Positions 1 through 64,000 of a stretch of 64,000 nt of DNA are shown here, one piece after another. Made by a program: the position numbers and the translations under genes. The stretch is from a virus. The first letter of the stretch is position 1. The number at the start of each line of letters is the position of its first letter. The notes beneath the pieces are model-generated. The model had not been told where the DNA came from. It saw only the letters and a list, made by a program, of their open reading frames with translations, and ran no database searches. Location: IMG/VR virus record IMGVR_UViG_3300015371_000007, positions 30,547 to 94,546 of that record; one strand, 5' to 3'.

Positions 1-201
1 GGAGCGGACGGTGGTGGCGGCGGGGGTCGGCGACATCGAGGCGTTCATCGCGGGCGTGGGCGCGCCGTTTGTCACCGACGGCGTGTGGCGCGGGGCCAAG
101 CCGCTGGCGGAGGCGATGCGCTGGGTGAGTGATGCCGAGCACGCGCTGCTGGTCGCGCGCGGGCGACGGGCGATCGCGGAGCGCACGTGCAAGAGGAACC
201 G

Positions 202-411
202 ATGACGCCGGACGCCCTGACGTTTGTCGTGTCGGGCGACGACCGCGAGCGGGTGGCGTGGTGGGCGGCGCGGCACACGTGCCGAGCGGAACCGGATTTC
301 GCGGGCGGGCGGCTGACGTATGCGTTCACGCCGAGTGGCATTGGGCCGTCGGTGCGGGTGCAGTGTGCGTGTGGGGCCGCGCTGGATCTGACGCGGGTGG
401 ACACGTGGTGA
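202..411 (+). CDS. small hypothetical phage protein
   Basis: ATG 202 after AAGAGGA; phage-like motif LTYAFTPSGIG..V.C.CG..LDLT..D.W. Confidence 0.6.
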   Translation: MTPDALTFVVSGDDRERVAWWAARHTCRAEPDFAGGRLTYAFTPSGIGPSVRVQCACGAALDLTRVDTW

Positions 412-671
412 CGCCCGCGGCGATGACGCACGAGGAGCTGGACGTCTACATCGCGGCGATCGCGACGGTGTTGCACGCGACGCTGACCGAAGAGGTGAAG
501 GCGTCGCTCACGATCTTCGGCGGCGCGTTCGCGGCGATTCCCCGGATCGAGGACCGCGTCTGGTTTACGCACCGCGTGGTCACGGCGATCCACGACGTCT
601 TAGGCGCGGTCGACGTCGTCGCGTTGATGGAGGTCAAGGTCATCGCGGATGCGCCGGACCGGGTGCAGTGA
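408..671 (+). CDS. hypothetical protein
   Basis: GTG overlaps previous stop (GTGA); protein-like composition in the 3' part of ORF 129..671. Confidence 0.5.
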   Translation: MTPAAMTHEELDVYIAAIATVLHATLTEEVKASLTIFGGAFAAIPRIEDRVWFTHRVVTAIHDVLGAVDVVALMEVKVIADAPDRVQ

Positions 672-745
672 TGCTCGGCTGGCTGGCGGTGGTCTTGTGG
701 ATCGCGCTGCTCCTAATTCTGGCCTATCGCGGGGGGCATAAGTGA
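671..745 (+). CDS. 24-aa single-TM peptide (MLGWLAVVLWIALLLILAYRGGHK)
   Basis: ATG overlaps previous TGA; hydrophobic run; read manually (below ORF-track cut-off). Confidence 0.4.
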   Translation: MLGWLAVVLWIALLLILAYRGGHK

Positions 746-754
746 GGCGCCTAT

Positions 755-955
755 GTGGGGAGAAGCCAGGTCACGGATCGCGTCGTGGCGGCGCTGAGGC
801 TCTATCAGCGGCTCTACGTCGGCGATGAGGCCATCCCGGTGTCGCGCCGCAAAGCGCTGCGACGGCGGCTCGACGAGGTGCTGAAGGCGATGGAGGTCGA
901 CGAGAGCGCGGCCTACTACTACGGCGTGCGAAGTCTCCGGCGCGAGTTGGACTGA
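755..955 (+). CDS. hypothetical protein
   Basis: GAGG upstream; stop overlaps next ATG. Confidence 0.5.
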   Translation: MGRSQVTDRVVAALRLYQRLYVGDEAIPVSRRKALRRRLDEVLKAMEVDESAAYYYGVRSLRRELD

Positions 956-1377
956 TGCCGAAGAAGCAGACCCCCGAGCCGGCGTGGAGCGACACGCCCA
1001 CCCCCGCGCAAGTGCGGATGCTGGCGCAGCAGCGCTTCCTCGCGGAGCGCTCGCGTCCGGCGGAGCCCTTGCCGCTGCCAGGGCAGCGCCTCGCCCCGCC
1101 GACGCCCGATGCGCTGGCGAACACGGCAGAGGCCGAGCAGTACGGCGCCCCCTCGCCGTGGATGGTCGGACGCCCGCGTCCCTCGCGCACGCCGACGATG
1201 GGGCCGTCCAAGCGCACGCCGGCCGCGACGATCTATGACGCGTGGCAGATGGTGAAAGACCAGCCCGTCATGCGGCTGCTCGGCGCCGGCAAGGACCTCA
1301 TGGACTACAGCGACCAGCGGTTGTGGGCGGCGTTTGAGTATCCGGGCGACCAAGTCGCCAAGTGGTTCGGCAAGTGA
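955..1377 (+). CDS. Pro-rich hypothetical protein upstream of terminase
   Basis: TGATG coupling at both ends. Confidence 0.5.
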   Translation: MPKKQTPEPAWSDTPTPAQVRMLAQQRFLAERSRPAEPLPLPGQRLAPPTPDALANTAEAEQYGAPSPWMVGRPRPSRTPTMGPSKRTPAATIYDAWQMVKDQPVMRLLGAGKDLMDYSDQRLWAAFEYPGDQVAKWFGK

Positions 1378-3110
1378 TGACCGATCCGTTCCTCGCTGAT
1401 CTTGTGCGGCGCAACGAAGACCTGCAGGCGGTGCTCGCCGAAGCGCGCGGCTGGAAGATCACGCGCTACTTCCACGACTGCCTCCCCGGCTGCGACCCGA
1501 CGTCGCTCGATCCCGCCGACCACCTCCCGCGCAAACCGGACCAAGGCCCGACCTGTCGCGTGCTCTACCGCAAGGCGGTGCGCTGGCTCCGAGCCGGCGC
1601 GGCGTATCCGGAGCGCGGCTTCATCGCGGCGAACCGCATCGGCAAGACCGACACCGCGGCGTACGAGATCACGTGTCATCTCACGGGCCGCTACCCGGCG
1701 TGGTGGGAAGGCAAGCGCTGGGACCGCCCGACGGATTGGCGCGCGGCCGGCGACACGATGCTCACCACGCGCGACATTCTGCAGAAGGCGCTGCTCGGGC
1801 CGCACGAAGGCGTGCCGGTGAACGAGTGGACCGGGATGATCCCTCCGCGGCTCGTGCTCGACGTCACGCGCAAGAGCGGCGGCATCACCAACTGCATCGA
1901 CACCGTGCACGTGCGCCACGTCTCGGGCGGGGTCTCGCGGTTGTCCTTCCTGTCGTACGACATGGGACGCCGCGTCTTCCAGGGCTTCGACTGCGACGGG
2001 TTCTGGATTGACGAGGAGCCGCCTGACCCCGCCGAGCGCTCCGAGGCGTTGGCCGCGGGCTCGACCGACATCTACGGCGAGTGCCTGCTCCGCACGATGA
2101 CGACCGACGGGATCGTGCTGGCGACGTTCACGCCGCTGCGCGGCTGGACCCCGTTCATGCGCGCCTACTTCGCGGCCGCGCTGATGCCGGGCACCGAAGA
2201 CGACGAGGTCGACGTGCCGGCGACCGCCGCGATGGCCTCGACGCCGGAAGGGCGCGCCGCGGAAGCGGACGAAGAGGGCTTCGCCGTCAAGTCCGACCGC
2301 GTCGCCCAGGTCGCCGAGGTCAATCCCTACGCGAACGTGCGGCCGCGGTTCATCATCGGCGCGACGTGGGATGACGCGCCGCACCTGACCGAGAAGGTCA
2401 AGGCGCAGCAGTGGGCGTCGATGCTGCCCTATCAGCGCGCGGCCCGCACCAAGGGCATTCCCCAGCTCGGGGCCGGCGCGGTCTATCCGATCGACGAGGC
2501 GGATCTGAAGGTCAGCGACTTCGTGATTCCCGACCATTGGTGGCGCGGCTTCGGGATGGACGTGGGCGGCGGCGCCAAAGCGACGGCCGCGGTGTTCTGC
2601 GCGCTCAACCCGGAAGACCGCGTGCTCTACGTGACCAGCGTCTACAAGCGCGCGAGCAATGAGCCGAGTCTCCACGCGGCCGCGATGAAAGAGCGGATGC
2701 TCCGGCCGACCGGCTGGTTGTGGCCGGGCGTCGGCGACGCGGCGGCGCTGATCATGACCGACCACGACGCCGAGCAGCTGGTCTACGTCTATCGGCGCTT
2801 GGGGCTCGACCTGCAGCTGCCCGACAAGGCGGTCGAGACGGGGATCGCGGATCTGTGGGACCTGATGGTCACCGGGCGCTTCAAGGTGCTGGCGTCGTGC
2901 CAGGCGTGGTTCGACGAGTTCCGGATGTACCGCCGCGACAGTCGCGGCCGCGTCGTCAAGAGCAACGACCACTTGATGGACGCCACGCGCTACGTCGCGC
3001 GCACCGGCATCTGGAAGATGAAACGCAAGCCGGCCAAGCCGACCGGCGAGGACAACAAGATTCTGCCGTTCGACCGCAACAGCGTGTCGCTCGGCTGGAT
3101 GGGCGGATGA
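1377..3110 (+). CDS. terL: terminase large subunit
   Basis: Walker A-like FIAANRIGKT, Walker B FQGFDCDGFWIDEEPP, coupling motif LATFTP, RNase H-like nuclease GMDVG...DHLMDATRY. Confidence 0.95.
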   Translation: MTDPFLADLVRRNEDLQAVLAEARGWKITRYFHDCLPGCDPTSLDPADHLPRKPDQGPTCRVLYRKAVRWLRAGAAYPERGFIAANRIGKTDTAAYEITCHLTGRYPAWWEGKRWDRPTDWRAAGDTMLTTRDILQKALLGPHEGVPVNEWTGMIPPRLVLDVTRKSGGITNCIDTVHVRHVSGGVSRLSFLSYDMGRRVFQGFDCDGFWIDEEPPDPAERSEALAAGSTDIYGECLLRTMTTDGIVLATFTPLRGWTPFMRAYFAAALMPGTEDDEVDVPATAAMASTPEGRAAEADEEGFAVKSDRVAQVAEVNPYANVRPRFIIGATWDDAPHLTEKVKAQQWASMLPYQRAARTKGIPQLGAGAVYPIDEADLKVSDFVIPDHWWRGFGMDVGGGAKATAAVFCALNPEDRVLYVTSVYKRASNEPSLHAAAMKERMLRPTGWLWPGVGDAAALIMTDHDAEQLVYVYRRLGLDLQLPDKAVETGIADLWDLMVTGRFKVLASCQAWFDEFRMYRRDSRGRVVKSNDHLMDATRYVARTGIWKMKRKPAKPTGEDNKILPFDRNSVSLGWMGG

Positions 3111-3310
3111 TCGGGCGCTGGACCTGCCCGCAGTGTCTCGGGCGGGGCGACGACTGCTGTCAGTGCCACGGGCGCGGCACGTTGCCGACGGAGGGACGGT
3201 TGATCGCGGCGGTCGCCTACGTCTGGCGCCGCGATGACTGCGCGGCGTGTCGCGCAATCCCGTGGCGCGGCGACAGCCCGATCCGCAAGGTGGAGAGGAT
3301 CTGGCGATGA
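3107..3310 (+). CDS. small Cys-rich (DnaJ-type CxxCxGxG) protein
   Basis: CPQCLGRG..CCQCHGRG; ATGA overlap with terL. Confidence 0.55.
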   Translation: MIGRWTCPQCLGRGDDCCQCHGRGTLPTEGRLIAAVAYVWRRDDCAACRAIPWRGDSPIRKVERIWR

Positions 3311-3462
3311 CGATCACGAAGACGTTCGTGAAGTGGTTCGAGGGCGAGCAGCGCACCTACGGGACGGCGATCGCGCTGAAGAACCTGCTCTGGCTCAAGG
3401 CGGCGGCGGATCTCAAGGCGATCGGCGTGCGCAAGCTGACGACCGTCTATCGGCGGCGGTAA
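3307..3462 (+). CDS. hypothetical protein
   Basis: GGAGAGG RBS, ATGA overlap. Confidence 0.5.
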   Translation: MTITKTFVKWFEGEQRTYGTAIALKNLLWLKAAADLKAIGVRKLTTVYRRR

Positions 3463-3647
3463 TGGCCGCGCGGCCGGTCTGGAAAATCGAGGCCCGCACG
3501 GGCGACCGCGACCCGCACCCGGAGTGGCTGGAGCTGCGCGGCTACGGACGGCGCTATCAGTACGTCGAGCGCGAGGAGGCCGAGAAGATGCTCGCCAAAC
3601 TCCAGCGCACGCAACCCCAGGCGGAGTTCCGGATCGCCCCGCTCTAG
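3462..3647 (+). CDS. hypothetical protein
   Basis: TAATG coupling; MAARPVWKIEAR... Confidence 0.5.
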   Translation: MAARPVWKIEARTGDRDPHPEWLELRGYGRRYQYVEREEAEKMLAKLQRTQPQAEFRIAPL

Positions 3648-3661
3648 GAAAGGACGCCAGC

Positions 3662-3886
3662 ATGGCAGCGGAGATTTTGGTCGGCGAAGCCGCGCGGATT
3701 CTGAACTGCTCGACCAACCACGTGCGGTACCTCGAACGCACCGGCCAGGTGCGGGCCCGCCGGATTGGCAACGTGCGCGTCTTCCTGCGCACCGAAGTGC
3801 AGCGGGTGGCCGACGAACGCTACCGCCGCGCCACCGGGCAACCGCACTGGCGGGGGGAGGACGGATCTCAGGAAGCACCTAGCTGA
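3662..3886 (+). CDS. MerR/excisionase-like helix-turn-helix DNA-binding protein
   Basis: ILVGEAARILNCSTNHVRYLERTG..RVF pattern; AAGGA RBS. Confidence 0.75.
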   Translation: MAAEILVGEAARILNCSTNHVRYLERTGQVRARRIGNVRVFLRTEVQRVADERYRRATGQPHWRGEDGSQEAPS

Positions 3887-3928
3887 TAGTCGTCGACGGC
3901 CCACTACGTCACAAAGAGGAGATTCGGC

Positions 3929-4351
3929 ATGGCTTACGACACGCACGACCTCGCCGCCGTCGGACACGCGGCCAGCGCCTCACGCGCGCGGACCGATGCG
4001 CCCAAAGAGCTGACCGATTTCAGCGTCAAGAAAGGGGACAACGGCGGCGTGCTCGTCTGCGAGAACTACAAGAGCAAGCAGCCCGAAGGCCGACGCAGCG
4101 CCTTCCCGACCACGGGCGACTACAAGGAAAACCCATTCGGCCCCGATGACGGGCCGAAGGCGACCGCCTACATCGGATCGCTCTTGGCGAAGATGACCGG
4201 CGGCGCGATGACCGCGGAGTCGCCCGCCGAAGAAGCCGCCGAGCCGATGGCCCCGCCGATGCGCCGGCCGATCGGTCCGCCGCCCAATCCCGGCGTCGCC
4301 CCCGCGCGACCCGGCGGCATCCAAGGCGTCGGCCCGCGCTCGCTCGCCTGA
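3929..4351 (+). CDS. hypothetical protein
   Basis: AGAGGAG RBS, ATG, strong GC3 bias. Confidence 0.65.
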   Translation: MAYDTHDLAAVGHAASASRARTDAPKELTDFSVKKGDNGGVLVCENYKSKQPEGRRSAFPTTGDYKENPFGPDDGPKATAYIGSLLAKMTGGAMTAESPAEEAAEPMAPPMRRPIGPPPNPGVAPARPGGIQGVGPRSLA

Positions 4352-4390
4352 TTCGCGCCGACAGAAGGGGCTTGCGCACACTGACGCGCG

Positions 4391-4594
4391 ATGGCCCCTT
4401 CTGACGACGACGACGTCGCGCAGGTCCAGGCCGATCTCAACACGATTCGGACCCTCGCCCTGATGATTCGGACCGAGGCGGAGCTGCGCGCGTACCTCGC
4501 CGACGTCCCGGACCCGGCGCTGCGGACCGCCGTCGAGACGCTCCTGCGGCAGTTCACCCTCTTCGAGCCGATCGATGCTGCTGACGCCAGCTGA
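4391..4594 (+). CDS. hypothetical protein
   Basis: ORF with normal codon bias. Confidence 0.5.
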   Translation: MAPSDDDDVAQVQADLNTIRTLALMIRTEAELRAYLADVPDPALRTAVETLLRQFTLFEPIDAADAS

Positions 4595-4847
4595 TCTCGC
4601 GGAGGCCCGCGTCCGCTTCGACCGGTTGCGCGCGGGATCGGTCAGTCGCGTCGACTGGCGCGAGCTGTGCGCCATCACGCTCCTCGCCGAGGGCGACGTC
4701 GTCTGCGGCACCATCGTCGCCAATGGCCTCGACCACTTTCTCCGCGTCGCGAAGGACCAGTACGACGGGCACGCCTTTCGTCGCGATGACCTCGCGGCAA
4801 TCTATGACCGGCTGCGGACCGCGATCTGTCGCCCGGCAGGCGCCTAA
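4575..4847 (+). CDS. hypothetical protein
   Basis: stop abuts portal ATG. Confidence 0.5.
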   Translation: MLLTPADLAEARVRFDRLRAGSVSRVDWRELCAITLLAEGDVVCGTIVANGLDHFLRVAKDQYDGHAFRRDDLAAIYDRLRTAICRPAGA

Positions 4848-7352
4848 ATGCCGAAGCGCCCAATTCAGACCGTCCGTCCGAGCCCGTCGGACGATCTGCC
4901 GCCCGGTGCCGTCGGGGCGACCCTCGCCTCGAACCGCCCCGGCACTCTGACGCAAGCCTCCGCCGAAGAACTGGCGGAAGCCACCGCGCGCACCCAGCAA
5001 GAGAAGGCCGACGCCTTCATCGCCATCGCCCGCAAACGCTGGCGGCAAAGCGCCAGCAGTGAAGCCGAGCTGCGCAAGGACATGCTCGACGACCTGCGGT
5101 TCTACAACGCCGAGCAGTGGCCCGACAACATCCGGCTCGATCGCGTGCTCGACGGGCGTCCGTGTCTGACCATCAACCGGCTCCCGCAGTTCGTCCGACA
5201 GGTCCTCAACCAGGCGCGCCAGCAGCGGCCGGCGATTCAGTACAACCCGATCGACAACGGGGCCGACGTCGACACCGCCGAAGTGCTGCAGGGCATCGCG
5301 CGCAGCATCGAGCGCAACTCCAACGCGCCGATGGCCTACAACACTGCCAACGAGCATCAGGTCATCATGGGCCGCGGGTGGCTCCGCGTCCGCGCCGACT
5401 GGATTGCCCACGATAGCTTCGACCAAGAAATCCTCATCGAGAGTCCCGAGGATCCCTTCATCGTCTATCCCGACGTCGCCGCGGGGAAACCCGATGGCAG
5501 CGACGCGCTGTGGGGCTTCCTCATCGCGCGCGTGCCCTGGTACGAATACAAGGTCAAGTACCCCGGCGCCGCCAAGGCGTCGATGTCGGACTGGACGAGC
5601 ATCGGCGATGAAACCGCCGAGTGGGTCAATGAAAGCGGCGTGCTCGTCGCCGAGTATTACTACATCGACATGGTGCCGGCGGAGCTGGCCGAGTACTACG
5701 TCGACGTCGGCGCGCCGACCCCGCTCAAGATCACCACCTATCGCGACGTCATCCGCCCCGCCGACACCAAGCCCGGTCCGAACGGGGAGCCGCCGCGCGT
5801 CACGATCATCCGCACCCGCGAGACCGTGCGCCGCCAGCTCCGGTGGGCGACGATCAACGGGCTCGAAGTCCTCGAAGGCAACGCCGACAAGACCGCCGGC
5901 CGCGATCTGCCGGGCCCCTTCATCCCGCTGGTGCCGGTCCAAGGCGAGAAGCTCGTCGTCAACGGCAAGCGGAACCTGCGCGGCATGGTCCGCGACGCCA
6001 AGGATCCCCAGCGGACCTACAACTTTTGGGTCAGTGCCGAGACCGAGCTGATTGCGCTGGCGCCGCGCGCGCCGGTCATCGGCGCGGTCGGCCAGTTCGA
6101 GTCGACCAAGGAGCAGTGGCTGCAGGCGAACCGCCGCAACTTCCCCTTCCTCGAATACGACCCGATCGACGTCAACGGCAACCTCGTGCCGGCGCCGCAG
6201 CGCAACGCCTTCGACCCCAACATCAGCCCGATCGTCGCCGCCACCCAGCAGGCCGACATGGACCTCAAGTCCGTGATCGGCATGTTCGACGCGTCGCAGG
6301 AGCGCAGCCGCGAGCAGTCCGGCAAGGCGATCCTCGCCCGCCAGGCGCAAGGCGAACAGGGCACGTCGCATTTCCTCGCCCATCAGGCCTTGTCGATTCA
6401 GCAGGTCGGCCGGATTCTCCTGCACTGGATCCCGGTCTACTACGACCAGCCGCGCGTCATCCGCATCGTCGGCATCGACGACCGCGAGCGCGACGTGCTG
6501 GTGCACGCCGGCAATCCCGACGGGGCCGACCAGGCGCAGCAGCAGCTCAAGGACGACCCGCTCATGCAGGCCGTCTCGTCGGGCGCCATCTACGACGTGG
6601 GCGTCGGCCGCTACGACGTCGGCGTCTCCGTCACGCCGTCGTTCCAGTCGCGCCGCGCGGAGTCAGTCGAGGCGATGACGTCCCTGCTCCAGACGTTCCC
6701 GCTGGCGGCACCCTACGCGCTCGACGTGATCACGAAGAACATGGACTGGCCGGGCGCGCGCGAGCTGTCCGAGCGCTTCAAGCACCTCGTGCCGGCCGAA
6801 GCGCGCGAGCCGGAGGACGGCAGCAAGCCGCTCCCGCCCGAAGTGCAGGCGCAGATGGGGCAGATGCAGCAGCAAATGCAGCTGATGGGGCAGCAGCTCG
6901 AAGAGCAGCAGAAGATCATCGACACCAAGGCGACCGAGCAGGCCGGGCTCGCCAAGATCCGGCAGATGGAGCTGGAGTCCAACGAGCGCCTCGCCAAGAT
7001 GAAGGGCGAGATCGAGATCGCCAAGGTCGAAGAGAAGGCCCGCGCCGAGGCCTCGCTCACCCTCCTCGAAGCCAAGCTCAAGGAACTAGAGAACCAGCAA
7101 CTCTTCCTCCACGAGCGCAAGCTGCAGCTCGAAGCGCCCCAGCCCGGCGAGAAGGCCGCGCCCGAGAAGCGCCAGGTCTCGGAGAGCTTGAACTACAAGG
7201 ACGCGCCGCCGGACGTCCGCCGCCAGATCGAGAAGCAGGCGGGGCTGGTCCCGTCGAAGCACAGCGATCTGGAGGTCAAGAAGCTGAAGGAAGAGGCCAA
7301 GCCGAAGCCGGCCCCGGCCGCAGTGAAGAAGAAACCCGATTTGAAGGCGTAG
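4848..7352 (+). CDS. portal protein (P22 gp1-like)
   Basis: motifs RPCLTINRLPQFVRQV, GRGWLRV, GMVRDAKDPQRTYN, SGKAILARQ, GRYDV; Gln-rich C-terminal coiled coil; position after terL. Confidence 0.92.
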   Translation: MPKRPIQTVRPSPSDDLPPGAVGATLASNRPGTLTQASAEELAEATARTQQEKADAFIAIARKRWRQSASSEAELRKDMLDDLRFYNAEQWPDNIRLDRVLDGRPCLTINRLPQFVRQVLNQARQQRPAIQYNPIDNGADVDTAEVLQGIARSIERNSNAPMAYNTANEHQVIMGRGWLRVRADWIAHDSFDQEILIESPEDPFIVYPDVAAGKPDGSDALWGFLIARVPWYEYKVKYPGAAKASMSDWTSIGDETAEWVNESGVLVAEYYYIDMVPAELAEYYVDVGAPTPLKITTYRDVIRPADTKPGPNGEPPRVTIIRTRETVRRQLRWATINGLEVLEGNADKTAGRDLPGPFIPLVPVQGEKLVVNGKRNLRGMVRDAKDPQRTYNFWVSAETELIALAPRAPVIGAVGQFESTKEQWLQANRRNFPFLEYDPIDVNGNLVPAPQRNAFDPNISPIVAATQQADMDLKSVIGMFDASQERSREQSGKAILARQAQGEQGTSHFLAHQALSIQQVGRILLHWIPVYYDQPRVIRIVGIDDRERDVLVHAGNPDGADQAQQQLKDDPLMQAVSSGAIYDVGVGRYDVGVSVTPSFQSRRAESVEAMTSLLQTFPLAAPYALDVITKNMDWPGARELSERFKHLVPAEAREPEDGSKPLPPEVQAQMGQMQQQMQLMGQQLEEQQKIIDTKATEQAGLAKIRQMELESNERLAKMKGEIEIAKVEEKARAEASLTLLEAKLKELENQQLFLHERKLQLEAPQPGEKAAPEKRQVSESLNYKDAPPDVRRQIEKQAGLVPSKHSDLEVKKLKEEAKPKPAPAAVKKKPDLKA

Positions 7353-7389
7353 CGGAAGGTTTGCATCATCGGACGGGGTACGAACCCGA

Positions 7390-7527
7390 ATGCCGCTGAA
7401 GCACGGAAGTAGTCGCAAGACCATCAGCGCCAATATCCGACGGGAGATTGCGCACGGCAAGCCGCAGAAGCAGGCGGTGGCGATCGCGCTGTCGGAGGCG
7501 CGCCGAACCAAGGGGCGGAAGAAGTAG
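7390..7527 (+). CDS. small basic phage protein (MPLKHGSSRKTISANIRREI..GKPQKQAVAIALSEAR)
   Basis: read manually; recognisable small protein type common in phage head modules. Confidence 0.75.
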   Translation: MPLKHGSSRKTISANIRREIAHGKPQKQAVAIALSEARRTKGRKK

Positions 7528-7534
7528 GTCGGCC

Positions 7535-7657
7535 GTGCGCGGCTGGTGGCTGGTGCTCACGATCGCCGGGACGATCGTGGTCGGCTCCGTCGTGATTGAT
7601 AGCTGGCGCCGGTGGCGCGCGTGGCGCGCCTGGCGACGGCGGATGCGGGAGCGATGA
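7535..7657 (+). CDS. small TM peptide with Arg/Trp-rich tail
   Basis: GTG 7535; WWLVLTIAGTIVVGSVVI hydrophobic run. Confidence 0.4.
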   Translation: MRGWWLVLTIAGTIVVGSVVIDSWRRWRAWRAWRRRMRER

Positions 7658-7707
7658 CGTGACAGCGGAGGACGCCATGACGTAGTGCGCCACGGAGGGC
7701 GCCAGTC

Positions 7708-7857
7708 ATGGCGAAGAAGTTCAAGAAGGCCGAGCGCTTCGACGCGGTCAACAAGGCCGCGATTCACGGGCGCCTCGGCCACACCCGCACGGGGGCGTGC
7801 ACCGCGAAGGGGCGGTGTTACCACGGGCGGACACGACGACCGATCACCTCACGCTAG
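7708..7857 (+). CDS. small basic protein (MAKKFKKAERFDAVNK...)
   Basis: GGAGGG RBS, ATG 7708, TAG 7855-7857. Confidence 0.45.
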   Translation: MAKKFKKAERFDAVNKAAIHGRLGHTRTGACTAKGRCYHGRTRRPITSR

Positions 7858-7918
7858 GGGGCACCCGAAGAGCCGCCGCCCGCGGCCTGCGTGAGGGGAC
7901 ATAGGGCAACGGGGACCA

Positions 7919-7977
7919 GGGCGCCTCGTGAGACCGCGACTCATCTCGCGGATTCACGACGGCGCCCTTTCTTTTTT
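7919..7977 (+). terminator. long GC hairpin plus U-tract, intrinsic terminator/attenuator
   Basis: GGGCGCC-TCGTGA-ga-CCGCGA/loop/TCGCGG-at-TCACGA-c-GGCGCCC then TTTCTTTTTT. Confidence 0.7.
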
Positions 7978-8005
7978 CGCGGGTTCGTCCTGCGCCGTGG
8001 AGCCG

Positions 8006-9058
8006 ATGCCAGACGACACGATCACGCTGATCTCGACCACCGACACGCCGGAGCAGGTCACCGCCGCGCTGACCGGAAAGCCCGTGGAGGCGCCGGCCAC
8101 GCCTCCGCCGGCCGCGCCCGTCGACGAGGCCGCGCCGCCGCCCGCGCCGCCGGCCGAAGAAACGCCCGAAGAGCGCGACACGCGTGAAGCCTCCGAGGCC
8201 GGCAGTCGGCTCGCGAAACGCAAGGCCAAGATTCAGGACGAGATCGATGAGCTGACGCGCAGCAAGCACGCCGTGCGGCGCGACGTCGAAGCCGAGGAAG
8301 CGCGCCTCGCCGCGCTCCGGGCGGAACGCCCCGCGATCGATCCGTCGCACGCGCCCCGCGCCCAGGCGCCGCCCGAGCCCGCGGTCGCCGCGCCGCCGGA
8401 CGAGACCCGGCCCGAACCGAAGCTCGACGCCCTCGACGACAAGGGCGTCGCCAAGTACGCGACGTACGAGGACTACCTCAGCGACCACGCGAAGTGGACG
8501 CGCGAAGAGGCGGTCGCCGCCGCCAAAAAGATTGTCGAGCAAGAAAAACTTGCCGAGCGCGAACGCATCGAACGCGACTCGGCCTCTCGTGTGGTCAACG
8601 AACATCTCGCCACCTACAACACCGACCTCGAGACGTTCAAGAAGACCCACGCCGATTTCGATGCAGCGTTCGACGACGCGAAAGACGCGGTGCAGGAGAC
8701 GTTGATCGGCCTCGGACCCAATGCCTTGAAGATCATCGACGGCTACACCGTCTTTGACGCCGAGGACGGGCCGGCGCTCACCTACTACCTCCTGAAACAC
8801 CCGGACGAACTGAAGGCGATCGCGCTCAAGGCGCCGCACCAGCAGGTCGTCCATCTCGCGCGCCTCGACGAACGTCTCCGCAGCGGGACCGCCAAAGCCA
8901 CCGGCACGTCTCCCGCCGCACCAACACCAACCAGGGCCCCCGAACCTATTAAGCCGGTGGGATCGGGCCCTACGGCCACCACGGTGCCGATCGACGAGGA
9001 GTCCTTTCAGGACTACAAGCTGCGTCGCGAACGCGACCTGCGCGCCCGACGCGCCTAA
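8006..9058 (+). CDS. capsid scaffolding protein (putative)
   Basis: acidic/Pro-rich helical protein between portal and coat; motifs KIQDEIDELT, YEDY, GPALTYYL.KHP, APEPIKPV. Confidence 0.8.
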   Translation: MPDDTITLISTTDTPEQVTAALTGKPVEAPATPPPAAPVDEAAPPPAPPAEETPEERDTREASEAGSRLAKRKAKIQDEIDELTRSKHAVRRDVEAEEARLAALRAERPAIDPSHAPRAQAPPEPAVAAPPDETRPEPKLDALDDKGVAKYATYEDYLSDHAKWTREEAVAAAKKIVEQEKLAERERIERDSASRVVNEHLATYNTDLETFKKTHADFDAAFDDAKDAVQETLIGLGPNALKIIDGYTVFDAEDGPALTYYLLKHPDELKAIALKAPHQQVVHLARLDERLRSGTAKATGTSPAAPTPTRAPEPIKPVGSGPTATTVPIDEESFQDYKLRRERDLRARRA

Positions 9059-9127
9059 GTCCAGAAGTACCGCCATCCGTCTCGCGCAATGCGTGGAGCC
9101 GCCAGCAACTCGCTGATGAGGGCTCCG

Positions 9128-10474
9128 ATGAGGAAAGTTCTGCTCCGTTGGCTCCAGAACAACACGTTCTGCTGGGCCGTGTCGGCTGTCGTGACGTTCG
9201 TGGTGTATCTGCTGATCCAGCAGGGACACGACGCACGCGGCCTCAGTTACGCCGATAACACGCTCCTGACGATTTCGATGATCACGCGCGAAGCGCTGCG
9301 GATCCTCGAAAACAACCTGTCGTTCACCAAGCGGATCAACCGCCAGTACGACGACAAGTTCGCGATCGAAGGCGCGAAGATCGGCTACGTCGTCAACGCG
9401 CGTAAGCCCGTGCGCTACATCGTGTCCACCGGCCAGGCGCTGGCCCTGCAGGATGCGACCGAGACGCAGGTTCCCGTGGCGCTCACCACGCAGGACCACG
9501 TCGACTTCCAGTTCTCCTCGGCCGACCTGAAGCTGTCGATCGACGACTTCGGGGATCGCTTCATCCAGCCTGCCGTCGCCGCGCTGGCGAACAAGATGGA
9601 TTTCAACGGGCTGCAGCTCTACAAGCAGATTTTCAACGCGGTCGGCACCCCCGGTGTCAACGTCGCCGACCTCCTGACCTATCTGCTCGCGGGCGTGAAG
9701 CTCGATAACAACGCGGCGCCGCAGGACGAGCAGCGCTACGTCGTCATCACGCCGAAGATGCAGGCGTACGTCGTCGACGCGCTGAAGGGGCTGTTCCAGC
9801 AGTCGACGGCGATCGCGACGCAGTACACGAAGGGCACGATGGGGATCGCCGGCGGCTTCACGTGGGCGATGGATCAGAACTGCCCGACCCACGTCAGCGG
9901 CACGTTCGCCGGCTCGCCGACCGTCAGCGCCGTCGCCGGCCAGACCGGCAGCTCGATCGACACGATCGCCTGGACCGCTGGCCCGTCGCTCAAGAAGGGC
10001 GACACCTTCACGATGGCGGGCGTTTTCTCGGTCAACCCGCAGTCGCGCCAGTCCACCGGCGACCTGCAGCAGTTCACCGTGACGGCCGACGTCGCGTCGG
10101 CGGGCACAACCCTGACGATCGCGATCTCGCCGCCCATCATCACCAGCGGCGCCTTCCAGACCGTCTCGAACTCGCCGGCCGCGAGCGCGGCGATCGTCTA
10201 CAACGCCGGGAGCGGCGCCTCGGGCGCGACCGGATCGTCCTCGCCCCTCGGCCTGGCGTTCCATCGCGACGCGTTCACGCTCGTCACCGCGGACCTGCCC
10301 GTGCCGAAGGGCACCGACATGGCCTCACGCGTGAGCGACAAGCAGCTCGGGATCTCGCTGCGCATCGTGCGCGACTACGACATCACGACCGACCAGTTCC
10401 CGTGCCGCATCGACGTGCTGTACGGCTGGGCGGTGCTGCGGCCTGAACTGGCCTGCCGCATTTACTCCGCGTAA
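9128..10474 (+). CDS. major capsid protein (P22 gp5 family) with ~41-aa hydrophobic N-terminal leader
   Basis: NTLLTISMITREALRILENNL, GAKIG, LAFHRDAFTLVTADL, RIDVLYGW..LRPELACR; GAGGG RBS before ATG 9128. Confidence 0.92.
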   Translation: MRKVLLRWLQNNTFCWAVSAVVTFVVYLLIQQGHDARGLSYADNTLLTISMITREALRILENNLSFTKRINRQYDDKFAIEGAKIGYVVNARKPVRYIVSTGQALALQDATETQVPVALTTQDHVDFQFSSADLKLSIDDFGDRFIQPAVAALANKMDFNGLQLYKQIFNAVGTPGVNVADLLTYLLAGVKLDNNAAPQDEQRYVVITPKMQAYVVDALKGLFQQSTAIATQYTKGTMGIAGGFTWAMDQNCPTHVSGTFAGSPTVSAVAGQTGSSIDTIAWTAGPSLKKGDTFTMAGVFSVNPQSRQSTGDLQQFTVTADVASAGTTLTIAISPPIITSGAFQTVSNSPAASAAIVYNAGSGASGATGSSSPLGLAFHRDAFTLVTADLPVPKGTDMASRVSDKQLGISLRIVRDYDITTDQFPCRIDVLYGWAVLRPELACRIYSA

Positions 10475-10499
10475 CGCGGCGCAGCAGGAGGACAGGCAC

Positions 10500-11111
10500 A
10501 TGGCTCTTACTCGGACGACTCTCTCAGGCGGCTGCTCGGCGACCGATTTCGAGATCCTGGTCGCCAGCATCGCCGGCCTCAGCGTCGGCAGTTCGCTGAA
10601 GTGCGACGGGGAACAGATGCGCGTGCAGGCGATTGGGTCGTCCGCCGCCATCCCGGTCAAGGTCCTACGGGGCGTCGGGGGCACCGCCGTGGTCGCCCAT
10701 CCGGCGAGTGCCGGCGTCGTCTTCGGCGATCCCGCGGACTTTCTCTACAAACCGCAGTCGGGCGGCAAGGGGCGCGACGTCGTCAGCTACAGCGCCTCCG
10801 GCGCGCTCACGCTGCCGGTCGCGGGGCGCGACGTGGTCGCGATCCTCAACGGCACCGGCGCGCTCGCGATGACGCTCGCCGATCCGTCGAAGGAAAACGA
10901 CGGCGACATGCTCTTCATCGCGAGCAACGGCAAGGCCGCGCATACGGTCACCACGACGACTGGCTACGGTGACGGCGGCGCGTCCTACGTGAAGTTCACG
11001 TTCGCGGCCGGCGCCCGCAACGTACTCAACCTCGTAGCCATCAACGAACGGTGGGTGACGAGCCTTATCGGCGGGACCGCCACGGCGATCACGACGACGG
11101 TCTCGGCCTAA
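10500..11111 (+). CDS. putative capsid decoration/structural protein, copy 1
   Basis: directly after coat gene; beta-rich G/A/T/S composition; paralog of next gene. Confidence 0.7.
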   Translation: MALTRTTLSGGCSATDFEILVASIAGLSVGSSLKCDGEQMRVQAIGSSAAIPVKVLRGVGGTAVVAHPASAGVVFGDPADFLYKPQSGGKGRDVVSYSASGALTLPVAGRDVVAILNGTGALAMTLADPSKENDGDMLFIASNGKAAHTVTTTTGYGDGGASYVKFTFAAGARNVLNLVAINERWVTSLIGGTATAITTTVSA

Positions 11112-11126
11112 CGGGAGGACAGGTCA

Positions 11127-11744
11127 ATGGCTCTAGTGCGGACAACTCTTTCAGGAGGCGTCGCGGCGACGGATCTGGAGATCCTGCTCGCGTCGCTCAC
11201 CGGGCTCACCGTCGGCAGCACCCTCAAGATCGACGCCGAGCAGTTTCGCGTGCAGGCGCTGCCCTCAGCCGCGACCGTACCGGTCAAGGTGTTGCGCGGC
11301 GTGAACGGCACCAACGTCGCGGCCCATCCGACCGGCGCGGGCGTCGTGGGGGGCGATCCTGCCGACTTCGTGGGCAAGCCGCTCGCGCTTTCGGGCCGCG
11401 CGCGCGACGTTATCAGCTACAGCGCCTCGGGCGCGCTGACGCTGCCGACGCCGGGCCGCGACATGGTCGCCATCCTCAACGGCACGACCTTGCGTGCGAT
11501 GACGCTGGCAGTGCCGACGAAGGAAAACGACGGCGACATCCTCATCGTCGTGGGCAACGGCAAGGCCGCGCACACGGTGACCATCAGCGGAGGCCTCGGC
11601 GCCGCTGGCGCTGGCTACACGGTCGGCACGTTCGACGTCGGCGCACAGTGCTCGATGGAGTTTATCGCGGCCAACGAGGTGTGGGTGCCGCTGGGCTCGC
11701 CCATGTCGGGCACCCTGACCGCGGCGGACGTCGCCGTCGCGTAA
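11127..11744 (+). CDS. putative capsid decoration/structural protein, copy 2
   Basis: end-to-end similar to 10500..11111 (e.g. SYSASGALTLP..GRD.VAILNGT, KENDGD). Confidence 0.7.
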   Translation: MALVRTTLSGGVAATDLEILLASLTGLTVGSTLKIDAEQFRVQALPSAATVPVKVLRGVNGTNVAAHPTGAGVVGGDPADFVGKPLALSGRARDVISYSASGALTLPTPGRDMVAILNGTTLRAMTLAVPTKENDGDILIVVGNGKAAHTVTISGGLGAAGAGYTVGTFDVGAQCSMEFIAANEVWVPLGSPMSGTLTAADVAVA

Positions 11745-11749
11745 CGGTG

Positions 11750-13531
11750 ATGACCGCGAACACGCGCGGGATGAGCGCGGCCCTGCTCGGGGCCGCGCTC
11801 CTTCTGTGGAGTGCGCCGACCGCGGCGCAGATCCTCGGACAGGACAACATCACGGCGAACGGCCAGGCGGTGGCGTTCATGGCGATCCCGGCGAACACCG
11901 GGGCCGTCACGTTCACGATCTCGGGCACGTGGACGGGCACGTTGCAGCTGGAAGTCACCGCGGACGGGACGAATTGGGTGGCGGCGGCGGCACTGCCCTC
12001 ATCCGGCGGCGCCACGGTCAGCTCGACGACAGGGACGGGCGTCTGGTCGATTCTCAACTACGGGTTCGTCGGCTTCCGCGCGCGCGCGAGCGCTTTCGCG
12101 AGCGGCACGGCGGTCATCTCAGCGACGGCAGGGAAACAGGTCACGCTCAGCGGCGCCGTCACCGTCAGCGACATCACGTCGAGCGGGCGAATACTGCTCG
12201 CCAACGGGACGGCCAACGCGCCTAGTCTCAGTTTCTCTGGCGCGACGACGAATGGGCTCTGGAACAATGCCGGCCTGCCGACCTTTTCGGTGCTCGGCTC
12301 GGCCCGCGTGGGCTGGGGCTCCAGCACGATCGGGATGCAGCTCGACTCGGCCTATCCGCTCTCGTGGAGCGGCACCACACCCGGCAACCCATCCGACGTC
12401 CTGCTCTTCCGCGACGGCGCGGGCGCGCTCGGGTTACGGCAAGGTGCGAACCAGCAGCGGGTCAACATCTATAACACCTACACCGACGCGAGTAACTACG
12501 AGCGCGGGTTCGCGTTGTGGAACGCGAATGCGTTCGTGATTGGGACGGAGTTTTTGGGCAGCGGGTCGGTGCGTTCGATGGCCTTCTCGACGCCCGCGTC
12601 GGGGAACATCTTCATGAGTCCCGGCAACTCCGACAAATGGATGTTTCAGGGGCTGGGGCACATCACGGCCGTCACCGACAACGTCTACGACATCGGCGCG
12701 AGCGGCGCGAACCGGCCGCGCAACCTCTTTCTCGGTGGCACCGTGACGGCCGGCGGCACGGTCAACACGGGCGCCAACTTCGGCATGAACTCCGGCGGGT
12801 CGATCGTGTGGGCGAGTCGGTCGGTGATCAACTCTCCTGCTGACGGCGTCGTCACGCTGTTGAATAACACGTCCACGGATTTCACGCGCCTCAATTTCGG
12901 CGGGACCACGAGCGCGTTCCCGGCCATCTTTCGCAACAGCAACTTCCTTCAGATCGGGCTGGCCGACGGCACGGGCGCGTCGACGGCGATCTCGTCGGGC
13001 AGCATCTCCAGCGGGCAGGTGCAGGTTAGCGGGCAGGCGATCACGGCTGGCTCTGGCGCGGGGATCACGCTGAACAATGCCGGCACCACGACCCGGCAGG
13101 TCTACAAGGTCACGATCACGCCCGCGGCCTTCATCTGCAACGCCGTGACGTGCGACATCACGATCGCGACGATCCCTGACAAGACGCTACTCGCGGGCGT
13201 GCTGGCGGACATGACCCAGGTCTTCGCGTGCGCCGCCGTGTGCACGAGCGCGACCTTGTCGTTCCAGCTGGGCACCGGATCTGGCGGCACCCAATTCCTC
13301 GCGTCGTTCGACGCGGATGCGGCGATCGGACGATTCGGCACCACCGACGCGCAGATGGGCACCTTGAACAACAGGGCCGCAGCCGTTCAGGGCGGGGTGT
13401 GGATTTCTGGCGGGACGCAGACCGTGGTCCTGCGATTGACGAGCGGCACGGGCGTGGTCGGCACCGGCGCGGCGACGAATCTCTCGCAGGGCAGCATCAC
13501 CTTCTATCTCATCACCGACCGACTGCCGTAG
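11750..13531 (+). CDS. beta-rich fibre-like protein with N-terminal signal peptide
   Basis: MTANTRGMSAALLGAALLLWSAPTAA/Q leader; DNVYDIGASGANRPRN and GTANAPSLSF fibre-type motifs. Confidence 0.7.
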   Translation: MTANTRGMSAALLGAALLLWSAPTAAQILGQDNITANGQAVAFMAIPANTGAVTFTISGTWTGTLQLEVTADGTNWVAAAALPSSGGATVSSTTGTGVWSILNYGFVGFRARASAFASGTAVISATAGKQVTLSGAVTVSDITSSGRILLANGTANAPSLSFSGATTNGLWNNAGLPTFSVLGSARVGWGSSTIGMQLDSAYPLSWSGTTPGNPSDVLLFRDGAGALGLRQGANQQRVNIYNTYTDASNYERGFALWNANAFVIGTEFLGSGSVRSMAFSTPASGNIFMSPGNSDKWMFQGLGHITAVTDNVYDIGASGANRPRNLFLGGTVTAGGTVNTGANFGMNSGGSIVWASRSVINSPADGVVTLLNNTSTDFTRLNFGGTTSAFPAIFRNSNFLQIGLADGTGASTAISSGSISSGQVQVSGQAITAGSGAGITLNNAGTTTRQVYKVTITPAAFICNAVTCDITIATIPDKTLLAGVLADMTQVFACAAVCTSATLSFQLGTGSGGTQFLASFDADAAIGRFGTTDAQMGTLNNRAAAVQGGVWISGGTQTVVLRLTSGTGVVGTGAATNLSQGSITFYLITDRLP

Positions 13532-13551
13532 ACCGACGAAGCGAGGTGCCT

Positions 13552-13767
13552 GTGAGTGATGACCCTGTAGTCCAACGCTATCCCGCGTGGCGCTATCACG
13601 CGACCGAACCGGCCGTGGTCGTGGAGAACGCGGAGGCTGACGAACGGCTCGGCGACGGCTGGTTCGACTCGCCAGCGCTCACGAAGCCGGCGAAGGCCGC
13701 GAAGAAAACCGAGGAGCCGGCCGAGGAGCCGGAGCCCGAGGAACCGCACCACAAGCGCCGCAAGTAA
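13552..13767 (+). CDS. small head-module protein
   Basis: GAGG RBS, GTG; YPAWRYH...LGDGWFDSP motif. Confidence 0.6.
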   Translation: MSDDPVVQRYPAWRYHATEPAVVVENAEADERLGDGWFDSPALTKPAKAAKKTEEPAEEPEPEEPHHKRRK

Positions 13768-13791
13768 CGCGCGCGGCGTGAGGGCCGCACC

Positions 13792-14526
13792 ATGACGGCA
13801 CGCGACATCATCACCGCGACGCTGCGCAGCATTCGTGTGCTCGGCGTGGGCGATACCCTTCTGGCCGAAGACGCCAATGATGCCTTCGACCGCCTGAACG
13901 ACTGGCTGGACGGGCTCGCCTTGGAGCGCCTGGCGATCTACTACGTCACGCGCACGAGCGTGCCGCTGGCGGCGAGCACGGCCACTTACACCATTGGCAC
14001 CGGCGGCGTGATCAACATCGTGCGGCCGACGCAGATCGAGGCCGCGGGCTTGATTCAGGACCCGAGCAACCCGGTCCCGTTCGAGCAGGGCGTCGAAATC
14101 TGGACGGATCAGCGTTGGCAGCAGTGCCCGAACAAGACGCTCACGAGCACCTACGTGCAGGCGATCTACTACGACCACAATTGGGTCGCCGGGCTTGGCA
14201 CGATCTACGTCTGGCCGATCCCGACCATCGGCACCACGCGGCTGGTGCTCTACACGCCGGTCGCGTTGGCGGAGTTCGCGACGCTCGATACGAACTACAC
14301 CTTCCCGCCGGGCTATCGCCGGTACATCCGCACCAACTTCGCCGCCGAGATCGCCTCGGAGTACGGCAAGCAGCTCTCGTCGGACCAAGTCGCGGCCGCG
14401 CGCCACGCGAAGGCGCAGGTCAAGCGCGCGAACATCCGCCCGGTCGAGTCGCGCGTCGATGCGGCGCTCCTGACCTCGTCTGAACAGTTCGATTGGCGGA
14501 CGGGAGACTGGAAAGGGGGACGGTGA
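13792..14526 (+). CDS. head-to-tail adaptor (P22 gp4-like position)
   Basis: MTARDIITATLRSIRVLG..., FPPGYRRYIRTNFAAEIASEYG; synteny. Confidence 0.75.
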   Translation: MTARDIITATLRSIRVLGVGDTLLAEDANDAFDRLNDWLDGLALERLAIYYVTRTSVPLAASTATYTIGTGGVINIVRPTQIEAAGLIQDPSNPVPFEQGVEIWTDQRWQQCPNKTLTSTYVQAIYYDHNWVAGLGTIYVWPIPTIGTTRLVLYTPVALAEFATLDTNYTFPPGYRRYIRTNFAAEIASEYGKQLSSDQVAAARHAKAQVKRANIRPVESRVDAALLTSSEQFDWRTGDWKGGR

Positions 14527-16697
14527 GCAACCGTGTCCCCTTCGCGGGGTTCGTCGGCAGTGCCTTCAAGGCGTCGAGTCCGCGCTTCGAGATTCAGGAC
14601 CTGTGGAACTGGTTCGTCGAGCGCGCCGAGTCGCCGGGGGCGAAGTCCGGCCAGGTGCTCTTGCCGTGTCCCGGCTTCGAGACGTTCGCGACGCTGCCGA
14701 CCTTGCCGGTGCGCGGCGTGTTCGCGCAGAACAACCGGACGTTTGCCGTGGGCGGCGACACGCTCTACGAGCTGACGCGGCTCGGCGGCATCCTCACGCG
14801 CGCGACCACGGCGATTACGACCCCGGCGACCCCGATCATTACCAACAGCCCGCTCGCGCCCGCGCTGGTGAAGGCGAATCCGCCCGTCGTCACGCACGGC
14901 GGCGCGCTGGGCTCGACCACCTACGGCTACAAGGTCACGGCGACCAACGCCTACGGCGAGACAGACGCCTCGCTGGAAGGCACGAGCCCCTACGGCAACG
15001 CCACGCTCTCGGGCACCAACTGGAACATCATCAGCTGGTCCGCGGTCGACGGCGCGACCGGGTACAAGCTCTATCGCACGACGGGCGGCGGCGCGGTGCC
15101 GGTCCTCGTGGCGGTCCTCAAGTCGACGACGCTGGTCTACAACGACCTCGGCACGTCGGGCACGGCGGCGACGCCCCCGACGAGTAACACCAGCGGCGGC
15201 ACGGTCGGCACGACGACCTACGGCTACAAGGTGACCGCGACGCTCGGCTTGGGCTCGACGGCCGCGAGCGCCGAAGGCGTGACCATCACCGGCCAGGCGA
15301 CGCTCAGCTCCACCAACTACAACATCGTCACGTGGGCGAAGGTCACCAACGCGCGGGGCTATCAGGTCTACCGCACGACCGGCACGTCGGTGGGCACGGG
15401 CACGACCGTCCACCTCCCGCCGCCGCGCCTCATCGCCACCATCGACAGCCCCGACACGCTGACGACGCAAGACATTGGCGACGATGGCGACAGCAAGACG
15501 CCGCCGACCACGAACACGACCGGCACCGCCGTCGTGCTGAACGACGGGTTGCCCGTCACCTTTTGCTCCAGCGGCGATGCCGGCGGACAGCTGTTCTTCG
15601 TGAGCGGCGGCACCGGCTACTGCTATGACCTTCGGACGGACGTCCTCGCGCCCGTGATTACCGGCGCCAACGCGAGCGGGTTCATTGACAGTTACTTCGT
15701 CTGCCTCGACGCCAACACCTCGACGCTGAAGGTCTCGGAGTCCTTCAACGGCTTCCTGTGGGACGCGACGCAGGTCTACCAGCGTGCGCGCGCGGGCGAT
15801 AAGTGGCTGTCGATGGCGGTGACCTCGAACGAGATCTGGCTCATCGGCTCGCAGACCGGCGAGGTGTGGACCGGCACCGGCAACGATGAGGCGCGCTTCA
15901 CCCCCTACACGCCCGTTTTTCTCGAGACCGGCATCATCGCGACGGCCTCGATGGTGCGCGTGGCGGGCTCGCTGATGTGGGTCGCGCAGGACAAGGACGG
16001 CGCCGGCTACGTGGTCCGCACCAGCGGGTATCAGCCGCAGCGCGTGAGCACGGTCGCCGTCGATTACTCGATCCAACGACTCCAGACCATCGCCGACGGC
16101 TACGCCTTCAGTTATCAGATGGACGGCCACGCCTTCTATGTGCTGACGTTCCCGACCGACCAAACGACCTGGGTCTACGACCTCGGGACCAACGAGTGGC
16201 ACCGCCGCGGGTATTGGGATAGCGCGGCGATGACCTATGTCGCGTACCGGCCGCAGTGTTACACGTTCGCGTTCGGCGGGCTGGGCTTCGGCACCAACCT
16301 CGTGGGCGATCGTTCGTCCGGGCGCGTCTGCCGGATGCTCACCGATGCGGGCGTGGACGTCGATGGCTCCGTGATTCGCCGGCTGCGGCAGGCGCCGCAC
16401 GTGGTCGACCACGACCAAGAGCTGACCTTCGACCGGTTGCAGATGGACATGGACGTCGGCGTCGGGCTCTCGGCGGGCCAAGGCAGCGACCCGACGATGA
16501 TGCTGTCGTACTCCAACGATGGCGGGTTGACATGGGGCAAGGAGCTGTGGCGCAGCGCCGGCCGGCAGGGCGACCGCCGGATTCAGGTGGCGTGGTCGCG
16601 GCTCGGCACGGCGAAGCTGCGCGTCTTTCGCCTCGTCGTCAGTGACCCGGTGCCGTGGCGCCTGGTCGGCGCGTGGCTGGAGCTGGAGGGCTCGTGA
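14523..16697 (+). CDS. tail stabilisation/nozzle protein (P22 gp10-like) with inserted tandem repeat domains
   Basis: GHAFYVLTFP..TWVYD...WH, DPTMMLSYSNDGG.TW, WSRLG..RVFRLVVSDPV; insertion at ~14815-15530. Confidence 0.8.
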   Translation: MSNRVPFAGFVGSAFKASSPRFEIQDLWNWFVERAESPGAKSGQVLLPCPGFETFATLPTLPVRGVFAQNNRTFAVGGDTLYELTRLGGILTRATTAITTPATPIITNSPLAPALVKANPPVVTHGGALGSTTYGYKVTATNAYGETDASLEGTSPYGNATLSGTNWNIISWSAVDGATGYKLYRTTGGGAVPVLVAVLKSTTLVYNDLGTSGTAATPPTSNTSGGTVGTTTYGYKVTATLGLGSTAASAEGVTITGQATLSSTNYNIVTWAKVTNARGYQVYRTTGTSVGTGTTVHLPPPRLIATIDSPDTLTTQDIGDDGDSKTPPTTNTTGTAVVLNDGLPVTFCSSGDAGGQLFFVSGGTGYCYDLRTDVLAPVITGANASGFIDSYFVCLDANTSTLKVSESFNGFLWDATQVYQRARAGDKWLSMAVTSNEIWLIGSQTGEVWTGTGNDEARFTPYTPVFLETGIIATASMVRVAGSLMWVAQDKDGAGYVVRTSGYQPQRVSTVAVDYSIQRLQTIADGYAFSYQMDGHAFYVLTFPTDQTTWVYDLGTNEWHRRGYWDSAAMTYVAYRPQCYTFAFGGLGFGTNLVGDRSSGRVCRMLTDAGVDVDGSVIRRLRQAPHVVDHDQELTFDRLQMDMDVGVGLSAGQGSDPTMMLSYSNDGGLTWGKELWRSAGRQGDRRIQVAWSRLGTAKLRVFRLVVSDPVPWRLVGAWLELEGS

Positions 16698-19189
16698 TCC
16701 CTCCGCCCAAGAACGCCGTCACCGATCCGCAGACCGGCCGCGTCACGGTGGAGTGGCTCAGTTGGCTGACGGACCTCGCCGACGCGGCGAGCGGCACCAC
16801 GCCGACGACGCCGACGACCCCCAGCGGCGGCGGCAGCTCCGGGAGCGGCAGCTCCTCGGCGGCGCTGCCATTCAACCTCGTGACGGGCAGCGGCACCCTC
16901 GGCGCGCTGCCGAAGTGGGTCGGCGACAAGATCCTCGGTGACTCGATCATGGCCGAGGTCGGCGGGGTCATCACCGTCGCCGGCACGCTGTCGGCGATCG
17001 GGCTGCGAGCGAGCACCGCCGACATCGCGTTACTGACGGGCACCAACCTCACGCTGAGCGGCACGCTCACGGCGGGCACGGCGAACATCAGTGGGACGAC
17101 GACCACGGGCCGACTGGTCGTGACCAACGACATCGCCTCACACCTCATCCCGTCGCTGACCGACACGTGGGATCTCGGCCGGTTCGATCGGCTGTGGAAC
17201 CAGGCCTACATTTCGCAGATCAACGCCGTGGTCTTTGCGCGCACGACGCAGACGCTCTTCGGCGGGTATTCGACGATCGGGAAGAACGCCGGCTCCTTCA
17301 CGGCCGATGTCGTCGCCGCCGACGTCACGACGATCAACTTCGGGCAGGCGATGACGCCGAACGATTTCGTGCTGGTGCGCGCCACCGACACGAGCGGCCC
17401 GACCATCAAGGCCGAGTACCTGCAGATCGGCACGTTAGTCAGCGGGACGACCTACAACGTCACGCGCGATCTCAGCGGGCTCTACGCGGCCAACGCCAAT
17501 CCGACCTGGCCGAGCGGCACGCCGTATCTCGTGCTGGGCAACAGCGGCGACGGCCGGATCGATATGTACGCGTACGACGGGCGCCCGCGCACGGTCTACA
17601 CCGTGCAGGGCGCGACCTACAACGCGCAGACGGACCGCGGCGTCATTGGGAACCTGAACGGCTACTACGGATACGTCACCAACGTCTTCGGCGCCGCGTT
17701 CGGCGACGCGACCAAGGCGTGGATCAAGATCGACGACGACCCGACGACGGGCGGGGTGAAGCTCGGGTACGGCGCGACGACCACGGTCCGGATTTCCTCG
17801 ACGGGCGCGTCGAGCTTCGAGAGCGGCATCACCATCGGCGCGACCGGCAGTCTGACAGCCGGCGGCGTCGTGCTGAATAGCTCCGGCCTGTATATCGACC
17901 CGGTCAGCGCGTCCGGCGGGGGCGCGTTTACGAATAACAACGCGGTGCGTTGGACGACCGACGTGACGTATCACACGGCGATCTGGCGGTCGGATGATAC
18001 GGCCGGAACGGCGATTAAGTACTGGAACTTCGATCAAATCAACGACTACGCCACGGTTTACTCCAAGACGTACTTCAACACTCAGCAACGGTGTGCGCCG
18101 GGCTCGGCGATCTTTTGCTGGAGTCGGATGGTGCAGTGGGGCAAAGCGATGGGGGACGCCGAGTTGCTCTTGGTCTGCAGCGCGACCGACACGGTCAGTC
18201 GCTTCGAGGCCTACATCTGGATGTGGGGCTATTACACCGGCGGCTACGGGCAACAGATCCAGATCGGTTTCGGGACCGCCCCGTCGATGAACGGCAGCGG
18301 GGGTGGAACTGGCGGCGTCTTCAGCAGCGGCCTCGTTCTCCGCAGCTCCGGCGCGGCGAACTCCGGCGCGACGGAGAACCGAGGGACGTTCACGTCGTAT
18401 GGCTGCATCTCCGTCGCCGTCGAGGGGTCGACTGACACGCAGCTGCTGAACCTGTTCCGCATCACCGTCAGCAACGACCAGTCGGGCCTCGGCCATAACC
18501 TGCGGTGGGTGAGTGGGTCCGGCTTCCATCGCGGGGATACCGGGAAGTCCGGCTGGGGGATCCGCTTCGTCGGCAGCTCCAGCGGCGATGTCTTCTACAT
18601 CGAGCGCGCCGCCGCCGGACCGGCTAACCCGCTGGCGCCCGTGCAGCTCTGGCAGATCGGGGCCACAGGCGTCGTCACTATGACCAACGCCCTCAACTTC
18701 AGCACAGACCCCGGCAGCTGGATCGACTGCGACATCGCCACACGGATCCGCATCATCAGCAGCTATTCGGGCTTGAACCGCTGGGTGACGTGGGACGGCG
18801 TGCAGTGGTACTGCGCGACTGACGGCGTCGCGAATCTCGGGCACGGCGCCGGGCGCTGGAACACGCTCTACGCAACCAACGGGACGATCAACACGTCGGA
18901 TGCGCGCACGAAGACCGACATCATCGAGACCGCTTTCGGGACCGCGTTCCTCATGGCGCTGCGGCCCATCGACTTCCGGTGGAAGAACCCAGCGTGGGAC
19001 GAGCGCCCGCATCACGGGTTCCTCGCGCAGGACGTCGCGCGCGTCGCGCCCGGCTTCGGGGGCCTGGAGTGGAACGTCGCGCACGAAGCGGTCGGCCTGA
19101 ACTACATGACCTTCATCGGCCCGTTGGTCGCGGGCTTTCAGGATCACGAAACGCGCCTCCGCGCGCTGGAGCACCGTCATGGCGAATGA
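16694..19189 (+). CDS. tail fibre/spike with C-terminal peptidase S74 intramolecular chaperone
   Basis: TSDARTKTDI...LRPIDFRWK...HGFLAQDV...LNY..F..L coiled-coil end. Confidence 0.85.
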   Translation: MIPPPKNAVTDPQTGRVTVEWLSWLTDLADAASGTTPTTPTTPSGGGSSGSGSSSAALPFNLVTGSGTLGALPKWVGDKILGDSIMAEVGGVITVAGTLSAIGLRASTADIALLTGTNLTLSGTLTAGTANISGTTTTGRLVVTNDIASHLIPSLTDTWDLGRFDRLWNQAYISQINAVVFARTTQTLFGGYSTIGKNAGSFTADVVAADVTTINFGQAMTPNDFVLVRATDTSGPTIKAEYLQIGTLVSGTTYNVTRDLSGLYAANANPTWPSGTPYLVLGNSGDGRIDMYAYDGRPRTVYTVQGATYNAQTDRGVIGNLNGYYGYVTNVFGAAFGDATKAWIKIDDDPTTGGVKLGYGATTTVRISSTGASSFESGITIGATGSLTAGGVVLNSSGLYIDPVSASGGGAFTNNNAVRWTTDVTYHTAIWRSDDTAGTAIKYWNFDQINDYATVYSKTYFNTQQRCAPGSAIFCWSRMVQWGKAMGDAELLLVCSATDTVSRFEAYIWMWGYYTGGYGQQIQIGFGTAPSMNGSGGGTGGVFSSGLVLRSSGAANSGATENRGTFTSYGCISVAVEGSTDTQLLNLFRITVSNDQSGLGHNLRWVSGSGFHRGDTGKSGWGIRFVGSSSGDVFYIERAAAGPANPLAPVQLWQIGATGVVTMTNALNFSTDPGSWIDCDIATRIRIISSYSGLNRWVTWDGVQWYCATDGVANLGHGAGRWNTLYATNGTINTSDARTKTDIIETAFGTAFLMALRPIDFRWKNPAWDERPHHGFLAQDVARVAPGFGGLEWNVAHEAVGLNYMTFIGPLVAGFQDHETRLRALEHRHGE

Positions 19190-19526
19190 TTCCTACACAC
19201 AGCAGCGGCTCGGGGCGGACCCCAACTTTCAGGAACGGGTGCGCGCCTGTCTGATGACGGCGGCGTGGCAAGTGCTGGGGGAGCCGACCAACACGCCCGA
19301 CCACGCGCAACGCGCGCAGTTCGCCCGTGTCGTCATCAACAGTCCGAACCAGCAGACGCAGTCGATCGCCACGTGGGTCGTCATGCGACCCAACGTGATG
19401 CTCTTCGAGACGTCGTACAACTTCCAGGCGGGCGCCATCATCAGCGCGACCGGCGACGCGGACATCACCTCGCAGCTCCTCACCGACTGGAACTTCATGG
19501 CCGGCATCACGACCGGCGTGACGTAA
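19179..19526 (+). CDS. hypothetical tail-associated protein
   Basis: overlaps fibre stop; strong codon bias. Confidence 0.65.
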   Translation: MANDSYTQQRLGADPNFQERVRACLMTAAWQVLGEPTNTPDHAQRAQFARVVINSPNQQTQSIATWVVMRPNVMLFETSYNFQAGAIISATGDADITSQLLTDWNFMAGITTGVT

Positions 19527-19533
19527 ACCCCTT

Positions 19534-19938
19534 ATGCCTATTGATTCAACGCTGGGGCGCCTAGTCGCCGCCGAAGAGGCGCTGCGACGCCTCGCCGAGC
19601 AACGGATGCCGCTCAAGACCGCCTATCAGATCGCCAAGCTCGCGAAGCTGTTGAGCGCGGAGGTCGAGATCTTCCAGCAGAAGAAGACGGAGATCTTCCG
19701 TGCCCACGGGACCGAGCGGCCCCCGAAGACGGAAGAGGAGCGCGCGCAGTTCGGGGAGACCGTGCTCGAAGTGCCACCCGCGTCGCGGCAGGTCGTGTTC
19801 GACGCCATGAAGGAACTGTTCGAGGTGCCGGTGCGGATTGAGTGGGCGCCGCTCACGCTCGCCCAGCTGGACGGCGTGTCGATTTCGCCGCTCGACCTGA
19901 TCGCGCTGGACCCGGTGGTCGAGGGCGATCCCGCGTAA
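19534..19938 (+). CDS. hypothetical protein
   Basis: LKTAYQIAKL helical phage protein; codon bias. Confidence 0.65.
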   Translation: MPIDSTLGRLVAAEEALRRLAEQRMPLKTAYQIAKLAKLLSAEVEIFQQKKTEIFRAHGTERPPKTEEERAQFGETVLEVPPASRQVVFDAMKELFEVPVRIEWAPLTLAQLDGVSISPLDLIALDPVVEGDPA

Positions 19939-19998
19939 CTGGCGTACATCGCACCCGTTTTGCGATCGGGGGTGACGGATCCGCAGAATCGACTCGGC

Positions 19999-20430
19999 AT
20001 GATCCGCCCCGCCACGGAAGACGACGTTCCGCGCCTGGTCGAAATGGGCGAGCGGTTTCTCACGGAGACGGTTTATCGCACGCGCGTCCCGGTCAATCCG
20101 CAGCAGATGGCGACAACGGTGTTGCGGCTACTCGCGACGGAGACCGGCGCCGTGTTCGTGTCGGAGCGCGACGGCGCGCTGGTCGGGATGATCGGCCTGC
20201 TGGCCTTCACCAACCCGATCACCGGCGAGCCCACGATCAGCGAGCTGTTCTGGTGGGTCGAGCCGGAGCATCGCGGGTGCGGCCTGCGGTTGCTGCGACG
20301 CGCCGAAGCCTGGGGGCGTGAAAGCGGCGCGGCGAAGGTGCACATGATCGCGCCGACACCGGACGTCGCGCGGCTCTACGAGCGGCTCGGCTACGAGCAA
20401 CTCGAAACCACGTTTCAGAGGGCACTGTAA
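19999..20430 (+). CDS. GNAT family acetyltransferase
   Basis: MIRPATEDD..., WWVEPEHRGCG..LL, RLYERLGY. Confidence 0.85.
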   Translation: MIRPATEDDVPRLVEMGERFLTETVYRTRVPVNPQQMATTVLRLLATETGAVFVSERDGALVGMIGLLAFTNPITGEPTISELFWWVEPEHRGCGLRLLRRAEAWGRESGAAKVHMIAPTPDVARLYERLGYEQLETTFQRAL

Positions 20431-21441
20431 ATGGCTGTGGGCACCGCACTCGCAATTGCCGGCGCCGCGCAGGCGATCGGCGGCATGATCAAAGCGAAGA
20501 AGCAGTCGACCGCCTCGAAGAAGGCGGCAGACGCGCAGGTCGCCGCGACCAACCAAGCCTCGGACTACATGCGGCAGGGCATGGGCCAGCTGGGGCAGCT
20601 CTATTCCCCCTACATCAACGCGGGCGCGGGCGCGATGGGGACGCTCGGCCGACTGACGACGCCTGGACCGGGCGCGCGCTACGCGTCACCCGGCCCGCCC
20701 AACGCGATGCCGTCGCCCTACGGGATGCCGCCGAATCAGGCGATGCCGCGCGGCGGGGGCTACGGGCCTCCCGGCGGGGGGATGCGAATGCCGGACGGGC
20801 GTCAGGTCGCCGGCCCGTACCCGATGGCGGATGGCGGCGACTTCAATGTCGCCGGCCCCACGATGTTCCTCGCGGGCGAAGCCGGCCCGGAGCGCGCGAC
20901 GTTCCAGCCGCAAGGCGGCGGTGGCGGGAACTTTTTCGGTGGCGGCGGCGGGTACGAAGTCCCTGAGCCCGGTGAGCCCGGCTACGGCCAACCGCCGCAG
21001 GGCGGCGGGGGTGGCAACTTCGGCAGCTACGGGGGGCAACCGCAGTTCCAGCCGCAGGGCGGCGGTGGCGGGGACTTCTTCAATGCCGGCGGTGGCGGGG
21101 GCGGCAACTTCGCCCACTACGGCGGAGAACAGCCGCAGTTCCAGCCGCCGCCGCCGTCGCAGGGCGGCGGGGGTGGCGGGATGAACTTCGCCGACTACAT
21201 CGGGAGCCAACCGCCGCAGGGGGGCGGTCCGCCGCCACCGCCGCCGGGTGGCAATTTCGCCGCGCCGAATCCGGGGATGCCGCGCATGGGCGCCGGCATG
21301 GCGATCGGCCGGTCCATGACTGGCGGACGCCGCCGGATGGGAATGCCGATGGGCGGAACCTTCGCGCGCATGATGCCAGGCGGTCCGATGGGTCCGCAGG
21401 GCGCGCCGATGGGCGACGGCGGCGGCAACTTCCGCTACTAA
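20431..21441 (+). CDS. putative ejection (DNA transfer) protein 1, low-complexity G/P/Q
   Basis: Ala/Gly N-terminus, ASKKAADAQ, PYINAG..A motif of P22 gp7-like proteins; synteny. Confidence 0.65.
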   Translation: MAVGTALAIAGAAQAIGGMIKAKKQSTASKKAADAQVAATNQASDYMRQGMGQLGQLYSPYINAGAGAMGTLGRLTTPGPGARYASPGPPNAMPSPYGMPPNQAMPRGGGYGPPGGGMRMPDGRQVAGPYPMADGGDFNVAGPTMFLAGEAGPERATFQPQGGGGGNFFGGGGGYEVPEPGEPGYGQPPQGGGGGNFGSYGGQPQFQPQGGGGGDFFNAGGGGGGNFAHYGGEQPQFQPPPPSQGGGGGGMNFADYIGSQPPQGGGPPPPPPGGNFAAPNPGMPRMGAGMAIGRSMTGGRRRMGMPMGGTFARMMPGGPMGPQGAPMGDGGGNFRY

Positions 21442-21450
21442 GGGGCCGCG

Positions 21451-22698
21451 ATGCCGATGAATTACTTCGACCCGTCGACGATGCCGCGAGGGGCGAGTTA
21501 TGGGGGCGGGGCCCCCGGCGGCGGCGGCGACACCAACGCGGCCGGCGCGGCGGCAGATCCGTTTGAGTACACGCAGGGATCGCTGCTCACGCCGTGGCAG
21601 GGCCACTTCAACTCGCAGGGCTACGGTGGCGGCTACAGCGTGCCGCAGTTCACGCCGTTCAACTACGCCGACATCAACTATCGCGCGCCGGATGTGGGCT
21701 CGTTCGGCGAGCGCTACGACGACCCGGCGGCGTTCCGCTTCGCCGACTTCGAGGGGCCCGACCAGTTCAAGGCGCCGACCGCGGAGGAGATGCAGCAGGA
21801 CCCCGGCTACCAGGCGCGCGCGAAAGCGGCGCAGGCCGGCGCGACCGCGGCGGCGGCGCATGGGGGTGTGCTCAACACCGGCGGGTTCGCCAAGGGTCTC
21901 GCACGGACCCTTGGCGATCAAGCCGCGCAGGAGTACGGGAACGTCTACAACCGCCGCAAGAGCGAGTGGGACACCAATTGGGGCCGCGCGAAGGACATCT
22001 ACGGCACCAATCAGGGCAACACGAAGCAGGCGTTCGACACCAACGTCGGCAACAAGCTCTCGGCCTATCAGACGCGGCAGAACACGTGGAAAGGCAACGC
22101 CGACGTCGGCCTCCAGCAAGGGCAACTCGGGTGGGACGTCGCGCAGGGCACGTGGGACCGCAACATGAGCAAGGCGCGACAGGGCTGGGACGATCAGCGT
22201 CAGTACGACCAGCAGGTCGCCGCCGCGAGCGCGTCGAACGCGAATCAGCAGTACGAGCGCGACCTCGGGGACTACAACCGCGCGCGCGATGAGTTCTGGA
22301 CGAATCAGGACCGCCAGTCGGGATTGCTCGATCGCGAAGCGAACCGCGGCATGACGGCGGCGAACGCCTACGGCAACCAGCTGATGGGCGGCTACGGCGC
22401 GCTCGGCAATCTCGCCATCGGCGGCGGGGACGCGCGCGCCTCGGGCTACATGGGCAGCGGCAACGCGTGGGGCCAGTTTGCCGGCGACACGGCCGGCACG
22501 ATCGGCGGGCTCGCGCTCTACGGGGCCATGAATCGGAGGCCGGCGGCGCCTGGTGGCGGCGGCGGTGGCGCCGCGCCGAGCGGACGATCGTATAGCGCGC
22601 CGCCGCAGCTCTCCGGCGTGACGCCGTTCTCGCGTCCGCCCACCGCCGTGATGCAGAACCCCTATGGCTACGGTGGTGGTGACTGGAGCAACCGCTGA
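21451..22698 (+). CDS. putative ejection protein 2
   Basis: QDPGYQ.R.....AAA.GG.L.TG motif; N/Q/G/Y-rich; synteny. Confidence 0.65.
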   Translation: MPMNYFDPSTMPRGASYGGGAPGGGGDTNAAGAAADPFEYTQGSLLTPWQGHFNSQGYGGGYSVPQFTPFNYADINYRAPDVGSFGERYDDPAAFRFADFEGPDQFKAPTAEEMQQDPGYQARAKAAQAGATAAAAHGGVLNTGGFAKGLARTLGDQAAQEYGNVYNRRKSEWDTNWGRAKDIYGTNQGNTKQAFDTNVGNKLSAYQTRQNTWKGNADVGLQQGQLGWDVAQGTWDRNMSKARQGWDDQRQYDQQVAAASASNANQQYERDLGDYNRARDEFWTNQDRQSGLLDREANRGMTAANAYGNQLMGGYGALGNLAIGGGDARASGYMGSGNAWGQFAGDTAGTIGGLALYGAMNRRPAAPGGGGGGAAPSGRSYSAPPQLSGVTPFSRPPTAVMQNPYGYGGGDWSNR

Positions 22699-24269
22699 TG
22701 CCGCAGATGCCCGACACGCGGATCGCGCTCAGCGGCCTGGGCGGCGGCGGCGGACAACCCTCGTCGGGGCCGCTCGGGACGCTCGGCTCGCTGATGCAGA
22801 TCAAGGAGCAGCAGCAGCAGAACGAAATCCGGAAGCGCGCGCTCGAAGAGGATGACGCGCTGGACTCGGCACTCAAGCAGTTCGAGCGGCGCGGCGACGC
22901 GGTCGAGCACCTCTATCGACAGGGCTATCAGGGCGCCGCGAGTCGGCTGGCGAAGAGCGTCTATGACGAACGGAAACAAGAGATCGATCAGCAAACGGCC
23001 GAGATGAGCAACACCGCGAAGCGGCTCGAAATGGCCGGACAGATCATGTCCGCGGTCAACGACGACCAGTCGCTGCGGTTCTCGACGCCCGCGTTGGGCT
23101 CGCTGCTCGAACCCGTCTTCGGCAAGGGCATCTACGACCAGCTCGGCACGAAGTACGACGAAGGCAAGAAGAAGATGCTGATGGATTGGGGCACCAATCG
23201 GATCACGCAGATCAACGAACAGCATCTGCAGCAGCAGGAGGGTCTCGCGAAGTGGCAGGCGGGCCAGATCGCGGATCCGGTGAGTGGCATGTGGTCACCG
23301 CAAGGCTTGGCGATCCGCCAGGGCTACCGCTCCGAGCTGGCGAACGATCTCGCCACCGCGCAGAACAAGGAGCAGTGGGAGTACTACCTGACCAAGGCTC
23401 ACGAGCGGAAGGTCCCGGACGACATCGTGACGGAGTTCGGCCCGTGGACGACCAACGCCGCCGAGCGCGCGTTCGCGATCGGGCTGACGGGGCCGCAGGA
23501 AGCGACCTACGACGTCGGGAAAGACCGCGCCGAGACCGCGGCGGACCGCGAAGCGCGGCTGCTCGCGGCCGCGGGCGGTGGCGGCGCGCGCGGGGGCATG
23601 ACCGCGTACCAGACGTGGGAAGCCGAAGGCAAGAAGGACAAGGAGAACGAGGACACCGAGGATTGGGCACAGGAGCAGTTCGACAGCGCGTTCCGCTTGA
23701 AGAAGAACTGGCCCAAGGGTCCGGACGGCAAACCGAAGAAGCCGTCGTTCGATCTCTCGCTCTTGCCGGAGGCGGATCAACAGGAGTTCGTCAAGCGCAA
23801 GCTCCGCACGGAAAACAACGATCGCCGTAAGCGCGGCCTGCTCCCGCTCGATGCGGCCGCGCGCCGCGCGTCGCAGAGCGGCGACACGGAGGGCTACGCG
23901 AAGCTGCAGGAGATCTACAACAGCCTCACCAACGGGTTGGTGCCGCGGCTCGAAGAGTTCATCCCGCCGCCGTCGGGGGCGATAGGCGCGCAGGGGACTG
24001 CCGCGGCACCCGCGTCCCCTCCGTCACCCGCGCCGCCCACGTCGCGCCCGGTCGGGGGCGGTGGGCCACAAGGGGCCGTCTTCCCCGGTGTCGGACCAAC
24101 GCCAGGCGGCGGGCCGTTCGACGTGTCGGCGCCCGGCGCGCCCGGCTTCGCGGAGAAGCGCGCGCGCGTCGCCGCGGTGAACGCGCAGATCCAGCGCGAG
24201 ACCGATCCGCAGAAGATCGCGGCGCTCTATCAGGAACTCGGCACCATCCTCAATCTCAATTCGCGGTGA
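22698..24269 (+). CDS. putative ejection protein 3
   Basis: helical Q/E-rich protein; TGATG coupled; synteny. Confidence 0.6.
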   Translation: MPQMPDTRIALSGLGGGGGQPSSGPLGTLGSLMQIKEQQQQNEIRKRALEEDDALDSALKQFERRGDAVEHLYRQGYQGAASRLAKSVYDERKQEIDQQTAEMSNTAKRLEMAGQIMSAVNDDQSLRFSTPALGSLLEPVFGKGIYDQLGTKYDEGKKKMLMDWGTNRITQINEQHLQQQEGLAKWQAGQIADPVSGMWSPQGLAIRQGYRSELANDLATAQNKEQWEYYLTKAHERKVPDDIVTEFGPWTTNAAERAFAIGLTGPQEATYDVGKDRAETAADREARLLAAAGGGGARGGMTAYQTWEAEGKKDKENEDTEDWAQEQFDSAFRLKKNWPKGPDGKPKKPSFDLSLLPEADQQEFVKRKLRTENNDRRKRGLLPLDAAARRASQSGDTEGYAKLQEIYNSLTNGLVPRLEEFIPPPSGAIGAQGTAAAPASPPSPAPPTSRPVGGGGPQGAVFPGVGPTPGGGPFDVSAPGAPGFAEKRARVAAVNAQIQRETDPQKIAALYQELGTILNLNSR

Positions 24270-24275
24270 CGTAAC

Positions 24276-27200
24276 GTGCCGTCACTGCTGAACCTGGGCA
24301 CCTTCGGCCGGCTCGCGCAACTCTTTCAGCGCAAGAAGCCGCGCGACGCCTTTCTCGAGAATCTCGACGAGCAGTGGGGCAACGCGTGGGGCACGCAGCC
24401 CGATGCGTCGCCCCCCTCGCGCGATCCGTGGCTCGACCAGATCGCGTCGCAGTACCCCTTCGGCGCGTTCGACGAACCGGCCGCGCCCGCGCCCGCGCCG
24501 GAGCTGGCGATGCCGCAGCCGGCGCAGCCGGAGCCCGCCGACGATCTCGCCGCCCGCATCCGCGCCAGCCTCGGCCTCGGCGATACCGACGAGGACAACA
24601 GCCTGCTCGCGCAAGTCGAGAGCACGCTGCGGCGCCAGCCGTATGTGCAGCCGCCAGCGCTGCCGCCGGCAGCGTTGTCGCCGACGGGCGCGCCGCCCGC
24701 GTCACGGCCTCCGATCTCGCTAGCGCCGCCAGACATCGCGACGATTGGCGCGAACGTGTCGCCGCTGCCGCCGTGGCAGGCCGCGCGCCGGCCCGCGCAG
24801 GACGTGCACTTGCCGTCCGAGCCGCCGCCCGCGCCCCCGCCGCCGATTCCGAGCGGACCGGTCGACATGGCGACCGCGGGCGCGAATGTCTCGACGCTGC
24901 CGCCGTGGGCCGCAGCGCGTCCGCCCGCGCGCGATGTGCGCCTGCCGGCGCCTGGGGCGCCCCCCGCGCCCCCGCCCGCGCCGCCGATGGATGTGGCGAC
25001 GGTCGGCGCGAATGTGTCGCCGCTGCCGCCGTGGGAAGCCGCGCGGCGCGCTCGTGATCAACAGTTGCCGCCGACCGCCCCCGCCGAGGATCGGTTGACG
25101 ACGACGGAGACGATTCCGCAGCTCGCGACGCCGGAGGGCTACGCGCCGCCCCGGCAGGATGTGTTCAAGGAACGGCTCGCGAGGGTGGTTCAGCGGATGG
25201 CAGACGAAGGCTATCCCGTGAAGGTCACCAGCAAGACGCGCACGGCGGCGGAGCAAGCGAAGCTGTACCAGCAGGGCCGCGACGGCGCGCCTGGCAAGAT
25301 CGTGACATGGGCCGACGGGACGACCAAGATCTCCAAGCACCAGACCGGCACCGCCGCAGATCTCGCGTTCGTCGTCGACGGTCGCCCGTCTTGGGACGAC
25401 AAGTTGCCGTGGCCGCTGCTCGGGCGCATCGCGAAGGAAGAAGGACTGGTGTGGGGGGGCGACTGGTCTAAGCAGAAGAATGACCGCCCCCACGTCCAGC
25501 TGGAGGCCGAGGCCACGCAAGAGGGCCCGTACGCGGCGGCGAAGCCGCTGCCGCCGAAGCTCCACGGGGCACCGCCGCCGCCACCCGCGGCCCCGCTCCC
25601 CACGCCGCCGTCGCCCCCCGTGCCGGTCACCACCGCGGAGGCAAAGAAGGATCCGTTCGGCTTCGTCGATTTCATCAAGAGCCTCTACACGACCGACGGC
25701 GTCGGCATGGTGCCGATCGGCGGCACGCTGATTCCGGTACCGGGCCTGCCGCAAGTCACCGAGGCGGGCGCGGAGAAGCTACCGTGGGCCGGCGCCGCGT
25801 TCGCGGCGGCGGATGCCTACCAGCTCATTGCGGCGGCGCGCCGGCTCCGCGATGGGAAAGCGACGGCCGCGGACCAGGCGCTTATCGAACAGTACGCCGC
25901 CAAAGAACAGGAGATGGCCGAGCACGGCACCTCGTGGGGCTACAACGTCGCGCAGATCGTGACCGAGATGCCGGCGTTCATGATCGAGATGCTGTCGACC
26001 GAGGGTGTGTTCACCGGGGCGCGCACGGCCGGAAAGAAGGCGGCGCAAGAGGCGATCGGGAAGCTCCTCAAGGAGTCGGCCGCGGAAGTGATGGCGCGCC
26101 GTTCGACGCGATGGGCGACGAAGGTCGCCGAGACCGCGGTGGGCGCCGCCGCACAGGAAGCGGCGATGCCCACGCGCGTCGTCGCGAAGATGATGGACTA
26201 CGTCAAGCCGCCGCTCCATCCGTCGCTGAGTCCGGAGGACCAGCGCCACGTCGAGGCGGCGACGAAGGCGTACGAGACCATGCGCGGACAGCACGACCAC
26301 CTCACGGGCGTCTACGACACCGTCGCGGCGCAGCTCCAGCCGGCGCTCGACGAAATCGACACGATGAAGGCGCAAGTCGATGCCTTGCGCGCACACGTCA
26401 ACCCGAACAATCCGGTCAGCGTCGCCGGCTACAACGCCGCGCTGAACGCCCTGAACGCGCGCATCGCGCAAGTCCAGCCGCAGCTCGATCGCCTGAAGGC
26501 CGACAACGGCCAGATCGTCGATCTTGAGCGCCAGATGCGGACGCACTCGGCCGTGATGGACAAGGCCGACCAGAAGACGCTGCAGGACACGCTGAAGGAA
26601 TGGGACGACGATTTCCTCCCGGCGCTCTTCCGCGCCATCCCGGACCAGTTCATCGAGGTGTTCACCGAGCACGCGGGCGAAGCGATCGAACCGGTCGCGC
26701 AGTTGATCGGCGGCAAGCTCGCCAAGACCGCCGTCGGCAAGCAGGTCACCGCGCTGAAGACCGCGTTGCTGGACGACTGGCTGAAGCTCGCGCCGGGCAA
26801 CACCATCAGCAAGTGGGTGAAAGAGATCCGCCAGGGCGCGGGCTACAACGGCGTGCTCGGCGAGTACGGCGAAGAGCGGCTGGCCGACATCATGCGCGCG
26901 GCGATGCCGTTCACGCGGCAGGCGGGCGAGCCCAACGCCGCGATGATTCGCATGATCACCGGCGAGCCCACGCCGGGGGCGCCCGAGGGCGAGAGCCCTC
27001 GTCGCAGCGCGGCGAAGGAGTGGCTCTACCAGACCACGCAGGAGCTGGCCGCGTTCGCGATCCCCGATGTCATCACGCACGCGGCGGAGCATCTGCCCGC
27101 GCCGGGGCAAAAGCCACGCGCGTTCACCGTGCCGAAGGACGTCACGGCCGACGAACTGGTCGACCTCCGCCAGCGGCTGCAGGTCGCCCGGCAGAGCGTG

Positions 27201-30200
27201 CGGGCCGTCGACGACGTGAAGGAGTTGGACTCGCGGATCGCGAAGGTCGACACCGCGATCGCCGCCAAGATGCCGCCGTCGGCAGAGGGCCGACCTGTCC
27301 GCGAGCCGGCGCCGGCCGCTCCGTCAGGCTCCGAGGCGGCTCCGCCGACGGCGGCACTCCCCGACACCGTCGTCGAGACGCTCAAGAAGATGGGGCTCAC
27401 CGATCCCCACCTCGCGGACCTCACCTCGCTACAGGCCGCGTCGATCCTCAGTCACAGCGACCGCGGCGCGCTGCACGACCCGGAGGCTGCGGCGAACACC
27501 GATCCTGCGGCGCCGCGCACGCTGCGCAGCACCCCCGACTCGGTCGCGCACGCGGAGACGCTGGTTGAGACCTTGCGCGCGGGTGATCGCGTGACCGACA
27601 GCCGTGGGCGCGAATGGCATGTCACGCAACATCCAGTGGCCGGCGGCGGCACCGTCACGGGCCTGAGTGCGCGCGACGCGGATGGGCCGCAACCGGGCGC
27701 GGCGTTCCGCGATGCGTCCGGCGAGTGGCGCCACAACCCGGTCGTCACGGCGATCGTCGAGCGCGGGCGCATCACGCGCGGCCGCGCGATCCCACCGAAG
27801 GTCACCGGGTTCACCACGGCGAAGGGCAGCGTCTACACGGTCGCCGGCAGCGGCACGAGTCGGGCGAAGACGGCGACCGGCGAGAGCTTCGGGCCGTCGG
27901 ACCGCACGGTGTATCTCGACCCCAAGACCGCCGAACGCGCGCAGCTCCATCTCGACAACCACGACGAGGGCGAGACCACCGCGCGGCCACACATCCTGGC
28001 CGGTGGACGCATTGGCATCGTGGTCAAGAACCGCAAGACCGGCGAGGTGCGCAACGACCTGTCGCGCATCGTGCGCGGCTCGACGACGCCGGCCGTGGGT
28101 CTGCATCCCTTCGAGGTGTGGACGAAGGACGCGGAGGGTCGACGTCGCTGGCACTTCGGCAACGCGATCACGGAGGTGCAGACCGACGCGCCGACCGCGC
28201 CGGCCGAGAAGCCGACCGCGGTCTTCGCCTTCCACCAGCCCGACGAAAAGGGCGGTGCGCTGCCGATGTATCACGTGCAGGGCGGACCGCTCCATCGGTC
28301 GACGGTCTCCGCCGACACGCTGCGCGAGCACGGCATCGACGTGCCCGAGACGCCAAAGTTCGAGGGCCGCAAGCCGGCCACGCCGACGCCCGCCGATGCG
28401 CCACTCGGCGAATGGCAACCGATCGTCGGCCTTGAGGGGCATCGCGTCTACACGAGCGCAAAGGCGCGCTCGGTCGCTGGGCGAAACGTGGTGTACCTCC
28501 AGGCCGAGAGCAAGGATGGGAAGCGTCAGGCCTTCTATCTCGATGTTCACGGCAGCACGCGCAACGTCGACACGGTCGACGCGGTGGCGGGGGGCGATCC
28601 GTATGGGCCGAACGGCGAAGCCCCGGTGTGGAACGCCCCGACGATCGCGGCGGCAGAAGAAGTCGCGCGGCTGGTCCACTGGCAACGCGTCCATCTCACG
28701 GACGCGAGCGACGCCGAACTCGACGCGGTCTCGGCGCGGATAAAAGAGATCGTCGCGCGCACCGAGCCCGCCAAGACCGAGACGCCGAAGCCGGAAGACA
28801 AGCCCAAGACCGAAGCGAAGCCGACGAAGCCCACGTCGGAGATGAGCGACGCCGAGATCGCGCAGGCGATTCTGGACCGTCTCAAGGCCAAGGGCCAGAA
28901 GGTCGCGCCCACAACGGCCGCGCCCGAGACGTCACGCCGCGCGCCCGCCTCACGGCCCGCCGAGAGCCAGTCGACCGATCCGAAGGCGCAGGCCCGCGCC
29001 GAGCGGGCGCGGCTCATCGCCGAGTTGAAGAAGGAGCAGGCACAGGCGAAGGAGAAGGCCGACACGTCGTCGACGCCGTTGAAGCAAACGGACGAGGACG
29101 TCGAGACGCCGCTGTATCACGCAGAGGAAGAAGCCCCGTCGCCGAAAGCCGTCGAGCGCATGGTCGGCATCGTGCGCAGCTACCTGAACGAGGGCATCAC
29201 CGATTTCACCGCGGCGGCGCGCCAGTTCCAAGAGGACTACGGCGAGGACGCGCGCACGCTGGACGCGGCGCTGGAGCTGGGCTGGGAGATGCTCACGGGG
29301 CACACCGTGAGCGTGGCCGACGCCCTGGCTCCGCCGACGCAGGCTCCCGAACCACAGTGGCGCGACAACCTCCCCGAGGACGACGCCGAGACGATCGCGA
29401 ACGACCCGGTCGAGGTGTTGGAGGCGACGCTCCGCGAACAGGTCCAGCGCGGCAAGCGCCTGCGCGAGTGGGAAGCGAAACTCGTCGACAAGCAGGCGCA
29501 GATCGCGAAGCTCGAGAAAATCAAGAACCCGACCCGCAAGCAGCAGAAGACGCTCGTCAACAATCGGAAGAAGGTCGCCGAGGAATATCCGCGCCGCATC
29601 GCCGAGGCGAAGCTCGACATCGAAGAGACGTGGGAAGAGCTGGACCGGCTGATGACCGGGATCGACCTGGCCGACCTGCGCGCGCGCGTCGCGCGAAACC
29701 AGATCAAGCTGCGCACCCGGCGCACTTTCGCCGATGCGTACGAACAGCTCCTCAACGACCTGACGCCTGAAGCCCGCAAGAATGCCGAGCACCACTTCGG
29801 ACGGGCGACCGCCGGCCGCGACGTGCGCCACTTGCGCGTCGCGATGCAGATCTACGAGTTGCTGCTGGCGGACGATGGTCCCGAAGGCGGCGAGGCGGAG
29901 GCCAAGCGGCTGCTCGACGCGACCAACGCCTACTACGCCGACAAGAGCTATCTCGCCGAGACGCACGAGGGCCGCGAGACGGAGCACGACGCGTTCTACG
30001 CGGCGCTGCACGACGCCGCGGTGCTCGTCTCCGGCAAGGAAGATTTTGACCCGAACGATCTCGACGAATGGTCGGCGGGCGACTACGTCGACCCGAGCGA
30101 AGTCGGCACGCTGATTTTCCGCACGCTGGATCCGCAGACGGCGTCATTCGACGTCGATGAGTTCCATCGCGCGTATACCGACATTGAGTTCCGTCGCGAG

Positions 30201-33200
30201 CCGGACAGCACGTTCCCTCCGCCGGATACGTCGGTCAATCTGCTGCGCGCGAACGCGTCCGGGCCCATGCACACGAAGGCCGAGGGCGCGGCGCAGATCG
30301 AGCAGTGGAAAGCCGCCGCGCAGGAGGCTGGCCGCACACAGGACAACTCGCGGAAGATCATCCTCTCGCTGTACGACCGCACCGGCATCATCTCGAAGCC
30401 GTGGGAAGAGGCGGGCTACAGCGTGCGGCGCTTCGACATCTCGCCGAAAGCGGATGGCGGCACGGCCGAGGACCTGACGGAGTTCGGCAACTGGATGGCC
30501 GAGATCGAGGAAATGCTCGGCCAGGGCTATCAGATCGTCGGCGTGCTCGCGCAGCCGCCCTGCACGTCCTTCACCGACTCTGGCAATTCGCATTGGGACG
30601 CGCTCCATGACACCCCCAACGAGGAGTGGCTGACGCGCACCTACGGCGAAAAGGCGACCGAGTTCTTCGATCGGCCGATCGATTACGCGAACACGCTCGT
30701 GGCGGTGGTGAAGCTCGTGGTCGCGCAGGCGAACCCACGGTTCTACATGATGGAGAACCCGTTGGGGCGCATCGACCAGCAGAACCAGCTGCCGGAGCCG
30801 ACGCTGTCGTTCAACCCGTTCGACTTCGGCGAGCCGTTCTCGAAGAAGACGCAGATTTGGGGCGAGTTCAACCCGCAGCTGCCGACGTTCCGAGTGCCCG
30901 GCTCGAAGGAGGAAGGCGGACAAGGCAGTCGCACGTGGAATCTCTCCAGCGCGCGGAAGTACGAGCGCGAGATGACGCCCGAGGGATTCGCCTACGCGTT
31001 CTTCATGGCGAACCAGGCAGCGGCGCAGGAGGAGTGGGCCAACCAAGAGCGACCGCCCTACAGCGTGCCGCCGCCGGGCCAGAAGTACGACCCCACCAAC
31101 CCGGACCCCGATCTGATCACGACGCCGGCCGCGTTTGGTGACGAGGAGATGCCGGAGCTGACGCCTGAGCAAGCGGCAGCGCAGCGCGCCGAGGCGATCC
31201 GCAAGCTGAAGGAAGGTGCCGGCGCGCCGCCAGCGTCGCGGCCCGCTGAGAGCCTCCCGACGACGCCGGCCGACGACGGCCAGCGTTACGTCGTCTCCAG
31301 CAAGCGCGGGCCGACGCGCAAACTCGGCACCGGCGGGGTCTGGCAGGACACGCACTACGTCACCGGCGAGATCACGGCGACCGGTCCCGACTGGACCGAC
31401 AAGCGCGACGCGGCGCGGCCGCTGACGAAGGCCGAGGTCTATCAGATCGTGCAGGGCGCCGCCGAGCCGGAGGCGCTCAAGATCACGCACGCCGACGACG
31501 CGTCGAAGACGGTCACCATCGGCGAGGTGCAGGGCTACGTCGGCCAGGATGACGAGGACAACGCGATCTACGACCCCGACAAGGCGTGGGGCGCGCGACC
31601 CGCGCCCGCGTCGCAGCCGCCCCGGTCGCGGCCCGTCGAGAAGCCCACCGACGCGTACGACCGCGCCTTCGCCACCGCGCTGAAGCCCGACGATCCCCGA
31701 TGGGCGCCGCTGCGCGAGACCGGGGCGACGGAGTCACAGATCCTCGACGTGGTGCGCGAGGTGTTTCCCGAGGGCACGACGTCGTATCACACGCACCCGG
31801 ACACGGGCTGGGCCTTCGAGATCACGGGCGGCATGGTCCCGAGGGTCGTGGGCACCGCCGGCACCACAGGCGTCCGCGTCAGCGAAGTCGGGCGTCATCT
31901 CGCCGTCCAAGTCAGTCGCGCCCTCGACATCCCGTTGAACTACGAGGCGCGGCCGAAGGCGGAGCCGAAGGGGCCAGCGGTCCAGTTCACGCTCGACCAG
32001 CACCCGTTCACGGCGAAGGTCACGTTCAACCGGTCGGAGACCAACCCGCTCTATCGGGCGGTCATCACGCGCGAAGGCAAGCGCGTCCACGAGTATGAGA
32101 CCGTCGACCTCGACGACGCGGACACGTGGCTCACGCGCCAGCTCACGCAGACCGTGGAGGCGTTCAACGCGTCGCCGCGCGTCACCATCTCGCCGGCCGA
32201 CCACGAGACCGTCAAGACCTACCTGCAGGCGCTCGGCTACAACAACGTCACGCAGCACAAGGACGGCTCGCTCACGGTCCGCGCGACGGAGGGTCGGCAG
32301 CGGTTGGTGTTCCGCGCCACGCCCGGCACCGTCCGCCCCGATACGGGCGGGCCGAGCATCCGGCGCGACGTCGAGCGCCAGGCCGGCGCGCTGGTCGTGC
32401 GCGCGCACAACAAGACGCAGGCCTCGACCGCCGCCTTCAAACAGTTCGAGGCGGACCTGAAGCAGTTCGCCACCGGTCGGCCGTTGCCGTCGGCGTCGAT
32501 GGTCCGGAACGACTCGCGCGAGAAGGCGCAGCCCGGTGGCGTCATCGAGCTGCCGCCCACGCCGCCGCCGTCCCCTGACGCGACCCCGCAGCGCGACATC
32601 GCGTCGCTCCCGCGCGGCACCGCGCCGCCGTGGCAGATGACGCGCAAGGCGTTCCGCGACGATCGCCGCGCCTACACCGTGCCGAAGGGCAACATTTTCG
32701 CCTCCACGCCCGAGGACGTCATGTCCGGGGCCGCGCTGAAGGATCGCAGCCGGGACGAGTTGATCGCGTTCGCGCAGTACAGCGGCGTGCCGACGAAGGG
32801 CTCGAAGGAGAAGCTCGCCAACCGCATCCAGTCCGTGTGGCGCGTCCGGAGCTTCCTCGCGGGCCAGACGGTCCAGACCCTCTCGAAGTATCCGCAGAGC
32901 GATCTGAACCGGATGCACAAGCTGACGCATCGCGGGAAATCCGCGTCCTTCGCCGGCAAGGGCGGGCAGGCGATGTCGCTGCTCAAGTGGCTCGCGACGA
33001 TCCGGAAAAACGGCTTGGACATGATGGCGGACGCCATCCACGAGCTGCACGTCCGGAAAGCCCTGAAAGACGGGCTGGACGTCCCCGCCGAGGTGCTCAA
33101 GGACTACCCGGAACTGGCAAAGGAGGTCGCCGGTGGCGACATTGACAGCACGACAACGGGCGCGCCAGGATCGACTGGTGACCAACCGGCGTCCGGTGCC

Positions 33201-36200
33201 GCCCCGACAGGAGCTGCTGGCACAGGTCAAGGACCTGCTGCGGGCGGGCGTGCCCCACTGGACAGCGGCCCAAAGAGTCCTGCGGAAGTACGGTTTGCGG
33301 TACTTTCCCGATGGGCCGACGGCTTCTGGACCGACGACGTCCTCCCCAGCGCCCGCACCCACGGCTACGACGGCGACGACGCCACCCTCCGAGCCCTCTT
33401 CGACGGACGAGTAGCGTCCGCCCACGAATATCTCGAATCGGTGCGCCCGCTCGAAGCGGAGCACTCGGGCGATGCCTTCATCAAGGACGTCATCGCGCAC
33501 GGCGGCATCAACCTCTCGTACATGGGGCCGCGCCGCGTCGAGGAGTTCACCGTCGTCCAGCAGGCGCTGGCGGCGCAGGGCTACGTTGGTGTGCGGGCTC
33601 CCTTCCGCAAGAACGCCGGCATGTCGCTCGACGACATGCTCGTGGCGCTGAAGCCGAAGTGGCCGGACCTGACCGACGACTGGTCCGTCATCAACAAGCT
33701 CGAACGCATCGGCAGCGGCGAGGAGCCGGCGTCGTGGGGCACCGATAACTTCGCCACGGCGATCCGCGGCGCGGGCGTGGTGCTCGACGAACCGTGGTGG
33801 CAGGACTTCGACGGGACGACGGAGTTCACGCCCGATGCGTTCGAGGGCACGACCGCCGGGCGCCTCTTCCGTGAGCGCGCGGAGAACGCGGCTGACACGG
33901 GCATCCCCACCTACGCGGAGATGCTCGGCGAGATGGCCGACCGCGCCGACCAAGGCTTGCCGGTGTGGGACAACACGCGCGGCGCCGCGCTGGCGCTGCG
34001 CCATCTGGAGAACACCGAGTGGGTGTGGTGGCCGGCGCACACCGACAAGCCCGTGGCGCTCATCCGTCTGACCGAGAACAACGACGCGCAGGGCGACGGG
34101 CGCTACTACAAGGCGAAGATTCTGGAGCAGCTCGCCGGCTGGGGCACCGAGCCCGTGATGGAGAGCATCGGCCATCCGGATGCGCGCTTCGCCGACGGGA
34201 CGATTTCGGTCAGCTTCCCCAACAGCTGGGGCTATCTCCGCGCCGTTGATGCGCTGACCCCAGGCGCCGTCGGGGACGCGGCCAGTCCCGAGCAGACCAT
34301 GTCGTCCGCGGATCTCGCCGATCTCATCCGCGACGAGCTGGTGGAGGAAGGCAAGACCGGGAAGGACTCCCCGCTCCCCGAGCAGACCGCGTTCATGGTC
34401 GGGCCGAAGTCGCACGTCGATCACGACGTGACGCCCGCGCACCTCGCGTTTGCGCAGCAGCACTTCGCCGGCCGCACGGCGTTCTTCGCCGAAACCGTCA
34501 CGCTCCCTGACGATCTGCCGGCGCTGCCGTCGGCGCTCTATGGGCCGATCGCCGGCGATCCGCCGGTGCCGGATGCGGACGTGTTCCAGGCGAAGCGCGG
34601 CGATCGGGCGTGGGACTCGCGCCTCATCGACCGGCCGTCGCGCCCGAGCCGCAAGCTCACCGTCATTGCCGGCCCGAATGCGGACGGGCAGATGGTGCTC
34701 TACACCGCGTTCGGCGGCGAGCTGGCGCCGCAGGAACCCGGTGACCCCGGCGCGCGCGACAAGGCAGCATCCGAGCAGTTCTGGTCCGAGCACGCGCTGA
34801 GCGCTCCGGCGTTCAACGTCACGCCGCCCGAGCCGGAAGGCGAGCCGCGTGCGCCGTGGCAAATGACGCCCGAGGAATGGGCCGCGCACGAAGCGAAGGC
34901 GTTCGGCGACGCGCCGAAGCCCGTGACCGATCGGACCCGCGGCTGGCATCGCGGCCAGGTGCTCGATGCGGTGAAGGCCGGCAAGCCGGTTCCCGCGCGC
35001 GTGCTGGCGCTCTATCCCGAGGCGGCGCCGGACGCCGCGCCGGATGTCATCACCTTCCGCTCCGGCAACCAGACGTCGCCGACCGACATCGCCGGCTACA
35101 TCCGCGCCGGCAAGGCCGTGGGCGTGGTCGCGTTCGCCAATCCCAAGGTGCGGGCGCAGGCGGTCGAGTACGCGCAGCACGGCGGACCGGTGTTCGTCGA
35201 CTCCGGCGCGTTCGGCCACACGGTCGTCGAGAACGGCGTCGCGCGCTCCACGCTCGATTTCGACGCGGTGCTCGACTACTACATCGAGCTACTGGTCGAC
35301 ATCGGCGAGGCGCACGCCGGCAACGTGTGGGTCGTCGCGCCCGACGTCGCGCCTGCGATGGTCGACGGGCAGATGCGGACCTTCCCGCAAGAGACGCGCG
35401 ATCTCCAGAAGCAGTATCGCGCGCGCGTCCAGGCGCTGATCGACACGGGCGCCAACGTCATCGCCCCGGTGCAGGTCGACGAGTCGCGCTTCGTGGCCGA
35501 CGTGATCGACACCGTCGCCGACTTCCCCGGCGCGCAGCTCGGCTTGCCGGGCAACAAGGGCGCGGTGCCCGTCGACGTGCTGGCCGAAGCGATGGCGGCG
35601 CTGACCACGACGCACCTCGGCGAGGATTTCCGCGGCGTGCATTTCTTGGGCGTCGGCGATGTCGGGACCGCGAAGGCGAAGCTCCAGTACTACGTCGACA
35701 CGGTGCGCGCGGACTTCCCTGACGCGCTCATCACGTCGGATGCCACGCGCACCACGGCGATGATCGGCGAGGGCCGCGTCCTCACGGAAGGCGCGCGCAA
35801 GCAGCTCCGGATGCTCGGCGGCTTTGCCGCAGACGAAGAGGTGGTCGACTACGACCTCGACAGTGGCGTGGCCGGACAGTTCTTCCGCGGCGAGTGGGAC
35901 AAGTTCACGCCGCAGGAGCTGCAGCGCGTGTTCGACGCCGCCGGCCTCACCCGCGAGGCGGCGGAGCAGCTCCGCGCCGAGGGGCGCATCAACGAGATCT
36001 TCGACTGGAAGGGCTACCAGCAGTGGATGCGGGACAAGATCGAAACGCCCGCGGACCAAGAGCTGCCTGAGCCGCCGAACCCGGCGTTCGTGACGCCCGA
36101 GACGGATCCGTCCGTCTACCCGCCCGTCGTCGACACGCTCATGGACATCGTGAGCGACCGCGAAACGGCGAAGCCCACGACGCGCCTGCAAGCGCGCGAA

Positions 36201-39200
36201 GACGCCATCGCGCATATCGAGATGGACGCGCAGACGCCCGAGGAACGGGCCCGCGGCGACGCGATCCGCAAGCTGAAGGAGACGCAAGCCGCAGCGGCGC
36301 CGGCCGTCGACGTGCTCGACACGGGCGAGCAGCAGCCGCGCCTGCCCGGCGACGTCGGCGAGGTGCGGACGCAGGAGACGGCGACGCCGGAGTTCGACGC
36401 GCCGTTCTCGCTCACGTCCGAGATCGGCAAGACGAAGCCGCAGAAGCCGGACACGCTCTTCCAAGATCCGGACGAGGAGCGGATTCCGACCGCGACCGAA
36501 ATCAAGCTGATGGTCGACATCGTCGACTCGTACCCGAAGACGATGCCGTTCGAGGAGGCGGTGCGATCCTTCGCGGCCGAGTTCGGCGACGGGTTCGCCG
36601 GCAAGCTGCACACGGCGTTCGAGAAGGCGTGGAAGTTCCGGCGCCGCGAGGTCAAGAAGGTCGAGGACGTGTTGTCGGCGCGCAAGCCGGCGCCGCCCAA
36701 GAAGGAGGAGGAACCGGCGCCGCCGCCGCGCCCGCCGCAGCCGCCACCGCCGCCCGCGCCGCCGCCGTCGCTGCCGCCCGGATTGGCGGCACTGGCGGAC
36801 CGGCCGCTCGGCGTCGGGCAGAAGCACCGCACCACGCTGGTGAAGGATCTGTTCAGCAAGGATCCGGGGTACGTCGATTGGCTGGTGGGGCTGGACCGGC
36901 CGTCCGAGCTGTTCAAGCAGGTTCGGGAGTACTATACGAAGTACCGGCCCGACTACCTGAAGTACGTGCGGGACCGGGAGGCGGCGACGAAGGAGCCGGC
37001 GCCTGAGACGCCGCCGGCACCACCGGTCGATCCCGCGTCCGTGCTGACGCCGGACAACCTCGCCGTGCTGCGGCGCGCTGGGGTGACCGCGGAGGCCGGG
37101 CCAGACGGCACGATTCTGCTGAAGGGGCGCACGTATGCCTACAAAGACCTCATCCGATCAGCCGGAGGACGCTCAGCTCCTAGAGGAGATGATGGCCGCT
37201 TCACGGGATGGCTCATACCAGCCAACCGCCTGGCCGAACTCGTTGGTCGACTCGGAGACCGCCGTAGCAATGGTCAAGGATCCGGCCAACGCCGAGCCAG
37301 TTATGAAAGCCATCCAGAGCTTGCAGATCTCCGACGACGAGCTGACGAATGGCCTGACGCCAGCGACCTGCCAGGCGATCGTGCATCAGTTCTCTCGCCG
37401 GGTACTGCAGCCGTCATCACCAAAGGCGGGCTCGCCATCGGCATCCCGCAGTTCGTCCTCGACGAACAAATCGAAGACGTAGCGCGGATTTCGCACGCCT
37501 ATCAAAAGCAGCTGCCGGCCTTCATCCTCGCGTCCGAACCGGGGTCGGGCAAGACCTTCGTGCTCGGCGGCGCCATGCGCGAGCTGCGCCGGCAGGGCGC
37601 CAAGAAGATCGTCTACGTCACGCTGAACAACGACCTCGTCAGCCAGATCCGCAACGACCTCGCGGCGTTTGCGATCGGCGACGTGCAGTTCATTACCTAC
37701 GACAAGCTCCGCAAGACGGAGCCGTTCGCGGTCGACGCGATCATTTTCGACGAAGCGCAGAAGATCAAGAACGTCGAGGAAGGCGGCTCGGCCGTCGCCA
37801 TCGCGGCGCAGGGCTGGGTCGACGAGGCGAAGTTCACCATCTACGCGTCGGCGACGCCGGCCGAGAACCCCGTGCAGATGGAATACATCGCGACGACGGG
37901 CTTGCTGAAGCCGCTCGTGGGCGATGAGTTCTGGAAGTTCGCCGCCGCGTTCGGAGCGACCCCGCTCCGGCGCAAGGACGGCGCCGGCAACATCTACTAC
38001 GACATCGAATGGCGCCGCACGCTCACCAGCGATGCGGACGCCGCCGCCGCGCGCGAGTGGCTGCGGAAGCAGGGCGTCTACACGTCGCGGCGCATCCGGC
38101 TCCCTGATGGGCAGGTCGATTCGCGCAACGTCAAGATCGACGTCCCCGAGGTGCACGAGCGGCGCTACACGCAGATCTCGCAAGCCGTCGCGGCGATGGG
38201 GCCGGACGGCAACGCGAAGATGTGGGTGATCAACTTCCAGAAGCGCCTGCTCGAAGCCGCCAAGGTCCAGCAGGCGATCACGGAAGCCCGCAGCGCGCTC
38301 GACCGTGGCCGGTTCCCGATCATCTTCGTGGAGACGAAGGCGGAACGGCGCATCGACATCCCGGACCTCATGCAGCGCGAGCGCGACTATGCGCTCGCCG
38401 TCGGCATGGCGAAAGCGATGGGCGACAGTAAGCCCCGCCGCAAGGAGTTCGGCCTGCCGCCGGCCGGCGTGACCGAAGTGCTTGAGCACTACATGAACGC
38501 CAGCGGCGAGTCGGTGATCGAGATCCCGCCGGCCGTCGATGAGGTGCGCAAGGCGCTCGGCGCCGAGAACGTCGCCGAGTACACCGGCGACGTCAGCGGC
38601 AAGCAAGCGGCCGCGAACCTGGCCGAGTGGCGCGCGGGCGGACGCAAGGTGCTCGTCGCCACGATGGCGAAGGGCGGCACCGGGCTGTCGCTGCACGACA
38701 AGGTCGGCGACCATCAGACGACGCAGATCAACATCAACATGCCGTGGACGGCGACCTCGCTCGTGCAGGTCGCCCAGCGGTCGGCGCGGTATGGCTTGAA
38801 GGGCCGCGCCGAGATCATGTGGCTCTTCGCGCACAACATCCCGTTCGACCGCGCCCTGGCCCGTCGCGTCGGCGGACGAATGGCGGACCTCGGCGCGATC
38901 GTGCACGGCGAAGCGCTGCCGGGATCCGAGCAGATCGAAAATTGGGACTTCGAGGACGAATCGTTCGCCGACGAAGAAGTCAAGCGCGTCACGGCCGAGA
39001 TGAACCGGGAGGCGGGGAACGTCGCGCTCGAACAGGGCGAGGTGCCCGACGACATCGCGCGCGAGGCGGAGCCCGCGCGGTGGACCGGCGAGAACATCGC
39101 GTCGATCCTCAACATCCCGCGCGACCAGGGCGACGCCATCGCGGCGCTGACGCAGTTCGCGGGACTGGACCTCCCGTCGTTCCCCGGCATCCTGCTCGTC

Positions 39201-42200
39201 AAGGGCGGCATTCCCGGATCGGGCGCGCTGACGCACCAGCTCACGGTCGATCGGGTACGGACACGGTTCCGCCGCGCGCCGCTCGTGTCGGTCAACGATG
39301 CCGTGCGCGCGCTCGGCGGCGGCGTGCCGGGCTACCTCGACGCCGTCGCGGACTTCCTGCGCACACAGCGGGAGAAGGTCGTCAACGGCGAGTTGACCAC
39401 GCGCGACGTCGCCAAGGCCTACCTGCTCACGCTCGGCAGCATCGGCGCCGGCCCGATCAATCTCGACACCTTCGTCAAGTCGACCGGTCTCGTGCCGTCG
39501 GCCGACTTCGTGACCGTGGAGCGCGGCGTCGCCAAGGTGCGGCCCGAGGAAGCGGTCGCGCTCTGGATGTTCACGCCGGCCGGCCAGCGCGCGCTCGATG
39601 CGCTGGAGGGGGGCCACGTCCGCCAGCGCGATTTCGCCGGCTTGATGCGCGTGCGCGATGCCTACGGGCGCAATGACATCCGCAACAACGGCTTCCGCCG
39701 CAGCACGACGGGCCTGCGATCGCTCTACGACATCAAGACGCTGACCGACGAGCTGAACGCTGCGCGCGGCGCGTCGGGGCCGATGGGCGAGATCGTCCGC
39801 TCGATGATGGGGATCTCGCACGGCAAGGAAGGGTTCATCAAGCATCTGCTCGGCATCGGCGATACGCCGACGGTCGACTCGGTCGCGATCAATTTCTGGC
39901 TGACGGGCCAGGGCGATATCCGCGACGTGCAGACGCCCGCGGCGCAACTGGCGCGCGACGTCAAGACCGTGCTGCTGCCGAAGGACTACGCCCGCGCCGA
40001 GCTGGCCGATCGGATTCAGCAGCAAGTGCAGGCGGTCGCGACGCGGCTGGGCATGGACCCGGAGACCGCCGGCCATCTGCTGCATCACTGGCTGTGGGAC
40101 AAGGCGCGCGGCACCGAGACGTCGCACGCCGGCATGATGCGCGCGATGGCGATGGCGCAGGAGGAGCAGGCGGGGCTCAAGCTGTCGGTGCTCCACAACC
40201 TGCACGTCGACAACCTGGGGTACGTCGACCAGCTGGGAGGCCTGCCGGTGCCGTCGCTCGGCATCGTCAGCGAGGGCGGCACACTCTCCGGCATGGGTAA
40301 CATCACGCTCATCGGCCGGCGCGCGCTGGCCGACCCCGAGCGCGACCCGGTGTTCGACGCCGACGCCTACACGCAGACGTTCCCGCGTGCGGCGTATCCG
40401 AAGGCGAAGACCGGTCCGGCGCAACGCGTGCTCGACCGGTTCAAGCCGTTCGCCACAAAGTTCGATGACAAGCACGTCGAATACCTGCTGTGGGACAACG
40501 CCGTCAACACGCCCAACCCGCACGACACCATCAGTCGCCTCCTGCGGAGCGAAGCCGGCAAGGCCTGGTATCTCAGCGAGGTGATGGGCAAGACGATCGA
40601 ACCGACCATGAAGCCGCGCGAACTGCGCGCCCCGTGGGTCGCCGACCCGACGTTTGTAGCCGAGGCGCCCGAGCTGATGCGGCAGATTGACGCGCTCGCC
40701 CCGAGCGAGCGGACGGGCGACAGCGCGCCGGCACGGGCGTTCGCCGCCCTCGCGCGTGGCGCGATCGATCGCTATCTGGAGACGCCGGAAGGCGCCAAGT
40801 GGGTCAAGGTCAACAAGACCCGCGAAGCGGCGCGGGCGTTCGTCGCCCGTGGCTGGGGCGACGGCGGCGAGTGGATGGCCGACGAGAGCCAGACGATCCC
40901 GTGGGGGACGATGTCGCGCCTCGTCGACAGCGTGCGGCAGGACGTCGGGAAGGAGCGCGTCGACGGCGAGAAGACGCGCGCGGAACTGGACGCCGCGCTG
41001 AAGGGCAAGGAGGCCGAGTTCAAGGCGTGGATCGAGCAACAGGTGCTCGGCCTGCACGGCGAGCCCTACATCACGATCGGGCGCCGCCGCGTGCCGATCA
41101 CGCTCAGCAACCTCGTGGACGCGATGCGCGCGGGCGCCAAGGTGAACAGCGTGCAGAGCACGCTGGTGTTCGGCGAGGGGAAGGCGCGCGCGTCGGCGGC
41201 GCACCAGATCACCAGCACCGCGGAGCTGCGCAACCGCGCCGCGTGGCAGCTCGGCACCGAGGAGTCCATCAAGGCCGCGCGCGAGACGGCCAAGAAGGCG
41301 CTGGAAGAGTGGCGCAACGATGTCGTCCGCTACTACGGTGAGCGGACGGGGCGTGGCGAGTTCGGCCAGACGTGGGAAGGCCTCGACGCGTCGATGCGCG
41401 CACTGGCGCGCTGGGCGTCGACCAAGGGCCGCACGGCGCAGACGCTGCGCAGCGCCCTGTGGCGGGAAGGCTTCCGCAACGTGCCGGGCGGCGCCATCGC
41501 AGACGGAGTCAAGGCCGGGCGGCTCTTCATGGAAGCGCCGGTCCCCTACTTCGAGGCGAAGCCGCAGCGCGCCGTGCGCCTGTCGGAGTTTGCCGGCGCC
41601 GTCATCCCGTCGACCGCGCCCGCGGAGACGCGCGCGATCCTCGACAAGCACGGCGTGCCCTACCGCGAGTACGACGCCGCGCAGGAGAAGGGCCAGCAGG
41701 AAGCCACGATCGCCTTCCGCGACGAGCTGGCGCGCCAGGGCGAGGACGTGCTCTTCCAGCGGAATGAGCAGACGGAGTCGGCCGCGTTCCAGCGCTGGTT
41801 CGGGAACAGCGAGGTCGTCGACGCGGCCGGTGACCCACTGGTCGTCTACCACGGGACGGGCGGGCCGGCGATCGCGGCGTTCGAGGGTGGGCGCGTCAAC
41901 ACCCGCGGCATCTACTTCACGGCGAGCCCGCACCTGGCCGATGCGTATGCCAGCCGTCCCTCGCGAGGGGGGCGACAGGCGATCTATCCGGTCTACCTTC
42001 GTATCGAGAACCCGTTCGTGGTCGAGCGGCAGACGCCCGACCAAGTGCGCGCCGACCGCGCGGGCGCCACCGAGCGCCGCCAGTTCTCCATGTCCCTGTC
42101 CGCGGCGCAGATTGCGGATCTCAAGGCGCAGGGCTACGACGGCATCATCAATCACGACGCGAAGGAATACGTCGTCTTCGATCCGGCGCAGATCAAGAGC

Positions 42201-45200
42201 GCGATCGGCAACCGCGGCACGTTCGATCCGTCCGATCCGAACATCCTCTACCAGGGCGACGACGAGAAAGCGCCGACGCTCGACGAGCTGACCGCGCAGA
42301 TCGCGACGCTGCAGCAGCGGCTCGACCTCTACTACGAGAAGCGGGCGCCGCAGGCGGTCATCGACCGCGCCGAAGGCCAGCTCGCGGCGCTGGAAGATCG
42401 CGCCGAGGGGCTGAGCGAGGCGCTCGGCGAATACGACCGCGACAACGAGGACGAAGTCGGCGCCGTGTCGCTCGAACAGGACTTCGCGGGCATCTACGAC
42501 CGCTACTTCATCAATCCGCCGGCCCACGTGCGCGCGCAGTCGGAAGAGGAGATTCGGACCGATGCGCTCGCGGCGCTCCGCGGCGCGCTCATCAGTGCGA
42601 GCTTCATCGGCACCAACGAGCCGATGCGGGCCGTCGACCACGTCACCGACGAGATGGTGCTCGCGGCCGCGGAGGACGCGTACTGGCATCAGATCCACCT
42701 TCGCCAGCGGCTGCGGATCCGGCAGGCGAATGGCGGCGATGCGATGAGCCCGGCGCTGCAGGCGTATCTCGCCGAGCACTCGGAGCCGTTGTATGAGAGC
42801 GCCTGGCACGGCTCGCCGCACATCTTCGAGAAGTTCTCGCTGCATCACGTCGGCACCGGCGAGGGGGCGCAGACGTTCGGCTGGGGCCTCTACTTCGCCG
42901 GCAAGCGCGAGGTCGCCGAAGGCTACCGACACCGGCTCGCGGGGCCGGCCCCGCAAACGCCACACCTTGCGCTGCGTGGCGAGCCCGTGTTCCGCCCGAA
43001 TGGGACGCTCAGCTTCCAGACCAGCCAGATCACGACGCGCGGCGCAGAGCGGGTGACGGTCCAGACGAATCCGATCACGGCGCGTGAGCATCGCGGCTGG
43101 AAGGAATTGGAGTGGTGGGCGGGGTCGCTCGCGCATTACGGCCACACGCCAGCCACGGGGCCAGAGGCCGTGGCGGTGATCCGGCAACAGCTCGAAGCGA
43201 CCGAACGCGAGTATCTCGCCGCGGTGCACGAAAACAGCACCATCAGCGGGGACGCGTACGAGGACGCGGATCGCCTTGCCAACGTGGATGCCGCCATCGA
43301 TCTCCTCGACCAGCACCAGGCGGAGCTGGACGTGGTGCTGCCGGCGCAGCCGGGACGGCTCTACAAGGTCGAGATCCCCGAAGACGAGGACTTCCTCGAT
43401 TGGGACAAGACCGCGTCGCAGCAGAGCCAGAAGGTGCAGACGGCGCTGCGGGCGCTCGGGATCGAATGGGAGCCCGTGAAGCCGTGGTCGCCGAAGCGCT
43501 TCCTCGCGTGGTCGCACACGGGCGCCTTCGATCGGCTGTGGCGCGAGGACATCGGGATCCGCGAATCGCTGGCGGCGGGCGTCCATGCCGCCAACTCCGG
43601 CAGTCGCGAGGCGTTCGATCGGTGGTATAGCCAGCATCAGGGGCTCATGCCGAAGGGCATGATCGACCCCACGGGCGCGACCCTCTACGGCGATCTGCAG
43701 AACCAGCTCTATCGGGAGAAGGGCTACGCCTCGACGCCGGGATCCCCGATGTATAAGCACGCGGCGCGGCTGGCGTCGGAGGCGCTGGCGGCGCAGGGCA
43801 TCGCGGGGATTCGCTACCTCGACGGCGCGTCGCGGAGCAAGGGCGAGGGCACGAGCAACTTCGTGGTCTTCGACGACAAGCTCGTCAACATCGTCGAGAT
43901 GTATCAAGAGGAGCAGCGGCGCGCGAAGGCGTCGGTCGAGTTCCTCGACACGGGCGAAGCGTTGGTGCGAGCGCTCACAAACCCCGACGTCTCCAGCGGC
44001 GTGCACGAGCTGGCGCACATCGCGCGTCGATGGCTCTTCGACCTCAGCGTGCCGGCCGAGCAGCGCGCAGGTATCAGCGACGACGACATTCGCACGGCGG
44101 CGAAGTGGGCGGGCGCGCGCATCGGGCCGGACGGCGCCATCCAGTGGCGGTGGACGCGGCGCGACGACCAGGGCCGCGTCATGCGCGACGCGGAGGGCCG
44201 GCTCATCATCGACGTCCGCGCGGAAGAGAAGTTCGCGCGCGGGTTCGAGCGCTATCTCTACGAGGGGAAAGCGCCGATCCCCGAGCTGGAAGCGCTCTTC
44301 CAGAAGTTTGCGGCGTGGCTGCGCGACATCTACCACCGGCTGCTCGGTTCGCCGATTGACGTCGAGATCTCGCCCGCGATGTGGGAGGTCTACGACCACC
44401 TCGTGACGCGCATGGCGACGCGCACCGACGCGACTGCTGACCGTGCCTCGCCGGCCGACACCGAGCCGCTCGACGCGCTCTTCCAACTCGAGCCCGATGA
44501 CCCGCCGCCGACGGGCTTTTGGGCGAAGCGTCGCGCGGCGCGCGAAGAGCGGAACGCGCCGCCGCTGATTACCTCACTCGATCCGGCCGTTGAGGAACGG
44601 CTGCGCGCCGCGCGCGGGCATCCCGTGACGCCGTGGCTCGCCGGCATGAAGGAGAAGCTGGGGGTCCTGCCGAAGCTGACGCGCCACTTCCCTGAGATTA
44701 GTCCGTCGCGATCGGCGCCCGAGGCGACCGCGCACGAGCTGCTACTGGAGCAGGAACGCGCCTCGAAGTTCGGCCAGGTCGTCGCCTACAACCGGATCTC
44801 GGATCTGCTCGCGCCGATGACGCTGCGCGAAGTGGACGTGTTCACGCGCGCGCTGATTCTGCCCGACATCCTCAAGGACGTTGAGGACGGGCTCTACGAG
44901 GGCAAGGAGCTGCCGTTCGGCTTCGCGGACGCAGACGCGGTGGAGGCCGACCTCGCGCGCGTCAACGCCGTCGTTGCCGAGCACCCGAAGATCCGCACCG
45001 CGCTGGACAAGCGCGCGGCGTTCGTAAAGCGGCTGACGCAGGACCTTGTCACGGCGAAGCTGCTCAAGCGCGAGGTGCTCGACGACGACCGCTACTACCA
45101 CCGGCAGGTCATGGCGCACCTCGGCCAGTCGCCCTACGGTCTCGGCGTCGCCAACGGCAAGCAGCTGCGGGCGCGGCGGCGCGGCTTCCAAGTCGCGCGC

Positions 45201-47747
45201 ACCGGCGGCGACGATTTCAACACCGCGTACCACGAGGCGGAGTTCGAGTGGGTGTCGCAGGCGGTCGCCGAGCTGAAGACGCACGGCTCGCTGGCGGCGC
45301 TGAAGCAGCTGTTCGACAAGACGCCCGACCTCAAGCTCCTGGCGAAGCAGCAGAACCGCCGCCTGCTCGGCGAGAAGCTGGCGATCGCCGGCGGGGTCAA
45401 CGCGAGCGATCCGCACTTCCCCGCGATGGCGCGGGTCTACGCGGACGAGGCGCTGAAGCCGTACCGGCAGCGCATGGCGCGGGCGACCTACGGCCTGCTC
45501 GACGCGCTCTACGCCGGCAACTACGATCCGCCCGCGCAGTTCACCGACGTCATCGACGATCTGATGGAGCGGTACACGGAGTGGAAAGACGAGAACGCGA
45601 AGCTGCCCGTGGCCGACCGCACGCCCTTCGACGCCAGCCATCCGCAGTGGTGGCCGCTGATGAAGGCGCTGGCGCAGGGCGGGGACAGCGAGGCGGCGAT
45701 TTGGGCGCGGTCGATGTTCAAGACCACGATCGACCGCGAAGCCTATATCGAGCGCGTCCTCGGCCACGCCTACATCAATCGGCTGAGTCCGGAGAGCCTG
45801 GCGCGGCTGCTGCCGGACGGCTACACGCTCTGGCAACCGAAGCCGGGCAATCGCCTCTACCCGGCGGTGGCCGTCGACGAGCGCGTGCTCAACGCCGTCA
45901 TCGAGGGGACGCGCGAGTTGCGCGAGTCGGACAAGAAGAAGATCCAAGCGCTCGGCGGACCGAAGGAGACGTGGATCGTCCCGGAGTGGCTGGCGCAGAC
46001 GCTCGACCAGTTCACGCTCGACACGGGGTCGAGCAACCCGATGCTCCGCGCGGCGGACGAGGCGCTGCGGACGGCGTTGGGACTCTGGAAGGTGTCGGTG
46101 CTCATCGGCCCGACGCGCGCGTTCAAGTACAACCTGAACAACGCGACGGGCGACGTGGACGCGGCCGCTGCCTTCTCGCCCGGCGTCGCGGCGCACGTGC
46201 CGTCGGCGGCGGCGTTCCTCTATCGCACGACGTATGCCCATGACCGCGCGCTCGCGCCGGCCGACGCTGCGCGCATTGAGCGGCTGACCGAGCTGGGGAT
46301 CATGGATGCCGGGCTGACCGCGGCGGAGATCCCGCACATCAACGACCTCGCCGGCTTCCGCTGGCTCGCCGAGGCCAACCCGATCTCGTTCATGCAGCGG
46401 CTGGTGTCGTTCACCGGCGTGCCGGCCTACATTCGGATCGTGCAGCAGGCGACCAACTACCGCGAGAACATCCTGCGCGTCGCCTCGTACGACCACATGC
46501 TGAAGCAGATCAAGGCGGGCAAGACCATCTACGGCGCGTCGAACCCGGCGCGCGTCGATGCGCTGCGGGCGGAGGTCACGCGCGCGCAGGGGCCCGTCGC
46601 GGTCGCGCGCGCGCAGGAGCGGCTGGCGGCGCTGCTCGCCCGCGATTTGATCGGCGACTACCAGGCGGTGTCGACGTTCACGCGCACGACGCGGTCGCGC
46701 GTCCTGCCGTTCTTCTCGTTCCAAGAAATCAACATGAAGCGGTACTTCCGCCTGCTGAGCAACGTGCGGCGGGAGGAGGGGTCGGTCGCCGGCAAGGTCG
46801 GGCGGGTGCTCAGTCTCGGCGGGCGCGGCGTGGTCCGCGGCGGCGTCAAGGCGGCGGTCACGCTGGGCCTGCAGGCCGCGATCGTCAACGCGTTCATCGT
46901 GGCCGTGTCGCTGTGGAACAAGCTGCTGTTCCCCGACGAGGATCAGGAGCTGCGCGACCAGGGGCGCCAGCAGCTGCACATCATTTGGGGCCGCGACGAC
47001 GATGGACTCATCCGGACGTGGCGCGTCGAGGGCGCCTTCTCGGCGCTTCTGAGCTGGGGCGGGCTCCAGAACTGGATCAACGACGCGCACGACGTGATCG
47101 CGGGCGACGTGGCGATCGCCGACAAGCTCGCCGACACCGCGTGGGCGGTGCCGAACAAGGCGTGGCAGATGTGGGATCCGTTCTCGAAGATGGCCTACGA
47201 GCTGCTGACGGGCCGGCAGACCTATCCCGACATCCGCCGGCCGCGCCCGATTCGCGACAAGGCGGAGCACGCCGCGAGCCTGTTCGCGCTCGACTGGCTG
47301 TGGCAAGAGGTCACCGGCAAGCCGGCGCCGCCGCACAAGTGGACGACGCGGTTCCTGTTCTACCGGACGGATCCCGGCGAGGCCGCGTACTTCGACATTC
47401 GCGGACGCCTCGCGACGTGGAAGGCGACGCAGCCGGGCGGCGAACGCGGGCCCGGCGATCCCTCGGCGCAGGAGAACGCGCTCTACTACTACCACCGGGC
47501 GGTGCAGTGGGGCGACGACGATGCCGCCGAGCGCTGGCTGGAGGCCTACTACGAACGCGGGGGCACCCCCAAGGGCATCAAGCAGTCCGAGGCGCGTGGG
47601 TCGCCCCTCGGGTCGCTCAGCGAGAAGGACCAGAAGGCGTTCATGGCGGAGCTGACGGATAAGGAGCAGGAGACGCTCGCGATCGCCGAAGACTGGTACG
47701 CCGGGCTCTACGGCCCGAAAACCGTGCGCCACAAGCGCGCGCAGTAA
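24276..47747 (+). CDS. giant (7823 aa) polyvalent virion/ejection protein, DarB-like architecture
   Basis: uninterrupted 23.5-kb ORF; M15 peptidase ~25160-25502, C5-MTase-like ~30351-31016, TGT-like ~35046-35750, SF2 helicase ~37465-38960, HhH-like ~39280-40150, ART-like ~41770-42253 and ~42801-43895, VHELAH 44001-44018. Confidence 0.9.
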   Translation: MPSLLNLGTFGRLAQLFQRKKPRDAFLENLDEQWGNAWGTQPDASPPSRDPWLDQIASQYPFGAFDEPAAPAPAPELAMPQPAQPEPADDLAARIRASLGLGDTDEDNSLLAQVESTLRRQPYVQPPALPPAALSPTGAPPASRPPISLAPPDIATIGANVSPLPPWQAARRPAQDVHLPSEPPPAPPPPIPSGPVDMATAGANVSTLPPWAAARPPARDVRLPAPGAPPAPPPAPPMDVATVGANVSPLPPWEAARRARDQQLPPTAPAEDRLTTTETIPQLATPEGYAPPRQDVFKERLARVVQRMADEGYPVKVTSKTRTAAEQAKLYQQGRDGAPGKIVTWADGTTKISKHQTGTAADLAFVVDGRPSWDDKLPWPLLGRIAKEEGLVWGGDWSKQKNDRPHVQLEAEATQEGPYAAAKPLPPKLHGAPPPPPAAPLPTPPSPPVPVTTAEAKKDPFGFVDFIKSLYTTDGVGMVPIGGTLIPVPGLPQVTEAGAEKLPWAGAAFAAADAYQLIAAARRLRDGKATAADQALIEQYAAKEQEMAEHGTSWGYNVAQIVTEMPAFMIEMLSTEGVFTGARTAGKKAAQEAIGKLLKESAAEVMARRSTRWATKVAETAVGAAAQEAAMPTRVVAKMMDYVKPPLHPSLSPEDQRHVEAATKAYETMRGQHDHLTGVYDTVAAQLQPALDEIDTMKAQVDALRAHVNPNNPVSVAGYNAALNALNARIAQVQPQLDRLKADNGQIVDLERQMRTHSAVMDKADQKTLQDTLKEWDDDFLPALFRAIPDQFIEVFTEHAGEAIEPVAQLIGGKLAKTAVGKQVTALKTALLDDWLKLAPGNTISKWVKEIRQGAGYNGVLGEYGEERLADIMRAAMPFTRQAGEPNAAMIRMITGEPTPGAPEGESPRRSAAKEWLYQTTQELAAFAIPDVITHAAEHLPAPGQKPRAFTVPKDVTADELVDLRQRLQVARQSVRAVDDVKELDSRIAKVDTAIAAKMPPSAEGRPVREPAPAAPSGSEAAPPTAALPDTVVETLKKMGLTDPHLADLTSLQAASILSHSDRGALHDPEAAANTDPAAPRTLRSTPDSVAHAETLVETLRAGDRVTDSRGREWHVTQHPVAGGGTVTGLSARDADGPQPGAAFRDASGEWRHNPVVTAIVERGRITRGRAIPPKVTGFTTAKGSVYTVAGSGTSRAKTATGESFGPSDRTVYLDPKTAERAQLHLDNHDEGETTARPHILAGGRIGIVVKNRKTGEVRNDLSRIVRGSTTPAVGLHPFEVWTKDAEGRRRWHFGNAITEVQTDAPTAPAEKPTAVFAFHQPDEKGGALPMYHVQGGPLHRSTVSADTLREHGIDVPETPKFEGRKPATPTPADAPLGEWQPIVGLEGHRVYTSAKARSVAGRNVVYLQAESKDGKRQAFYLDVHGSTRNVDTVDAVAGGDPYGPNGEAPVWNAPTIAAAEEVARLVHWQRVHLTDASDAELDAVSARIKEIVARTEPAKTETPKPEDKPKTEAKPTKPTSEMSDAEIAQAILDRLKAKGQKVAPTTAAPETSRRAPASRPAESQSTDPKAQARAERARLIAELKKEQAQAKEKADTSSTPLKQTDEDVETPLYHAEEEAPSPKAVERMVGIVRSYLNEGITDFTAAARQFQEDYGEDARTLDAALELGWEMLTGHTVSVADALAPPTQAPEPQWRDNLPEDDAETIANDPVEVLEATLREQVQRGKRLREWEAKLVDKQAQIAKLEKIKNPTRKQQKTLVNNRKKVAEEYPRRIAEAKLDIEETWEELDRLMTGIDLADLRARVARNQIKLRTRRTFADAYEQLLNDLTPEARKNAEHHFGRATAGRDVRHLRVAMQIYELLLADDGPEGGEAEAKRLLDATNAYYADKSYLAETHEGRETEHDAFYAALHDAAVLVSGKEDFDPNDLDEWSAGDYVDPSEVGTLIFRTLDPQTASFDVDEFHRAYTDIEFRREPDSTFPPPDTSVNLLRANASGPMHTKAEGAAQIEQWKAAAQEAGRTQDNSRKIILSLYDRTGIISKPWEEAGYSVRRFDISPKADGGTAEDLTEFGNWMAEIEEMLGQGYQIVGVLAQPPCTSFTDSGNSHWDALHDTPNEEWLTRTYGEKATEFFDRPIDYANTLVAVVKLVVAQANPRFYMMENPLGRIDQQNQLPEPTLSFNPFDFGEPFSKKTQIWGEFNPQLPTFRVPGSKEEGGQGSRTWNLSSARKYEREMTPEGFAYAFFMANQAAAQEEWANQERPPYSVPPPGQKYDPTNPDPDLITTPAAFGDEEMPELTPEQAAAQRAEAIRKLKEGAGAPPASRPAESLPTTPADDGQRYVVSSKRGPTRKLGTGGVWQDTHYVTGEITATGPDWTDKRDAARPLTKAEVYQIVQGAAEPEALKITHADDASKTVTIGEVQGYVGQDDEDNAIYDPDKAWGARPAPASQPPRSRPVEKPTDAYDRAFATALKPDDPRWAPLRETGATESQILDVVREVFPEGTTSYHTHPDTGWAFEITGGMVPRVVGTAGTTGVRVSEVGRHLAVQVSRALDIPLNYEARPKAEPKGPAVQFTLDQHPFTAKVTFNRSETNPLYRAVITREGKRVHEYETVDLDDADTWLTRQLTQTVEAFNASPRVTISPADHETVKTYLQALGYNNVTQHKDGSLTVRATEGRQRLVFRATPGTVRPDTGGPSIRRDVERQAGALVVRAHNKTQASTAAFKQFEADLKQFATGRPLPSASMVRNDSREKAQPGGVIELPPTPPPSPDATPQRDIASLPRGTAPPWQMTRKAFRDDRRAYTVPKGNIFASTPEDVMSGAALKDRSRDELIAFAQYSGVPTKGSKEKLANRIQSVWRVRSFLAGQTVQTLSKYPQSDLNRMHKLTHRGKSASFAGKGGQAMSLLKWLATIRKNGLDMMADAIHELHVRKALKDGLDVPAEVLKDYPELAKEVAGGDIDSTTTGAPGSTGDQPASGAAPTGAAGTGQGPAAGGRAPLDSGPKSPAEVRFAVLSRWADGFWTDDVLPSARTHGYDGDDATLRALFDGRVASAHEYLESVRPLEAEHSGDAFIKDVIAHGGINLSYMGPRRVEEFTVVQQALAAQGYVGVRAPFRKNAGMSLDDMLVALKPKWPDLTDDWSVINKLERIGSGEEPASWGTDNFATAIRGAGVVLDEPWWQDFDGTTEFTPDAFEGTTAGRLFRERAENAADTGIPTYAEMLGEMADRADQGLPVWDNTRGAALALRHLENTEWVWWPAHTDKPVALIRLTENNDAQGDGRYYKAKILEQLAGWGTEPVMESIGHPDARFADGTISVSFPNSWGYLRAVDALTPGAVGDAASPEQTMSSADLADLIRDELVEEGKTGKDSPLPEQTAFMVGPKSHVDHDVTPAHLAFAQQHFAGRTAFFAETVTLPDDLPALPSALYGPIAGDPPVPDADVFQAKRGDRAWDSRLIDRPSRPSRKLTVIAGPNADGQMVLYTAFGGELAPQEPGDPGARDKAASEQFWSEHALSAPAFNVTPPEPEGEPRAPWQMTPEEWAAHEAKAFGDAPKPVTDRTRGWHRGQVLDAVKAGKPVPARVLALYPEAAPDAAPDVITFRSGNQTSPTDIAGYIRAGKAVGVVAFANPKVRAQAVEYAQHGGPVFVDSGAFGHTVVENGVARSTLDFDAVLDYYIELLVDIGEAHAGNVWVVAPDVAPAMVDGQMRTFPQETRDLQKQYRARVQALIDTGANVIAPVQVDESRFVADVIDTVADFPGAQLGLPGNKGAVPVDVLAEAMAALTTTHLGEDFRGVHFLGVGDVGTAKAKLQYYVDTVRADFPDALITSDATRTTAMIGEGRVLTEGARKQLRMLGGFAADEEVVDYDLDSGVAGQFFRGEWDKFTPQELQRVFDAAGLTREAAEQLRAEGRINEIFDWKGYQQWMRDKIETPADQELPEPPNPAFVTPETDPSVYPPVVDTLMDIVSDRETAKPTTRLQAREDAIAHIEMDAQTPEERARGDAIRKLKETQAAAAPAVDVLDTGEQQPRLPGDVGEVRTQETATPEFDAPFSLTSEIGKTKPQKPDTLFQDPDEERIPTATEIKLMVDIVDSYPKTMPFEEAVRSFAAEFGDGFAGKLHTAFEKAWKFRRREVKKVEDVLSARKPAPPKKEEEPAPPPRPPQPPPPPAPPPSLPPGLAALADRPLGVGQKHRTTLVKDLFSKDPGYVDWLVGLDRPSELFKQVREYYTKYRPDYLKYVRDREAATKEPAPETPPAPPVDPASVLTPDNLAVLRRAGVTAEAGPDGTILLKGRTYAYKDLIRSAGGRSAPRGDDGRFTGWLIPANRLAELVGRLGDRRSNGQGSGQRRASYESHPELADLRRRADEWPDASDLPGDRASVLSPGTAAVITKGGLAIGIPQFVLDEQIEDVARISHAYQKQLPAFILASEPGSGKTFVLGGAMRELRRQGAKKIVYVTLNNDLVSQIRNDLAAFAIGDVQFITYDKLRKTEPFAVDAIIFDEAQKIKNVEEGGSAVAIAAQGWVDEAKFTIYASATPAENPVQMEYIATTGLLKPLVGDEFWKFAAAFGATPLRRKDGAGNIYYDIEWRRTLTSDADAAAAREWLRKQGVYTSRRIRLPDGQVDSRNVKIDVPEVHERRYTQISQAVAAMGPDGNAKMWVINFQKRLLEAAKVQQAITEARSALDRGRFPIIFVETKAERRIDIPDLMQRERDYALAVGMAKAMGDSKPRRKEFGLPPAGVTEVLEHYMNASGESVIEIPPAVDEVRKALGAENVAEYTGDVSGKQAAANLAEWRAGGRKVLVATMAKGGTGLSLHDKVGDHQTTQININMPWTATSLVQVAQRSARYGLKGRAEIMWLFAHNIPFDRALARRVGGRMADLGAIVHGEALPGSEQIENWDFEDESFADEEVKRVTAEMNREAGNVALEQGEVPDDIAREAEPARWTGENIASILNIPRDQGDAIAALTQFAGLDLPSFPGILLVKGGIPGSGALTHQLTVDRVRTRFRRAPLVSVNDAVRALGGGVPGYLDAVADFLRTQREKVVNGELTTRDVAKAYLLTLGSIGAGPINLDTFVKSTGLVPSADFVTVERGVAKVRPEEAVALWMFTPAGQRALDALEGGHVRQRDFAGLMRVRDAYGRNDIRNNGFRRSTTGLRSLYDIKTLTDELNAARGASGPMGEIVRSMMGISHGKEGFIKHLLGIGDTPTVDSVAINFWLTGQGDIRDVQTPAAQLARDVKTVLLPKDYARAELADRIQQQVQAVATRLGMDPETAGHLLHHWLWDKARGTETSHAGMMRAMAMAQEEQAGLKLSVLHNLHVDNLGYVDQLGGLPVPSLGIVSEGGTLSGMGNITLIGRRALADPERDPVFDADAYTQTFPRAAYPKAKTGPAQRVLDRFKPFATKFDDKHVEYLLWDNAVNTPNPHDTISRLLRSEAGKAWYLSEVMGKTIEPTMKPRELRAPWVADPTFVAEAPELMRQIDALAPSERTGDSAPARAFAALARGAIDRYLETPEGAKWVKVNKTREAARAFVARGWGDGGEWMADESQTIPWGTMSRLVDSVRQDVGKERVDGEKTRAELDAALKGKEAEFKAWIEQQVLGLHGEPYITIGRRRVPITLSNLVDAMRAGAKVNSVQSTLVFGEGKARASAAHQITSTAELRNRAAWQLGTEESIKAARETAKKALEEWRNDVVRYYGERTGRGEFGQTWEGLDASMRALARWASTKGRTAQTLRSALWREGFRNVPGGAIADGVKAGRLFMEAPVPYFEAKPQRAVRLSEFAGAVIPSTAPAETRAILDKHGVPYREYDAAQEKGQQEATIAFRDELARQGEDVLFQRNEQTESAAFQRWFGNSEVVDAAGDPLVVYHGTGGPAIAAFEGGRVNTRGIYFTASPHLADAYASRPSRGGRQAIYPVYLRIENPFVVERQTPDQVRADRAGATERRQFSMSLSAAQIADLKAQGYDGIINHDAKEYVVFDPAQIKSAIGNRGTFDPSDPNILYQGDDEKAPTLDELTAQIATLQQRLDLYYEKRAPQAVIDRAEGQLAALEDRAEGLSEALGEYDRDNEDEVGAVSLEQDFAGIYDRYFINPPAHVRAQSEEEIRTDALAALRGALISASFIGTNEPMRAVDHVTDEMVLAAAEDAYWHQIHLRQRLRIRQANGGDAMSPALQAYLAEHSEPLYESAWHGSPHIFEKFSLHHVGTGEGAQTFGWGLYFAGKREVAEGYRHRLAGPAPQTPHLALRGEPVFRPNGTLSFQTSQITTRGAERVTVQTNPITAREHRGWKELEWWAGSLAHYGHTPATGPEAVAVIRQQLEATEREYLAAVHENSTISGDAYEDADRLANVDAAIDLLDQHQAELDVVLPAQPGRLYKVEIPEDEDFLDWDKTASQQSQKVQTALRALGIEWEPVKPWSPKRFLAWSHTGAFDRLWREDIGIRESLAAGVHAANSGSREAFDRWYSQHQGLMPKGMIDPTGATLYGDLQNQLYREKGYASTPGSPMYKHAARLASEALAAQGIAGIRYLDGASRSKGEGTSNFVVFDDKLVNIVEMYQEEQRRAKASVEFLDTGEALVRALTNPDVSSGVHELAHIARRWLFDLSVPAEQRAGISDDDIRTAAKWAGARIGPDGAIQWRWTRRDDQGRVMRDAEGRLIIDVRAEEKFARGFERYLYEGKAPIPELEALFQKFAAWLRDIYHRLLGSPIDVEISPAMWEVYDHLVTRMATRTDATADRASPADTEPLDALFQLEPDDPPPTGFWAKRRAAREERNAPPLITSLDPAVEERLRAARGHPVTPWLAGMKEKLGVLPKLTRHFPEISPSRSAPEATAHELLLEQERASKFGQVVAYNRISDLLAPMTLREVDVFTRALILPDILKDVEDGLYEGKELPFGFADADAVEADLARVNAVVAEHPKIRTALDKRAAFVKRLTQDLVTAKLLKREVLDDDRYYHRQVMAHLGQSPYGLGVANGKQLRARRRGFQVARTGGDDFNTAYHEAEFEWVSQAVAELKTHGSLAALKQLFDKTPDLKLLAKQQNRRLLGEKLAIAGGVNASDPHFPAMARVYADEALKPYRQRMARATYGLLDALYAGNYDPPAQFTDVIDDLMERYTEWKDENAKLPVADRTPFDASHPQWWPLMKALAQGGDSEAAIWARSMFKTTIDREAYIERVLGHAYINRLSPESLARLLPDGYTLWQPKPGNRLYPAVAVDERVLNAVIEGTRELRESDKKKIQALGGPKETWIVPEWLAQTLDQFTLDTGSSNPMLRAADEALRTALGLWKVSVLIGPTRAFKYNLNNATGDVDAAAAFSPGVAAHVPSAAAFLYRTTYAHDRALAPADAARIERLTELGIMDAGLTAAEIPHINDLAGFRWLAEANPISFMQRLVSFTGVPAYIRIVQQATNYRENILRVASYDHMLKQIKAGKTIYGASNPARVDALRAEVTRAQGPVAVARAQERLAALLARDLIGDYQAVSTFTRTTRSRVLPFFSFQEINMKRYFRLLSNVRREEGSVAGKVGRVLSLGGRGVVRGGVKAAVTLGLQAAIVNAFIVAVSLWNKLLFPDEDQELRDQGRQQLHIIWGRDDDGLIRTWRVEGAFSALLSWGGLQNWINDAHDVIAGDVAIADKLADTAWAVPNKAWQMWDPFSKMAYELLTGRQTYPDIRRPRPIRDKAEHAASLFALDWLWQEVTGKPAPPHKWTTRFLFYRTDPGEAAYFDIRGRLATWKATQPGGERGPGDPSAQENALYYYHRAVQWGDDDAAERWLEAYYERGGTPKGIKQSEARGSPLGSLSEKDQKAFMAELTDKEQETLAIAEDWYAGLYGPKTVRHKRAQ
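24732..25070 (+). repeat. three ~43-aa intragenic repeats D.AT.GANVS.LPPW.AAR
   Basis: copies begin at 24732, 24864 and 24990. Confidence 0.8.
33133..33414 (+). CDS. candidate nested (+1 frame) gene inside the giant ORF
   Basis: AAGGAGGT 5 nt before GTG; main frame here is a G/A/T/P linker while the +1 frame reads QELLAQVKDLLRAGVPHWTAAQRVLRKYGLRYF. Confidence 0.55.
   Translation: MATLTARQRARQDRLVTNRRPVPPRQELLAQVKDLLRAGVPHWTAAQRVLRKYGLRYFPDGPTASGPTTSSPAPAPTATTATTPPSEPSSTDE
37135..37482 (+). CDS. candidate nested (+1 frame) gene inside the giant ORF
   Basis: AAGGGG before ATG; third-position GC bias shifts to the +1 frame over ~37140-37410; main frame becomes R/G/D-rich. Confidence 0.55.
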   Translation: MPTKTSSDQPEDAQLLEEMMAASRDGSYQPTAWPNSLVDSETAVAMVKDPANAEPVMKAIQSLQISDDELTNGLTPATCQAIVHQFSRRVLQPSSPKAGSPSASRSSSSTNKSKT

Positions 47748-47899
47748 GCGATTTGAGCCGCCGCCCCTGCGGGGCGTAGGCTGTTCCCTAGACGCTGGCC
47801 GCTCGCCCCCTCTCGGCTACGACGCCAGCCCATCGTTCAGGCTCGATCCCGCCTTTGCCGAGCGGGCCATAGCCCACCAGCGCGCCGCGTGCGCGCGGA

Positions 47900-48778
47900 G
47901 TGGCGTGGCTCATGCCCGGATTCCCCGCACCGTTCATCAAGTTCCGGGAGGACGACGCCAACGGCTTTCCTTTGGCGGGCGGGAAGCTGTGGAGCTATAC
48001 CGCCGGCACCAGCTCGCTGCGCGCCACCTATAGCGACCAGGGGCTGGCGGTCCCCAACGCCAACCCGACGATCCTCGACGCCTCGGGCCGCGCCAACGTG
48101 TGGATCCAAGACGGCGTCGGCTACAAGTTCATTCTCACCGACAGTCTCGGCAACACCATCTGGACGCAGGACAACGTCCAAGTCCCGCAGATCGCCGCGA
48201 CGCCGGCTGCGTCCAACATCCCGGTTGGCGGCATCGTCGCCTTCGGCGGGACCGTGGCGCCCTCGGGCTGGCTCCTCTGCGACGGATCGTCGGTCGCGAC
48301 CGCCACCTATCCGGCGCTCTCGGCGGTCATCGGCACAACGTTCGGCGGCGGCGGCGCGAGCTTCAACCTCCCGGACCTCCGCCAGCGCTTTCCGCTCGGC
48401 AAGGCGGCAGCGGGGGTCGGCACGACGCTCGGCGCGACGGGCGGCGCGATCCAGCACCAACACGCCGGTCCGAGTCACACCCACACCATCAACGCGCATA
48501 CGCACACGCTCAACGCGCACACGCACACTGTGCCGCGCGATGGCTGGGGGTCGGCGGCGGTGACGCCCGGCGTCACCGGGCGCATCCAGACCGGCAACTC
48601 CGGCGGCGCGGGACCGGACGCCTCGCAGTACATGGCGACGACCGACGTCACCACGACCGGTGCGCCGAACCCGACGGATACCAGCTCCACGGCGCTCACG
48701 ACCAACTCCGGCGGTACCGCCCTCACGGACCCGCAGGACCCGCCGTACCTCGTTCTCAATTTCCTCATCAAGACCTGA
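47900..48778 (+). CDS. short tail fibre with virion-binding N-terminus and tail-collar domain
   Basis: NGFPLAGGKLWSY.AGT...NANPTILDASGRA; PVGGIVAFGG..APSGWLLCDG...FNLPDLR; H-T-H repeats. Confidence 0.85.
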   Translation: MAWLMPGFPAPFIKFREDDANGFPLAGGKLWSYTAGTSSLRATYSDQGLAVPNANPTILDASGRANVWIQDGVGYKFILTDSLGNTIWTQDNVQVPQIAATPAASNIPVGGIVAFGGTVAPSGWLLCDGSSVATATYPALSAVIGTTFGGGGASFNLPDLRQRFPLGKAAAGVGTTLGATGGAIQHQHAGPSHTHTINAHTHTLNAHTHTVPRDGWGSAAVTPGVTGRIQTGNSGGAGPDASQYMATTDVTTTGAPNPTDTSSTALTTNSGGTALTDPQDPPYLVLNFLIKT

Positions 48779-48786
48779 GAGGCTGC

Positions 48787-50769
48787 GTGCCAAAAGTTAG
48801 TCGTCGCGGGGATGTGATCATGGGCGCCGGGGGCGTCCCCGGTTCGCTCAACGGGCAGTACTACCCGTTCTCCACCTACGGGCGCGGCGCGTTCATCAAC
48901 GACACCACGCTCCTCGTGGCGCAGGCGCCCTCCGCGCTGCTCGGCACGTGGCCCATCGGCACCGCCGTGGCGACGACGGTGATCCCGCCGCGTGGCGCCA
49001 ACGCAGCGGCGGGCGGCGGCGGGCAATGGATTGCCCTCAGCGAAGCGACGGACGGGTCGCGCGCGTCGCTGCTCGTTGGGACGATTCCCGATCTGTACGG
49101 CGCCGGCATGGGCGACGTCGCCTTTGACGGCACCATCGCGTTCAAGTCGATCTACCAGTCGTACGACGGCGTCACGATCATCCCGCCTGGCGCGAGTCGT
49201 CCCGCGCGCGTGAACTGGCCGACCGAGATTCCGTCCGACTGGATCTCGATCCCTGACGCGCGCAACCCCTACGACCTGCAAGCGCTCCCCGGCGGCAAAG
49301 CCGTGTGGCGCGGTGGCGCCTTCGGCCGCGCGCCGCTCCGCCCGTTCTACGCCGACGCGATGAACATGCGGATAGCGACCACAGCGGACGGGACCGACTG
49401 GCTCTGCTACTGGACGAACGCGCGACCGGGATTGATTCTGCAACCCGACGGCGCGCACGAGGGCTACGTCCTCGAAACGCGCGGCGTGGCCTACAGCCAC
49501 GACCTCGTCGCCATCAACAACGACCTCTTCGTCGCGTCGTCGTGGACGCAGGGCGAGGGCCCCGGCGACATCGTCAAGCTCCGGGCGAATCGACAGAGCG
49601 TCACGTACCTCATCGACGTCGATCCGCAGCGCGTCGTCCCGACGTGGGAACCCTTCGAGGCGCCGATCGTCATTCCACCGATCACGCGGCCGATCTGGCT
49701 CGGCTGGTTCCAATTCGCGGACGCGCCGGTCCCGCCGACCAACTGCGTGCTCGCCGTCCGTCACGTCTCGGCGTCGGCCCATCCGGTTATCGTCACCTCG
49801 GAGAGCGAGACGCTCGCCGGCCCCTACGTCGGCTACTACGTGTCTGGCGGCGCGGTCGAGGAGGTCGAGCGTCAGGCACACGCCGTCTATCAGCGGGGCT
49901 TCGTCCCGTACGCGTATTGGGACCAGCGGCGCTGGCCGCGCTATCCGCAGCTCCCGCCCGGCAGCGTCTTCTGCCAGCAGGCGTACTGCGGCGCGGCTGA
50001 AACGCCCGCCGCCTTCGAGGCCGATCTGCGGCGCCTGCTCAGCAACCTGCCGCCGGGCCCCGTGGCGCTGGTCGCGCAGCAGTACACCTCGAACGCGTCG
50101 CTCGCCACCAATATCCGCGCGCTGATCCCGGTCTTCACGCGCCTGGTGCGCGACTTCCCGCAAATCGTCGCGCTGTTGCCGTTCTCCGGCTACGGCCGCG
50201 CCACCGGCTACGCGGATCACCCGGAAGTGCACGACGACTGGCTGCAGCTCCACGCGGCGATGCCGGGCCCGCCGCCGCTGCCGCCGCAACCGGGCGACCC
50301 GCCCGACCCGGAGCCTCCCGACCCGGAGCCGCCGGATCCCGAACCACCCGACCCCGATGGAGGAGACGTCGATATGACCCCGCAACCGATTGCGCTGCGC
50401 GGCTTCGCCGGCAAGTTCGCGCGCATTGATGCCGCGGAACTCGGCCAAGGCCTGTTCGGCGGTTACCCGATTCATTGGGATCGGGACAGTGTCGGCGAGG
50501 ACGAAACGTTCGAGCTGTCGAAGCCGGACGACAAGTACCAGATCACGCACCCCAAGACCGGCGTGATGCTCGGCGCGGACGCGACCTCGAACAGCGCGGA
50601 CCTCTGCAAGCAGTTCTACACGAGCGGCGGGGCCGTCACCGAGCGCGGGGGCTACGAGTCATGGACCGTCTTCCGCCTGCGCGCGGGCGGCACCATCTGC
50701 GCGCTCATCGAATACGACCAAAGCGGCGTCATCTACTGCTCATCCGACGTCACGGTCGAGGAGCTGTGA
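48787..50769 (+). CDS. multidomain hypothetical protein with Pro/Asp linker and C-terminal fascin/beta-trefoil-like module
   Basis: GTG 48787 in frame with ORF 48100..50769; (PPDPE)n linker; ALRG..GKF...DRDSVGEDETF and GGYESW motifs. Confidence 0.65.
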   Translation: MPKVSRRGDVIMGAGGVPGSLNGQYYPFSTYGRGAFINDTTLLVAQAPSALLGTWPIGTAVATTVIPPRGANAAAGGGGQWIALSEATDGSRASLLVGTIPDLYGAGMGDVAFDGTIAFKSIYQSYDGVTIIPPGASRPARVNWPTEIPSDWISIPDARNPYDLQALPGGKAVWRGGAFGRAPLRPFYADAMNMRIATTADGTDWLCYWTNARPGLILQPDGAHEGYVLETRGVAYSHDLVAINNDLFVASSWTQGEGPGDIVKLRANRQSVTYLIDVDPQRVVPTWEPFEAPIVIPPITRPIWLGWFQFADAPVPPTNCVLAVRHVSASAHPVIVTSESETLAGPYVGYYVSGGAVEEVERQAHAVYQRGFVPYAYWDQRRWPRYPQLPPGSVFCQQAYCGAAETPAAFEADLRRLLSNLPPGPVALVAQQYTSNASLATNIRALIPVFTRLVRDFPQIVALLPFSGYGRATGYADHPEVHDDWLQLHAAMPGPPPLPPQPGDPPDPEPPDPEPPDPEPPDPDGGDVDMTPQPIALRGFAGKFARIDAAELGQGLFGGYPIHWDRDSVGEDETFELSKPDDKYQITHPKTGVMLGADATSNSADLCKQFYTSGGAVTERGGYESWTVFRLRAGGTICALIEYDQSGVIYCSSDVTVEEL

Positions 50770-50773
50770 AGCG

Positions 50774-51829
50774 ATGAAAACGCTGCTCGACGCGCTCCCG
50801 GTCGCCGTGCCGTACCTGCCCGATGCCGCCGTCGAGCCGATTGCCCGGCTGTACTGCGACCACCAGATCTTCCGACAGGACACCGGGACCGCCTGGCGCT
50901 ACCGCGGCGTCTCCGCGTTCCCGTTCATCGATCGCTGGGCACGCGGCGACGACGTCACGTCGTTCCTCGCGGCGTTCCCCGGCTACAACACGCTCCGGGT
51001 CTGGCCGTACGTCCCGCGGGAGGATTGGGGCGACGCCGCGTGGGATACGCCGTCGAATGCCGTCATCGCCGAGGCGATTCGCTGGTGCGGCGCGCAGGGC
51101 TGGTACGTCGAGCTGACGCTCCTGACCGATGACGATCCGCACCGGATCCCGTGGGCGCAAACGCTCGTCGACTTCCTCGCGGCCGAGCACCTGCCGAACC
51201 TGCTGATCGAGATCGGCAACGAACCGCTCACGCACAAGACCATCGACTGCGCCGCGCTGCGCGACGTGTGCGAGGGCTCGCCGTACCTCTACGCCAGCGG
51301 GATCTACGAGGACGAGACCAAGTGCTTCGGCAACTACGGGACGGCGCACACGCCGCGCGACTCGGCGTGGGCGCGCAAGGCGCATGACCTGATGGAGTAC
51401 TACAACGGCAGCGGCCCGAATGCGCCACACAACGGTCTGCCGTGGCCGTGGGTCGGCGACGAACCGATCCGCCCCGACCAGATCGGCGGCGACCCGCGGC
51501 AGCGTGCGCTCGACTACCGCGCGCACGGCGCGATCTGCTCCCTGCTCGGTGCGGGCGCGACGTTCCACTTCGAGGGCGGCAAGCACCTCGAACTACCGAC
51601 CGACGTGGAGCGCGAGTGTGCGAAGGAGCTGCTGACCGGCCTGCTCGCGTACCCCGCCGATGCGCCCCGTGGCCCCTACAACCGCATCGTCGAGCCCGGC
51701 GCCGACGACCAGCACTCGCGCTGCTACATCGTGGGCCCGTGGATGGCGCGCGCGCGCCCGCCGCACCCGACACCGCCAGACGGCTACGTCGCGCTCGATC
51801 CTGACGGAATTATTTGCAGGCATGTATGA
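50774..51829 (+). CDS. glycoside hydrolase-like (clan GH-A type) protein, candidate lysin
   Basis: GYNTLRVW, LIEIGNEP (acid/base), WVGDEP (nucleophile-like). Confidence 0.6.
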   Translation: MKTLLDALPVAVPYLPDAAVEPIARLYCDHQIFRQDTGTAWRYRGVSAFPFIDRWARGDDVTSFLAAFPGYNTLRVWPYVPREDWGDAAWDTPSNAVIAEAIRWCGAQGWYVELTLLTDDDPHRIPWAQTLVDFLAAEHLPNLLIEIGNEPLTHKTIDCAALRDVCEGSPYLYASGIYEDETKCFGNYGTAHTPRDSAWARKAHDLMEYYNGSGPNAPHNGLPWPWVGDEPIRPDQIGGDPRQRALDYRAHGAICSLLGAGATFHFEGGKHLELPTDVERECAKELLTGLLAYPADAPRGPYNRIVEPGADDQHSRCYIVGPWMARARPPHPTPPDGYVALDPDGIICRHV

Positions 51830-51843
51830 AACGACCTCACCTA

Positions 51844-51925
51844 CCTGCCGCCGGTGCCTGGACCCCGCTGCTGGGAAACACGGTCGCCCCGGCCGTGATG
51901 TGAGTGGGACAGGCCCGGCGTCAGG
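51844..51925 (+). ncRNA. putative rod-shaped structured RNA/leader
   Basis: CCTGCCGCCGGTGCCTG pairs with CAGGCCCGGCGTCAGG; inner CCCGCT/AGTGGG and CACGGTCG/CGGCCGTG. Confidence 0.4.
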
Positions 51926-51965
51926 ACGTTCGCATTCATAACGCGTTCCCCCTTGGAGGACAACG

Positions 51966-52280
51966 ATGGCTCTCTCGAAATGGCTCGACCTCGTCAAGCT
52001 GCTGGCGCCCGTGGTGCTCGTCAACGTCAAGGGCGGCGAGAAGATCGCGCCGCTCGTCCCGCTCGTGATCAACGGCATCACCGAGGCCGAGCAGATGAAG
52101 GGCGCGACGGGCCCCGAGAAGAAGGCGCACGTCCTCAACATCGTCGACGCCGCCATCCAGACGATCAACGCCACCAGCAAGATCCACATCGACCTGGCCG
52201 GTGCGAAGGCGGCGACGAGCGGGGGGATTGATGCGGTCGTGAGCGCCGTCAACGCGGTCGCCAAGACTGACACGCCATGA
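51966..52280 (+). CDS. putative holin-like protein
   Basis: GGAGG RBS; amphipathic; EAEQ..G.TG.EKK pattern; follows hydrolase. Confidence 0.5.
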   Translation: MALSKWLDLVKLLAPVVLVNVKGGEKIAPLVPLVINGITEAEQMKGATGPEKKAHVLNIVDAAIQTINATSKIHIDLAGAKAATSGGIDAVVSAVNAVAKTDTP

Positions 52281-52606
52281 TGAGCGAACGGCAGGACACC
52301 AACTGGAAGCCGCTCGTGGCGGCGGCGGCGCTCTTGATTACGACCACGGCCGGGACCACCACGTTTGTGATTCATTGGGTGACAACCGAGATGGCGGCGC
52401 GCGTTGCCGCCGTCGAGCGGGCGCAGCAGGCGAACCAGGCCATGATGACCGAGATCCTCGGCCTGATGAAGACCGCGTCGACGACGATGCACGAGTTTGC
52501 CACGCAGCAGACCGACACCGCGCAGAAGCGCGACGCGCTGCTGTACCAGATTTGTCGGAACACGACGGATGCCGGGCGCTACAAGGGCGCGTCGGCGTGC
52601 CCGTAG
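52277..52606 (+). CDS. single-TM coiled-coil membrane protein
   Basis: LVAAAALLITTTAGTTTFVI TM then coiled coil with C-terminal Cys pair. Confidence 0.6.
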   Translation: MMSERQDTNWKPLVAAAALLITTTAGTTTFVIHWVTTEMAARVAAVERAQQANQAMMTEILGLMKTASTTMHEFATQQTDTAQKRDALLYQICRNTTDAGRYKGASACP

Positions 52607-52619
52607 CCGTGGAGGAACG

Positions 52620-52802
52620 ATGTCTCTGATTTCGTTGGTGGTCGTGCTCGTGATTTTCGGCGTCGGGCTCTATCTGATCGAGACCTACATCCCGATGTCG
52701 GCGCCGATCAAGACGCTGATCCGTGTCGTCGTGGTGATCGTGCTGGTGCTCTGGCTACTCAGCCTCTTCGGGATCGTGGGGCCGCGCCTGCCGCACGCCT
52801 GA
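52620..52802 (+). CDS. two-TM small membrane protein (Thivi_2564-like)
   Basis: MSLISLVVVLVIFGVGLYLIETYIPMSAPIKTLIRVVVVIVLVLWLL; GGAGG RBS. Confidence 0.75.
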   Translation: MSLISLVVVLVIFGVGLYLIETYIPMSAPIKTLIRVVVVIVLVLWLLSLFGIVGPRLPHA

Positions 52803-52807
52803 GCGGC

Positions 52808-53026
52808 TTACTCGTCTAGCTCCGCGTACGCGCGAATCTCGGTGTCGCTGTGGAAGTTAAAGACCACCGCGGGCTCACCGGCGACCTCGACGCGCGCCCA
52901 CCAGTGCCCACGGTCCATGCGCTCGATCCGGACCATCGTGGGCGTGCGGATGACGACGTCGTCCAGCTCGCCCTTGTCATCCGGCCGCAGCTCCACGGTC
53001 GGCTCGCCGTCGCGCGTGCGCTTCAT
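52808..53026 (-). CDS. hypothetical protein
   Basis: GGAGGGG RBS; LDDVV...RIERMD..HWW. Confidence 0.6.
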   Translation of the reverse strand: MKRTRDGEPTVELRPDDKGELDDVVIRTPTMVRIERMDRGHWWARVEVAGEPAVVFNFHSDTEIRAYAELDE

Positions 53027-53352
53027 GCCCCCTCCGGGCCGTCGAATCCCGGATGCGCGCGATCGAGGCATCGCTGGCAGAGGTCAGGATGCGGCAGGCC
53101 GGCGAGCACCATCGCGCCGCAATCCGGGCAGTGGTACATGCCGATCGGCGCGCCCGCCAGCGCCTCCGGCTTCTCCGCGCAGTTGGCGGGGAAGGTCGGC
53201 ACATCCGTGTCGTAGCAGCGGCCGCACATCGGCAGCTCGCGGTCGCAGAGCTGGCATTTCCCGTCCATCCGCCATTCCCAGCACTCGTGGCCGGCGCCGG
53301 CCGCGACGTCGGCGCGCAGCGTGGCGATCTGCGCGGGCGTGAACTCAGTCAT
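53023..53352 (-). CDS. Cys-rich zinc-binding hypothetical protein
   Basis: multiple CxxC; PIGMYHCPDCG. Confidence 0.6.
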   Translation of the reverse strand: MTEFTPAQIATLRADVAAGAGHECWEWRMDGKCQLCDRELPMCGRCYDTDVPTFPANCAEKPEALAGAPIGMYHCPDCGAMVLAGLPHPDLCQRCLDRAHPGFDGPEGA

Positions 53353-53704
53353 GCGGCCCCTCCCCAAAACGCTGGCGCCACCGATTCTGCTCCAGATCGC
53401 ACGCCGCGCGCGCCGACTCGCGTCGGCTCATCTCCGGCGGCTCGCACGCATCGTCGCCGCCGAAGCATGAGCAGAGCTGCAGCTGGTGGCCGACCGACCC
53501 GAGGATGGAGCGGAGAAAACACTCGACGTGCTGATAGACGTAGCGCGGGCCCTGCAGGCTGAGGTGTGGCATCTGCACGCCGCTGTCCTCCGGGGCGATC
53601 AGCTCCCCGCACCAGAGGCAGGTTTCCCCGACGGGCACGGGGACCTGCGGCGTCGTGTCGTTGAACGGCGCGCCCCAATGCGTACCGAACCAGGCGGTCG
53701 TCAT
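53345..53704 (-). CDS. Cys/His-rich hypothetical protein
   Basis: CLWC...HVEC...GH..CSC. Confidence 0.65.
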   Translation of the reverse strand: MTTAWFGTHWGAPFNDTTPQVPVPVGETCLWCGELIAPEDSGVQMPHLSLQGPRYVYQHVECFLRSILGSVGHQLQLCSCFGGDDACEPPEMSRRESARAACDLEQNRWRQRFGEGPHD

Positions 53705-53871
53705 GGTGGGTCTTTCTTACACTTGCCGCACGTGACGCGCGCGGGGTCGTTCGTCGCCAAGCGCAGCGTAGCGTACACGCCGCAGCGCGTGCTTGTGGTA
53801 CGAAAGACGTCCGCGCGCGTCAAATCCTGCGGCAGGCTCGCGCGATGGACGCGCTCGACATGGCGCTTCAC
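53701..53871 (-). CDS. small zinc-finger-like protein (..VTCGKC)
   Basis: read manually; GTGA and ATGA overlaps with both neighbours. Confidence 0.5.
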   Translation of the reverse strand: MKRHVERVHRASLPQDLTRADVFRTTSTRCGVYATLRLATNDPARVTCGKCKKDPP

Positions 53872-54089
53872 GTCTGCCCTTGGCCCATCGCCCGCGGCCC
53901 GTCGCGCTCAATGTCATCCGCGACCCTGCGTAATATCGTGGGCACCGTGAGCATCTCTTCAAGGGGGAGCTGGGACGAAAACCCGTTGCCGTGCTCGCCG
54001 TCGAAGATGATGAGCAGCACGCCCTTCGCCTTCGCCGCCAGCCGCGCTTGCGTGGCGAGGTCATCATACCGTCCGCGTCCGACCGGCAT
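53868..54089 (-). CDS. hypothetical protein
   Basis: AGGAGG RBS; GRYDDLAT..R. Confidence 0.65.
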   Translation of the reverse strand: MPVGRGRYDDLATQARLAAKAKGVLLIIFDGEHGNGFSSQLPLEEMLTVPTILRRVADDIERDGPRAMGQGQT

Positions 54090-54095
54090 CGGCAC

Positions 54096-54382
54096 CTCCT
54101 AGTACTGTGCGGAACCGACACAACTGTGGTCGCCGTGGGGGCGAATGCCCTTGGGCGCCGCGAATGTGAAAAACTACTGAAGACCTATTTCAACCCTAGT
54201 AAAGGTTGGACACCGACCTAGTATTGTAGTAGAACACGGGAGAGGCGCCAAACGCGGGATGTCGGTCCGCGTGTTGCGCGCTCCCTCCGGAGCCCCTTTG
54301 ATGTCCCCTCGCGCGATTGACTCGCGGCGCTCGGCTCGGGGGGAACTGTATCCCACACGACAGTTCGACGGGAAGGAGGCAC
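54096..54382. promoter_or_regulatory. divergent control region with sigma70-like promoter and CCTAGTA repeats
   Basis: AT-rich island between divergent gene blocks; TGGACA(54207)-17 nt-TAGAAC(54230); CCTAGTA at 54098, 54195, 54217. Confidence 0.55.
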
Positions 54383-54601
54383 ATGGCCGAGTCACGCATC
54401 GTTCACCATTGTGCGGTCACGACGGAGCCCGTCGACGAGGATCGCGTGCAGATCGCGGTGACGTGCGATCGCTGCGACCCCGTGGTGTTTGTGATCCCGA
54501 CGGTGCATGTGCGGACGCTCAAGCGCGCGCTCGCGGCGATCTACGCGCGAGAGCCGGGCGTGCAGCGGCTCGACTTGCGCGAGGAATCGTCGCCGCACTG
54601 A
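54383..54601 (+). CDS. hypothetical protein
   Basis: AAGGAGG RBS, ATG. Confidence 0.6.
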   Translation: MAESRIVHHCAVTTEPVDEDRVQIAVTCDRCDPVVFVIPTVHVRTLKRALAAIYAREPGVQRLDLREESSPH

Positions 54602-54602
54602 C

Positions 54603-55124
54603 ATGCGGCCCCGCAAGATTATCTCCGGCGGGCAAACCGGCGCGGACCTCGGCGGATTGGTCGGCGCGCGCGCGGTCGGCATCGCCACGGGCGGCACGGC
54701 GCCGAAGGGCTACCGCACCGATGCGGGACCGCAGCCGGAGGTGCTCCGCGCGTTCGGCCTGGTCGAGCACGCGTCGAGCGCGTATCCGCCGCGTACGCGC
54801 TGCAACGTGCTGGACAGTGACGCGACGGTGCTGTTCGGCCGGCTGGCGTCGCCGGGGTGCACGTTGACCATCGGGCTGTGTCGGCGACATCGGAAACCGT
54901 ACCTCGAGAACCCGTCGGCGTTCGAGCTGCGGCGGTACTGTTTGGTGAATCAGATTGCTGTGCTGAACGTGGCCGGCAACCGTGAGCGGACGAACCCTGG
55001 CATCGCACGGCGCGTTGCCACCATCATCGTCGAGGCGTTTCGACGTGACGGGGAACAGCTGCGAGGAGGCTTTCGCCAGCCTTCCGGAACCCAAGGCGAA
55101 AGAGATGAGGACAGGAATGGGTAA
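54603..55124 (+). CDS. SLOG-superfamily protein (putative molybdenum-carrier/YpsA-like)
   Basis: KIISGGQTGAD, TGGTAPKG, YPPRT..NV.DSDAT, LNVAGNRE. Confidence 0.85.
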   Translation: MRPRKIISGGQTGADLGGLVGARAVGIATGGTAPKGYRTDAGPQPEVLRAFGLVEHASSAYPPRTRCNVLDSDATVLFGRLASPGCTLTIGLCRRHRKPYLENPSAFELRRYCLVNQIAVLNVAGNRERTNPGIARRVATIIVEAFRRDGEQLRGGFRQPSGTQGERDEDRNG

Positions 55125-55392
55125 GAAGCACTCGGCCCACGCGCGAGAGACTGACGAGGACGAAGGTCAGCCTCTCCGCGCGTGGCACGTCATCGGGAAC
55201 AATCACGGCGACACGACCGTCGCTGCGCACGCCTGCTCGACCTACGAGGGCGTGCTCACCTTCGCACGACGCGACCCCACCAGCCACGACTTCATCGTCG
55301 TCCGCGCCTTTAACCGCCAAGCCTGGCAAGACTGCGAACTCGTCGACACGACCAGTTCGCCAGAGGTGACGAGTGGACATCACGATCAATGA
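55117..55392 (+). CDS. hypothetical protein
   Basis: GAGG upstream of ATG; VRAFN..AW motif. Confidence 0.55.
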   Translation: MGKKHSAHARETDEDEGQPLRAWHVIGNNHGDTTVAAHACSTYEGVLTFARRDPTSHDFIVVRAFNRQAWQDCELVDTTSSPEVTSGHHDQ

Positions 55393-55663
55393 AGCGCTGA
55401 CCTGGCTCAAGACGCTGCGCGAGCGGCACACCGAGCTGGTGCAGCTCCGGAACGAAAACAGTGCGACGACGCGCCGGCACTTCGGCGTGGGCGGCGACAA
55501 GGAGACCGTGCGCGAGCCGGTCTACGACGTCAAGGCGCTCGACAAGCTGGTGACGCGCGTCGCGCGCGAGGTCCAGCAGCTGGAGCAGGCGATTAAGGTG
55601 ACCAACGCGACGACGAAGGTCATCGGGTACACGAAAGACGACGCGGTGTTGGGCGAGCTGTAG
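55373..55663 (+). CDS. DIP1984/septicolysin-like coiled-coil protein
   Basis: ITINEAL..LK.L..R..EL N-terminus and L..AIK.TNA.T C-terminus; GAGGTG RBS. Confidence 0.65.
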   Translation: MDITINEALTWLKTLRERHTELVQLRNENSATTRRHFGVGGDKETVREPVYDVKALDKLVTRVAREVQQLEQAIKVTNATTKVIGYTKDDAVLGEL

Positions 55664-55894
55664 GGTTCGCCCCGTGACGGGGAGAGGCGTTTGGACGAAG
55701 GGGTGGTCTAGTGGCGTCGCGCACCGTGCCACGAAAAACCGAACGGCGCAACCAAGCAACGGGCTTGTAACCCGAACTGCCTCAGCCTCCAAAGCTGATT
55801 CTTTGTTGGTTGTTGGTCGTTGCTAGTTGGTCGTCCCTGTCGTTGATTGTTGATTGTTTGCCCGGCCACCGCCGGACGTCGCTCCCCGAACCCT
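55662..55894 (+). ncRNA. putative structured ncRNA with heptamer-repeat tract
   Basis: closing stems AGGGTTCG/CGAACCCT, GGGAG/CTCCC, GGCGTTTGG/CCGGACGTC, GGTGGTC/GGCCACC; internal hairpins; no credible ORF. Confidence 0.6.
55802..55859 (+). repeat. eight degenerate 7-nt repeats, consensus NTNGTTG
   Basis: TTTGTTG GTTGTTG GTCGTTG CTAGTTG GTCGTCC ct GTCGTTG ATTGTTG ATTGTTT. Confidence 0.85.
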
Positions 55895-55919
55895 CGGTAG
55901 GCAGACGAAGGGGGATAGC

Positions 55920-56384
55920 ATGACGATTGAAGACGTGTTGCAGTATTGTCGGGCCACGCAGAGCGAATGGCACTTGTACCACGGCACCGTGCGCTCGCAG
56001 CGGACGGGGTTGTGCGTGATTGAGGCGATGTACTTCGCCCGCACCGGCGTCCACCGGTGCTTCACCGCCGCTGGAGAGGAAATGGGCCTCAGCGAGTTCG
56101 ACTTGTCGATGGTGGTCAACGCCGCCGACAGCCCCTTCGGGTCGCGGCTGCGCGGGCCGCTGCTGGAGGCGTGCGGATTGCGGGAGCTGGAGCGCCTGCC
56201 CACCACCATCGTCCCGGCGCAGCCGATCTACGTCCAGTACGTCGTCCACGCGGTGCCGGTCCACATCGCCGACATGAAGGCGTTCATGGACAGCGCCTTC
56301 GAGACGTACATTCCGCCGGTGCCGGTGAAGACCGACCTCGCCCCGGCAGTGCGCGAGGAGGAACGGGAGCTGGTGCCCGCGTAA
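55920..56384 (+). CDS. hypothetical protein
   Basis: AAGGGGG RBS, ATG 55920. Confidence 0.6.
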   Translation: MTIEDVLQYCRATQSEWHLYHGTVRSQRTGLCVIEAMYFARTGVHRCFTAAGEEMGLSEFDLSMVVNAADSPFGSRLRGPLLEACGLRELERLPTTIVPAQPIYVQYVVHAVPVHIADMKAFMDSAFETYIPPVPVKTDLAPAVREEERELVPA

Positions 56385-56708
56385 ATGCTCACGCGACCGT
56401 CGAACAAACCGCGCGCGGAGATTGAGCACCTGGCGCATCGGACCATTCAGCTCCGGGGCGGGCCAGACCTCGCGCGCGTTTGGTACAAGTTCGACTGCGG
56501 CACGTGTGGGCACCGGGAGGTCGCCCCGGAGCCTAACGTGCTGCCCGTGGAGGGCGTCTGTACCGTGTGCGGCGCGAGGACGGCCATTCGCGGCGCCGGC
56601 TTCGCGCTGCAGGTCCGGCGGGACCGGTACGTCGATTGGGACAACCCCGCGACGACGCGGACGCTGGTGGTCCGCAAGGCCTACGCCTCCGATAAGGGCG
56701 AGGCATGA
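56385..56708 (+). CDS. zinc-ribbon hypothetical protein
   Basis: KFDCGTCG...CTVCG. Confidence 0.6.
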   Translation: MLTRPSNKPRAEIEHLAHRTIQLRGGPDLARVWYKFDCGTCGHREVAPEPNVLPVEGVCTVCGARTAIRGAGFALQVRRDRYVDWDNPATTRTLVVRKAYASDKGEA

Positions 56709-57103
56709 AGACCTGCTGCTTTCGGAGCTTCGCCAATCGGAACCTCCGCACGGCGGGCCGACCGAATCGGCTCGACGAGGGGCACCGCTGTGAGACCTGC
56801 GGCCAGCTCTATCGCTACACGCGCGCGCACCAGTGGGAGCCACACGACGGGCCGACCGTGGACACCGTCAACATCTACAGCGACGCCGACGGCGACACGA
56901 TCGACTTCGGGTGGGCCCGCGCGACGCGCGATCGCGACCGCCAGCTGCTCTTCGTGCAGTGCTGGGGCTGCGGCGCCATCCACGAGATGCCCGACACCGA
57001 ACAGTTCTCGCAGATGCACTTTCAACACGCCGCCGGCAACTGCTCGGAGCACCTGGCGCGCCGGAACAAAAAACGCGGAGTGATGCCGGGAGTCAGGCAT
57101 TGA
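56705..57103 (+). CDS. Cys-rich hypothetical protein
   Basis: CETCG, CWGCG; ATGA overlap. Confidence 0.55.
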   Translation: MKTCCFRSFANRNLRTAGRPNRLDEGHRCETCGQLYRYTRAHQWEPHDGPTVDTVNIYSDADGDTIDFGWARATRDRDRQLLFVQCWGCGAIHEMPDTEQFSQMHFQHAAGNCSEHLARRNKKRGVMPGVRH

Positions 57104-57135
57104 GAGGAGGCGGGATGGCCGCAGGCGGGATGGGC

Positions 57136-57522
57136 ATGAACATCGTGACGGTGGAGCGCGACGCGCTGCTGACCATCGTGAAGGGGAACCGCGAGAAGCA
57201 CCGGGAGATTTTTCTGGACGCCGTCAAGGGCTTCCGCACCAAGGTCATCGACATCTTGGAGCAACGACTCGAAGACGCGCGCGCCGGGCGCCGCATCAAC
57301 GTGCGCTTCAATCTGCCGACCCCGGTCGACCAGACGCGGGAATACGACCGCGTCATCAAGATGCTCGAAATGAGCATCGACCCGACCATCGAGCTGACGC
57401 AGTCGGAGTTCTCGCAGTACGTGATGGACGACTGGAGCTGGAAGCACCAGTTCACCGCGACCAACTCGGCCTACACCGTGGCTGCGATCCAAGACTCCCC
57501 GATCGACGACAGCGACGAGTAG
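57136..57522 (+). CDS. conserved-looking phage hypothetical protein
   Basis: NREKH..F..A..G...P....EYDRVIKMLEMS...IEL...EF.QYVMDDW.WK. Confidence 0.7.
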   Translation: MNIVTVERDALLTIVKGNREKHREIFLDAVKGFRTKVIDILEQRLEDARAGRRINVRFNLPTPVDQTREYDRVIKMLEMSIDPTIELTQSEFSQYVMDDWSWKHQFTATNSAYTVAAIQDSPIDDSDE

Positions 57523-57786
57523 ATGCCCGTCCTGATCAAGGCCGACGGGACCGAGCGCGACGTCTCCGGACGCCTGACGCTCGACGCGATGCAGGCCTTG
57601 GTCGGCGGGCATGTGCAGCACGTGACCGCGCCCGATGGCCGGCACCTCTTCGTCGACGAGGACGGGAAGCTGAAGCACAAGGCGGTGAACCACAAGGCGA
57701 CCGAGCTGTTCTATCCGGCGTACGACACCATCGTCGGCGACGTGCTGGTGCTGACGCCGGAGGAGTTCGCGGAGTACCGTTGTTGA
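57523..57786 (+). CDS. DUF3846-like protein
   Basis: MQALVGG.....L.VDEDGKL....N..AT...IVGDVLV. Confidence 0.75.
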   Translation: MPVLIKADGTERDVSGRLTLDAMQALVGGHVQHVTAPDGRHLFVDEDGKLKHKAVNHKATELFYPAYDTIVGDVLVLTPEEFAEYRC

Positions 57787-58019
57787 GGCTCTACCTTGAT
57801 CTCTGGACGCTCTACGACCGGCCGCGGGACTTTCCGCGACATATCGTGGCGCGCCGGCACCGGGTGGAGCGTGGCCGGCGGGATCCCGTGCCGGCGCCGG
57901 TCGCGTGCCTTTATGATTCGGTGGAAGAAGCGCGGTGGGATATGGAGCAGCTCGGCCTGGGCGGGCCGCTTCCACGCGACGCGGACGACGAACCGCAGAT
58001 CATCGAGACGTGGCTATGA
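57780..58019 (+). CDS. hypothetical protein
   Basis: WT.YD.P.DFP...VAR...R...D.PQIIETWL. Confidence 0.65.
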   Translation: MLRLYLDLWTLYDRPRDFPRHIVARRHRVERGRRDPVPAPVACLYDSVEEARWDMEQLGLGGPLPRDADDEPQIIETWL

Positions 58020-58450
58020 AGGACTACCACTACGCGCCCAAGGCGGACAAGGCGACGGCGCCGGCCGGCGACGCGCAGCGCGAGTGCGTAACGCACGGCG
58101 AATGCCGTCCGCCGCACCGGAGCACCAAGAACCGGCGCGACTGGTACAAAGGGCGCGAGGGGATCCCGCACACGTGGGAGTGGATGCCGTGGAAGCACCA
58201 AATCGAACTGGAGCAGCGCTACGGGGGGCCGCTCTGGAACCGCGTCACCGAGCACCGGACCTGCTTCGGGTGTGGCAAGGAGGACGACCGGACCCGGTCC
58301 TTCTGCCGGCAGTGCGGCGCGCCGTGGCCGAAGCTGACGTATGCGGGCCGCGGGCCGCTCTTCCGCTACGCCGGATGCCCGGCGTGTTTCGCGCCGTGGC
58401 GCATTGACCGGGACGGACGGTCCCAGCAGTGGCGGGCATCAGGCACATGA
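58016..58450 (+). CDS. Cys-rich hypothetical protein
   Basis: three CxxC pairs; ATGA overlap. Confidence 0.55.
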   Translation: MKDYHYAPKADKATAPAGDAQRECVTHGECRPPHRSTKNRRDWYKGREGIPHTWEWMPWKHQIELEQRYGGPLWNRVTEHRTCFGCGKEDDRTRSFCRQCGAPWPKLTYAGRGPLFRYAGCPACFAPWRIDRDGRSQQWRASGT

Positions 58451-58746
58451 GCGACGACGAGCACATCATCAAAGCCGGGCCGCTCAAGGGCAAGCGGGTC
58501 GAGATGTTCTCGAACGACCGGGTGATCCGGTTGCAGCCGGAGATCATGCGGATCCTCGACCTGCTCGGCCACCCCGACGCCTTGGTCACCGACCGGTCCT
58601 CGTTCGGGGATTTCTTTTCGTTCGCCTGGCGCGACGCTGACGCGCAGGCGGAGCTGGCGGCGATCGCGCAGCAACTCGCCGTCGGGCCGATCGCCTACGA
58701 GACGCTGCTGGTGGACGTCGCCGAGAAACTCAGGGGGGTGTCGTAA
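58447..58746 (+). CDS. hypothetical protein
   Basis: coupled ORF. Confidence 0.55.
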   Translation: MSDDEHIIKAGPLKGKRVEMFSNDRVIRLQPEIMRILDLLGHPDALVTDRSSFGDFFSFAWRDADAQAELAAIAQQLAVGPIAYETLLVDVAEKLRGVS

Positions 58747-59063
58747 TGGCCGATCCGTTCAAGCTGGTGTGCTCGGTGTGCGACTTCACGACGCAAGACC
58801 CCGCCGCGTTCGCGGAACATATGGTCGCCTATCCTGACCACCTCGGGACGTTTCCGATCGACGCCGAGAGCGGCGACCTCGCGGAGCTGGCGAAGGTCTT
58901 AGGCATCCTGCAGCGCGCGGCTGACGGCGGCGCGTTGCCCGAAGGCATGGAGATCAATCCCATCTCCGAGCAGGACATCCTCGACGACGACGAGTTGTCC
59001 GAGGAGGACAAGGCGACGATTCTTGCGCGGCTGCGCGAGTTCGACGAGGACGAGCCTGAGTAA
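58746..59063 (+). CDS. acidic hypothetical protein with C2H2-like start
   Basis: CSVC...H....H; TAATG coupling. Confidence 0.55.
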   Translation: MADPFKLVCSVCDFTTQDPAAFAEHMVAYPDHLGTFPIDAESGDLAELAKVLGILQRAADGGALPEGMEINPISEQDILDDDELSEEDKATILARLREFDEDEPE

Positions 59064-59282
59064 ATGGAGATGTGCGCCTGCGGCCAACCGTTGCACTACA
59101 GCTCGCCGAAGCTGTACGAGCAGGTCGAGCGGATGATTCAGATCGCCGGCGACCCGTTGGTGACGGTGACGACGCCGGACGGGCGCTGGCGCGTCCCGCG
59201 GCATTACATCGCCCTGCACGGCCTCAAGGCGAGCGAGCTACCGACGCTCGGGCCGGCGCTCGGCTTCGAGAAGGTGAAGTGA
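59064..59282 (+). CDS. hypothetical protein
   Basis: CACGQPLHY...VPRHYIALHG. Confidence 0.6.
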   Translation: MEMCACGQPLHYSSPKLYEQVERMIQIAGDPLVTVTTPDGRWRVPRHYIALHGLKASELPTLGPALGFEKVK

Positions 59283-59285
59283 CCA

Positions 59286-59582
59286 GTGCCGTTCCCGCCC
59301 CACTTGCAGAAGGCTCCTCCGCCCTGGCCCGACGGGACGGAGAAAGTCGTGTGGACCCTCATCGAGGCGGAGCAGCACCTGATCGCCGAGGTGTCGTTGA
59401 TCATGGGCGAACCTGTTGGTGTCGTGCGCGTGTTTCGGCTCCCGCACGGCGACGTCTCTGAGAAGACGCTGATCTACGAGAAGCCGATCGGCCTCATCGA
59501 GATTGCGATGTTCGCGGCCGACCGGGAGGATCTGATCACGACGTTCATGGAGGCGGTCGTGAAGGAAGCGCAGCCGCACTAA
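59286..59582 (+). CDS. hypothetical protein
   Basis: ORF in operon. Confidence 0.5.
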   Translation: MPFPPHLQKAPPPWPDGTEKVVWTLIEAEQHLIAEVSLIMGEPVGVVRVFRLPHGDVSEKTLIYEKPIGLIEIAMFAADREDLITTFMEAVVKEAQPH

Positions 59583-59776
59583 TGCCACGCGACTGGAAAT
59601 GCCCGCACTGCGGCCACTCCATCTACATCGGCGTCGAGTACGCCTACGACCACCCCGACCACTACGACGGCCTGAGCGAGTTGGTGTGCGCGCAGTGCGG
59701 CACGCGCTACGGGCGCTGGAGCGGGCGCAAACTGAAGGACGGGGAATCGGAGAAGCGGTGGGGCGGTGAACGCTGA
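59582..59776 (+). CDS. small zinc-ribbon protein
   Basis: CPHCG...YDG.SE..C..CG.R.GRWSG. Confidence 0.65.
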   Translation: MPRDWKCPHCGHSIYIGVEYAYDHPDHYDGLSELVCAQCGTRYGRWSGRKLKDGESEKRWGGER

Positions 59777-60108
59777 TGACCGACCACGAGATTCGCGAGC
59801 TGGCGCTGCAGGCGGTCGATGGCCGCGTCGTCGGGAGCTGGGCGGTGCCGCCAGATATGTGGCGGATGGTCTTCACGCCGTTGGCGTTTGCCGACCATGC
59901 GACGCTCCAGCGCTGGAAGGACGAGGGGGTCGCGCACGTCTACGGCATCTACGGCGTCGACGCGACGATGAGCCGCGCCGTCAACGGGTACCCGATGTTC
60001 GCGGAGATTCGCGTTCTCACCGCGCCGGAGTTTCTCAAGCTCCGGATCGCGTCCAACATGGCGCACAAGCAGCGCGCGCAGTTCCTCGCCGGGAGGAGAC
60101 TGCCGTGA
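59776..60108 (+). CDS. hypothetical protein
   Basis: MVF.P...R.VNGYPMF. Confidence 0.6.
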   Translation: MTDHEIRELALQAVDGRVVGSWAVPPDMWRMVFTPLAFADHATLQRWKDEGVAHVYGIYGVDATMSRAVNGYPMFAEIRVLTAPEFLKLRIASNMAHKQRAQFLAGRRLP

Positions 60109-60287
60109 ACGACAAGAGGAGGGGTATGGCCTGGACCGAGCATCCCAAACTCTATGAGGTTGCGAAAGAGGTGTGCTTCGAGCAGGGGATCCCGTGGACG
60201 GATCCGCGCACCGGCGTGACCCATTTCCCGCCGACGATGAAGCCGGCGCCCCCTCCCGACACGACGCGGGAGGGCACTGGTGCCTGA
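60105..60287 (+). CDS. hypothetical protein
   Basis: GGGAGGAG RBS, GTGA overlap. Confidence 0.45.
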   Translation: MNDKRRGMAWTEHPKLYEVAKEVCFEQGIPWTDPRTGVTHFPPTMKPAPPPDTTREGTGA

Positions 60288-60558
60288 CATCTCAGCGCAG
60301 CACACGTTCCTACTGAAACTGTCCGACCGCGAGTACCGGCTCGTGGCGAAGGCGATCGCGGCCTTTGCCGGCGTGCGCGCGGCGCGGCCCACGCCCGAGG
60401 AGGTCGCGGCCGCGAAGCTCCTGAATCTCGAGCTGCTGAAGCAGCGGAAAGCGATGTTGACCGAGCAGCTCCGCATGGCCGACGGCGCGCTCGGCCGCGC
60501 GGAGGAGGCCGGCCCGGTGCCGGCGGACGAAGAGCCCGTAGACGATGGGTCTCGGTAA
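60280..60558 (+). CDS. hypothetical protein
   Basis: GGAGG RBS. Confidence 0.55.
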   Translation: MPDISAQHTFLLKLSDREYRLVAKAIAAFAGVRAARPTPEEVAAAKLLNLELLKQRKAMLTEQLRMADGALGRAEEAGPVPADEEPVDDGSR

Positions 60559-60691
60559 AGCGCTCAAGCGGCGGCATCGGCGGCAGGCGAAGGCGGGGAA
60601 GCCCCGGCACCGCCTGACCGCTGGCCGCACCGGCAGCGTGCGCCACAAGCAGCGGCGCGGGATGCTGAGCGAGCGGAAACGCCATGATTAA
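60545..60691 (+). CDS. 48-aa very basic peptide
   Basis: read manually; fills the gap between coupled genes. Confidence 0.35.
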   Translation: MGLGKALKRRHRRQAKAGKPRHRLTAGRTGSVRHKQRRGMLSERKRHD

Positions 60692-61010
60692 CGATCCGGA
60701 GTCGCAGCGCGACTGGCTCGAACGCGCCGAGTTCCTGCTGGAGCTGCGCGCGTCGCGGGACCGCTGGAAGAAGCGCGCGCACTATCTGCTCGGCGTGGTG
60801 CGCCATTACCGGCTGCGCCTGGACACCGATCTCCGCGCGGCCGAATCGGTGCAAGACCGGTTGCGCGCGGCCCTGATGCAGTATCGCGAGCGCGACCACC
60901 GACAATGCACGATCTGGAAGACCGGTTTCGACAACCGCTGTTTGATGTGCCAAAAAGCCGACGCCGCCCTTGTCGGCATCGAGCGAAGGAGTCAACGTGA
61001 CCGCACCTGA
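60684..61010 (+). CDS. hypothetical coiled-coil protein
   Basis: ORF in operon. Confidence 0.5.
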   Translation: MINDPESQRDWLERAEFLLELRASRDRWKKRAHYLLGVVRHYRLRLDTDLRAAESVQDRLRAALMQYRERDHRQCTIWKTGFDNRCLMCQKADAALVGIERRSQRDRT

Positions 61011-61815
61011 CATGGCGGCGCAGCTCCGCGACGCGCTGCTGGAGCGAATGCGGAAGACCGCCAGCGGCGAGATGGTCGCGTTCGACAAGCGGCACGTCTA
61101 CGAGGTGCTCGCGGTGGCGATCGATCACGTCGCAGTGGTGCGGGCCGATGATGCGCTCCGAGCCGGGGAAGTCATCAACAGTCTCAAGGCGGAGGTCGCG
61201 ACACTCAAAGGCGCGATGGCCGCACAGGACGAACGCGAGCGCCTGGCCGGCGACCAATGCGGCATCCCGTGGCAGGAGCACCAGTGCGACTGGCCGGATG
61301 CCGTCGCGGAAGCGCTGATCGTCTCGCGGGAGCGCGAGTATCCCGGCTACAAACGGGAGAAGGCGTTACGCTGCGCAGCGGAAGCGCGGAATCAGGAACT
61401 GCGCGAGGGCTGGGTCAAGGACGAACGAAAGTTCGACAACGCGTTCAGCGACGCGTGCGCGGAACGCGACCGGCTGCGGGCGGCAGTGACTGCTATTCAC
61501 ACCGCCGTACGCGACGACGAGAAGGGCGAGTGTTGGACGATACGCCGCTATCTCGACGAGCGCGACATCTTCAACGACGACATTCAGGGCAGTGACCGCC
61601 TAGTGGAATTGGCGTGCGAGCACGTCCTCAAGGCCGCGACGCAGCCCACGCACAAACGAGATCAGCTGCGGGAGGCGCTGAAGGCGTGTGAGGCCGTCTT
61701 CGTGCACAGTGACAAGTTCCCCGAAGATCGCGAACCGATAGAACTGTGGGCTGATGAGCGCCGCCGCCTGTGGGATGCCGCGGTTGTTGCTGTTCGTGAG
61801 GCCTTACAGCAATGA
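60997..61815 (+). CDS. hypothetical coiled-coil protein
   Basis: AAGGAG RBS, GTG. Confidence 0.6.
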   Translation: MTAPDMAAQLRDALLERMRKTASGEMVAFDKRHVYEVLAVAIDHVAVVRADDALRAGEVINSLKAEVATLKGAMAAQDERERLAGDQCGIPWQEHQCDWPDAVAEALIVSREREYPGYKREKALRCAAEARNQELREGWVKDERKFDNAFSDACAERDRLRAAVTAIHTAVRDDEKGECWTIRRYLDERDIFNDDIQGSDRLVELACEHVLKAATQPTHKRDQLREALKACEAVFVHSDKFPEDREPIELWADERRRLWDAAVVAVREALQQ

Positions 61816-61931
61816 AAACGTGTTGCTCTTGCGGTGTCGTCGAGAGCGTCATGGCAGATCCGCGGTACTGCGCGATGTGCCGGACCTTCACGCACACGGT
61901 CTATGCAATGCGTTCAGAGAGACGCCCATGA
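61812..61931 (+). CDS. 39-aa Cys-rich peptide
   Basis: ATGA overlaps at both ends; CCSC...CAMC. Confidence 0.4.
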   Translation: MKTCCSCGVVESVMADPRYCAMCRTFTHTVYAMRSERRP

Positions 61932-62338
61932 GAACCCGCATCATTGAAGTCACGAACGGCGAGAACAATTGGGGCAAGTTCCTGATTGGCGATTTCACCG
62001 ACGAACGGTTCCGCCGGTCCGAGGTCGACAAGGAGTCGCGCCTGCCGCTGCTGCAGGCGATTGGCTGGGGCGACAACGCCTATCTCGTGGTCGACCTGCA
62101 GACGGGCGAGGGCACGATCTTTCGCTTGGGCGGGCTCGCGTCGGCCGACCTGAACAAACATAAGATATGGGTCTGCCCGATGTTCGAGCCGTTTCTCAAC
62201 TGGCTCTACGAGTACTACCTGGCCGCGGTGAAGGCCGGCGACCGCACGTGGTGGGAAGGCCTGCCGCTGCACGTCGACCTGCCCGACGCGCCGTTCTCCA
62301 TGCACGGCTACCGGCGAGAGGGCCGGACGACGTTGTGA
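61928..62338 (+). CDS. hypothetical protein
   Basis: NWGKF...DLQTGEG...DL.KH.IWVCPMFEPFL.WLY. Confidence 0.7.
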   Translation: MRTRIIEVTNGENNWGKFLIGDFTDERFRRSEVDKESRLPLLQAIGWGDNAYLVVDLQTGEGTIFRLGGLASADLNKHKIWVCPMFEPFLNWLYEYYLAAVKAGDRTWWEGLPLHVDLPDAPFSMHGYRREGRTTL

Positions 62339-62505
62339 GCAAGCGCGTCTGGCCGACGTCGCGGAAGGAGTCGCGGCTGCAGAACCGTTTCGCGCATCCG
62401 CACGACACGTGGACGAACCACGACCAGGCGGTCCGCATCGCAAAGCGGCGCTGGAAGCGCCACCGCAGCAAGCTCCTGCGCCGCCGGCCGATCCCGGAGG
62501 AGTAG
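62335..62505 (+). CDS. small basic protein
   Basis: GTGA overlap. Confidence 0.4.
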   Translation: MSKRVWPTSRKESRLQNRFAHPHDTWTNHDQAVRIAKRRWKRHRSKLLRRRPIPEE

Positions 62506-62508
62506 CCG

Positions 62509-62727
62509 ATGTGCCTCATCTGCGTGCTGGAGGACGAGGTGTTTCAGAAGGTCCCACGCAAAACCAAGAAGGCCACGAAGAAGTTCCTATTGCAGTCGCC
62601 GGTGCGCTGGAGCTGGCGCGAGCGCCGCCGCTTCCTGCGGGCGCACGGACGCCTTCGGCGCTCGCACGGTCTGCCGCCGATGCGCCGTCTCCCGGATGGC
62701 CGCGTGCCGGTCATGGAGGTGTGGTGA
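62509..62727 (+). CDS. small basic protein
   Basis: GGAGGAG RBS. Confidence 0.45.
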   Translation: MCLICVLEDEVFQKVPRKTKKATKKFLLQSPVRWSWRERRRFLRAHGRLRRSHGLPPMRRLPDGRVPVMEVW

Positions 62728-62988
62728 ATGCTGCCGCCCGAGGCGAAGACGGTCGCGCTGATCGCGTTCGCCCATCGGCGCGAGCTGCACCGGAACGCGA
62801 CGCCCATCGACAACAGCCAACTCCACGCCGGCTCGCCGATGTTCTTTACGTGCGAGGCGTGCTTCGGGCCGGTCATCGTCGCGGAGGGGTTTCTCACGAG
62901 ACCGCCGCTCTGCTACGACTGCCGCGACCTCGACGACCACGGCTGGCTGCTCGGCGTACCTAAAGCGGATGCGGGCGGGACGCGATGA
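62728..62988 (+). CDS. zinc-binding hypothetical protein
   Basis: IDNS.L.AGSPM.F.C..C...C..C. Confidence 0.6.
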   Translation: MLPPEAKTVALIAFAHRRELHRNATPIDNSQLHAGSPMFFTCEACFGPVIVAEGFLTRPPLCYDCRDLDDHGWLLGVPKADAGGTR

Positions 62989-63221
62989 CCTACTACCCCA
63001 CGCTCGAAGAGGACCTGGCCCGCGCGAAAGAGATTCTCGCAAGGGGCAAGGCGACCCTCGATACGCAGCTCCAAGAGCTGATCCCCAAGATCGACCCGGA
63101 GTCGCGCGAGGTGTTCCAGCAAACGCTCGGCGGCACGATCTACGGTTCCGACACCTACGCCGCCTATCGGCTGCTGGAGAGCTTCGTCGAGGAGATTGAG
63201 CGACTACGGAGGACGCCATGA
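62985..63221 (+). CDS. hypothetical protein
   Basis: ATGA coupling. Confidence 0.55.
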   Translation: MTYYPTLEEDLARAKEILARGKATLDTQLQELIPKIDPESREVFQQTLGGTIYGSDTYAAYRLLESFVEEIERLRRTP

Positions 63222-63475
63222 ATGACATCGCCGCGTTCATGCTCGCCGAAACCAAGCGCGCCTACGAAGGCCTCGACGACGAGTCGCTGGCGATCTTGAA
63301 GGCCCATTTCCCGAACGACCCCATCCGGCAGCGCGCCATCGACGAGGTGCTGCAGGCGCGCGGGCATCCGTCCATCGTCTGCCCGCAGTGCGGAATGCGG
63401 TCCTACAACCCCCACGACATCGCCGAGCGCTACTGCGGCGCGTGTCACGAGTTTCATAGTGAGATGAGGCGCTGA
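63218..63475 (+). CDS. zinc-finger hypothetical protein
   Basis: SI.CP.CG..SYNP.D...RYCG.CH.FH. Confidence 0.65.
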   Translation: MNDIAAFMLAETKRAYEGLDDESLAILKAHFPNDPIRQRAIDEVLQARGHPSIVCPQCGMRSYNPHDIAERYCGACHEFHSEMRR

Positions 63476-63521
63476 GATGTGGTGGCTGGTTGCAGGCGCT
63501 ACTCGATAGGCCAGAGGTTAC

Positions 63522-63794
63522 ATGATGGGCACGAATGGCGGCGACAAACCGCAGGGCGAGCCGGGACCGCCGGGACCGCAAGGCCCGCCAGGGGCTGAGG
63601 GTCCGACCGGACCGCAAGGGCCGGCTGGCCCGACGGGACCCGCCGGTCCGCAAGGTCCCGCGGGTCCCGAAGGCCCGACTGGCGCTGAAGGGCCGGCCGG
63701 TCCGACAGGACCCACGGGGGCGCCCGGTGCCCACGGAGCACCGGGAGAGACCGGCCCTGCCGGCCAGACCGGGGAGCGCGGGGCTGACGGTGCC
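63522..63794 (+). CDS. collagen-like (Gly-X-Y) protein, 5' part; true 3' end probably lost at the junction
   Basis: continuous Gly-X-Y triplets ~63555-63794; register is lost afterwards. Confidence 0.7.
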
Positions 63795-63983
63795 GTGGCG
63801 ACCGATCTCCGTCAGCGCGGTCGCGATCTCGGCCAGACCGAGGCCGTCGCCGCCGAGACGTTCGGGGACCGCCAGCGCCGGCACACCGCCGGCGACCAAC
63901 GCGTCCCAGCTGTTGCCGCGATCCAGCACCGACGTCACCACGTCGGCGACAGCCTGCTGCCCCTCCTCGGGACTGAAATCCAC
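63774..63983 (-). pseudogene. fadE28: 5' fragment (70 codons) of actinobacterial acyl-CoA dehydrogenase FadE28/ChsE1-like gene
   Basis: [20 protein letters not shown]...[23 protein letters not shown]....LTE.GRHG.V.PAL resembles the mycobacterial FadE28 N-terminus as recalled; AAGGAGG RBS upstream. Confidence 0.7.
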
Positions 63984-64000
63984 CCGAATCCTCCTTGATC

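Follow-up and report, generated by a model that had tools for sequence, protein, structure and literature searches.

Evidence for a small gene nested in the +1 frame of a linker within a giant polyvalent phage gene

In phage lambda the spanin gene Rz1 is nested in Rz. It is read in the +1 frame from the same late mRNA, it has its own ribosome-binding site (RBS) and start codon, and both frames encode working parts of one complex. Overprinted genes, in which two frames share one stretch of DNA, are described for phiX174 (B in A, E in D, and K) and for RNA viruses (reviewed in PMC8227390). In such classic overprinting the new protein is short and odd in composition, and the older reading is that of the host gene. 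Iyer et al. (2017; PMC5512222) described the polyvalent proteins found in phages and conjugative elements. A search by terms through their paper returned nothing on overlapping reading frames, nested genes, linkers or frameshifts, and as far as the literature searched shows, nested genes inside linkers are absent from the published picture of polyvalent proteins.

The DNA analysed here (the window) is a stretch of 64,000 nucleotides, positions 30,547 to 94,546 of the 94.5-kb uncultured phage record IMGVR_UViG_3300015371_000007. Positions below are those of the window, and the features discussed lie on the plus strand. The ORF list of the window contains a giant ORF of 23.5 kb (24276..47747), which encodes 7,823 amino acids. 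Peptidase_M15_4, ResIII/Helicase_C, PBECR5 and ART-PolyVal were found above the Pfam cut-off, and LPD14 scored slightly below it. As in described polyvalent proteins, LPD14, an M15 peptidase, an SF2 helicase, a PBECR5 nuclease and ART-PolyVal are found in one polypeptide. Judged from these domains, the product is a typical polyvalent protein, with several conflict-type enzyme domains and an LPD in a single chain, and it is probably a virion-borne multi-enzyme protein.

At the border of two main-frame domains the original prediction had placed a Shine-Dalgarno-like word, AAGGAGGT (33120..33127), 5 nt before a GTG start codon (33133..33135) in the +1 frame, and this was confirmed as stated. The +1 ORF (33133..33414) encodes 93 amino acids and ends at a TAG stop (33412..33414), which consists of a main-frame GTA valine codon and the following G. 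In the main frame the upstream domain ends with the motif KDYPELAK (33099..33122), the last codons of which provide the AAGGAG word. Then comes a G/A/P/T-rich linker (33128..33311; GC3 0.52), which is the -1 reading of the nested gene, and after it a domain of unassigned family (33312..34202) that lacks its own start codon. Searches of Pfam and PDB with this downstream domain gave no match and its predicted structure model was poor.

The loss of main-frame codon bias at the locus, and its move to the +1 frame, had likewise been predicted, and GC3 and the synonymous-codon score agree on it. Main-frame GC3, which is 0.90 when averaged over the ORF, drops to 0.52-0.56 between 33120 and 33330. The synonymous-codon score of the main frame goes down to -20 at the locus versus a mean of 9.3 (sd 4.4) for the 23.5-kb ORF, and that of the +1 frame goes up to +8. 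The switch is short (~33150-33310) and flanked on both sides by normal main-frame sequence. A frame other than the main one is best at only two places in the whole giant ORF, 33126-33335 and 37146-37415, and both favour +1. Two signals are weak when taken alone: ORF length, as 21% of the +1 open runs in this GC-rich gene have at least 93 codons, and the AAGGAGG word, which occurs 7 times in the window versus 3.8 expected. Pairs of a ribosome-binding word and a start codon were counted with four strong hexamers. The giant ORF is depleted in such pairs, with one versus 8.7 +/- 2.9 in codon shuffles, and this sole pair is that of the nested gene at 33120/33133. With two weaker G-rich words added, three pairs are found in the giant ORF, two of them at the two codon-bias switches.

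The locus was compared with two divergent metagenomic relatives, L029 and L030, which are independent assemblies. The giant frame is open across the whole locus in both, and the core of the small protein is carried in the +1 frame, within nested ORFs at 3536-3784 (L029) and 1865-2107 (L030). The codon-bias switch to +1 also occurs at the homologous places of both relatives. AAGGAG is present at the same spot (position 3523 in L029 and 1852 in L030), and in each of the three lineages a start codon stands exactly 13 nt downstream of the A of this word; it is GTG in the window and in L030 and ATG in L029. At the start site the residues of the main frame differ among the three, and ATG and GTG account for only 1.3-2.2% of +1 codons. 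The stop is a TAG over a GTA codon in every lineage; GTA is a rare codon, encoding 1.6%, 3.9% and 3.5% of the valines in the respective giant ORFs. Conservation of AAGGAG is partly accounted for by the conserved main-frame Lys-Glu and the preference for GC-rich codons. The KDYPELAK motif is kept in L029 and L030; L003 and L004, which are distant relatives, have it too, followed by ordinary linkers. AAGGAG is separated from the +1 start by 7 nt that are different in each of the three lineages and include no stop codon. The more distant relative L031 has the same downstream domain after an ordinary in-frame linker and has no nested core.

Selection on the two frames was estimated for the core (33196..33312) as pairwise Nei-Gojobori dN/dS over 39 codons, a method not designed for overlapping frames, which gave 0.26 for the +1 frame (identity 0.67) versus 1.63 for the main frame (identity 0.39) in the comparison with L029. 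The comparison with L030 is weaker and gave 0.64 for the +1 frame and 1.52 for the main frame. These values point to purifying selection on the +1 frame of the core, and in a scan of ~10 kb against L029 the nested core has by far the largest excess of +1 over main-frame identity. Over the linker (33128..33311) the main frame has an identity of 0.25-0.39 and a dN/dS of 1.5-1.6 relative to L029 and L030. The domain after it is 56% identical in L029 and 34% in L030. Its first ~33 codons overlap the P/T/S-rich tail of the small protein (33313..33411) and are dual-coding. Main-frame synonymous change is suppressed here: the synonymous difference over 33312-33413 is 0.20 for L029 and 0.09-0.11 for L030, against reference medians of 0.51 and 0.45 and a 5th percentile of 0.27.

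A phmmer search with the 93-aa product among 1.84 billion representatives returned two matches. P0003 (81 aa; E 1.9e-10) is a gene call of its own that begins with Met, and its tail beyond the core differs from that of the window protein; P0004 has 204 aa (E 1.7e-5). Together with the proteins of the window, L029 and L030, five members of the family are known. The dual-coding region that was originally predicted is thus borne out by these homologues of the 93-aa product, by the RBS, start, open +1 frame and stop kept in L029 and L030, and by the frame-specific dN/dS.

The homologues, the codon switch, the conserved signals and the frame-specific selection therefore lead us to conclude, with a probability of about 0.8, that the nested gene is real and selected, and that it lies wholly inside the giant polyvalent gene where two domains meet. 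The nested gene would use its own ribosome-binding site (AAGGAGGT), start at GTG 33133 and stop at TAG 33412-33414, and in the three divergent phage lineages selection has kept the start signals, the stop, the open frame and the amino-acid sequence of the helical core of ~39 residues. When the giant gene is translated, ribosomes would cross the same DNA in the main frame and make a G/A/P/T-rich linker, free of constraint, between the upstream domain and the one after it. Over the last ~33 codons both frames are constrained.

Four other explanations were weighed against a functional nested gene. Firstly, a small gene may have been run over at a gene fusion and may still look coding in +1 because too little time has passed, while it is no longer translated or needed. 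The family is tiny, which would suit such a history, and a stop-free crossing by the main frame is cheap in GC-rich DNA: given the +1 protein, the main frame stays open with a probability of 0.89, which follows from the high G+C content. However, the arrangement is common to three lineages with 34-56% identity in the next domain and synonymous sites that are about half saturated. In that time the codon bias, start, rare-codon stop and low dN/dS of a dead frame would have disappeared, and it seems very unlikely that the gene is a remnant.

Secondly, ribosomes could shift by +1 in a programmed manner near 33128-33135, aided by the internal Shine-Dalgarno-like word as in prfB, and produce a shorter protein of ~2,950 residues, with the helical core at its end and the stop at 33414. 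We consider this very unlikely as well. A strong Shine-Dalgarno-like word does stand just before the +1 coding look begins, and the conserved +1 frame, core and stop would be required equally by a frameshift. The start codon would then be superfluous, yet it is kept at the same +1 codon in three of three lineages despite differing main-frame residues. No conservation is seen in the codons that separate the Shine-Dalgarno-like word from the start, and they have no slow codon or stop in common; a shift codon shared by the three lineages, with the A site occupied by a slow or stop codon as in prfB, was not found just after the word. The free-standing 81-aa call of P0003, starting with Met, also argues against a frameshifted product.

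Thirdly, a pair of compensating frameshift mutations, or a pair of assembly indels, could make a core that is really an in-frame part of the giant protein look like a separate gene. A short switch (~33150-33310) flanked by a normal main frame is the pattern that this predicts. The same +1 offset, start and stop are found, however, in two independent metagenome assemblies of divergent relatives, the +1 offset is also implied by the tail of P0004, and no long protein with the core in frame exists among the 1.84 billion representatives, which leaves this explanation highly improbable. Finally, a meaningless chance open frame could be supposed in GC-rich coding DNA, in which long alternative ORFs are many and 21% of +1 open runs reach 93 codons, but it is refuted by the comparative data (a homologue at E 1.9e-10, the codon-bias switch, the conserved start and stop, and the frame-specific selection).

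A functional nested gene in this position resembles Rz1, as it too is a small gene contained entirely within a larger one of a phage, in the +1 frame, with its own RBS and start, and both readings would come from a single late mRNA. It differs in that the host is a multi-enzyme protein of 7,823 aa and the nested gene sits in an inter-domain linker, in that most of the overlap shows no constraint on the host frame (dN/dS ~1.6), and in that there is no sign of a lipoprotein signal or of a link to lysis. With phiX174 and the RNA viruses it shares the signals of overprinting, namely two-frame codon usage, suppressed synonymous change and a conserved alternative start and stop. Here, in contrast to the classic cases, it is the short gene whose codon usage is normal and which has a folded core and a homologue that stands alone, and the long reading is the odd and disordered one. 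Of the two readings, that of the small gene looks older and the linker of the giant protein looks overprinted, because the +1 frame has genome-typical codon usage and purifying selection, whereas the main frame has off-frame codons and a dN/dS above 1. The polarity of overprinting thus appears reversed relative to phiX174-type cases, and it is also the reverse of the original prediction, which had the small gene overprinted on the giant one. The small gene may have been engulfed, or inserted, as the flanking domains were joined. We tentatively suggest, as a possibility short of even odds, that giant polyvalent phage proteins grow by running over small resident genes, of which the -1 reading becomes a flexible linker between two enzyme modules while the small gene is still translated from inside.

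The small protein has 80-93 residues across the lineages and is basic (pI 9.5-11.2). Its basic, R/Q-rich N-terminal arm (33133..33195) is variable in length in the alignments and modelled with low confidence; length differences among the relatives in this arm are whole codons. The conserved core, supported by the phmmer matches, the AlphaFold model and dN/dS, would consist of two helices and a short turn. In the AlphaFold monomer the helices span residues 25-37 and 42-53 (pLDDT 78-90) and are preceded by coil. Overall, the product would be made up of a short arm in which basic and hydrophobic residues alternate, two helices and a tail that is disordered.

Ribbon-helix-helix proteins (Arc, Mnt, CopG and ParD/RelB-type antitoxins) have 45-90 aa, are basic and common in phages, and in antitoxins carry a disordered C-terminal tail. 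The small protein is like them in size, basic character, the short alternating basic/hydrophobic arm before two helices, and the disordered tail. Unlike in these proteins, where the helix turn is usually G-x-S/T/N, the turn is G-V-P in four of the five members, and none of the five scores above the Pfam cut-off. RHH_9 weakly matched the L030 protein only (E 0.0036; 17.6 bits versus a cut-off of 23.4), and Pfam gave no RHH_9 match for the proteins of the window, L029, P0003 and P0004. A six-frame search of the phage record gave no match either, fold searches with the small-protein model stayed at noise level (Foldseek E ~4 or worse; VIA Z <=3.4), and a profile search of PDB sequences gave nothing significant. 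We regard this as a resemblance to ribbon-helix-helix proteins and not as membership. A dimeric nucleic-acid-binding regulator of ribbon-helix-helix type, translated from the giant gene's late mRNA, is a possible but doubtful function. A partner of the neighbouring domain, either a neutraliser or a chaperone, ranks second and is unlikely. The role in the original prediction, that of an inhibitor, immunity factor or chaperone for a domain of the polyprotein, is neither favoured nor contradicted by any family match.

Gene callers permit one frame per stretch of DNA and genes nested in very long ORFs are therefore never annotated, while a simple codon-bias scan with two relatives recovers two nested genes in one gene. 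The locus is also a cleaner test case for overlap, since one frame encodes a linker, for which it is enough to remain open, and the cost of overlap is near nil. It suggests a possible route by which giant multi-domain proteins assemble across intervening genes without losing them. If this is true, linker-nested genes would be a general way for genes to fuse in GC-rich phages, and also a store of small proteins hidden from gene callers. These proteins may be regulators or neutralisers matched to the flanking modules. Small proteins that act on neighbouring modules or on DNA would be new players in the biology of injected phage effectors.

The second codon-bias switch in the giant ORF coincides with another nested +1 ORF (37135..37482; 115 aa) just upstream of the helicase domain, which has GAAGGG and ATG as start signals. 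Its +1 product shares 67% identity with that of L029 and 56% with that of L030, and the main-frame synonymous difference over it is 0.17-0.24. At least two nested genes common to three lineages, with a possible third in one lineage, suggest repeated gain. The possible third nested gene is a candidate seen in L030 only, at about 5970-6090.

The window (positions 30547-94546 of an IMG/VR phage record of 94.5 kb with an estimated completeness of 93%) holds a single 7,823-aa ORF at 24276-47747. M15 peptidase, ResIII/helicase, PBECR5 nuclease and ART-PolyVal domains score above the Pfam cut-offs in this ORF and LPD14 slightly below, and from this domain set it therefore encodes a polyvalent protein. 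The upstream main-frame domain ends with the motif KDYPELAK (33099-33122). The Shine-Dalgarno-like word AAGGAGGT (33120-33127) is followed, after a spacer of 5 nt, by GTG 33133, which opens a nested +1 ORF of 93 codons (33133-33414) with a TAG stop at 33412-33414. On the same bases the main frame encodes a G/A/P/T-rich stretch that connects the KDYPELAK domain to a next domain from about 33312. The signals, the ORF and the codon switch at 33120-33414 were all found as the original prediction had described them, and we estimate a probability of roughly four in five that the nested ORF is a real gene under selection. Reading the main frame from 33133 to the start of the next domain revealed no ATG, GTG or TTG, so the downstream domain would be made only by read-through from upstream. 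In simulations based on the +1 protein and the codon usage of the phage, 89% of the runs had no stop among the first 60 main-frame codons, and the main frame thus crosses the nested gene at low cost.

The length of the nested ORF carries no signal; the G+C content is 68%, and of the open runs in the +1 frame of the giant ORF, 21% reach at least 93 codons. The word AAGGAGG by itself is not rare either, with seven occurrences in the window vs 3.8 expected. The codon signal is specific. At the nested ORF the GC3 of the main frame drops from 0.90 to 0.52-0.56, and a score of the frames that uses synonymous codon choice alone falls to -20 for the main frame (mean 9.3, sd 4.4) and rises to +8 for the +1 frame. 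Within the 23.5-kb ORF the main frame is not the best frame at just two places, 33126-33335 and 37146-37415, and the +1 frame is favoured at both. Furthermore, in the giant ORF a ribosome-binding word is followed by a paired start codon far less often than expected (one observed vs 8.7 ± 2.9 in codon shuffles), and the sole pair with a strong hexamer is 33120/33133. Including weaker G-rich words gives three pairs, two of which mark the two codon-bias switches. The depletion of hexamer and start pairs suggests selection against internal initiation except at nested genes.

When metagenomes were scanned with the main-frame domain downstream of the nested gene, two divergent relatives emerged, L029 (Ga0066903; 56% identity over 300 aa) and L030 (Ga0111538; 34%), in which the giant frame runs uninterrupted across the locus for 10.6 and 8.8 kb. 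Both have the same two-helix core (39 codons, 33196-33312 in the window) in the +1 frame and show the codon-bias switch at the equivalent positions. AAGGAG is common to all three sequences, and exactly 13 nt past its first A lies a start codon in the +1 frame, which is GTG in the window, ATG in L029 and GTG in L030. The main-frame residues at the nested start are completely different among the three, and ATG and GTG make up only 1.3-2.2% of +1 codons. In each case the TAG stop is built from a GTA valine codon of the main frame; of the valine codons in the giant ORFs of the window, L029 and L030, only 1.6, 3.9 and 3.5%, respectively, are GTA. The products are 93, 82 and 80 aa long, with an N-terminal arm that differs by whole codons.

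Selection on the two frames was compared over the 39-codon core by pairwise estimates, which are indicative as the stretches are short and the method was not designed for overlapping frames. For the window and L029, identity was 0.67 with a dN/dS of 0.26 in the +1 frame, vs 0.39 and 1.63 in the main frame; for the window and L030 the values were 0.36 and 0.64 in the +1 frame, vs 0.25 and 1.52 in the main frame. In a scan of about 10 kb against L029 the core had by far the largest +1 excess (+1 identity 0.62-0.66 vs 0.36-0.45 in the main frame). The last 33 codons or so of the small ORF (33312-33413) overlap the well-conserved start of the next main-frame domain. There the main-frame synonymous difference, estimated in the same indicative way, is 0.20 for L029 and 0.09-0.11 for L030, vs medians of 0.51 and 0.45 and a 5th percentile of 0.27, which is the typical signature of bases that carry a second constraint. 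The estimates are consistent among themselves and with the conserved signals. The comparison with relatives proposed in the original prediction thus argues for dual coding, as start, stop and +1 frame are conserved and the +1 dN/dS is low.

It is hard to square these data with the nested ORF being a dead relic, since start, stop, codon bias and low dN/dS all persist in lineages that have diverged to about half saturation at synonymous sites. A prfB-like +1 frameshift into the core would account for the conservation of the +1 frame and for a Shine-Dalgarno-like word inside the giant ORF, but it leaves the conserved start codon unexplained, and the window, L029 and L030 have no conserved shift site in common. 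Compensated frameshifts or assembly indels are excluded in practice, since three assemblies made independently show the same offset and the core is in frame in no database protein. That the frame is open by chance is excluded.

Where the original prediction had the small gene overprinted on the giant ORF, the direction is probably the reverse, with the small gene as the older coding reading and the linker of the giant protein as the newer one. Firstly, the +1 frame has normal codon usage, whereas the main frame has off-frame usage and a dN/dS above 1. Secondly, the small protein has a free-standing homologue, and in one relative the downstream domain occurs without the nested gene. The small gene may have been engulfed during a fusion, or it may have been inserted into a linker. 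The relative in question, from another viral contig (L031:3720-4140), is a protein of 1,628 aa with the downstream domain at 30% identity. This domain is preceded by an ordinary in-frame P/A/E-rich linker; the nested core was not found there and the +1 frame reads as junk, so that this locus would provide a natural comparison without the nested gene. In two more distant relatives (L003 and L004) the KDYPELAK domain is likewise followed by ordinary low-complexity linkers. For the capsid gene (9089-10471) there are 24 relatives in IMG/VR (L005-L028) that are 29-98% identical, among them near-complete genomes of 88 kb. All 24 were found to lack both the +1 product and a 700-aa main-frame segment of the giant protein, which implies a much faster turnover of the polyvalent gene than of the structural module.

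A phmmer search of the +1 product against 1.84 billion representative proteins gave two matches, P0003 (81 aa, E 1.9e-10) and P0004 (204 aa, E 1.7e-5), both JGI metagenome proteins from short contigs (3,589 and 2,153 bp, respectively). A profile search with the alignment of the small protein and its homologues (A1) against 5.8 billion clusters added nothing to these two. Core substitutions in the homologue alignments are conservative and the helical pattern is retained. After the core the tail of P0003 differs from that of the window product, which places its small protein in another 3' context. P0004 has the off-frame tail in common with the window product; by implication its core is likewise offset by +1 from the same downstream domain. 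Altogether the small gene accompanies this domain in four of the five members. No match was obtained by blastn of 32400-34200 against GenBank phages and PLSDB plasmids, by tblastn of the +1 product, P0003 and the downstream domain against GenBank phages, by viral-contig scans with the +1 product, P0003, P0004 and A1, by metagenome and genome-contig scans with A1, by a genome-contig scan with alignment A3, or by a homologous-protein search with main-frame segments of the giant ORF. The downstream domain gave a poor model (pLDDT 59) with no fold-search match, and no match among PDB sequences. An IS3-like -1 frameshift from the small ORF into this domain was also considered and rejected, as inspection by eye of the +1 frame of 33290-33414 revealed no slippery heptamer.

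The small protein is basic, with a pI of 11.1, 11.2 and 9.5 in the window, L029 and L030. An AlphaFold model built from three sequences predicts two confident helices at residues 25-37 and 42-53 (pLDDT 78-90), preceded by a low-confidence arm and followed by a disordered P/T/S-rich tail. No significant family was found in Pfam, PHROGs, NCBIfam or PADLOC and no usable match in the ESM Atlas, and the fold searches returned noise (in Foldseek the EF-Ts N-terminal domain ranked highest, at E ~4; VIA Z at most 3.4). The only family hint was a sub-threshold match of the L030 protein to RHH_9 (E 0.0036, 17.6 bits vs a cut-off of 23.4), which neither the other members nor a six-frame search of the phage reproduced. 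Still, the alternating basic/hydrophobic arm, two helices and tail resemble ribbon-helix-helix regulators and antitoxins, and we regard a ribbon-helix-helix nature of the predicted protein as a lead. A role as inhibitor or chaperone of a neighbouring domain, in line with the original prediction, is also possible.

Nested phage genes are already known, such as Rz1 in Rz and the overlaps of phiX174, and the nested gene in the giant ORF belongs to this type of arrangement. What is new is its setting in a linker between two domains of a giant polyvalent protein, its polarity, with the frame of the host gene as the unconstrained one, and its recurrence, with a second nested gene in both relatives and a third switch to +1 in L030. 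Overlapping or nested reading frames did not turn up when the founding paper on polyvalent proteins (PMC5512222) was searched by term, and a full-text literature search found nothing on nested genes in polyvalent proteins.

The second nested +1 ORF (115 aa, 37135-37482) coincides with the one remaining codon-bias switch in the giant ORF. It lies shortly before the helicase domain and has GAAGGG 8 nt before ATG 37135 (window 37121-37482). Its product has 67% identity in L029 (7943-8287) and 56% in L030 (6827-7162), with a main-frame synonymous difference of 0.17-0.24; family-library searches gave no family match. The third move of codon bias to the +1 frame is at L030:5970-6090, where this frame reads like a normal protein. 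The matching place in the window has no codon-bias switch, and the L030 stretch may be a lineage-specific nested gene. Elsewhere in the giant ORF, the 33-codon windows 35409-35507 and 35937-36035 have a main-frame synonymous difference of 0.22-0.24 against L029 at a protein identity of 0.73-0.76; the low difference over 35409-36035 could simply reflect a very conserved domain.

Follow-up and report, generated by a model that had tools for sequence, protein, structure and literature searches.

A probable +1-frame gene nested at the start of the Snf2-like ATPase module of a giant phage polyvalent protein

The giant ORF and the reading frame nested in it

The window, by which we mean the whole 64,000-nucleotide stretch of DNA analyzed, comes from an uncultured phage of 94.5 kb and carries one ORF of 23.5 kb (Table 1). 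Pfam matches in this ORF were Peptidase_M15_4, LPD14 (just below the Pfam cut-off), PBECR5, ART-PolyVal and AAA_34/ResIII/Helicase_C. It is thus one very long ORF that joins LPD-type and enzymatic conflict domains, as is expected of a gene for a large polyvalent protein, and the giant protein is probably ejected.

The mobile module considered here opens with a small alpha/beta domain, for which no Pfam family was found even at E <= 10, and continues into an ATPase. A Foldseek search of the ATPase against PDB retrieved ISWI, Chd1, Mot1, RapA and ZorD with E-values of 1e-13 to 1e-10. Two RecA-like lobes are present, and the Walker A (GSGKT), DEAQ and SAT motifs are invariant in the module alignment, placing it among the Snf2/Swi2-like SF2 ATPases. 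With the module as query, tblastn gave only distant matches, confined to the helicase core, in GenBank phages and PLSDB plasmids; no cultured phage or plasmid was found to carry it.

A second ORF lies in the +1 frame across the border of these two domains. A +1-frame TGA is found at 37120-37122, the ATG at 37135 follows 4 codons later and the ORF is closed by TAG at 37480-37482. The first-pass annotation, made from the letters of the sequence, had noted AAGGGG before this ATG; the motif is there, one base from the coordinate given. Coordinate arithmetic also agrees with its remark that the ORF uses the same relative frame as another small ORF starting at 33133.

The predicted product is an acidic protein of about 115 aa and about 12 kDa whose core is helical and whose C-terminal part carries a conserved S-V-K/R-I/V-L-like motif. 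AlphaFold2 (AF2) placed four helices in residues 40-90 (37252-37404) with a pLDDT of about 78, and the same set of bases codes for these helices and for the N-terminal helices of the ATPase (motif LR.LR..AD.RPD.S). The N-terminal part overlaps a conserved main-frame motif, TY.YKD.I..GG, and the M.TKTSS shared by the N-termini of the +1 peptides is the +1 reading of TY.YKD.I. The C-terminal tail exists because the first +1 stop is a TAG inside the main-frame motif EDVA; in the other aligned clades the nested ORF ends about 20-25 codons earlier than in the window.

The peptide gave no match in Pfam or PHROGs, no Foldseek hit at E <= 0.001 in PDB or BFVD and no usable match in the ESM Atlas, and the best Z-score of a wide VIA-align search was 3.5, to SAP domains and within noise. 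The nested product thus appears to represent a new family.

Table 1. Features of the giant ORF and of the frame nested in it (window coordinates).
Feature	Coordinates	Strand	Basis
Host gene, main frame: 7,823-aa large polyvalent protein	24276..47747	+	ORF list and Pfam
Main frame: small alpha/beta domain opening the mobile module (module residues 1-75)	37044..37268	+	AF2 pLDDT 81-88 and alignments
Shine-Dalgarno (SD)-like AAGGGG, 7-nt spacer to the +1 start ATG 37135	37122..37127	+	Anti-SD duplex, -7.1 kcal/mol
Probable nested +1-frame gene, 115 aa and TAG	37135..37482	+	ORF list, codon usage favouring +1 over the main frame, related small ORFs in other metagenomes
Nested protein, N-terminal part (residues 1-28), predicted disordered	37135..37217	+	AF2 pLDDT < 50
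Dual-coding core (nested residues ~29-90), purifying selection in both frames	37218..37404	+	Substitution statistics
Main frame: the only truly disordered linker (module residues 74-82)	37263..37289	+	pLDDT < 50
Main frame: Snf2/Swi2-like ATPase module	37299..38930	+	AF2 mean pLDDT 82.6, Foldseek, Pfam
Nested ORF: Ser-rich C-terminal tail, unconserved	37405..37479	+	pLDDT ~46-55, parts < 50; no consistent +1 constraint
Main frame: main predicted docking surface (module residues 243-325), past the DEAQ and SAT motifs, with a beta-hairpin insert	37770..38018	+	Interface list of the complex model

Codon usage, conservation and selection in the two frames

The G+C content at third codon positions (GC3) of the main frame was 0.899 +/- 0.072 in 150-nt windows of the giant ORF and fell to 0.40-0.56 over 37116-37475, its deepest dip; local G+C at the nested site was 0.61, against 0.69 for the whole gene. 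Codon-usage log-likelihood (LL) was scored in 1,557 windows of 40 codons each along the ORF. The difference LL(+1)-LL(0) averaged -55.7 +/- 18.3. Only two stretches gave positive values, 33111-33350 and 37131-37445, the latter with a peak of +35. Rare codons accumulate at the nested site: 37134-37409, a run of 92 codons, includes 7 of the 36 GGA and 6 of the 27 CGA codons of the gene and its only AGA. The codon shift at the nested site is real and far beyond chance, and the genome-like codon usage in the overlap is that of the nested frame, not that of the host frame. The move of the codon bias to the +1 frame, which the first-pass annotation had put at about 37140-37410, was therefore recovered, and the shift is distinct from what other linkers show, only two sites of the ORF having a +1 preference. 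Its description of the main frame as rich in R, G and D was also correct. Its view that this composition is the by-product of an off-frame reading did not hold, since homologues conserve the main frame and a fold is predicted for it there.

The other site preferring the +1 frame contains the ORF at 33133. The idea that nested genes are a recurring design of this protein thus gains one further site, seen by codon usage, and no other. The main-frame stretch around 33133 was not found in the records of four relatives in which it was sought, and its +1 peptide had no relative among viral contigs.

A codon-usage switch at the same site was present in 11 of the 13 loci tested (L011, L002, L004, L005, L007, L024, L026, L027, L028, L030 and L031), which span 42-71% G+C; outside this site, the roughly 2,000 codons of each hold almost no such windows. 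Relatives, L007 at 42% G+C among them, keep 85-138 codons of the +1 frame free of stops, and in L006 and L024 the open stretch exceeds 200 codons. Interruption of this frame by stops had been named at the outset as a sign against the gene; the frame is uninterrupted in close and distant homologues alike, a related +1 peptide is found at the same site and the nested gene is kept in about 12 distant relatives. L029 retains the main-frame motif, lacks the GC3 dip and gives a junk-like +1 reading, indicating that the +1 signals are not imposed by the main-frame protein. The window and the L002 family are homologous only from the small pre-helicase domain onwards, their upstream sequences being unrelated, and both contain the nested ORF, in agreement with the earlier proposal that it travels with the adjacent helicase module. 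In a codon-shuffle test that kept the main-frame protein and the gene-wide codon use fixed, the chance of an open frame was 0.002-0.58 per lineage, which is weak evidence because the choice was post hoc and the test has little power in G+C-rich genomes.

When 1.84 billion proteins were searched with a profile built from the +1 peptides, 15 small ORFs of 74-149 aa that share the motif were retrieved, and in public protein sets the family appears only where short contigs cut the giant ORF. Used as queries in viral contigs, the window peptide and two family members (P0009 and P0016) found no relatives. The family alignment A4 was too variable for scanning.

Selection was determined with a self-written, overlap-aware dN/dS count modelled on OLGenie. 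In the core, +1 dNN/dNS was 0.46 (P 0.008) between the window and L011, 0.00 (P 0.004) between L024 and L031, 0.32 (P 0/500) in the L002 family and 0.53 (P 0/500) between L026 and L027. The pair L028-L030, with a gap-rich linker alignment, gave 1.61, that is, no +1 constraint. Four of the five independent comparisons thus showed purifying selection on the +1 frame (P <= 0.008). The helicase region used as control gave 0.83-0.90, in no case significant. Upstream of the core, the first 28 codons of the nested ORF gave +1 ratios of 0.61-1.57, not significant, with the main frame constrained.

The main frame of the core is constrained as well, its dNN/dSN being below 1. The dSN was 0.077 in the core and 0.499 in the helicase in the L002 family, a drop of about 6-fold, and 0.091 and 0.381, respectively, for L024-L031. 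Synonymous differences in the L002 family fell from 0.3-0.5 to 0-0.07 in the overlap, where main-frame codon position 1, the wobble position of the +1 frame, was more variable than position 3. Substitutions silent in the +1 frame were accepted 2-3 times more often than those that alter it, and +1 amino-acid identity equals main-frame identity in the core only. Judged by these substitution patterns, about 190 bases (37218-37404) are shown to encode two conserved predicted proteins at once, and the +1 ORF is very probably a real coding gene under selection. Nor is the overlap a linker devoid of features: its main frame is conserved, evolves under purifying selection and is for the most part predicted to fold.

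Translation start, predicted docking and alternative explanations

The SD-like site of the window is moderate, falling within the top 5.5% of in-gene positions, and the SD-start pairs of the window, L011, L026, L025, L030 and L007 together lie in the top 0.6-5.5%. In the window, L026 and L027 the start ATG falls in one and the same column of the alignment; in L011 the column holds GTG, and the main-frame Tyr is replaced there by Arg. Rare main-frame codons make up several of the pairs: GGG-AGG with CGT in L011, TGG-AGG with GAT in L028 and GGA-GGA with GAT in L030. Other pairs are GGAGG-N7-ATG (L003 and L005), GGAGG-N7-TTG (L004), AAGGAG-N7-ATG (L025) and GGAGG-N8-ATG (L026), and L028 is also counted with L003, L005 and L004 among the GGAGG-N7-ATG or -TTG pairs. 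A convincing pair was absent in L002, L012, L006, L024 and L031, and start positions vary by clade.

The first-pass annotation had proposed multimer modelling of the peptide with the neighbouring helicase. Three runs of the nested peptide with the helicase module scored 0.00, 0.66 and 0.75 (median 0.66), and the best of three controls scored 0.00, so that the model passed its controls. Of 80 solved complexes, 58 scored at or above the mark used here, as did 2 of 110 mismatched pairs; these counts are only rough because our own alignments were used. The partners had a pLDDT of at least 51, and contact agreement between runs was at least 0%. In the predicted interface, which is remote from the overlap, the conserved C-terminal motif of the peptide meets a conserved strand in the insert of the ATPase, with the tightest pairs between module residues 318-324 and peptide residues 85-91. 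The model, whose score expresses confidence and is no measurement, supports binding but does not demonstrate it; the chances that the nested protein binds the helicase module are about even.

The explanation that we favour, and regard as fairly likely as a whole, is a genuine nested gene with its own internal start, whose product docks on the Snf2-like ATPase. Ribosomes would start internally on a long late mRNA at the SD-like site and ATG 37135, with equivalent SD-start pairs serving in other lineages. The product would be a free protein of about 12 kDa with a disordered N-terminus, a helical core and the conserved C-terminal motif, and it would dock as a detachable subunit on lobe 1 and the insertion of the ATPase encoded downstream. 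We propose that the nested and giant proteins are made in fixed proportion because a single mRNA yields both. The most likely role of the nested protein would be that of a brake or of a folding and packaging partner; we infer the role from the docking model and the linkage alone because the peptide is without known fold or family, and that it acts as an inhibitor or gate is a tentative suggestion that could easily be wrong.

Initiation within the overlap, rather than frameshifting, is likely for the nested ORF. A ribosomal +1 (or -2) shift upstream of the core would instead give a truncated polyvalent protein lacking the helicase and ending in the +1 peptide. The clade-dependent start positions, the clades with no credible SD-start pair, the restriction of +1 selection to the C-terminal two thirds of the ORF and a +1 frame open far upstream of the core in L002, L006 and L024 would all fit such a shift. 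On the other hand, no slippery or hungry-codon motif common to the clades was seen by eye in the aligned sequences, and the single AGA of the window (CCT-AGA) is not conserved in L011. Moreover, the window, L011 and L027 have a +1 stop only 4 codons before the conserved ATG or GTG, and SD-start pairs made from rare codons occur in at least eight lineages. A frameshift is unlikely.

The gene could also be real and its product unrelated to the helicase, an independent small effector such as an acidic anti-defence protein. Like many phage counter-defence proteins the peptide is small, acidic and of no known family, one of the complex runs scored 0.00, and the linkage of an overlapping gene to the helicase is automatic and hence no evidence for shared function. 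Against this, the complex model beat its controls with a conserved motif and a conserved strand at the interface, and in this search, with three family members on long contigs (P0009, P0013, accession MCS6803820.1, and P0016) left out of the context reading, the family was found only nested and never free-standing; we consider an independent effector improbable, though to be kept in mind. A constraint on the nucleic acid with no +1 protein, such as an RNA structure, a DNA site or a translational pause at rare codons between domains, would account for the clustering of rare codons where two domains of a very long protein meet and for the conservation of synonymous sites. It does not account for +1 codon usage matching that of the genome or for a conserved +1 peptide family with a predicted fold. 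No promoter-like or terminator-like site was found within 36600-37700, and RNA structure around the start was nothing unusual (z +1.1). A rare-codon pause or RNA element alone was rejected because the substitutions show +1-frame periodicity, and we regard this class of explanation as very unlikely. The lower local G+C would suit compensating frameshifts, assembly errors or a recent foreign patch of lower-G+C DNA, but the main-frame alignment has no frame breaks in any relative and the feature recurs in independent viral, metagenome and genome assemblies of 42-71% G+C, which leaves such an artefact a negligible chance.

Significance and comparison with known systems

Same-strand genes nested in longer ORFs go unreported by gene callers. 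In G+C-rich genomes, a local jump of the codon bias to another frame offers a cheap signature for their detection, and it also flags the second site of this ORF. The phage is a large one with dsDNA, yet the overlap is conserved to great depth and both of its frames are under purifying selection. A need to compress the genome is unlikely to explain this, which points to coupled expression or to a shared function. With the nested protein, polyvalent ejection proteins would gain a candidate trans-acting subunit for a Snf2-like motor. One carrier, L030, is an isolate genome, that of Azospirillum canadense DS2, which makes the nested-gene claim testable at the bench; the element lies at NZ_JAOQNG010000005.1:391902-397714.

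The host gene resembles those of known large polyvalent proteins (LPD, ART-PolyVal and PBECR families) in having LPD14, ART-PolyVal, PBECR5, an M15 peptidase and an SF2 helicase; no description of a gene nested in a polyvalent protein turned up in a search of the literature.

Auto-inhibitory elements of the Snf2 family, such as AutoN and NegC of ISWI and the chromodomains of Chd1, are small acidic or helical elements that pack against the lobes of the ATPase and regulate its activity. By analogy, the nested protein may gate the host module, whose structure is Snf2-like. These elements sit in the same polypeptide as the ATPase, whereas here a separate protein from another frame would do so, and no sequence or fold similarity between them and the nested peptide was found.

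In phage lambda, Rz1 lies wholly inside Rz in the +1 frame, and the products of the two genes bind each other. The present case is like Rz/Rz1 in its full same-strand +1 nesting in a tailed dsDNA phage, its probable own start and, as proposed here, binding to the host product. Rz and Rz1 are lysis proteins without sequence or functional relation to the nested gene, whereas here the host is a 7,823-aa polyvalent protein and the partner an ATPase domain encoded downstream of the overlap, with binding that is modelled.

Overprinted genes of small viruses, such as A/B/K and D/E of phiX174 and those of RNA viruses (PMC8227390), likewise show +1 dual coding and a small product without homologues in family databases, and +1 is the commonest arrangement for internal overlaps according to a review of RNA-virus cases (PMC8227390). 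Overprinting in small viruses is usually ascribed to genome compression, whereas this overlap lies in a 23.5-kb gene of a 94.5-kb phage; both frames of its core are predicted to be folded and evolve at similar rates, and the genome-like codon usage is in the nested frame.

For the spacer of the hepatitis B polymerase, which lies over the S gene, a modular origin was proposed from sliding-window codon usage (PMC8227390, section 8). In both cases the connector of a multi-domain protein lies over a small gene, and the small frame has the genome-like codon usage, which by analogy suggests that the connector was perhaps written over an older small gene. The nested gene might then be the older partner, a free-standing regulator of a Snf2-like helicase swallowed by gene fusion into the polyvalent protein, with the connector and the first helicase helices read across it in the other frame and the survivor gating the injected motor in trans. 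We hold this reading to be rather unlikely; if true, it would mean that small genes can survive being absorbed into giant phage proteins. The analogy to hepatitis B is one of origin only, virus type and proteins being unrelated, and in the phage module, except at L029, the two frames are distributed together.

The host gene and its nested reading frame

The virus record (94,546 bases, with an estimated completeness of about 93%) carries a 7,823-aa ORF that encloses the nested ORF. Pfam assigned M15 peptidase, LPD14, PBECR5, ART-PolyVal and SF2 helicase domains to this host ORF, and by this domain set the gene encodes a large polyvalent protein of the kind known from phages and conjugative elements.

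Coordinates of the host gene, the main-frame module and the open reading frames discussed
Feature	Position	Strand	Remark
Host ORF	24276..47747	+	main frame
Antisense ORF	37386..44486	-	2,366 aa, spans helicase region
Second antisense ORF	31734..35219		1,161 aa
ORF 33133	33133..33414	+	+1 frame
Main-frame module	37044-38930		residue 1 at 37044
Small alpha/beta domain	37044-37268	+	module residues 1-75; AlphaFold2, pLDDT 81-88
AAGGGG	37122-37127	+	7 nt upstream of ATG 37135
Nested ORF	ATG 37135 to TAG 37480-37482	+	115 aa, +1 frame relative to the host ORF

The first-pass annotation had proposed that 37121-37482 contains an overprinted gene where codon bias moves to the +1 frame. Codon-usage log-likelihoods were trained on the remainder of the ORF and 1,557 windows were scored. 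The +1 frame scored on average 55.7 ± 18.3 units under the main frame and outscored it at two places only, 33111-33350 and 37131-37445 (the latter by up to +35). Main-frame GC3, with a mean of 0.899 (sd 0.072, 150-nt windows), fell to 0.40-0.56 over 37116-37475, the deepest dip in the gene. Of the 36 GGA and 27 CGA codons in the gene, 7 and 6 respectively fall among the 92 codons of 37134-37409, as does the single AGA. The codon-usage and GC3 shift at the nested ORF was confirmed and lies far outside chance. The AAGGGG noted before the ATG was found, and a +1-frame TGA sits four codons upstream of the start.

As had also been noted, the ORF at 33133 uses the same relative frame. Its region, where +1 codon usage was ahead by up to +30, is in the main frame a Gly/Ala/Pro/Thr-rich linker, and its +1 reading resembles a basic helical protein. 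The main-frame stretch was not found in the records of four relatives, and the +1 peptide had no relative in viral contigs. Both long antisense ORFs are of the sort typically seen opposite a gene with G+C-rich third positions; the 2,366-aa ORF terminates where GC3 drops in the dual-coding stretch.

The main frame had been described as behaving as an off-frame reading would. This description fails, because the main frame is conserved and predicted to fold. In tblastn searches and alignments the protein matched its relatives without frame breaks across the whole stretch; these came from viral contigs (L002-L007, L024 and L025), metagenomes (L011-L016) and contigs of genomes or MAGs (L026-L031, among them Azospirillum canadense DS2). 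The conserved motifs are TY.YKD.I..GG...W.I and LR.LR..AD.RPD.S, and the mean pLDDT of the module was 82.6 (AlphaFold2, 12-sequence alignment). The unbroken alignments, with the recurrence of the feature in relatives, also ruled out a compensated frameshift, an assembly error and a patch of foreign DNA. Only module residues 74-82 had pLDDT below 50; from residue 86 confident helices lead into a two-lobed ATPase, and the nearest solved structures to the module were of the Snf2 family (ISWI, Chd1, Mot1, RapA and ZorD; Foldseek E 1e-13 to 1e-10). The small domain opening the module carries TY.YKD.I..GG...W.I and matched no Pfam family, even at E ≤ 10. It is exactly here, past Pro/Ala-rich linkers, that the window and the L002 family become homologous, so that the domain marks the 5' boundary of a mobile module.

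Recurrence in relatives and selection on both frames

The GC3 dip and an uninterrupted +1 frame of 85-138 codons (longer in L006 and L024) were present at the same site in relatives of 42-71% G+C. With each locus scored by its own codon table over about 2,000 codons, the +1 frame beat the main frame in L011, L002, L004, L005, L007, L024, L026, L027, L028, L030 and L031; the windows concerned began 120-280 nt from the start of the module, with almost none elsewhere. The exceptions were a partly masked stretch in L031 and, in L011, a low-complexity Pro/Ala-rich linker that precedes the module (2311-2450 and 2746-2780), the latter probably a composition artefact, as repeats can mislead such a scan. 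No switch was seen in L025, where codon bias is weak.

Locus L029 (PSRM01000068.1, a Verrucomicrobia MAG, 2501-3100) keeps the main-frame module and its motif LRELRETTDKRPDLS but lacks the GC3 dip, and its +1 frame reads like junk; the +1 signals are therefore not imposed by the main-frame protein. The +1 reading of L029 is Trp/Cys/Arg-rich and unrelated to the nested peptides (core +1 identity 0.08-0.19), and this locus is a natural case without the nested gene, through loss or because it was never acquired.

In the L002 family (7 sequences) the share of identical-residue codons that differ was 0.3-0.5 in the flanks but dropped to 0-0.07 over the columns corresponding to 37218-37400, and there main-frame codon position 1, the wobble position of the +1 frame, was more variable than position 3. 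Sites and differences in the core (37218-37404) were then classed by their effect in both frames, OLGenie-style, with bootstrap over codons. The +1 ratio dNN/dNS was 0.46 for the window and L011 (P for a ratio ≥ 1, 0.008), 0.00 for L024-L031 (P 0.004), 0.32 in the L002 family and 0.53 for L026-L027 (0/500 in each); the gap-rich alignment of L028-L030 gave 1.61, not significant. The helicase control gave 0.83-0.90, not significant, in all comparisons. Within the core the main-frame ratio dNN/dSN, too, stayed under 1 (0.42-0.70, with 0 for L024-L031; P 0.002-0.054). Compared with the helicase, the core accumulated changes that alter the +1 protein and are silent in the main frame 4-6 times more slowly (0.077 vs 0.499; 0.091 vs 0.381); low diversity was rejected as the cause, since changes silent only in the +1 frame were commoner in the core. 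Amino-acid identity in the core was alike in the +1 and main frames (0.61 vs 0.59; 0.93 vs 0.89; 0.49 vs 0.46), and +1 identity was far lower in the helicase control and in L029 pairs. The dNN/dNS comparisons revealed no consistent +1 constraint in the N-terminal 28 and last 25 codons of the nested ORF. These results support the interpretation of 37135..37482 as an overprinted gene.

The nested protein family and its proposed expression

The +1 peptides form a family with the core ~LL.D.EV..Q.T..IL.S.N.E.LLT..PT.ADL..LL, followed by an S-V-K/R-I/V-L-like end. A profile of 13 peptides, searched against 1.84 billion representative proteins, gave 18 matches, 15 of which were ORFs of 74-149 aa bearing the same motifs, including one of 115 aa closely related to the nested ORF of the window; no free-standing copy was found in this search. 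Most of these small ORFs come from contigs under 2 kb that cut the giant ORF short, so that gene callers pick up the nested frame instead. The N-terminus that they share, M.TKTSS, is the +1 reading of TY.YKD.I, and we therefore take them, from sequence, as nested copies too. Another close relative, P0003 (149 aa, from 1.0-1.7-kb contigs of JGI metagenomes), has no stop inside EDVA and continues for about 35 Arg/Ser/Gly-rich residues, in agreement with an unconstrained nested tail. Residues 40-90 of the nested protein were predicted as four helices (pLDDT about 78; AlphaFold2, 13 sequences), flanked by disordered ends of the chain, and coincide with the dual-constraint core. No relative was found in Pfam, PHROGs, PDB, BFVD or Atlas.

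The nested protein is probably made by internal initiation. The start column is common, with ATG in the window, L027, L026 and many database ORFs and GTG in L011, where the main-frame Tyr becomes Arg. Anti-SD pairing upstream of candidate starts ranked in the top 0.6-5.5% of in-gene positions (window, L011, L026, L025, L030 and L007), and GGAGG-N7-ATG occurs in L003/L005 and GGAGG-N7-TTG in L004. The rival explanation, expression as a +1 frameshift product, is kept because no convincing SD-start pair was found in L002, L006, L012, L024 and L031. However, no conserved frameshift motif was seen by eye in the aligned sequences, and in several lineages the SD-start pairs are built from codons rare in their own genes: GGG-AGG (AGG 2.6% of Arg codons) and CGT in L011, TGG-AGG (2.8%) and GAT (18.8% of Asp codons) in L028, and GGA-GGA (12% of Gly codons) and GAT (11%) in L030. 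The last locus (NZ_JAOQNG010000005.1:391902-397714) belongs to an isolate genome, Azospirillum canadense DS2, with the module, a GC3 dip of 0.50 vs 0.93, an open +1 frame of 117 codons and GGAGGA-N7-ATG; this cultivable host offers a system for testing the nested gene.

Origin, predicted contact and known systems

Under a published codon-usage criterion, genome-like usage is taken to mark the older frame of an overlap (PMC8227390), and in the core this is the +1 frame. A nested gene older than the overlapping main-frame stretch would resemble what has been proposed for gene S and the hepatitis B polymerase spacer that overlaps it (PMC8227390). We consider this origin unlikely, because joint evolution can equalise usage and both frames are distributed alike among relatives, except in L029.

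The multimer prediction suggested in the first-pass annotation paired the module (629 aa, 12-row alignment) with residues 28-95 of the peptide (13-row alignment). Scores over three runs were 0.00, 0.66 and 0.75 (median 0.66), against 0.00 for the best of three controls; 58 of 80 solved complexes attain the mark, as do 2 of 110 mismatched pairs, and these counts apply here only roughly because the alignments were our own. Partner pLDDT was at least 51 and contact agreement between runs at least 0%. The predicted interface (module residues 243-256, 271-284, 296-325, 386-397 and 465-473) follows the DEAQ and SAT motifs and takes in an inserted hairpin, and in the model the conserved C-terminal motif of the peptide (residues 85-91) pairs with the conserved module strand 318-324. 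The model thus supports, short of demonstrating, binding of the peptide to the Snf2-like module, and since the predicted docking surface is far from the overlap, shared nucleotides cannot explain the interface.

Snf2 remodellers have auto-inhibitory elements, which offer an analogue for the nested protein as a regulatory element on the module. By this analogy, the weakest step of our proposal, the nested protein may be a detachable regulatory or folding subunit, which would share its mRNA with the giant protein.

A literature search found no prior description of such a nested gene. What is new is the family itself, its location within an ejection-type polyvalent protein in a large phage, and how deeply it is conserved, given that both frames are under constraint and for the most part predicted to fold and that the peptide is predicted to touch the neighbouring domain. 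Nested genes on the same strand are, as a kind, familiar from lambda Rz/Rz1, phiX174 and many RNA viruses.

What the first reader, a model, noticed from the sequence alone, without database searches (positions are those of the whole stretch)
55373..55894. DIP1984-like coiled-coil gene coupled to a closed ~233-nt RNA with eight 7-nt repeats: candidate protein-RNA system
Seen: starting inside the stop codon of 55373..55663, the two ends of a non-coding stretch pair in four nested helices. These are AGGGTTCG 55662-69/CGAACCCT 55887-94, GGGAG/CTCCC, GGCGTTTGG 55686-94/CCGGACGTC 55872-80 and GGTGGTC 55702-08/GGCCACC 55864-70. The non-Watson-Crick positions are G-U on the + strand, which points to a + strand RNA. 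Inside are small hairpins (GTGGC/GCCAC, CGGG/CCCG, TCAGC/GCTGA) and a U/G-rich tract of eight NTNGTTG heptamers (55802-55859), very unlike the surrounding GC-rich coding DNA. AGCAAC 55755-60 can pair with GTTGCT 55819-24. Inference: an oligomeric coiled-coil protein could bind one heptamer per subunit, as TRAP does with its repeats, forming an RNP, decoy, or type III toxin-antitoxin-like pair. I know no named system that fits.
Basis: partly seen in the sequence, partly recalled or inferred. Interest (0 to 1): 0.88.

Follow-up and report, generated by a model that had tools for sequence, protein, structure and literature searches.

The report
New phage RNA with partner protein
Right after a small helical-protein gene, this soil-bacterium phage encodes a folded RNA of about 213 bases that matches no known RNA family, has a tRNA-like end and a long G/U-rich seven-base repeat, and always travels with that protein gene in the relatives examined, so the two probably work together for a purpose still unknown.

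Summary
Window 55679-55891 (+) is one member of an undescribed structured RNA family.

- **Specificity:** a covariance model built only from distant chromosomal relatives hits the 64-kb window once, full length, at E 2e-10.
- **Structure:** across 60 members, 95% of pair cells are paired and 27 of 34 pairs show compensatory changes. G-U outnumbers A-C 215 to 26, so the RNA is on the + strand.
- **Rfam 15:** no family matches.
three of the four are conserved. The outermost one, which overlaps the stop codon, is specific to this window.
- **G/U tract:** the 7-nt periodicity is family-wide.
- **New here:** the closing helix reads GGGG...CCCC followed by N-CCA in most members (GAACCC in this window), like the neighbouring phage tRNA genes. 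In large phages the pair sits among tRNA, tmRNA and RNase P RNA genes.
- **Linkage:** the RNA and the ~98-aa DUF6847-like gene co-occur strictly (97 of 103 loci by nhmmer). Both are sporadic in one order of Acidobacteriota and were not found in a phylum-wide sample. About half of the chromosomal copies are followed by an XPF/ERCC4 nuclease; none of the six phage records has one.

Best reading: a mobile protein-RNA module (RNP). Its function is unknown. TRAP-like and type III TA-like readings are not supported as memberships. The scan had already met this RNA on other DNA (e1-3554105).

The parts
55373..55663 (+). Gene for a 96-aa helical-hairpin protein (GTG start, TAG stop). It is the constant partner gene of the RNA.
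   Evidence: ORF. 297 homologues found. Pfam DUF6847 scores 19.1 bits against a cut-off of 27, and NCBIfam DIP1984 scores 18.9 against 70; both match only the C-terminal half of the model. AF2 model: H5-28, beta-hairpin 32-48, H53-78, pLDDT 77. Homodimer model ipSAE 0.60 against a best control of 0.00.
55679..55891 (+). Conserved structured RNA of 213 nt, a member of an undescribed family.
   Evidence: It is the only hit of covariance model R1 (built from chromosomal relatives) in the 64-kb window: 44.5 bits, E 2e-10, model positions 1-203. Rfam is negative.
55679..55694 (+). P1 5' strand (GGGGAGAGGCGTTTGG), half of the closing, acceptor-like helix.
   Evidence: Pairs with 55872-55887. Covaries. 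G-U pairs form only on the + strand.
55872..55887 (+). P1 3' strand (CCGGACGTCGCTCCCC).
55702..55708 (+). P2 5' strand (GGTGGTC).
   Evidence: Pairs with 55864-55870. Six of seven pairs show compensatory changes across the family.
55864..55870 (+). P2 3' strand (GGCCACC).
55711..55732 (+). P3 hairpin (GTGGC...GCCAC), preceded by the conserved CTAG and followed by an A-rich GAAAAA segment.
   Evidence: Conserved in all clades. All six pairs covary.
55760..55774 (+). Hairpin CGGG/CCCG with the 7-nt loop CTTGTAA.
   Evidence: A hairpin with a 7-nt loop sits at this place in most members, but the loop sequence is not conserved.
55782..55798 (+). Variable hairpin TCAGC/GCTGA.
   Evidence: Present here but not conserved in relatives.
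55801..55859 (+). Single-stranded G/U-rich heptamer tract, ending in the most conserved motif GTTGATTGTT.
   Evidence: TRF period 7. Family-wide composition is G 41%, U 43%, A 6.5%, C 9.5%. Autocorrelation peaks at lags 7 and 14.
55888..55893 (+). 3' tail GAACCC. Most relatives have N(1-2)-CCA at this place.
   Evidence: UCCA in 41, GACCA in 6, GAACC in 5 of 60 members.
55662..55669 (+). It is specific to this window and not part of the family.
   Evidence: Complementary to 55887-94 (I8) but broken in L010-L015.
55920..56384 (+). Downstream 154-aa gene with its own GAAGGGGGA ribosome-binding site. It is not conserved next to the RNA.
   Evidence: no family. No relatives in viral contigs. Absent in L013, where the next gene follows the RNA directly.

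Best explanation
Window 55373-55893 is a two-part mobile module: a gene for a small dimer-forming helical-hairpin protein and, on the same transcript 15 nt after its stop codon, a ~213-nt structured RNA of a family not described before.

Shown:
- The RNA fold is under selection. It has a closing helix P1, helix P2, hairpin P3 and further hairpins.
- The RNA is read from the + strand.
- It carries 50-60 nt of unpaired G/U-rich sequence with a 7-nt period.
- Its ends look like those of a tRNA gene: a 5' GGGG paired to CCCC, followed by one or two bases and CCA in most members.
- It never occurs without the protein gene in the data examined.
- The pair moves among phages of one order of Acidobacteriota (labelled Vicinamibacterales in the MAG titles) and small chromosomal islets.

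Inferred:
- The RNA is cut out of the operon transcript the way the neighbouring phage tRNAs and tmRNA are, by RNase P at the 5' G and trimming to CCA at the 3' end, and accumulates as a stable RNA.
- Dimers of the upstream protein bind it, most plausibly on the G/U heptamers or the junction. The resulting RNP acts in trans.
- The RNP's business is phage-host conflict or takeover of host RNA or nucleic-acid enzymes. The reasons are that the module sits in phage early regions and tRNA islands, is sporadic and mobile, and in chromosomes is often followed by a rare bacterial XPF/ERCC4 nuclease that phage copies lack. A decoy or regulator role is one example. This last step is a guess.
For: Family and fold:
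- Conserved element downstream of the homologous gene.
- RNAalifold on 9 close members supports the helices.
- 52 chromosomal members: 89.7% of cells paired against 37-50% when the partners are slid; 18 compensatory pairs against 10.0 +/- 1.6 in shuffles.
- 60 members of all clades: 95.3% paired and 27 of 34 pairs compensatory, with 0 of 500 shuffles as high.
- G-U 215 against A-C 26.
- Model R1 gives a single full-length hit in the window.
- No Rfam family.

Linkage:
- 97 of 103 loci with a complete gene have the RNA within 700 nt downstream by nhmmer. By my reading two of the other six are miscalled stops and two are AT-rich.
- Loci found by a DNA pattern alone also carry the gene.
- Five of five genomes have one copy.
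- In the order sample, 7 genomes have the RNA and 9 the protein. The two extras are a contig end and a deletion copy.
- In the phylum sample of 150 genomes, neither was found.

tRNA-like ends and context:
- Ends tabulated.
- The phage tRNA and tmRNA genes beside it all encode NCCA.
- In L007 the order is tRNAs, tmRNA, RNase P RNA, gene, RNA, tRNA.

Protein: helical hairpin with a beta-hairpin tip. The homodimer model scores 0.60, best of 3 controls 0.00. That mark was reached by 20 of 30 proteins solved as pairs of one chain and 1 of 23 solved as single chains. The three runs agree in 100% of contacts and partner pLDDT is at least 86. This supports pairing but does not show it.

Nuclease: ERCC4+HhH2 lies directly after the RNA in at least 36 of 67 chromosomal loci. 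None is found in 6 phage records.
Against:
- The protein is near neutral in charge (own count from the sequence) and has no recognisable RNA-binding fold.
- Gene linkage could also come from shared transcription.
- This window's own 3' tail is GAACCC, not CCA.
- There is no T arm, so RNase P recognition is inferred from the helix plus NCCA only.
- The XPF nuclease also occurs without the module (6 of 9 genomes), and the module occurs without the nuclease. Any functional tie to it is optional.
- The alignment used was fitted to the model and leans towards its structure.
Confidence: 0.5

Rival explanations
1. RNA-only function. The RNA works by itself, for example as a self-assembling or scaffold RNA like other phage RNAs of tRNA islands. 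The upstream protein would then be only a co-transcribed neighbour or a folding or maturation helper.
For: - Same habitat as ROOL and GOLLD, which are phage or prophage RNAs near tRNA islands with no protein partner (PMC12286853).
- The protein has no known RNA-binding fold.
- An extra ORF can sit between the gene and the RNA (L017, L019, L005/6, L162).
Against: - Co-occurrence is strict across 35-95% protein identity and across very different neighbourhoods.
- In L007 it is the only recognised protein gene inside an RNA-gene array.
- The one copy in which the RNA is truncated has also lost part of the gene, in the same deletion.
Confidence: 0.2
2. Cis-acting transcript element. The fold stabilises or limits the upstream mRNA. 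By being cut at CCA it also creates the 5' end of the next mRNA, gating expression of whatever gene follows, often the XPF nuclease.
For: - The RNA starts 12-26 nt after the stop codon, with no promoter or terminator signal around it.
- In 20 of 56 members an ATG lies 1-5 nt after CCA, behind an anti-Shine-Dalgarno-like CCUCCA.
- The ERCC4 ORFs start there.
Against: - The downstream gene is not conserved, and here it has its own ribosome-binding site 27 nt away.
- A 200-nt multi-helix fold with conserved G/U heptamers is far more than a processing signal needs.
- In phages the next gene can be a tRNA.
Confidence: 0.15
3. Type III-like toxin-antitoxin or abortive-infection pair. The small protein is toxic and the repeat-bearing RNA neutralises it; phage copies would serve as antidotes.
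For: - A sporadic, single-copy, mobile two-part module found in chromosomes and in phages.
- A repeat-containing RNA sits next to a small protein gene.
Against: - The RNA lies downstream of the gene, not upstream behind a terminator.
- The repeat unit is 7 nt, not ~36 nt.
- The protein has no match to PADLOC-independent Pfam toxin families (ToxN, AbiEii and the like) and has a helical-hairpin fold.
- Phage copies keep the protein gene as well, which a pure antidote would not need.
Confidence: 0.1
4. DNA-level element, such as a replication origin with GT-rich iterons, a Chi-like tract or an attachment site. The apparent RNA fold would then be incidental.
For: - A GT-rich period-7 repeat unlike the surrounding 68% G+C DNA.
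- A structure-specific nuclease is often adjacent.
Against: - Compensatory changes keep long-range helices, and wobble pairs are 8-fold more frequent on the + strand than their A-C equivalents.
- There is no duplicated 3' end within the loci.
- Orientation relative to the gene is always the same.
Confidence: 0.04

Closest known systems
ROOL and GOLLD RNAs (large ornate phage/prophage RNAs; PMC12286853)
   Same: Encoded by phages and prophages, often in or beside tRNA islands. The folds are strongly covarying and the function is unknown.
   Different: Those RNAs are 500-800+ nt, form RNA-only cages and have no partner protein. This RNA is ~200 nt, has a tRNA-like end and a G/U heptamer tract, and always has a partner gene. 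Their Rfam models do not match it.
tRNA and tmRNA-SmpB
   Same: A terminal helix starting with GGGG and ending CCCC-N-CCA. The gene is embedded among tRNA, tmRNA and RNase P RNA genes. A dedicated small protein partner is encoded by the same genomes.
   Different: There is no T arm, no D-loop equivalent, no G3-U70 and no tag reading frame. ARAGORN and the Rfam tRNA/tmRNA models are negative. The closing helix is 15-16 bp, not 7.
Type III toxin-antitoxin systems (ToxIN, CptIN, TenpIN; own knowledge)
   Same: A protein plus a repeat-bearing RNA form a mobile pair that phages can carry.
   Different: Gene order, repeat length (7 nt against ~36 nt), the absence of an endoribonuclease-like toxin fold, and an RNA that is a complex fold rather than a tandem array.
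TRAP with its (G/U)AG repeats, and HutP with UAG repeats (own knowledge)
   Same: Short single-stranded repeats at regular spacing that could each seat one protein subunit.
   Different: TRAP and HutP are beta-rich ring oligomers that act on leader RNAs to control termination. Here the protein is a predicted helical-hairpin dimer, and the repeats lie inside a closed stable RNA downstream of the gene.
Rop (Rom) with ColE1 RNA I/RNA II (own knowledge)
   Same: A very small helical-hairpin dimer whose only known job is to bind structured RNA, encoded on a mobile replicon.
   Different: There is no sequence or significant fold match. Rop has no beta-hairpin tip. No antisense RNA pair is evident here.
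Phage T4 stable RNAs species 1 and 2 (rnaC, rnaD; own knowledge, not verified in the papers searched)
   Same: Small stable phage RNAs of unknown function encoded in the tRNA gene cluster and matured with the tRNAs.
   Different: No sequence relation was tested. The T4 RNAs have no known partner gene and no G/U heptamers.

Membership tests
Any Rfam 15 family (including tRNA, tmRNA, 6S, SRP, Y RNA/YrlA, phage pRNA, ROOL, GOLLD, Acido-1) | A match to the family covariance model at or near its gathering score. | tested here: not met
   No match at gathering score in the window or in 10 related loci over the element. At E<=10 only chance hits appear (CRISPR-DR37 at 16.5 bits, snoRNAs).
tRNA / tmRNA | Acceptor helix followed by a discriminator base and CCA. 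| tested here: met
   N(1-2)-CCA follows the closing helix in about 50 of 60 members. This window has GAACCC.
tRNA / tmRNA | A T arm with its conserved loop, a cloverleaf or tRNA-like domain, and for tmRNA a tag reading frame and G3-U70. | tested here: not met
   ARAGORN finds nothing in the window. P1 is a continuous 15-16-bp helix directly followed by P2. Position 3 is G-C.
Type III toxin-antitoxin (ToxIN-like) | A tandem array of ~34-36-nt antitoxin repeats upstream of the toxin gene, separated from it by a terminator. | tested here: not met
   The RNA is downstream of the gene. The repeats have period 7. No terminator lies between them.
Type III toxin-antitoxin (ToxIN-like) | The toxin is a sequence-specific endoribonuclease (ToxN/AbiQ fold). 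| tested here: not met
   Pfam gives only sub-threshold DUF6847. The AF2 fold is a helical hairpin with a beta-hairpin tip.
TRAP-type repeat-binding attenuation protein | A ring of 11 or so beta-sandwich subunits, each binding a (G/U)AG triplet spaced by 2-3 nt in a leader RNA. | tested here: not met
   The protein is alpha-helical with a dimer model. The repeat is GUUGNUN with period 7. The RNA is not a leader.
DIP1984 / DUF6847 protein family | A score above the curated cut-off over the whole ~141-149-residue model. | tested here: inconclusive
   19.1 bits against 27 (Pfam) and 18.9 against 70 (NCBIfam), covering only model positions 65-139 and 73-147. Some homologues carry a precomputed PF20935 mark, and Atlas neighbours carry it at 11-20%. 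It is a distant, half-length relative at best.
Proposed new family (this RNA plus its partner gene) | P1-P2-P3 architecture, G/U heptamer tract and the partner gene directly upstream on the same strand. | tested here: met
   Window hit of model R1 is full length. Helices shown, the tract, the gene.
RNase P substrate (tRNA-like maturation) | Cleavage at the 5' G of the closing helix and a mature 3' CCA end. | not testable with these tools
   Only sequence features are available: U at -1 in 35 of 60 members, and a helix plus NCCA.

The most novel reading that the evidence does not exclude
The protein-RNA pair is the core of a new kind of conflict module.

- In bacterial chromosomes the RNP would hold in check, or gate the expression of, the XPF/ERCC4 nuclease encoded 1-5 nt after the RNA's CCA end. 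That would make it an RNA-containing counterpart of a retron-type or toxin-antitoxin defence.
- Phages would carry nuclease-less copies of the same RNP as an antidote or decoy.
- The tRNA-like end would let the RNA be matured, and perhaps recognised, by the host's tRNA machinery.
Probability: 0.12. Interest if true: 0.92.

Novelty: categorically new. Interest (0 to 1): 0.8.

Why it matters
Structured RNAs with strong covariation and no known function are rare finds. Those carried by phages beside tRNA genes (ROOL, GOLLD, the T4 stable RNAs) have resisted explanation for years, partly because no partner is known.

This one differs in several useful ways:
- It comes with an invariant, very small partner gene.
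- It has a tRNA-like end that predicts how it is matured.
- It has a long regular G/U repeat that offers an obvious handle for binding studies.
- It occurs in three natural contexts: alone, followed by an XPF nuclease, and inside phage tRNA, tmRNA and RNase P arrays.

That makes an unknown phage RNP directly testable. It would also add a protein-RNA pair to the tools of phage-host conflict in Acidobacteriota, a dominant but barely studied soil phylum.

Tried and rejected
- **Single-sequence folding.** The z-scores (-1.26 and -1.62) do not distinguish the element from shuffles, so I did not use them as evidence.
- **Known RNA families.** Rfam at gathering score and at E<=10, and ARAGORN, found nothing.
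- **Anticodon-loop mimic.** The loop CUUGUAA in this clade and CUGCAAA in L020 suggested tRNA anticodon mimicry. I rejected this because the loop sequence is not conserved in the chromosomal group (CCUGGCA, CUGGAAA, UUGCAAC).
- **Antisense pairing to the gene's own start region.** AUCACGAUCAAU looked complementary to GUUGAUUGUUGAU. In 59 loci the start region ranks no better than random windows of the same locus.
- **A complementary target elsewhere in the window.** None was found.
- **Attachment-site reading.** No second copy of the RNA's last 18 nt lies within the loci (flanks are only 2.5 kb).
- **Pseudoknot between the P3 loop and the following segment.** It is plausible in two subgroups, with one apparent compensatory change in L075, but the register differs between subgroups and it is absent in others. 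Left unresolved.
- **A local hairpin CCGGC/GCCGG at 55862-75** (RNAfold's choice). It competes with P2. Covariation favours P2.
- **Protein fold searches** (PDB sequences, Foldseek PDB and viral). Only insignificant coiled-coil look-alikes came up, such as the SerRS arm, prefoldin and LSD1.
- **GenBank phages.** None encodes the protein (three queries).
- **Group-B RNA in IMG/VR.** A DNA pattern for the group-B RNA found nothing.
Full report
**Setting.** The window is the right-hand 64 kb of a 94.5-kb IMG/VR virus record (93% complete, about 68% G+C). The finding lies in a rightward array of small genes that starts at a divergent point near 54.2 kb. Most of these genes have no known family. 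A cpYpsA/SLOG gene lies two genes upstream. The 96-aa ORF 55373-55663 is followed by 256 non-coding bases and then by a 154-aa ORF with its own ribosome-binding site.

**The observation.**
- Taken alone the sequence is not convincing. The minimum free energy is only 1.3 to 1.6 standard deviations better than shuffles on either strand.
- No Rfam 15 family matches, at gathering score or at E<=10. ARAGORN finds no tRNA or tmRNA.
- The element is single-copy in the phage.

**Relatives.**
They are nearly all 95-100 residues long and have 27 invariant positions in a 37-sequence alignment.
- The genomic loci are almost all MAGs labelled Acidobacteriota or Vicinamibacterales.
- The 13 loci whose protein is 72-95% identical have an obviously homologous element downstream.
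- A profile built from these finds weaker matches directly after the gene in most of the 63-66% identical chromosomal loci and in large viral contigs.
- A simple search for a long-range helix beginning with GGG shows the same design almost everywhere: about 195-215 nt, with a 5' GGGG paired to a 3' CCCC.

**Structure.**
- *52 chromosomal members*, my four-helix structure of P1 15 bp, P2 7 bp, P3 6 bp and P6 10 bp:
  - 89.7% of cells are paired, against 37-50% when the partners are slid.
  - 18 pairs show compensatory change, against 10.0 +/- 1.6 in shuffles (0 of 500 as high).
- *Model R1*, built from 27 chromosomal members: it hits the window once, full length, at 55679-55891 (44.5 bits, E 2e-10). 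It also hits every phage-clade member, so these are one family.
- *60 members aligned to the model*:
  - 95.3% of cells pair.
  - 27 of 34 pairs have compensatory changes (shuffles 14.9 +/- 1.7; slid versions at most 15).
  - This alignment leans towards the model, so I give more weight to and to the cross-clade changes seen by eye in P2 (AACGGYC/GRCUGUU against RGUGGYC/GGCCACY).
- *Strand*: G-U pairs outnumber A-C 215 to 26, which fixes the RNA on the gene's strand.
- *Outermost helix* (AGGGTTCG/CGAACCCT, overlapping the stop codon): it is already broken in the 94% identical relatives, so it is not part of the family.
- *P6*: in chromosomal members it is a GNRA-capped hairpin with a GGA/GAG internal loop that some members replace with Watson-Crick pairs. 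The window lacks P6.

**The G/U tract.** Across the family the unpaired tract has a median length of 53 nt and is 41% G, 43% U, 6.5% A and 9.5% C, in genomes of 60-70% G+C. Self-similarity peaks at lags 7 (0.51) and 14 (0.48), against 0.21-0.25 at lags 2, 5, 9 and 12. The heptamer periodicity is therefore a family property. The most conserved stretch is the last one, GUUG(A/G)UUGUU..ACC, just before the 3' strand of P2.

**Ends.**
- In 41 of 60 members the closing helix is followed by U-CCA. Six have GA-CCA and others have GU-CCA or G-CCA. The window's small clade has GAACC(C).
- The base before the first G is U in most members.
- The phage tRNA and tmRNA genes in the same loci all encode N-CCA.
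- In viral locus L007 the order is six tRNAs, a tmRNA, an RNase P RNA, the protein gene, this RNA and another tRNA. L004, L005/6 and L162 also have tRNAs close by.
- The start of the RNA is 12-26 nt from the stop codon, and no promoter or terminator signal lies around it.
- I infer, but cannot show, that the RNA is excised from a polycistronic transcript like a tRNA.

**Linkage and distribution.**
- Of 103 loci with a complete gene and at least 260 nt of downstream DNA, 97 have the RNA within 700 nt by nhmmer. By my reading, two of the other six are miscalled stops that do carry the RNA, two are AT-rich distant members, and two were not resolved.
- Two loci found by a DNA pattern, without using the protein, also have the gene upstream.
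- Five MAGs have exactly one copy each.
- In 151 genomes of the order, the RNA is in 7 and the protein in 9. Six pairs are adjacent and one is split over contig ends. Of the two protein-only cases, one is a contig end. The other (G044, the same contig as L113) is a deletion that fuses codon ~81 of the gene to the last ~50 nt of the RNA.
- In 150 other genomes of the phylum, neither was found.
- The flanks of chromosomal copies are unrelated, ordinary genes: an outer-membrane protein, a PQQ dehydrogenase, a dienelactone hydrolase, an SNF2 helicase and, once, an integrase. The module therefore sits in small variable islets, not in a housekeeping locus.
- No GenBank phage encodes the protein.

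**The nuclease neighbour.**
- In at least 36 of 67 chromosomal loci the next gene is a ~228-aa ERCC4 + (HhH)2 nuclease. Its ATG often lies 1-5 nt after CCA.
- ERCC4 is absent from the ten bacterial control genomes and from all six phage records tested.
- In the order sample it occurs strongly in nine genomes, three of them beside the module and six without it.
- The association is far above chance but optional in both directions.
- An earlier report of this scan (e1-3554105) described the same arrangement on other DNA. My data agree with it.

**The protein.**
- AlphaFold2 with the family alignment gives two long antiparallel helices joined by a beta-hairpin that carries the invariant R35, G38, D42, P49 and Y51 (pLDDT 77).
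- Searches of PDB sequences and folds and of viral models return nothing significant.
- The DUF6847/DIP1984 match is sub-threshold and covers only the C-terminal half of the model.
- A two-copy model scores 0.60, best of 3 controls 0.00. That mark was reached by 20 of 30 proteins solved as pairs of one chain and 1 of 23 solved as single chains. The three runs agree in 100% of contacts and partner pLDDT is at least 86. The interface uses residues 1-9 and 76-96. This supports a dimer but does not show one.

**Interpretation.**
- The best-supported reading is a dedicated protein-RNA module. Its RNA is a stable, tRNA-like-ended molecule, and its function lies in phage-host dealings.
- Binding of the protein to the heptamers is a reasonable guess but untested.
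- I tested and rejected several specific ideas: an anticodon mimic, antisense control of the gene's own start, a target elsewhere in the window, and an attachment site.
- TRAP-like and type III toxin-antitoxin memberships fail on their defining features.
- The nearest analogues in habitat are ROOL and GOLLD, but they are unrelated in size, fold and partners.
- I found no paper describing this RNA or DUF6847 function.

**Limits.** There are no expression data. The family alignment comes from about 130 loci, not all ~300. E-values from the shortened model calibration are rough. The MAG taxonomy is as labelled by the depositors.

Noticed in passing
L007:1343-2462 (viral contig IMGVR_UViG_3300038424_000709): A 114-kb viral contig encodes a full-length class A RNase P RNA (203 bits) and a tmRNA (tag AKPLAMYAMA) inside a tRNA array, directly upstream of the protein-RNA pair. 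A virus-encoded RNase P RNA seemed unusual to me.
   Followed up: partly
L093:3010-3699, L045:1254-1949, L080:1942-2625, L063:3067-3717: Bacterial short XPF/ERCC4 + (HhH)2 nucleases of ~228 aa. ERCC4 is otherwise seen only in the archaeal control genomes. The start codon lies 1-5 nt after the RNA's CCA, with no Shine-Dalgarno sequence. This suggests a leaderless or processing-dependent start.
   Followed up: partly
L211:440-540 (G044:C171, same contig as L113): A natural deletion joins codon ~81 of the partner gene to the last ~50 nt of the RNA, leaving the downstream nuclease gene in place. It is a decayed copy of the module.
   Followed up: yes
window 54507-55124: A cpYpsA (circularly permuted SLOG) gene lies two genes upstream. 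The order cpYpsA, two small ORFs, partner gene, RNA is kept in the window's clade (L010-L017).
   Followed up: partly
L004:409-482: ARAGORN calls a tRNA with anticodon TCA (reported as tRNA-SeC) in a 179-kb viral contig. Unlike its neighbours it has no encoded CCA. It may be an opal-suppressor-type tRNA.
   Followed up: no
L007:1215-1308: A 94-nt tRNA-Ile (anticodon TAT) call, about 20 nt longer than a normal tRNA. It may hold an intron or a long insertion.
   Followed up: no
window 63560-63718: Nested tandem repeats of period 9, 36, 54 and 72 rich in GGN/CCN. They look like a collagen-like Gly-X-Y coding repeat near the end of the window.
   Followed up: no
window 54100-64000: A divergent switch near 54.2 kb is followed by more than 25 same-strand small ORFs with almost no family matches (one DUF3846 at 57523-57786). 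This has the look of a phage early or host-takeover region.
   Followed up: partly
L008:1160-1360, L009:2779-3000, L119:2788-3040: Distant, AT-rich homologues of the partner gene are also followed by non-coding stretches with a closing helix. L119 and L009 have U/G-rich repeats. Model R1 does not detect them, so they may be divergent versions of the RNA.
   Followed up: partly
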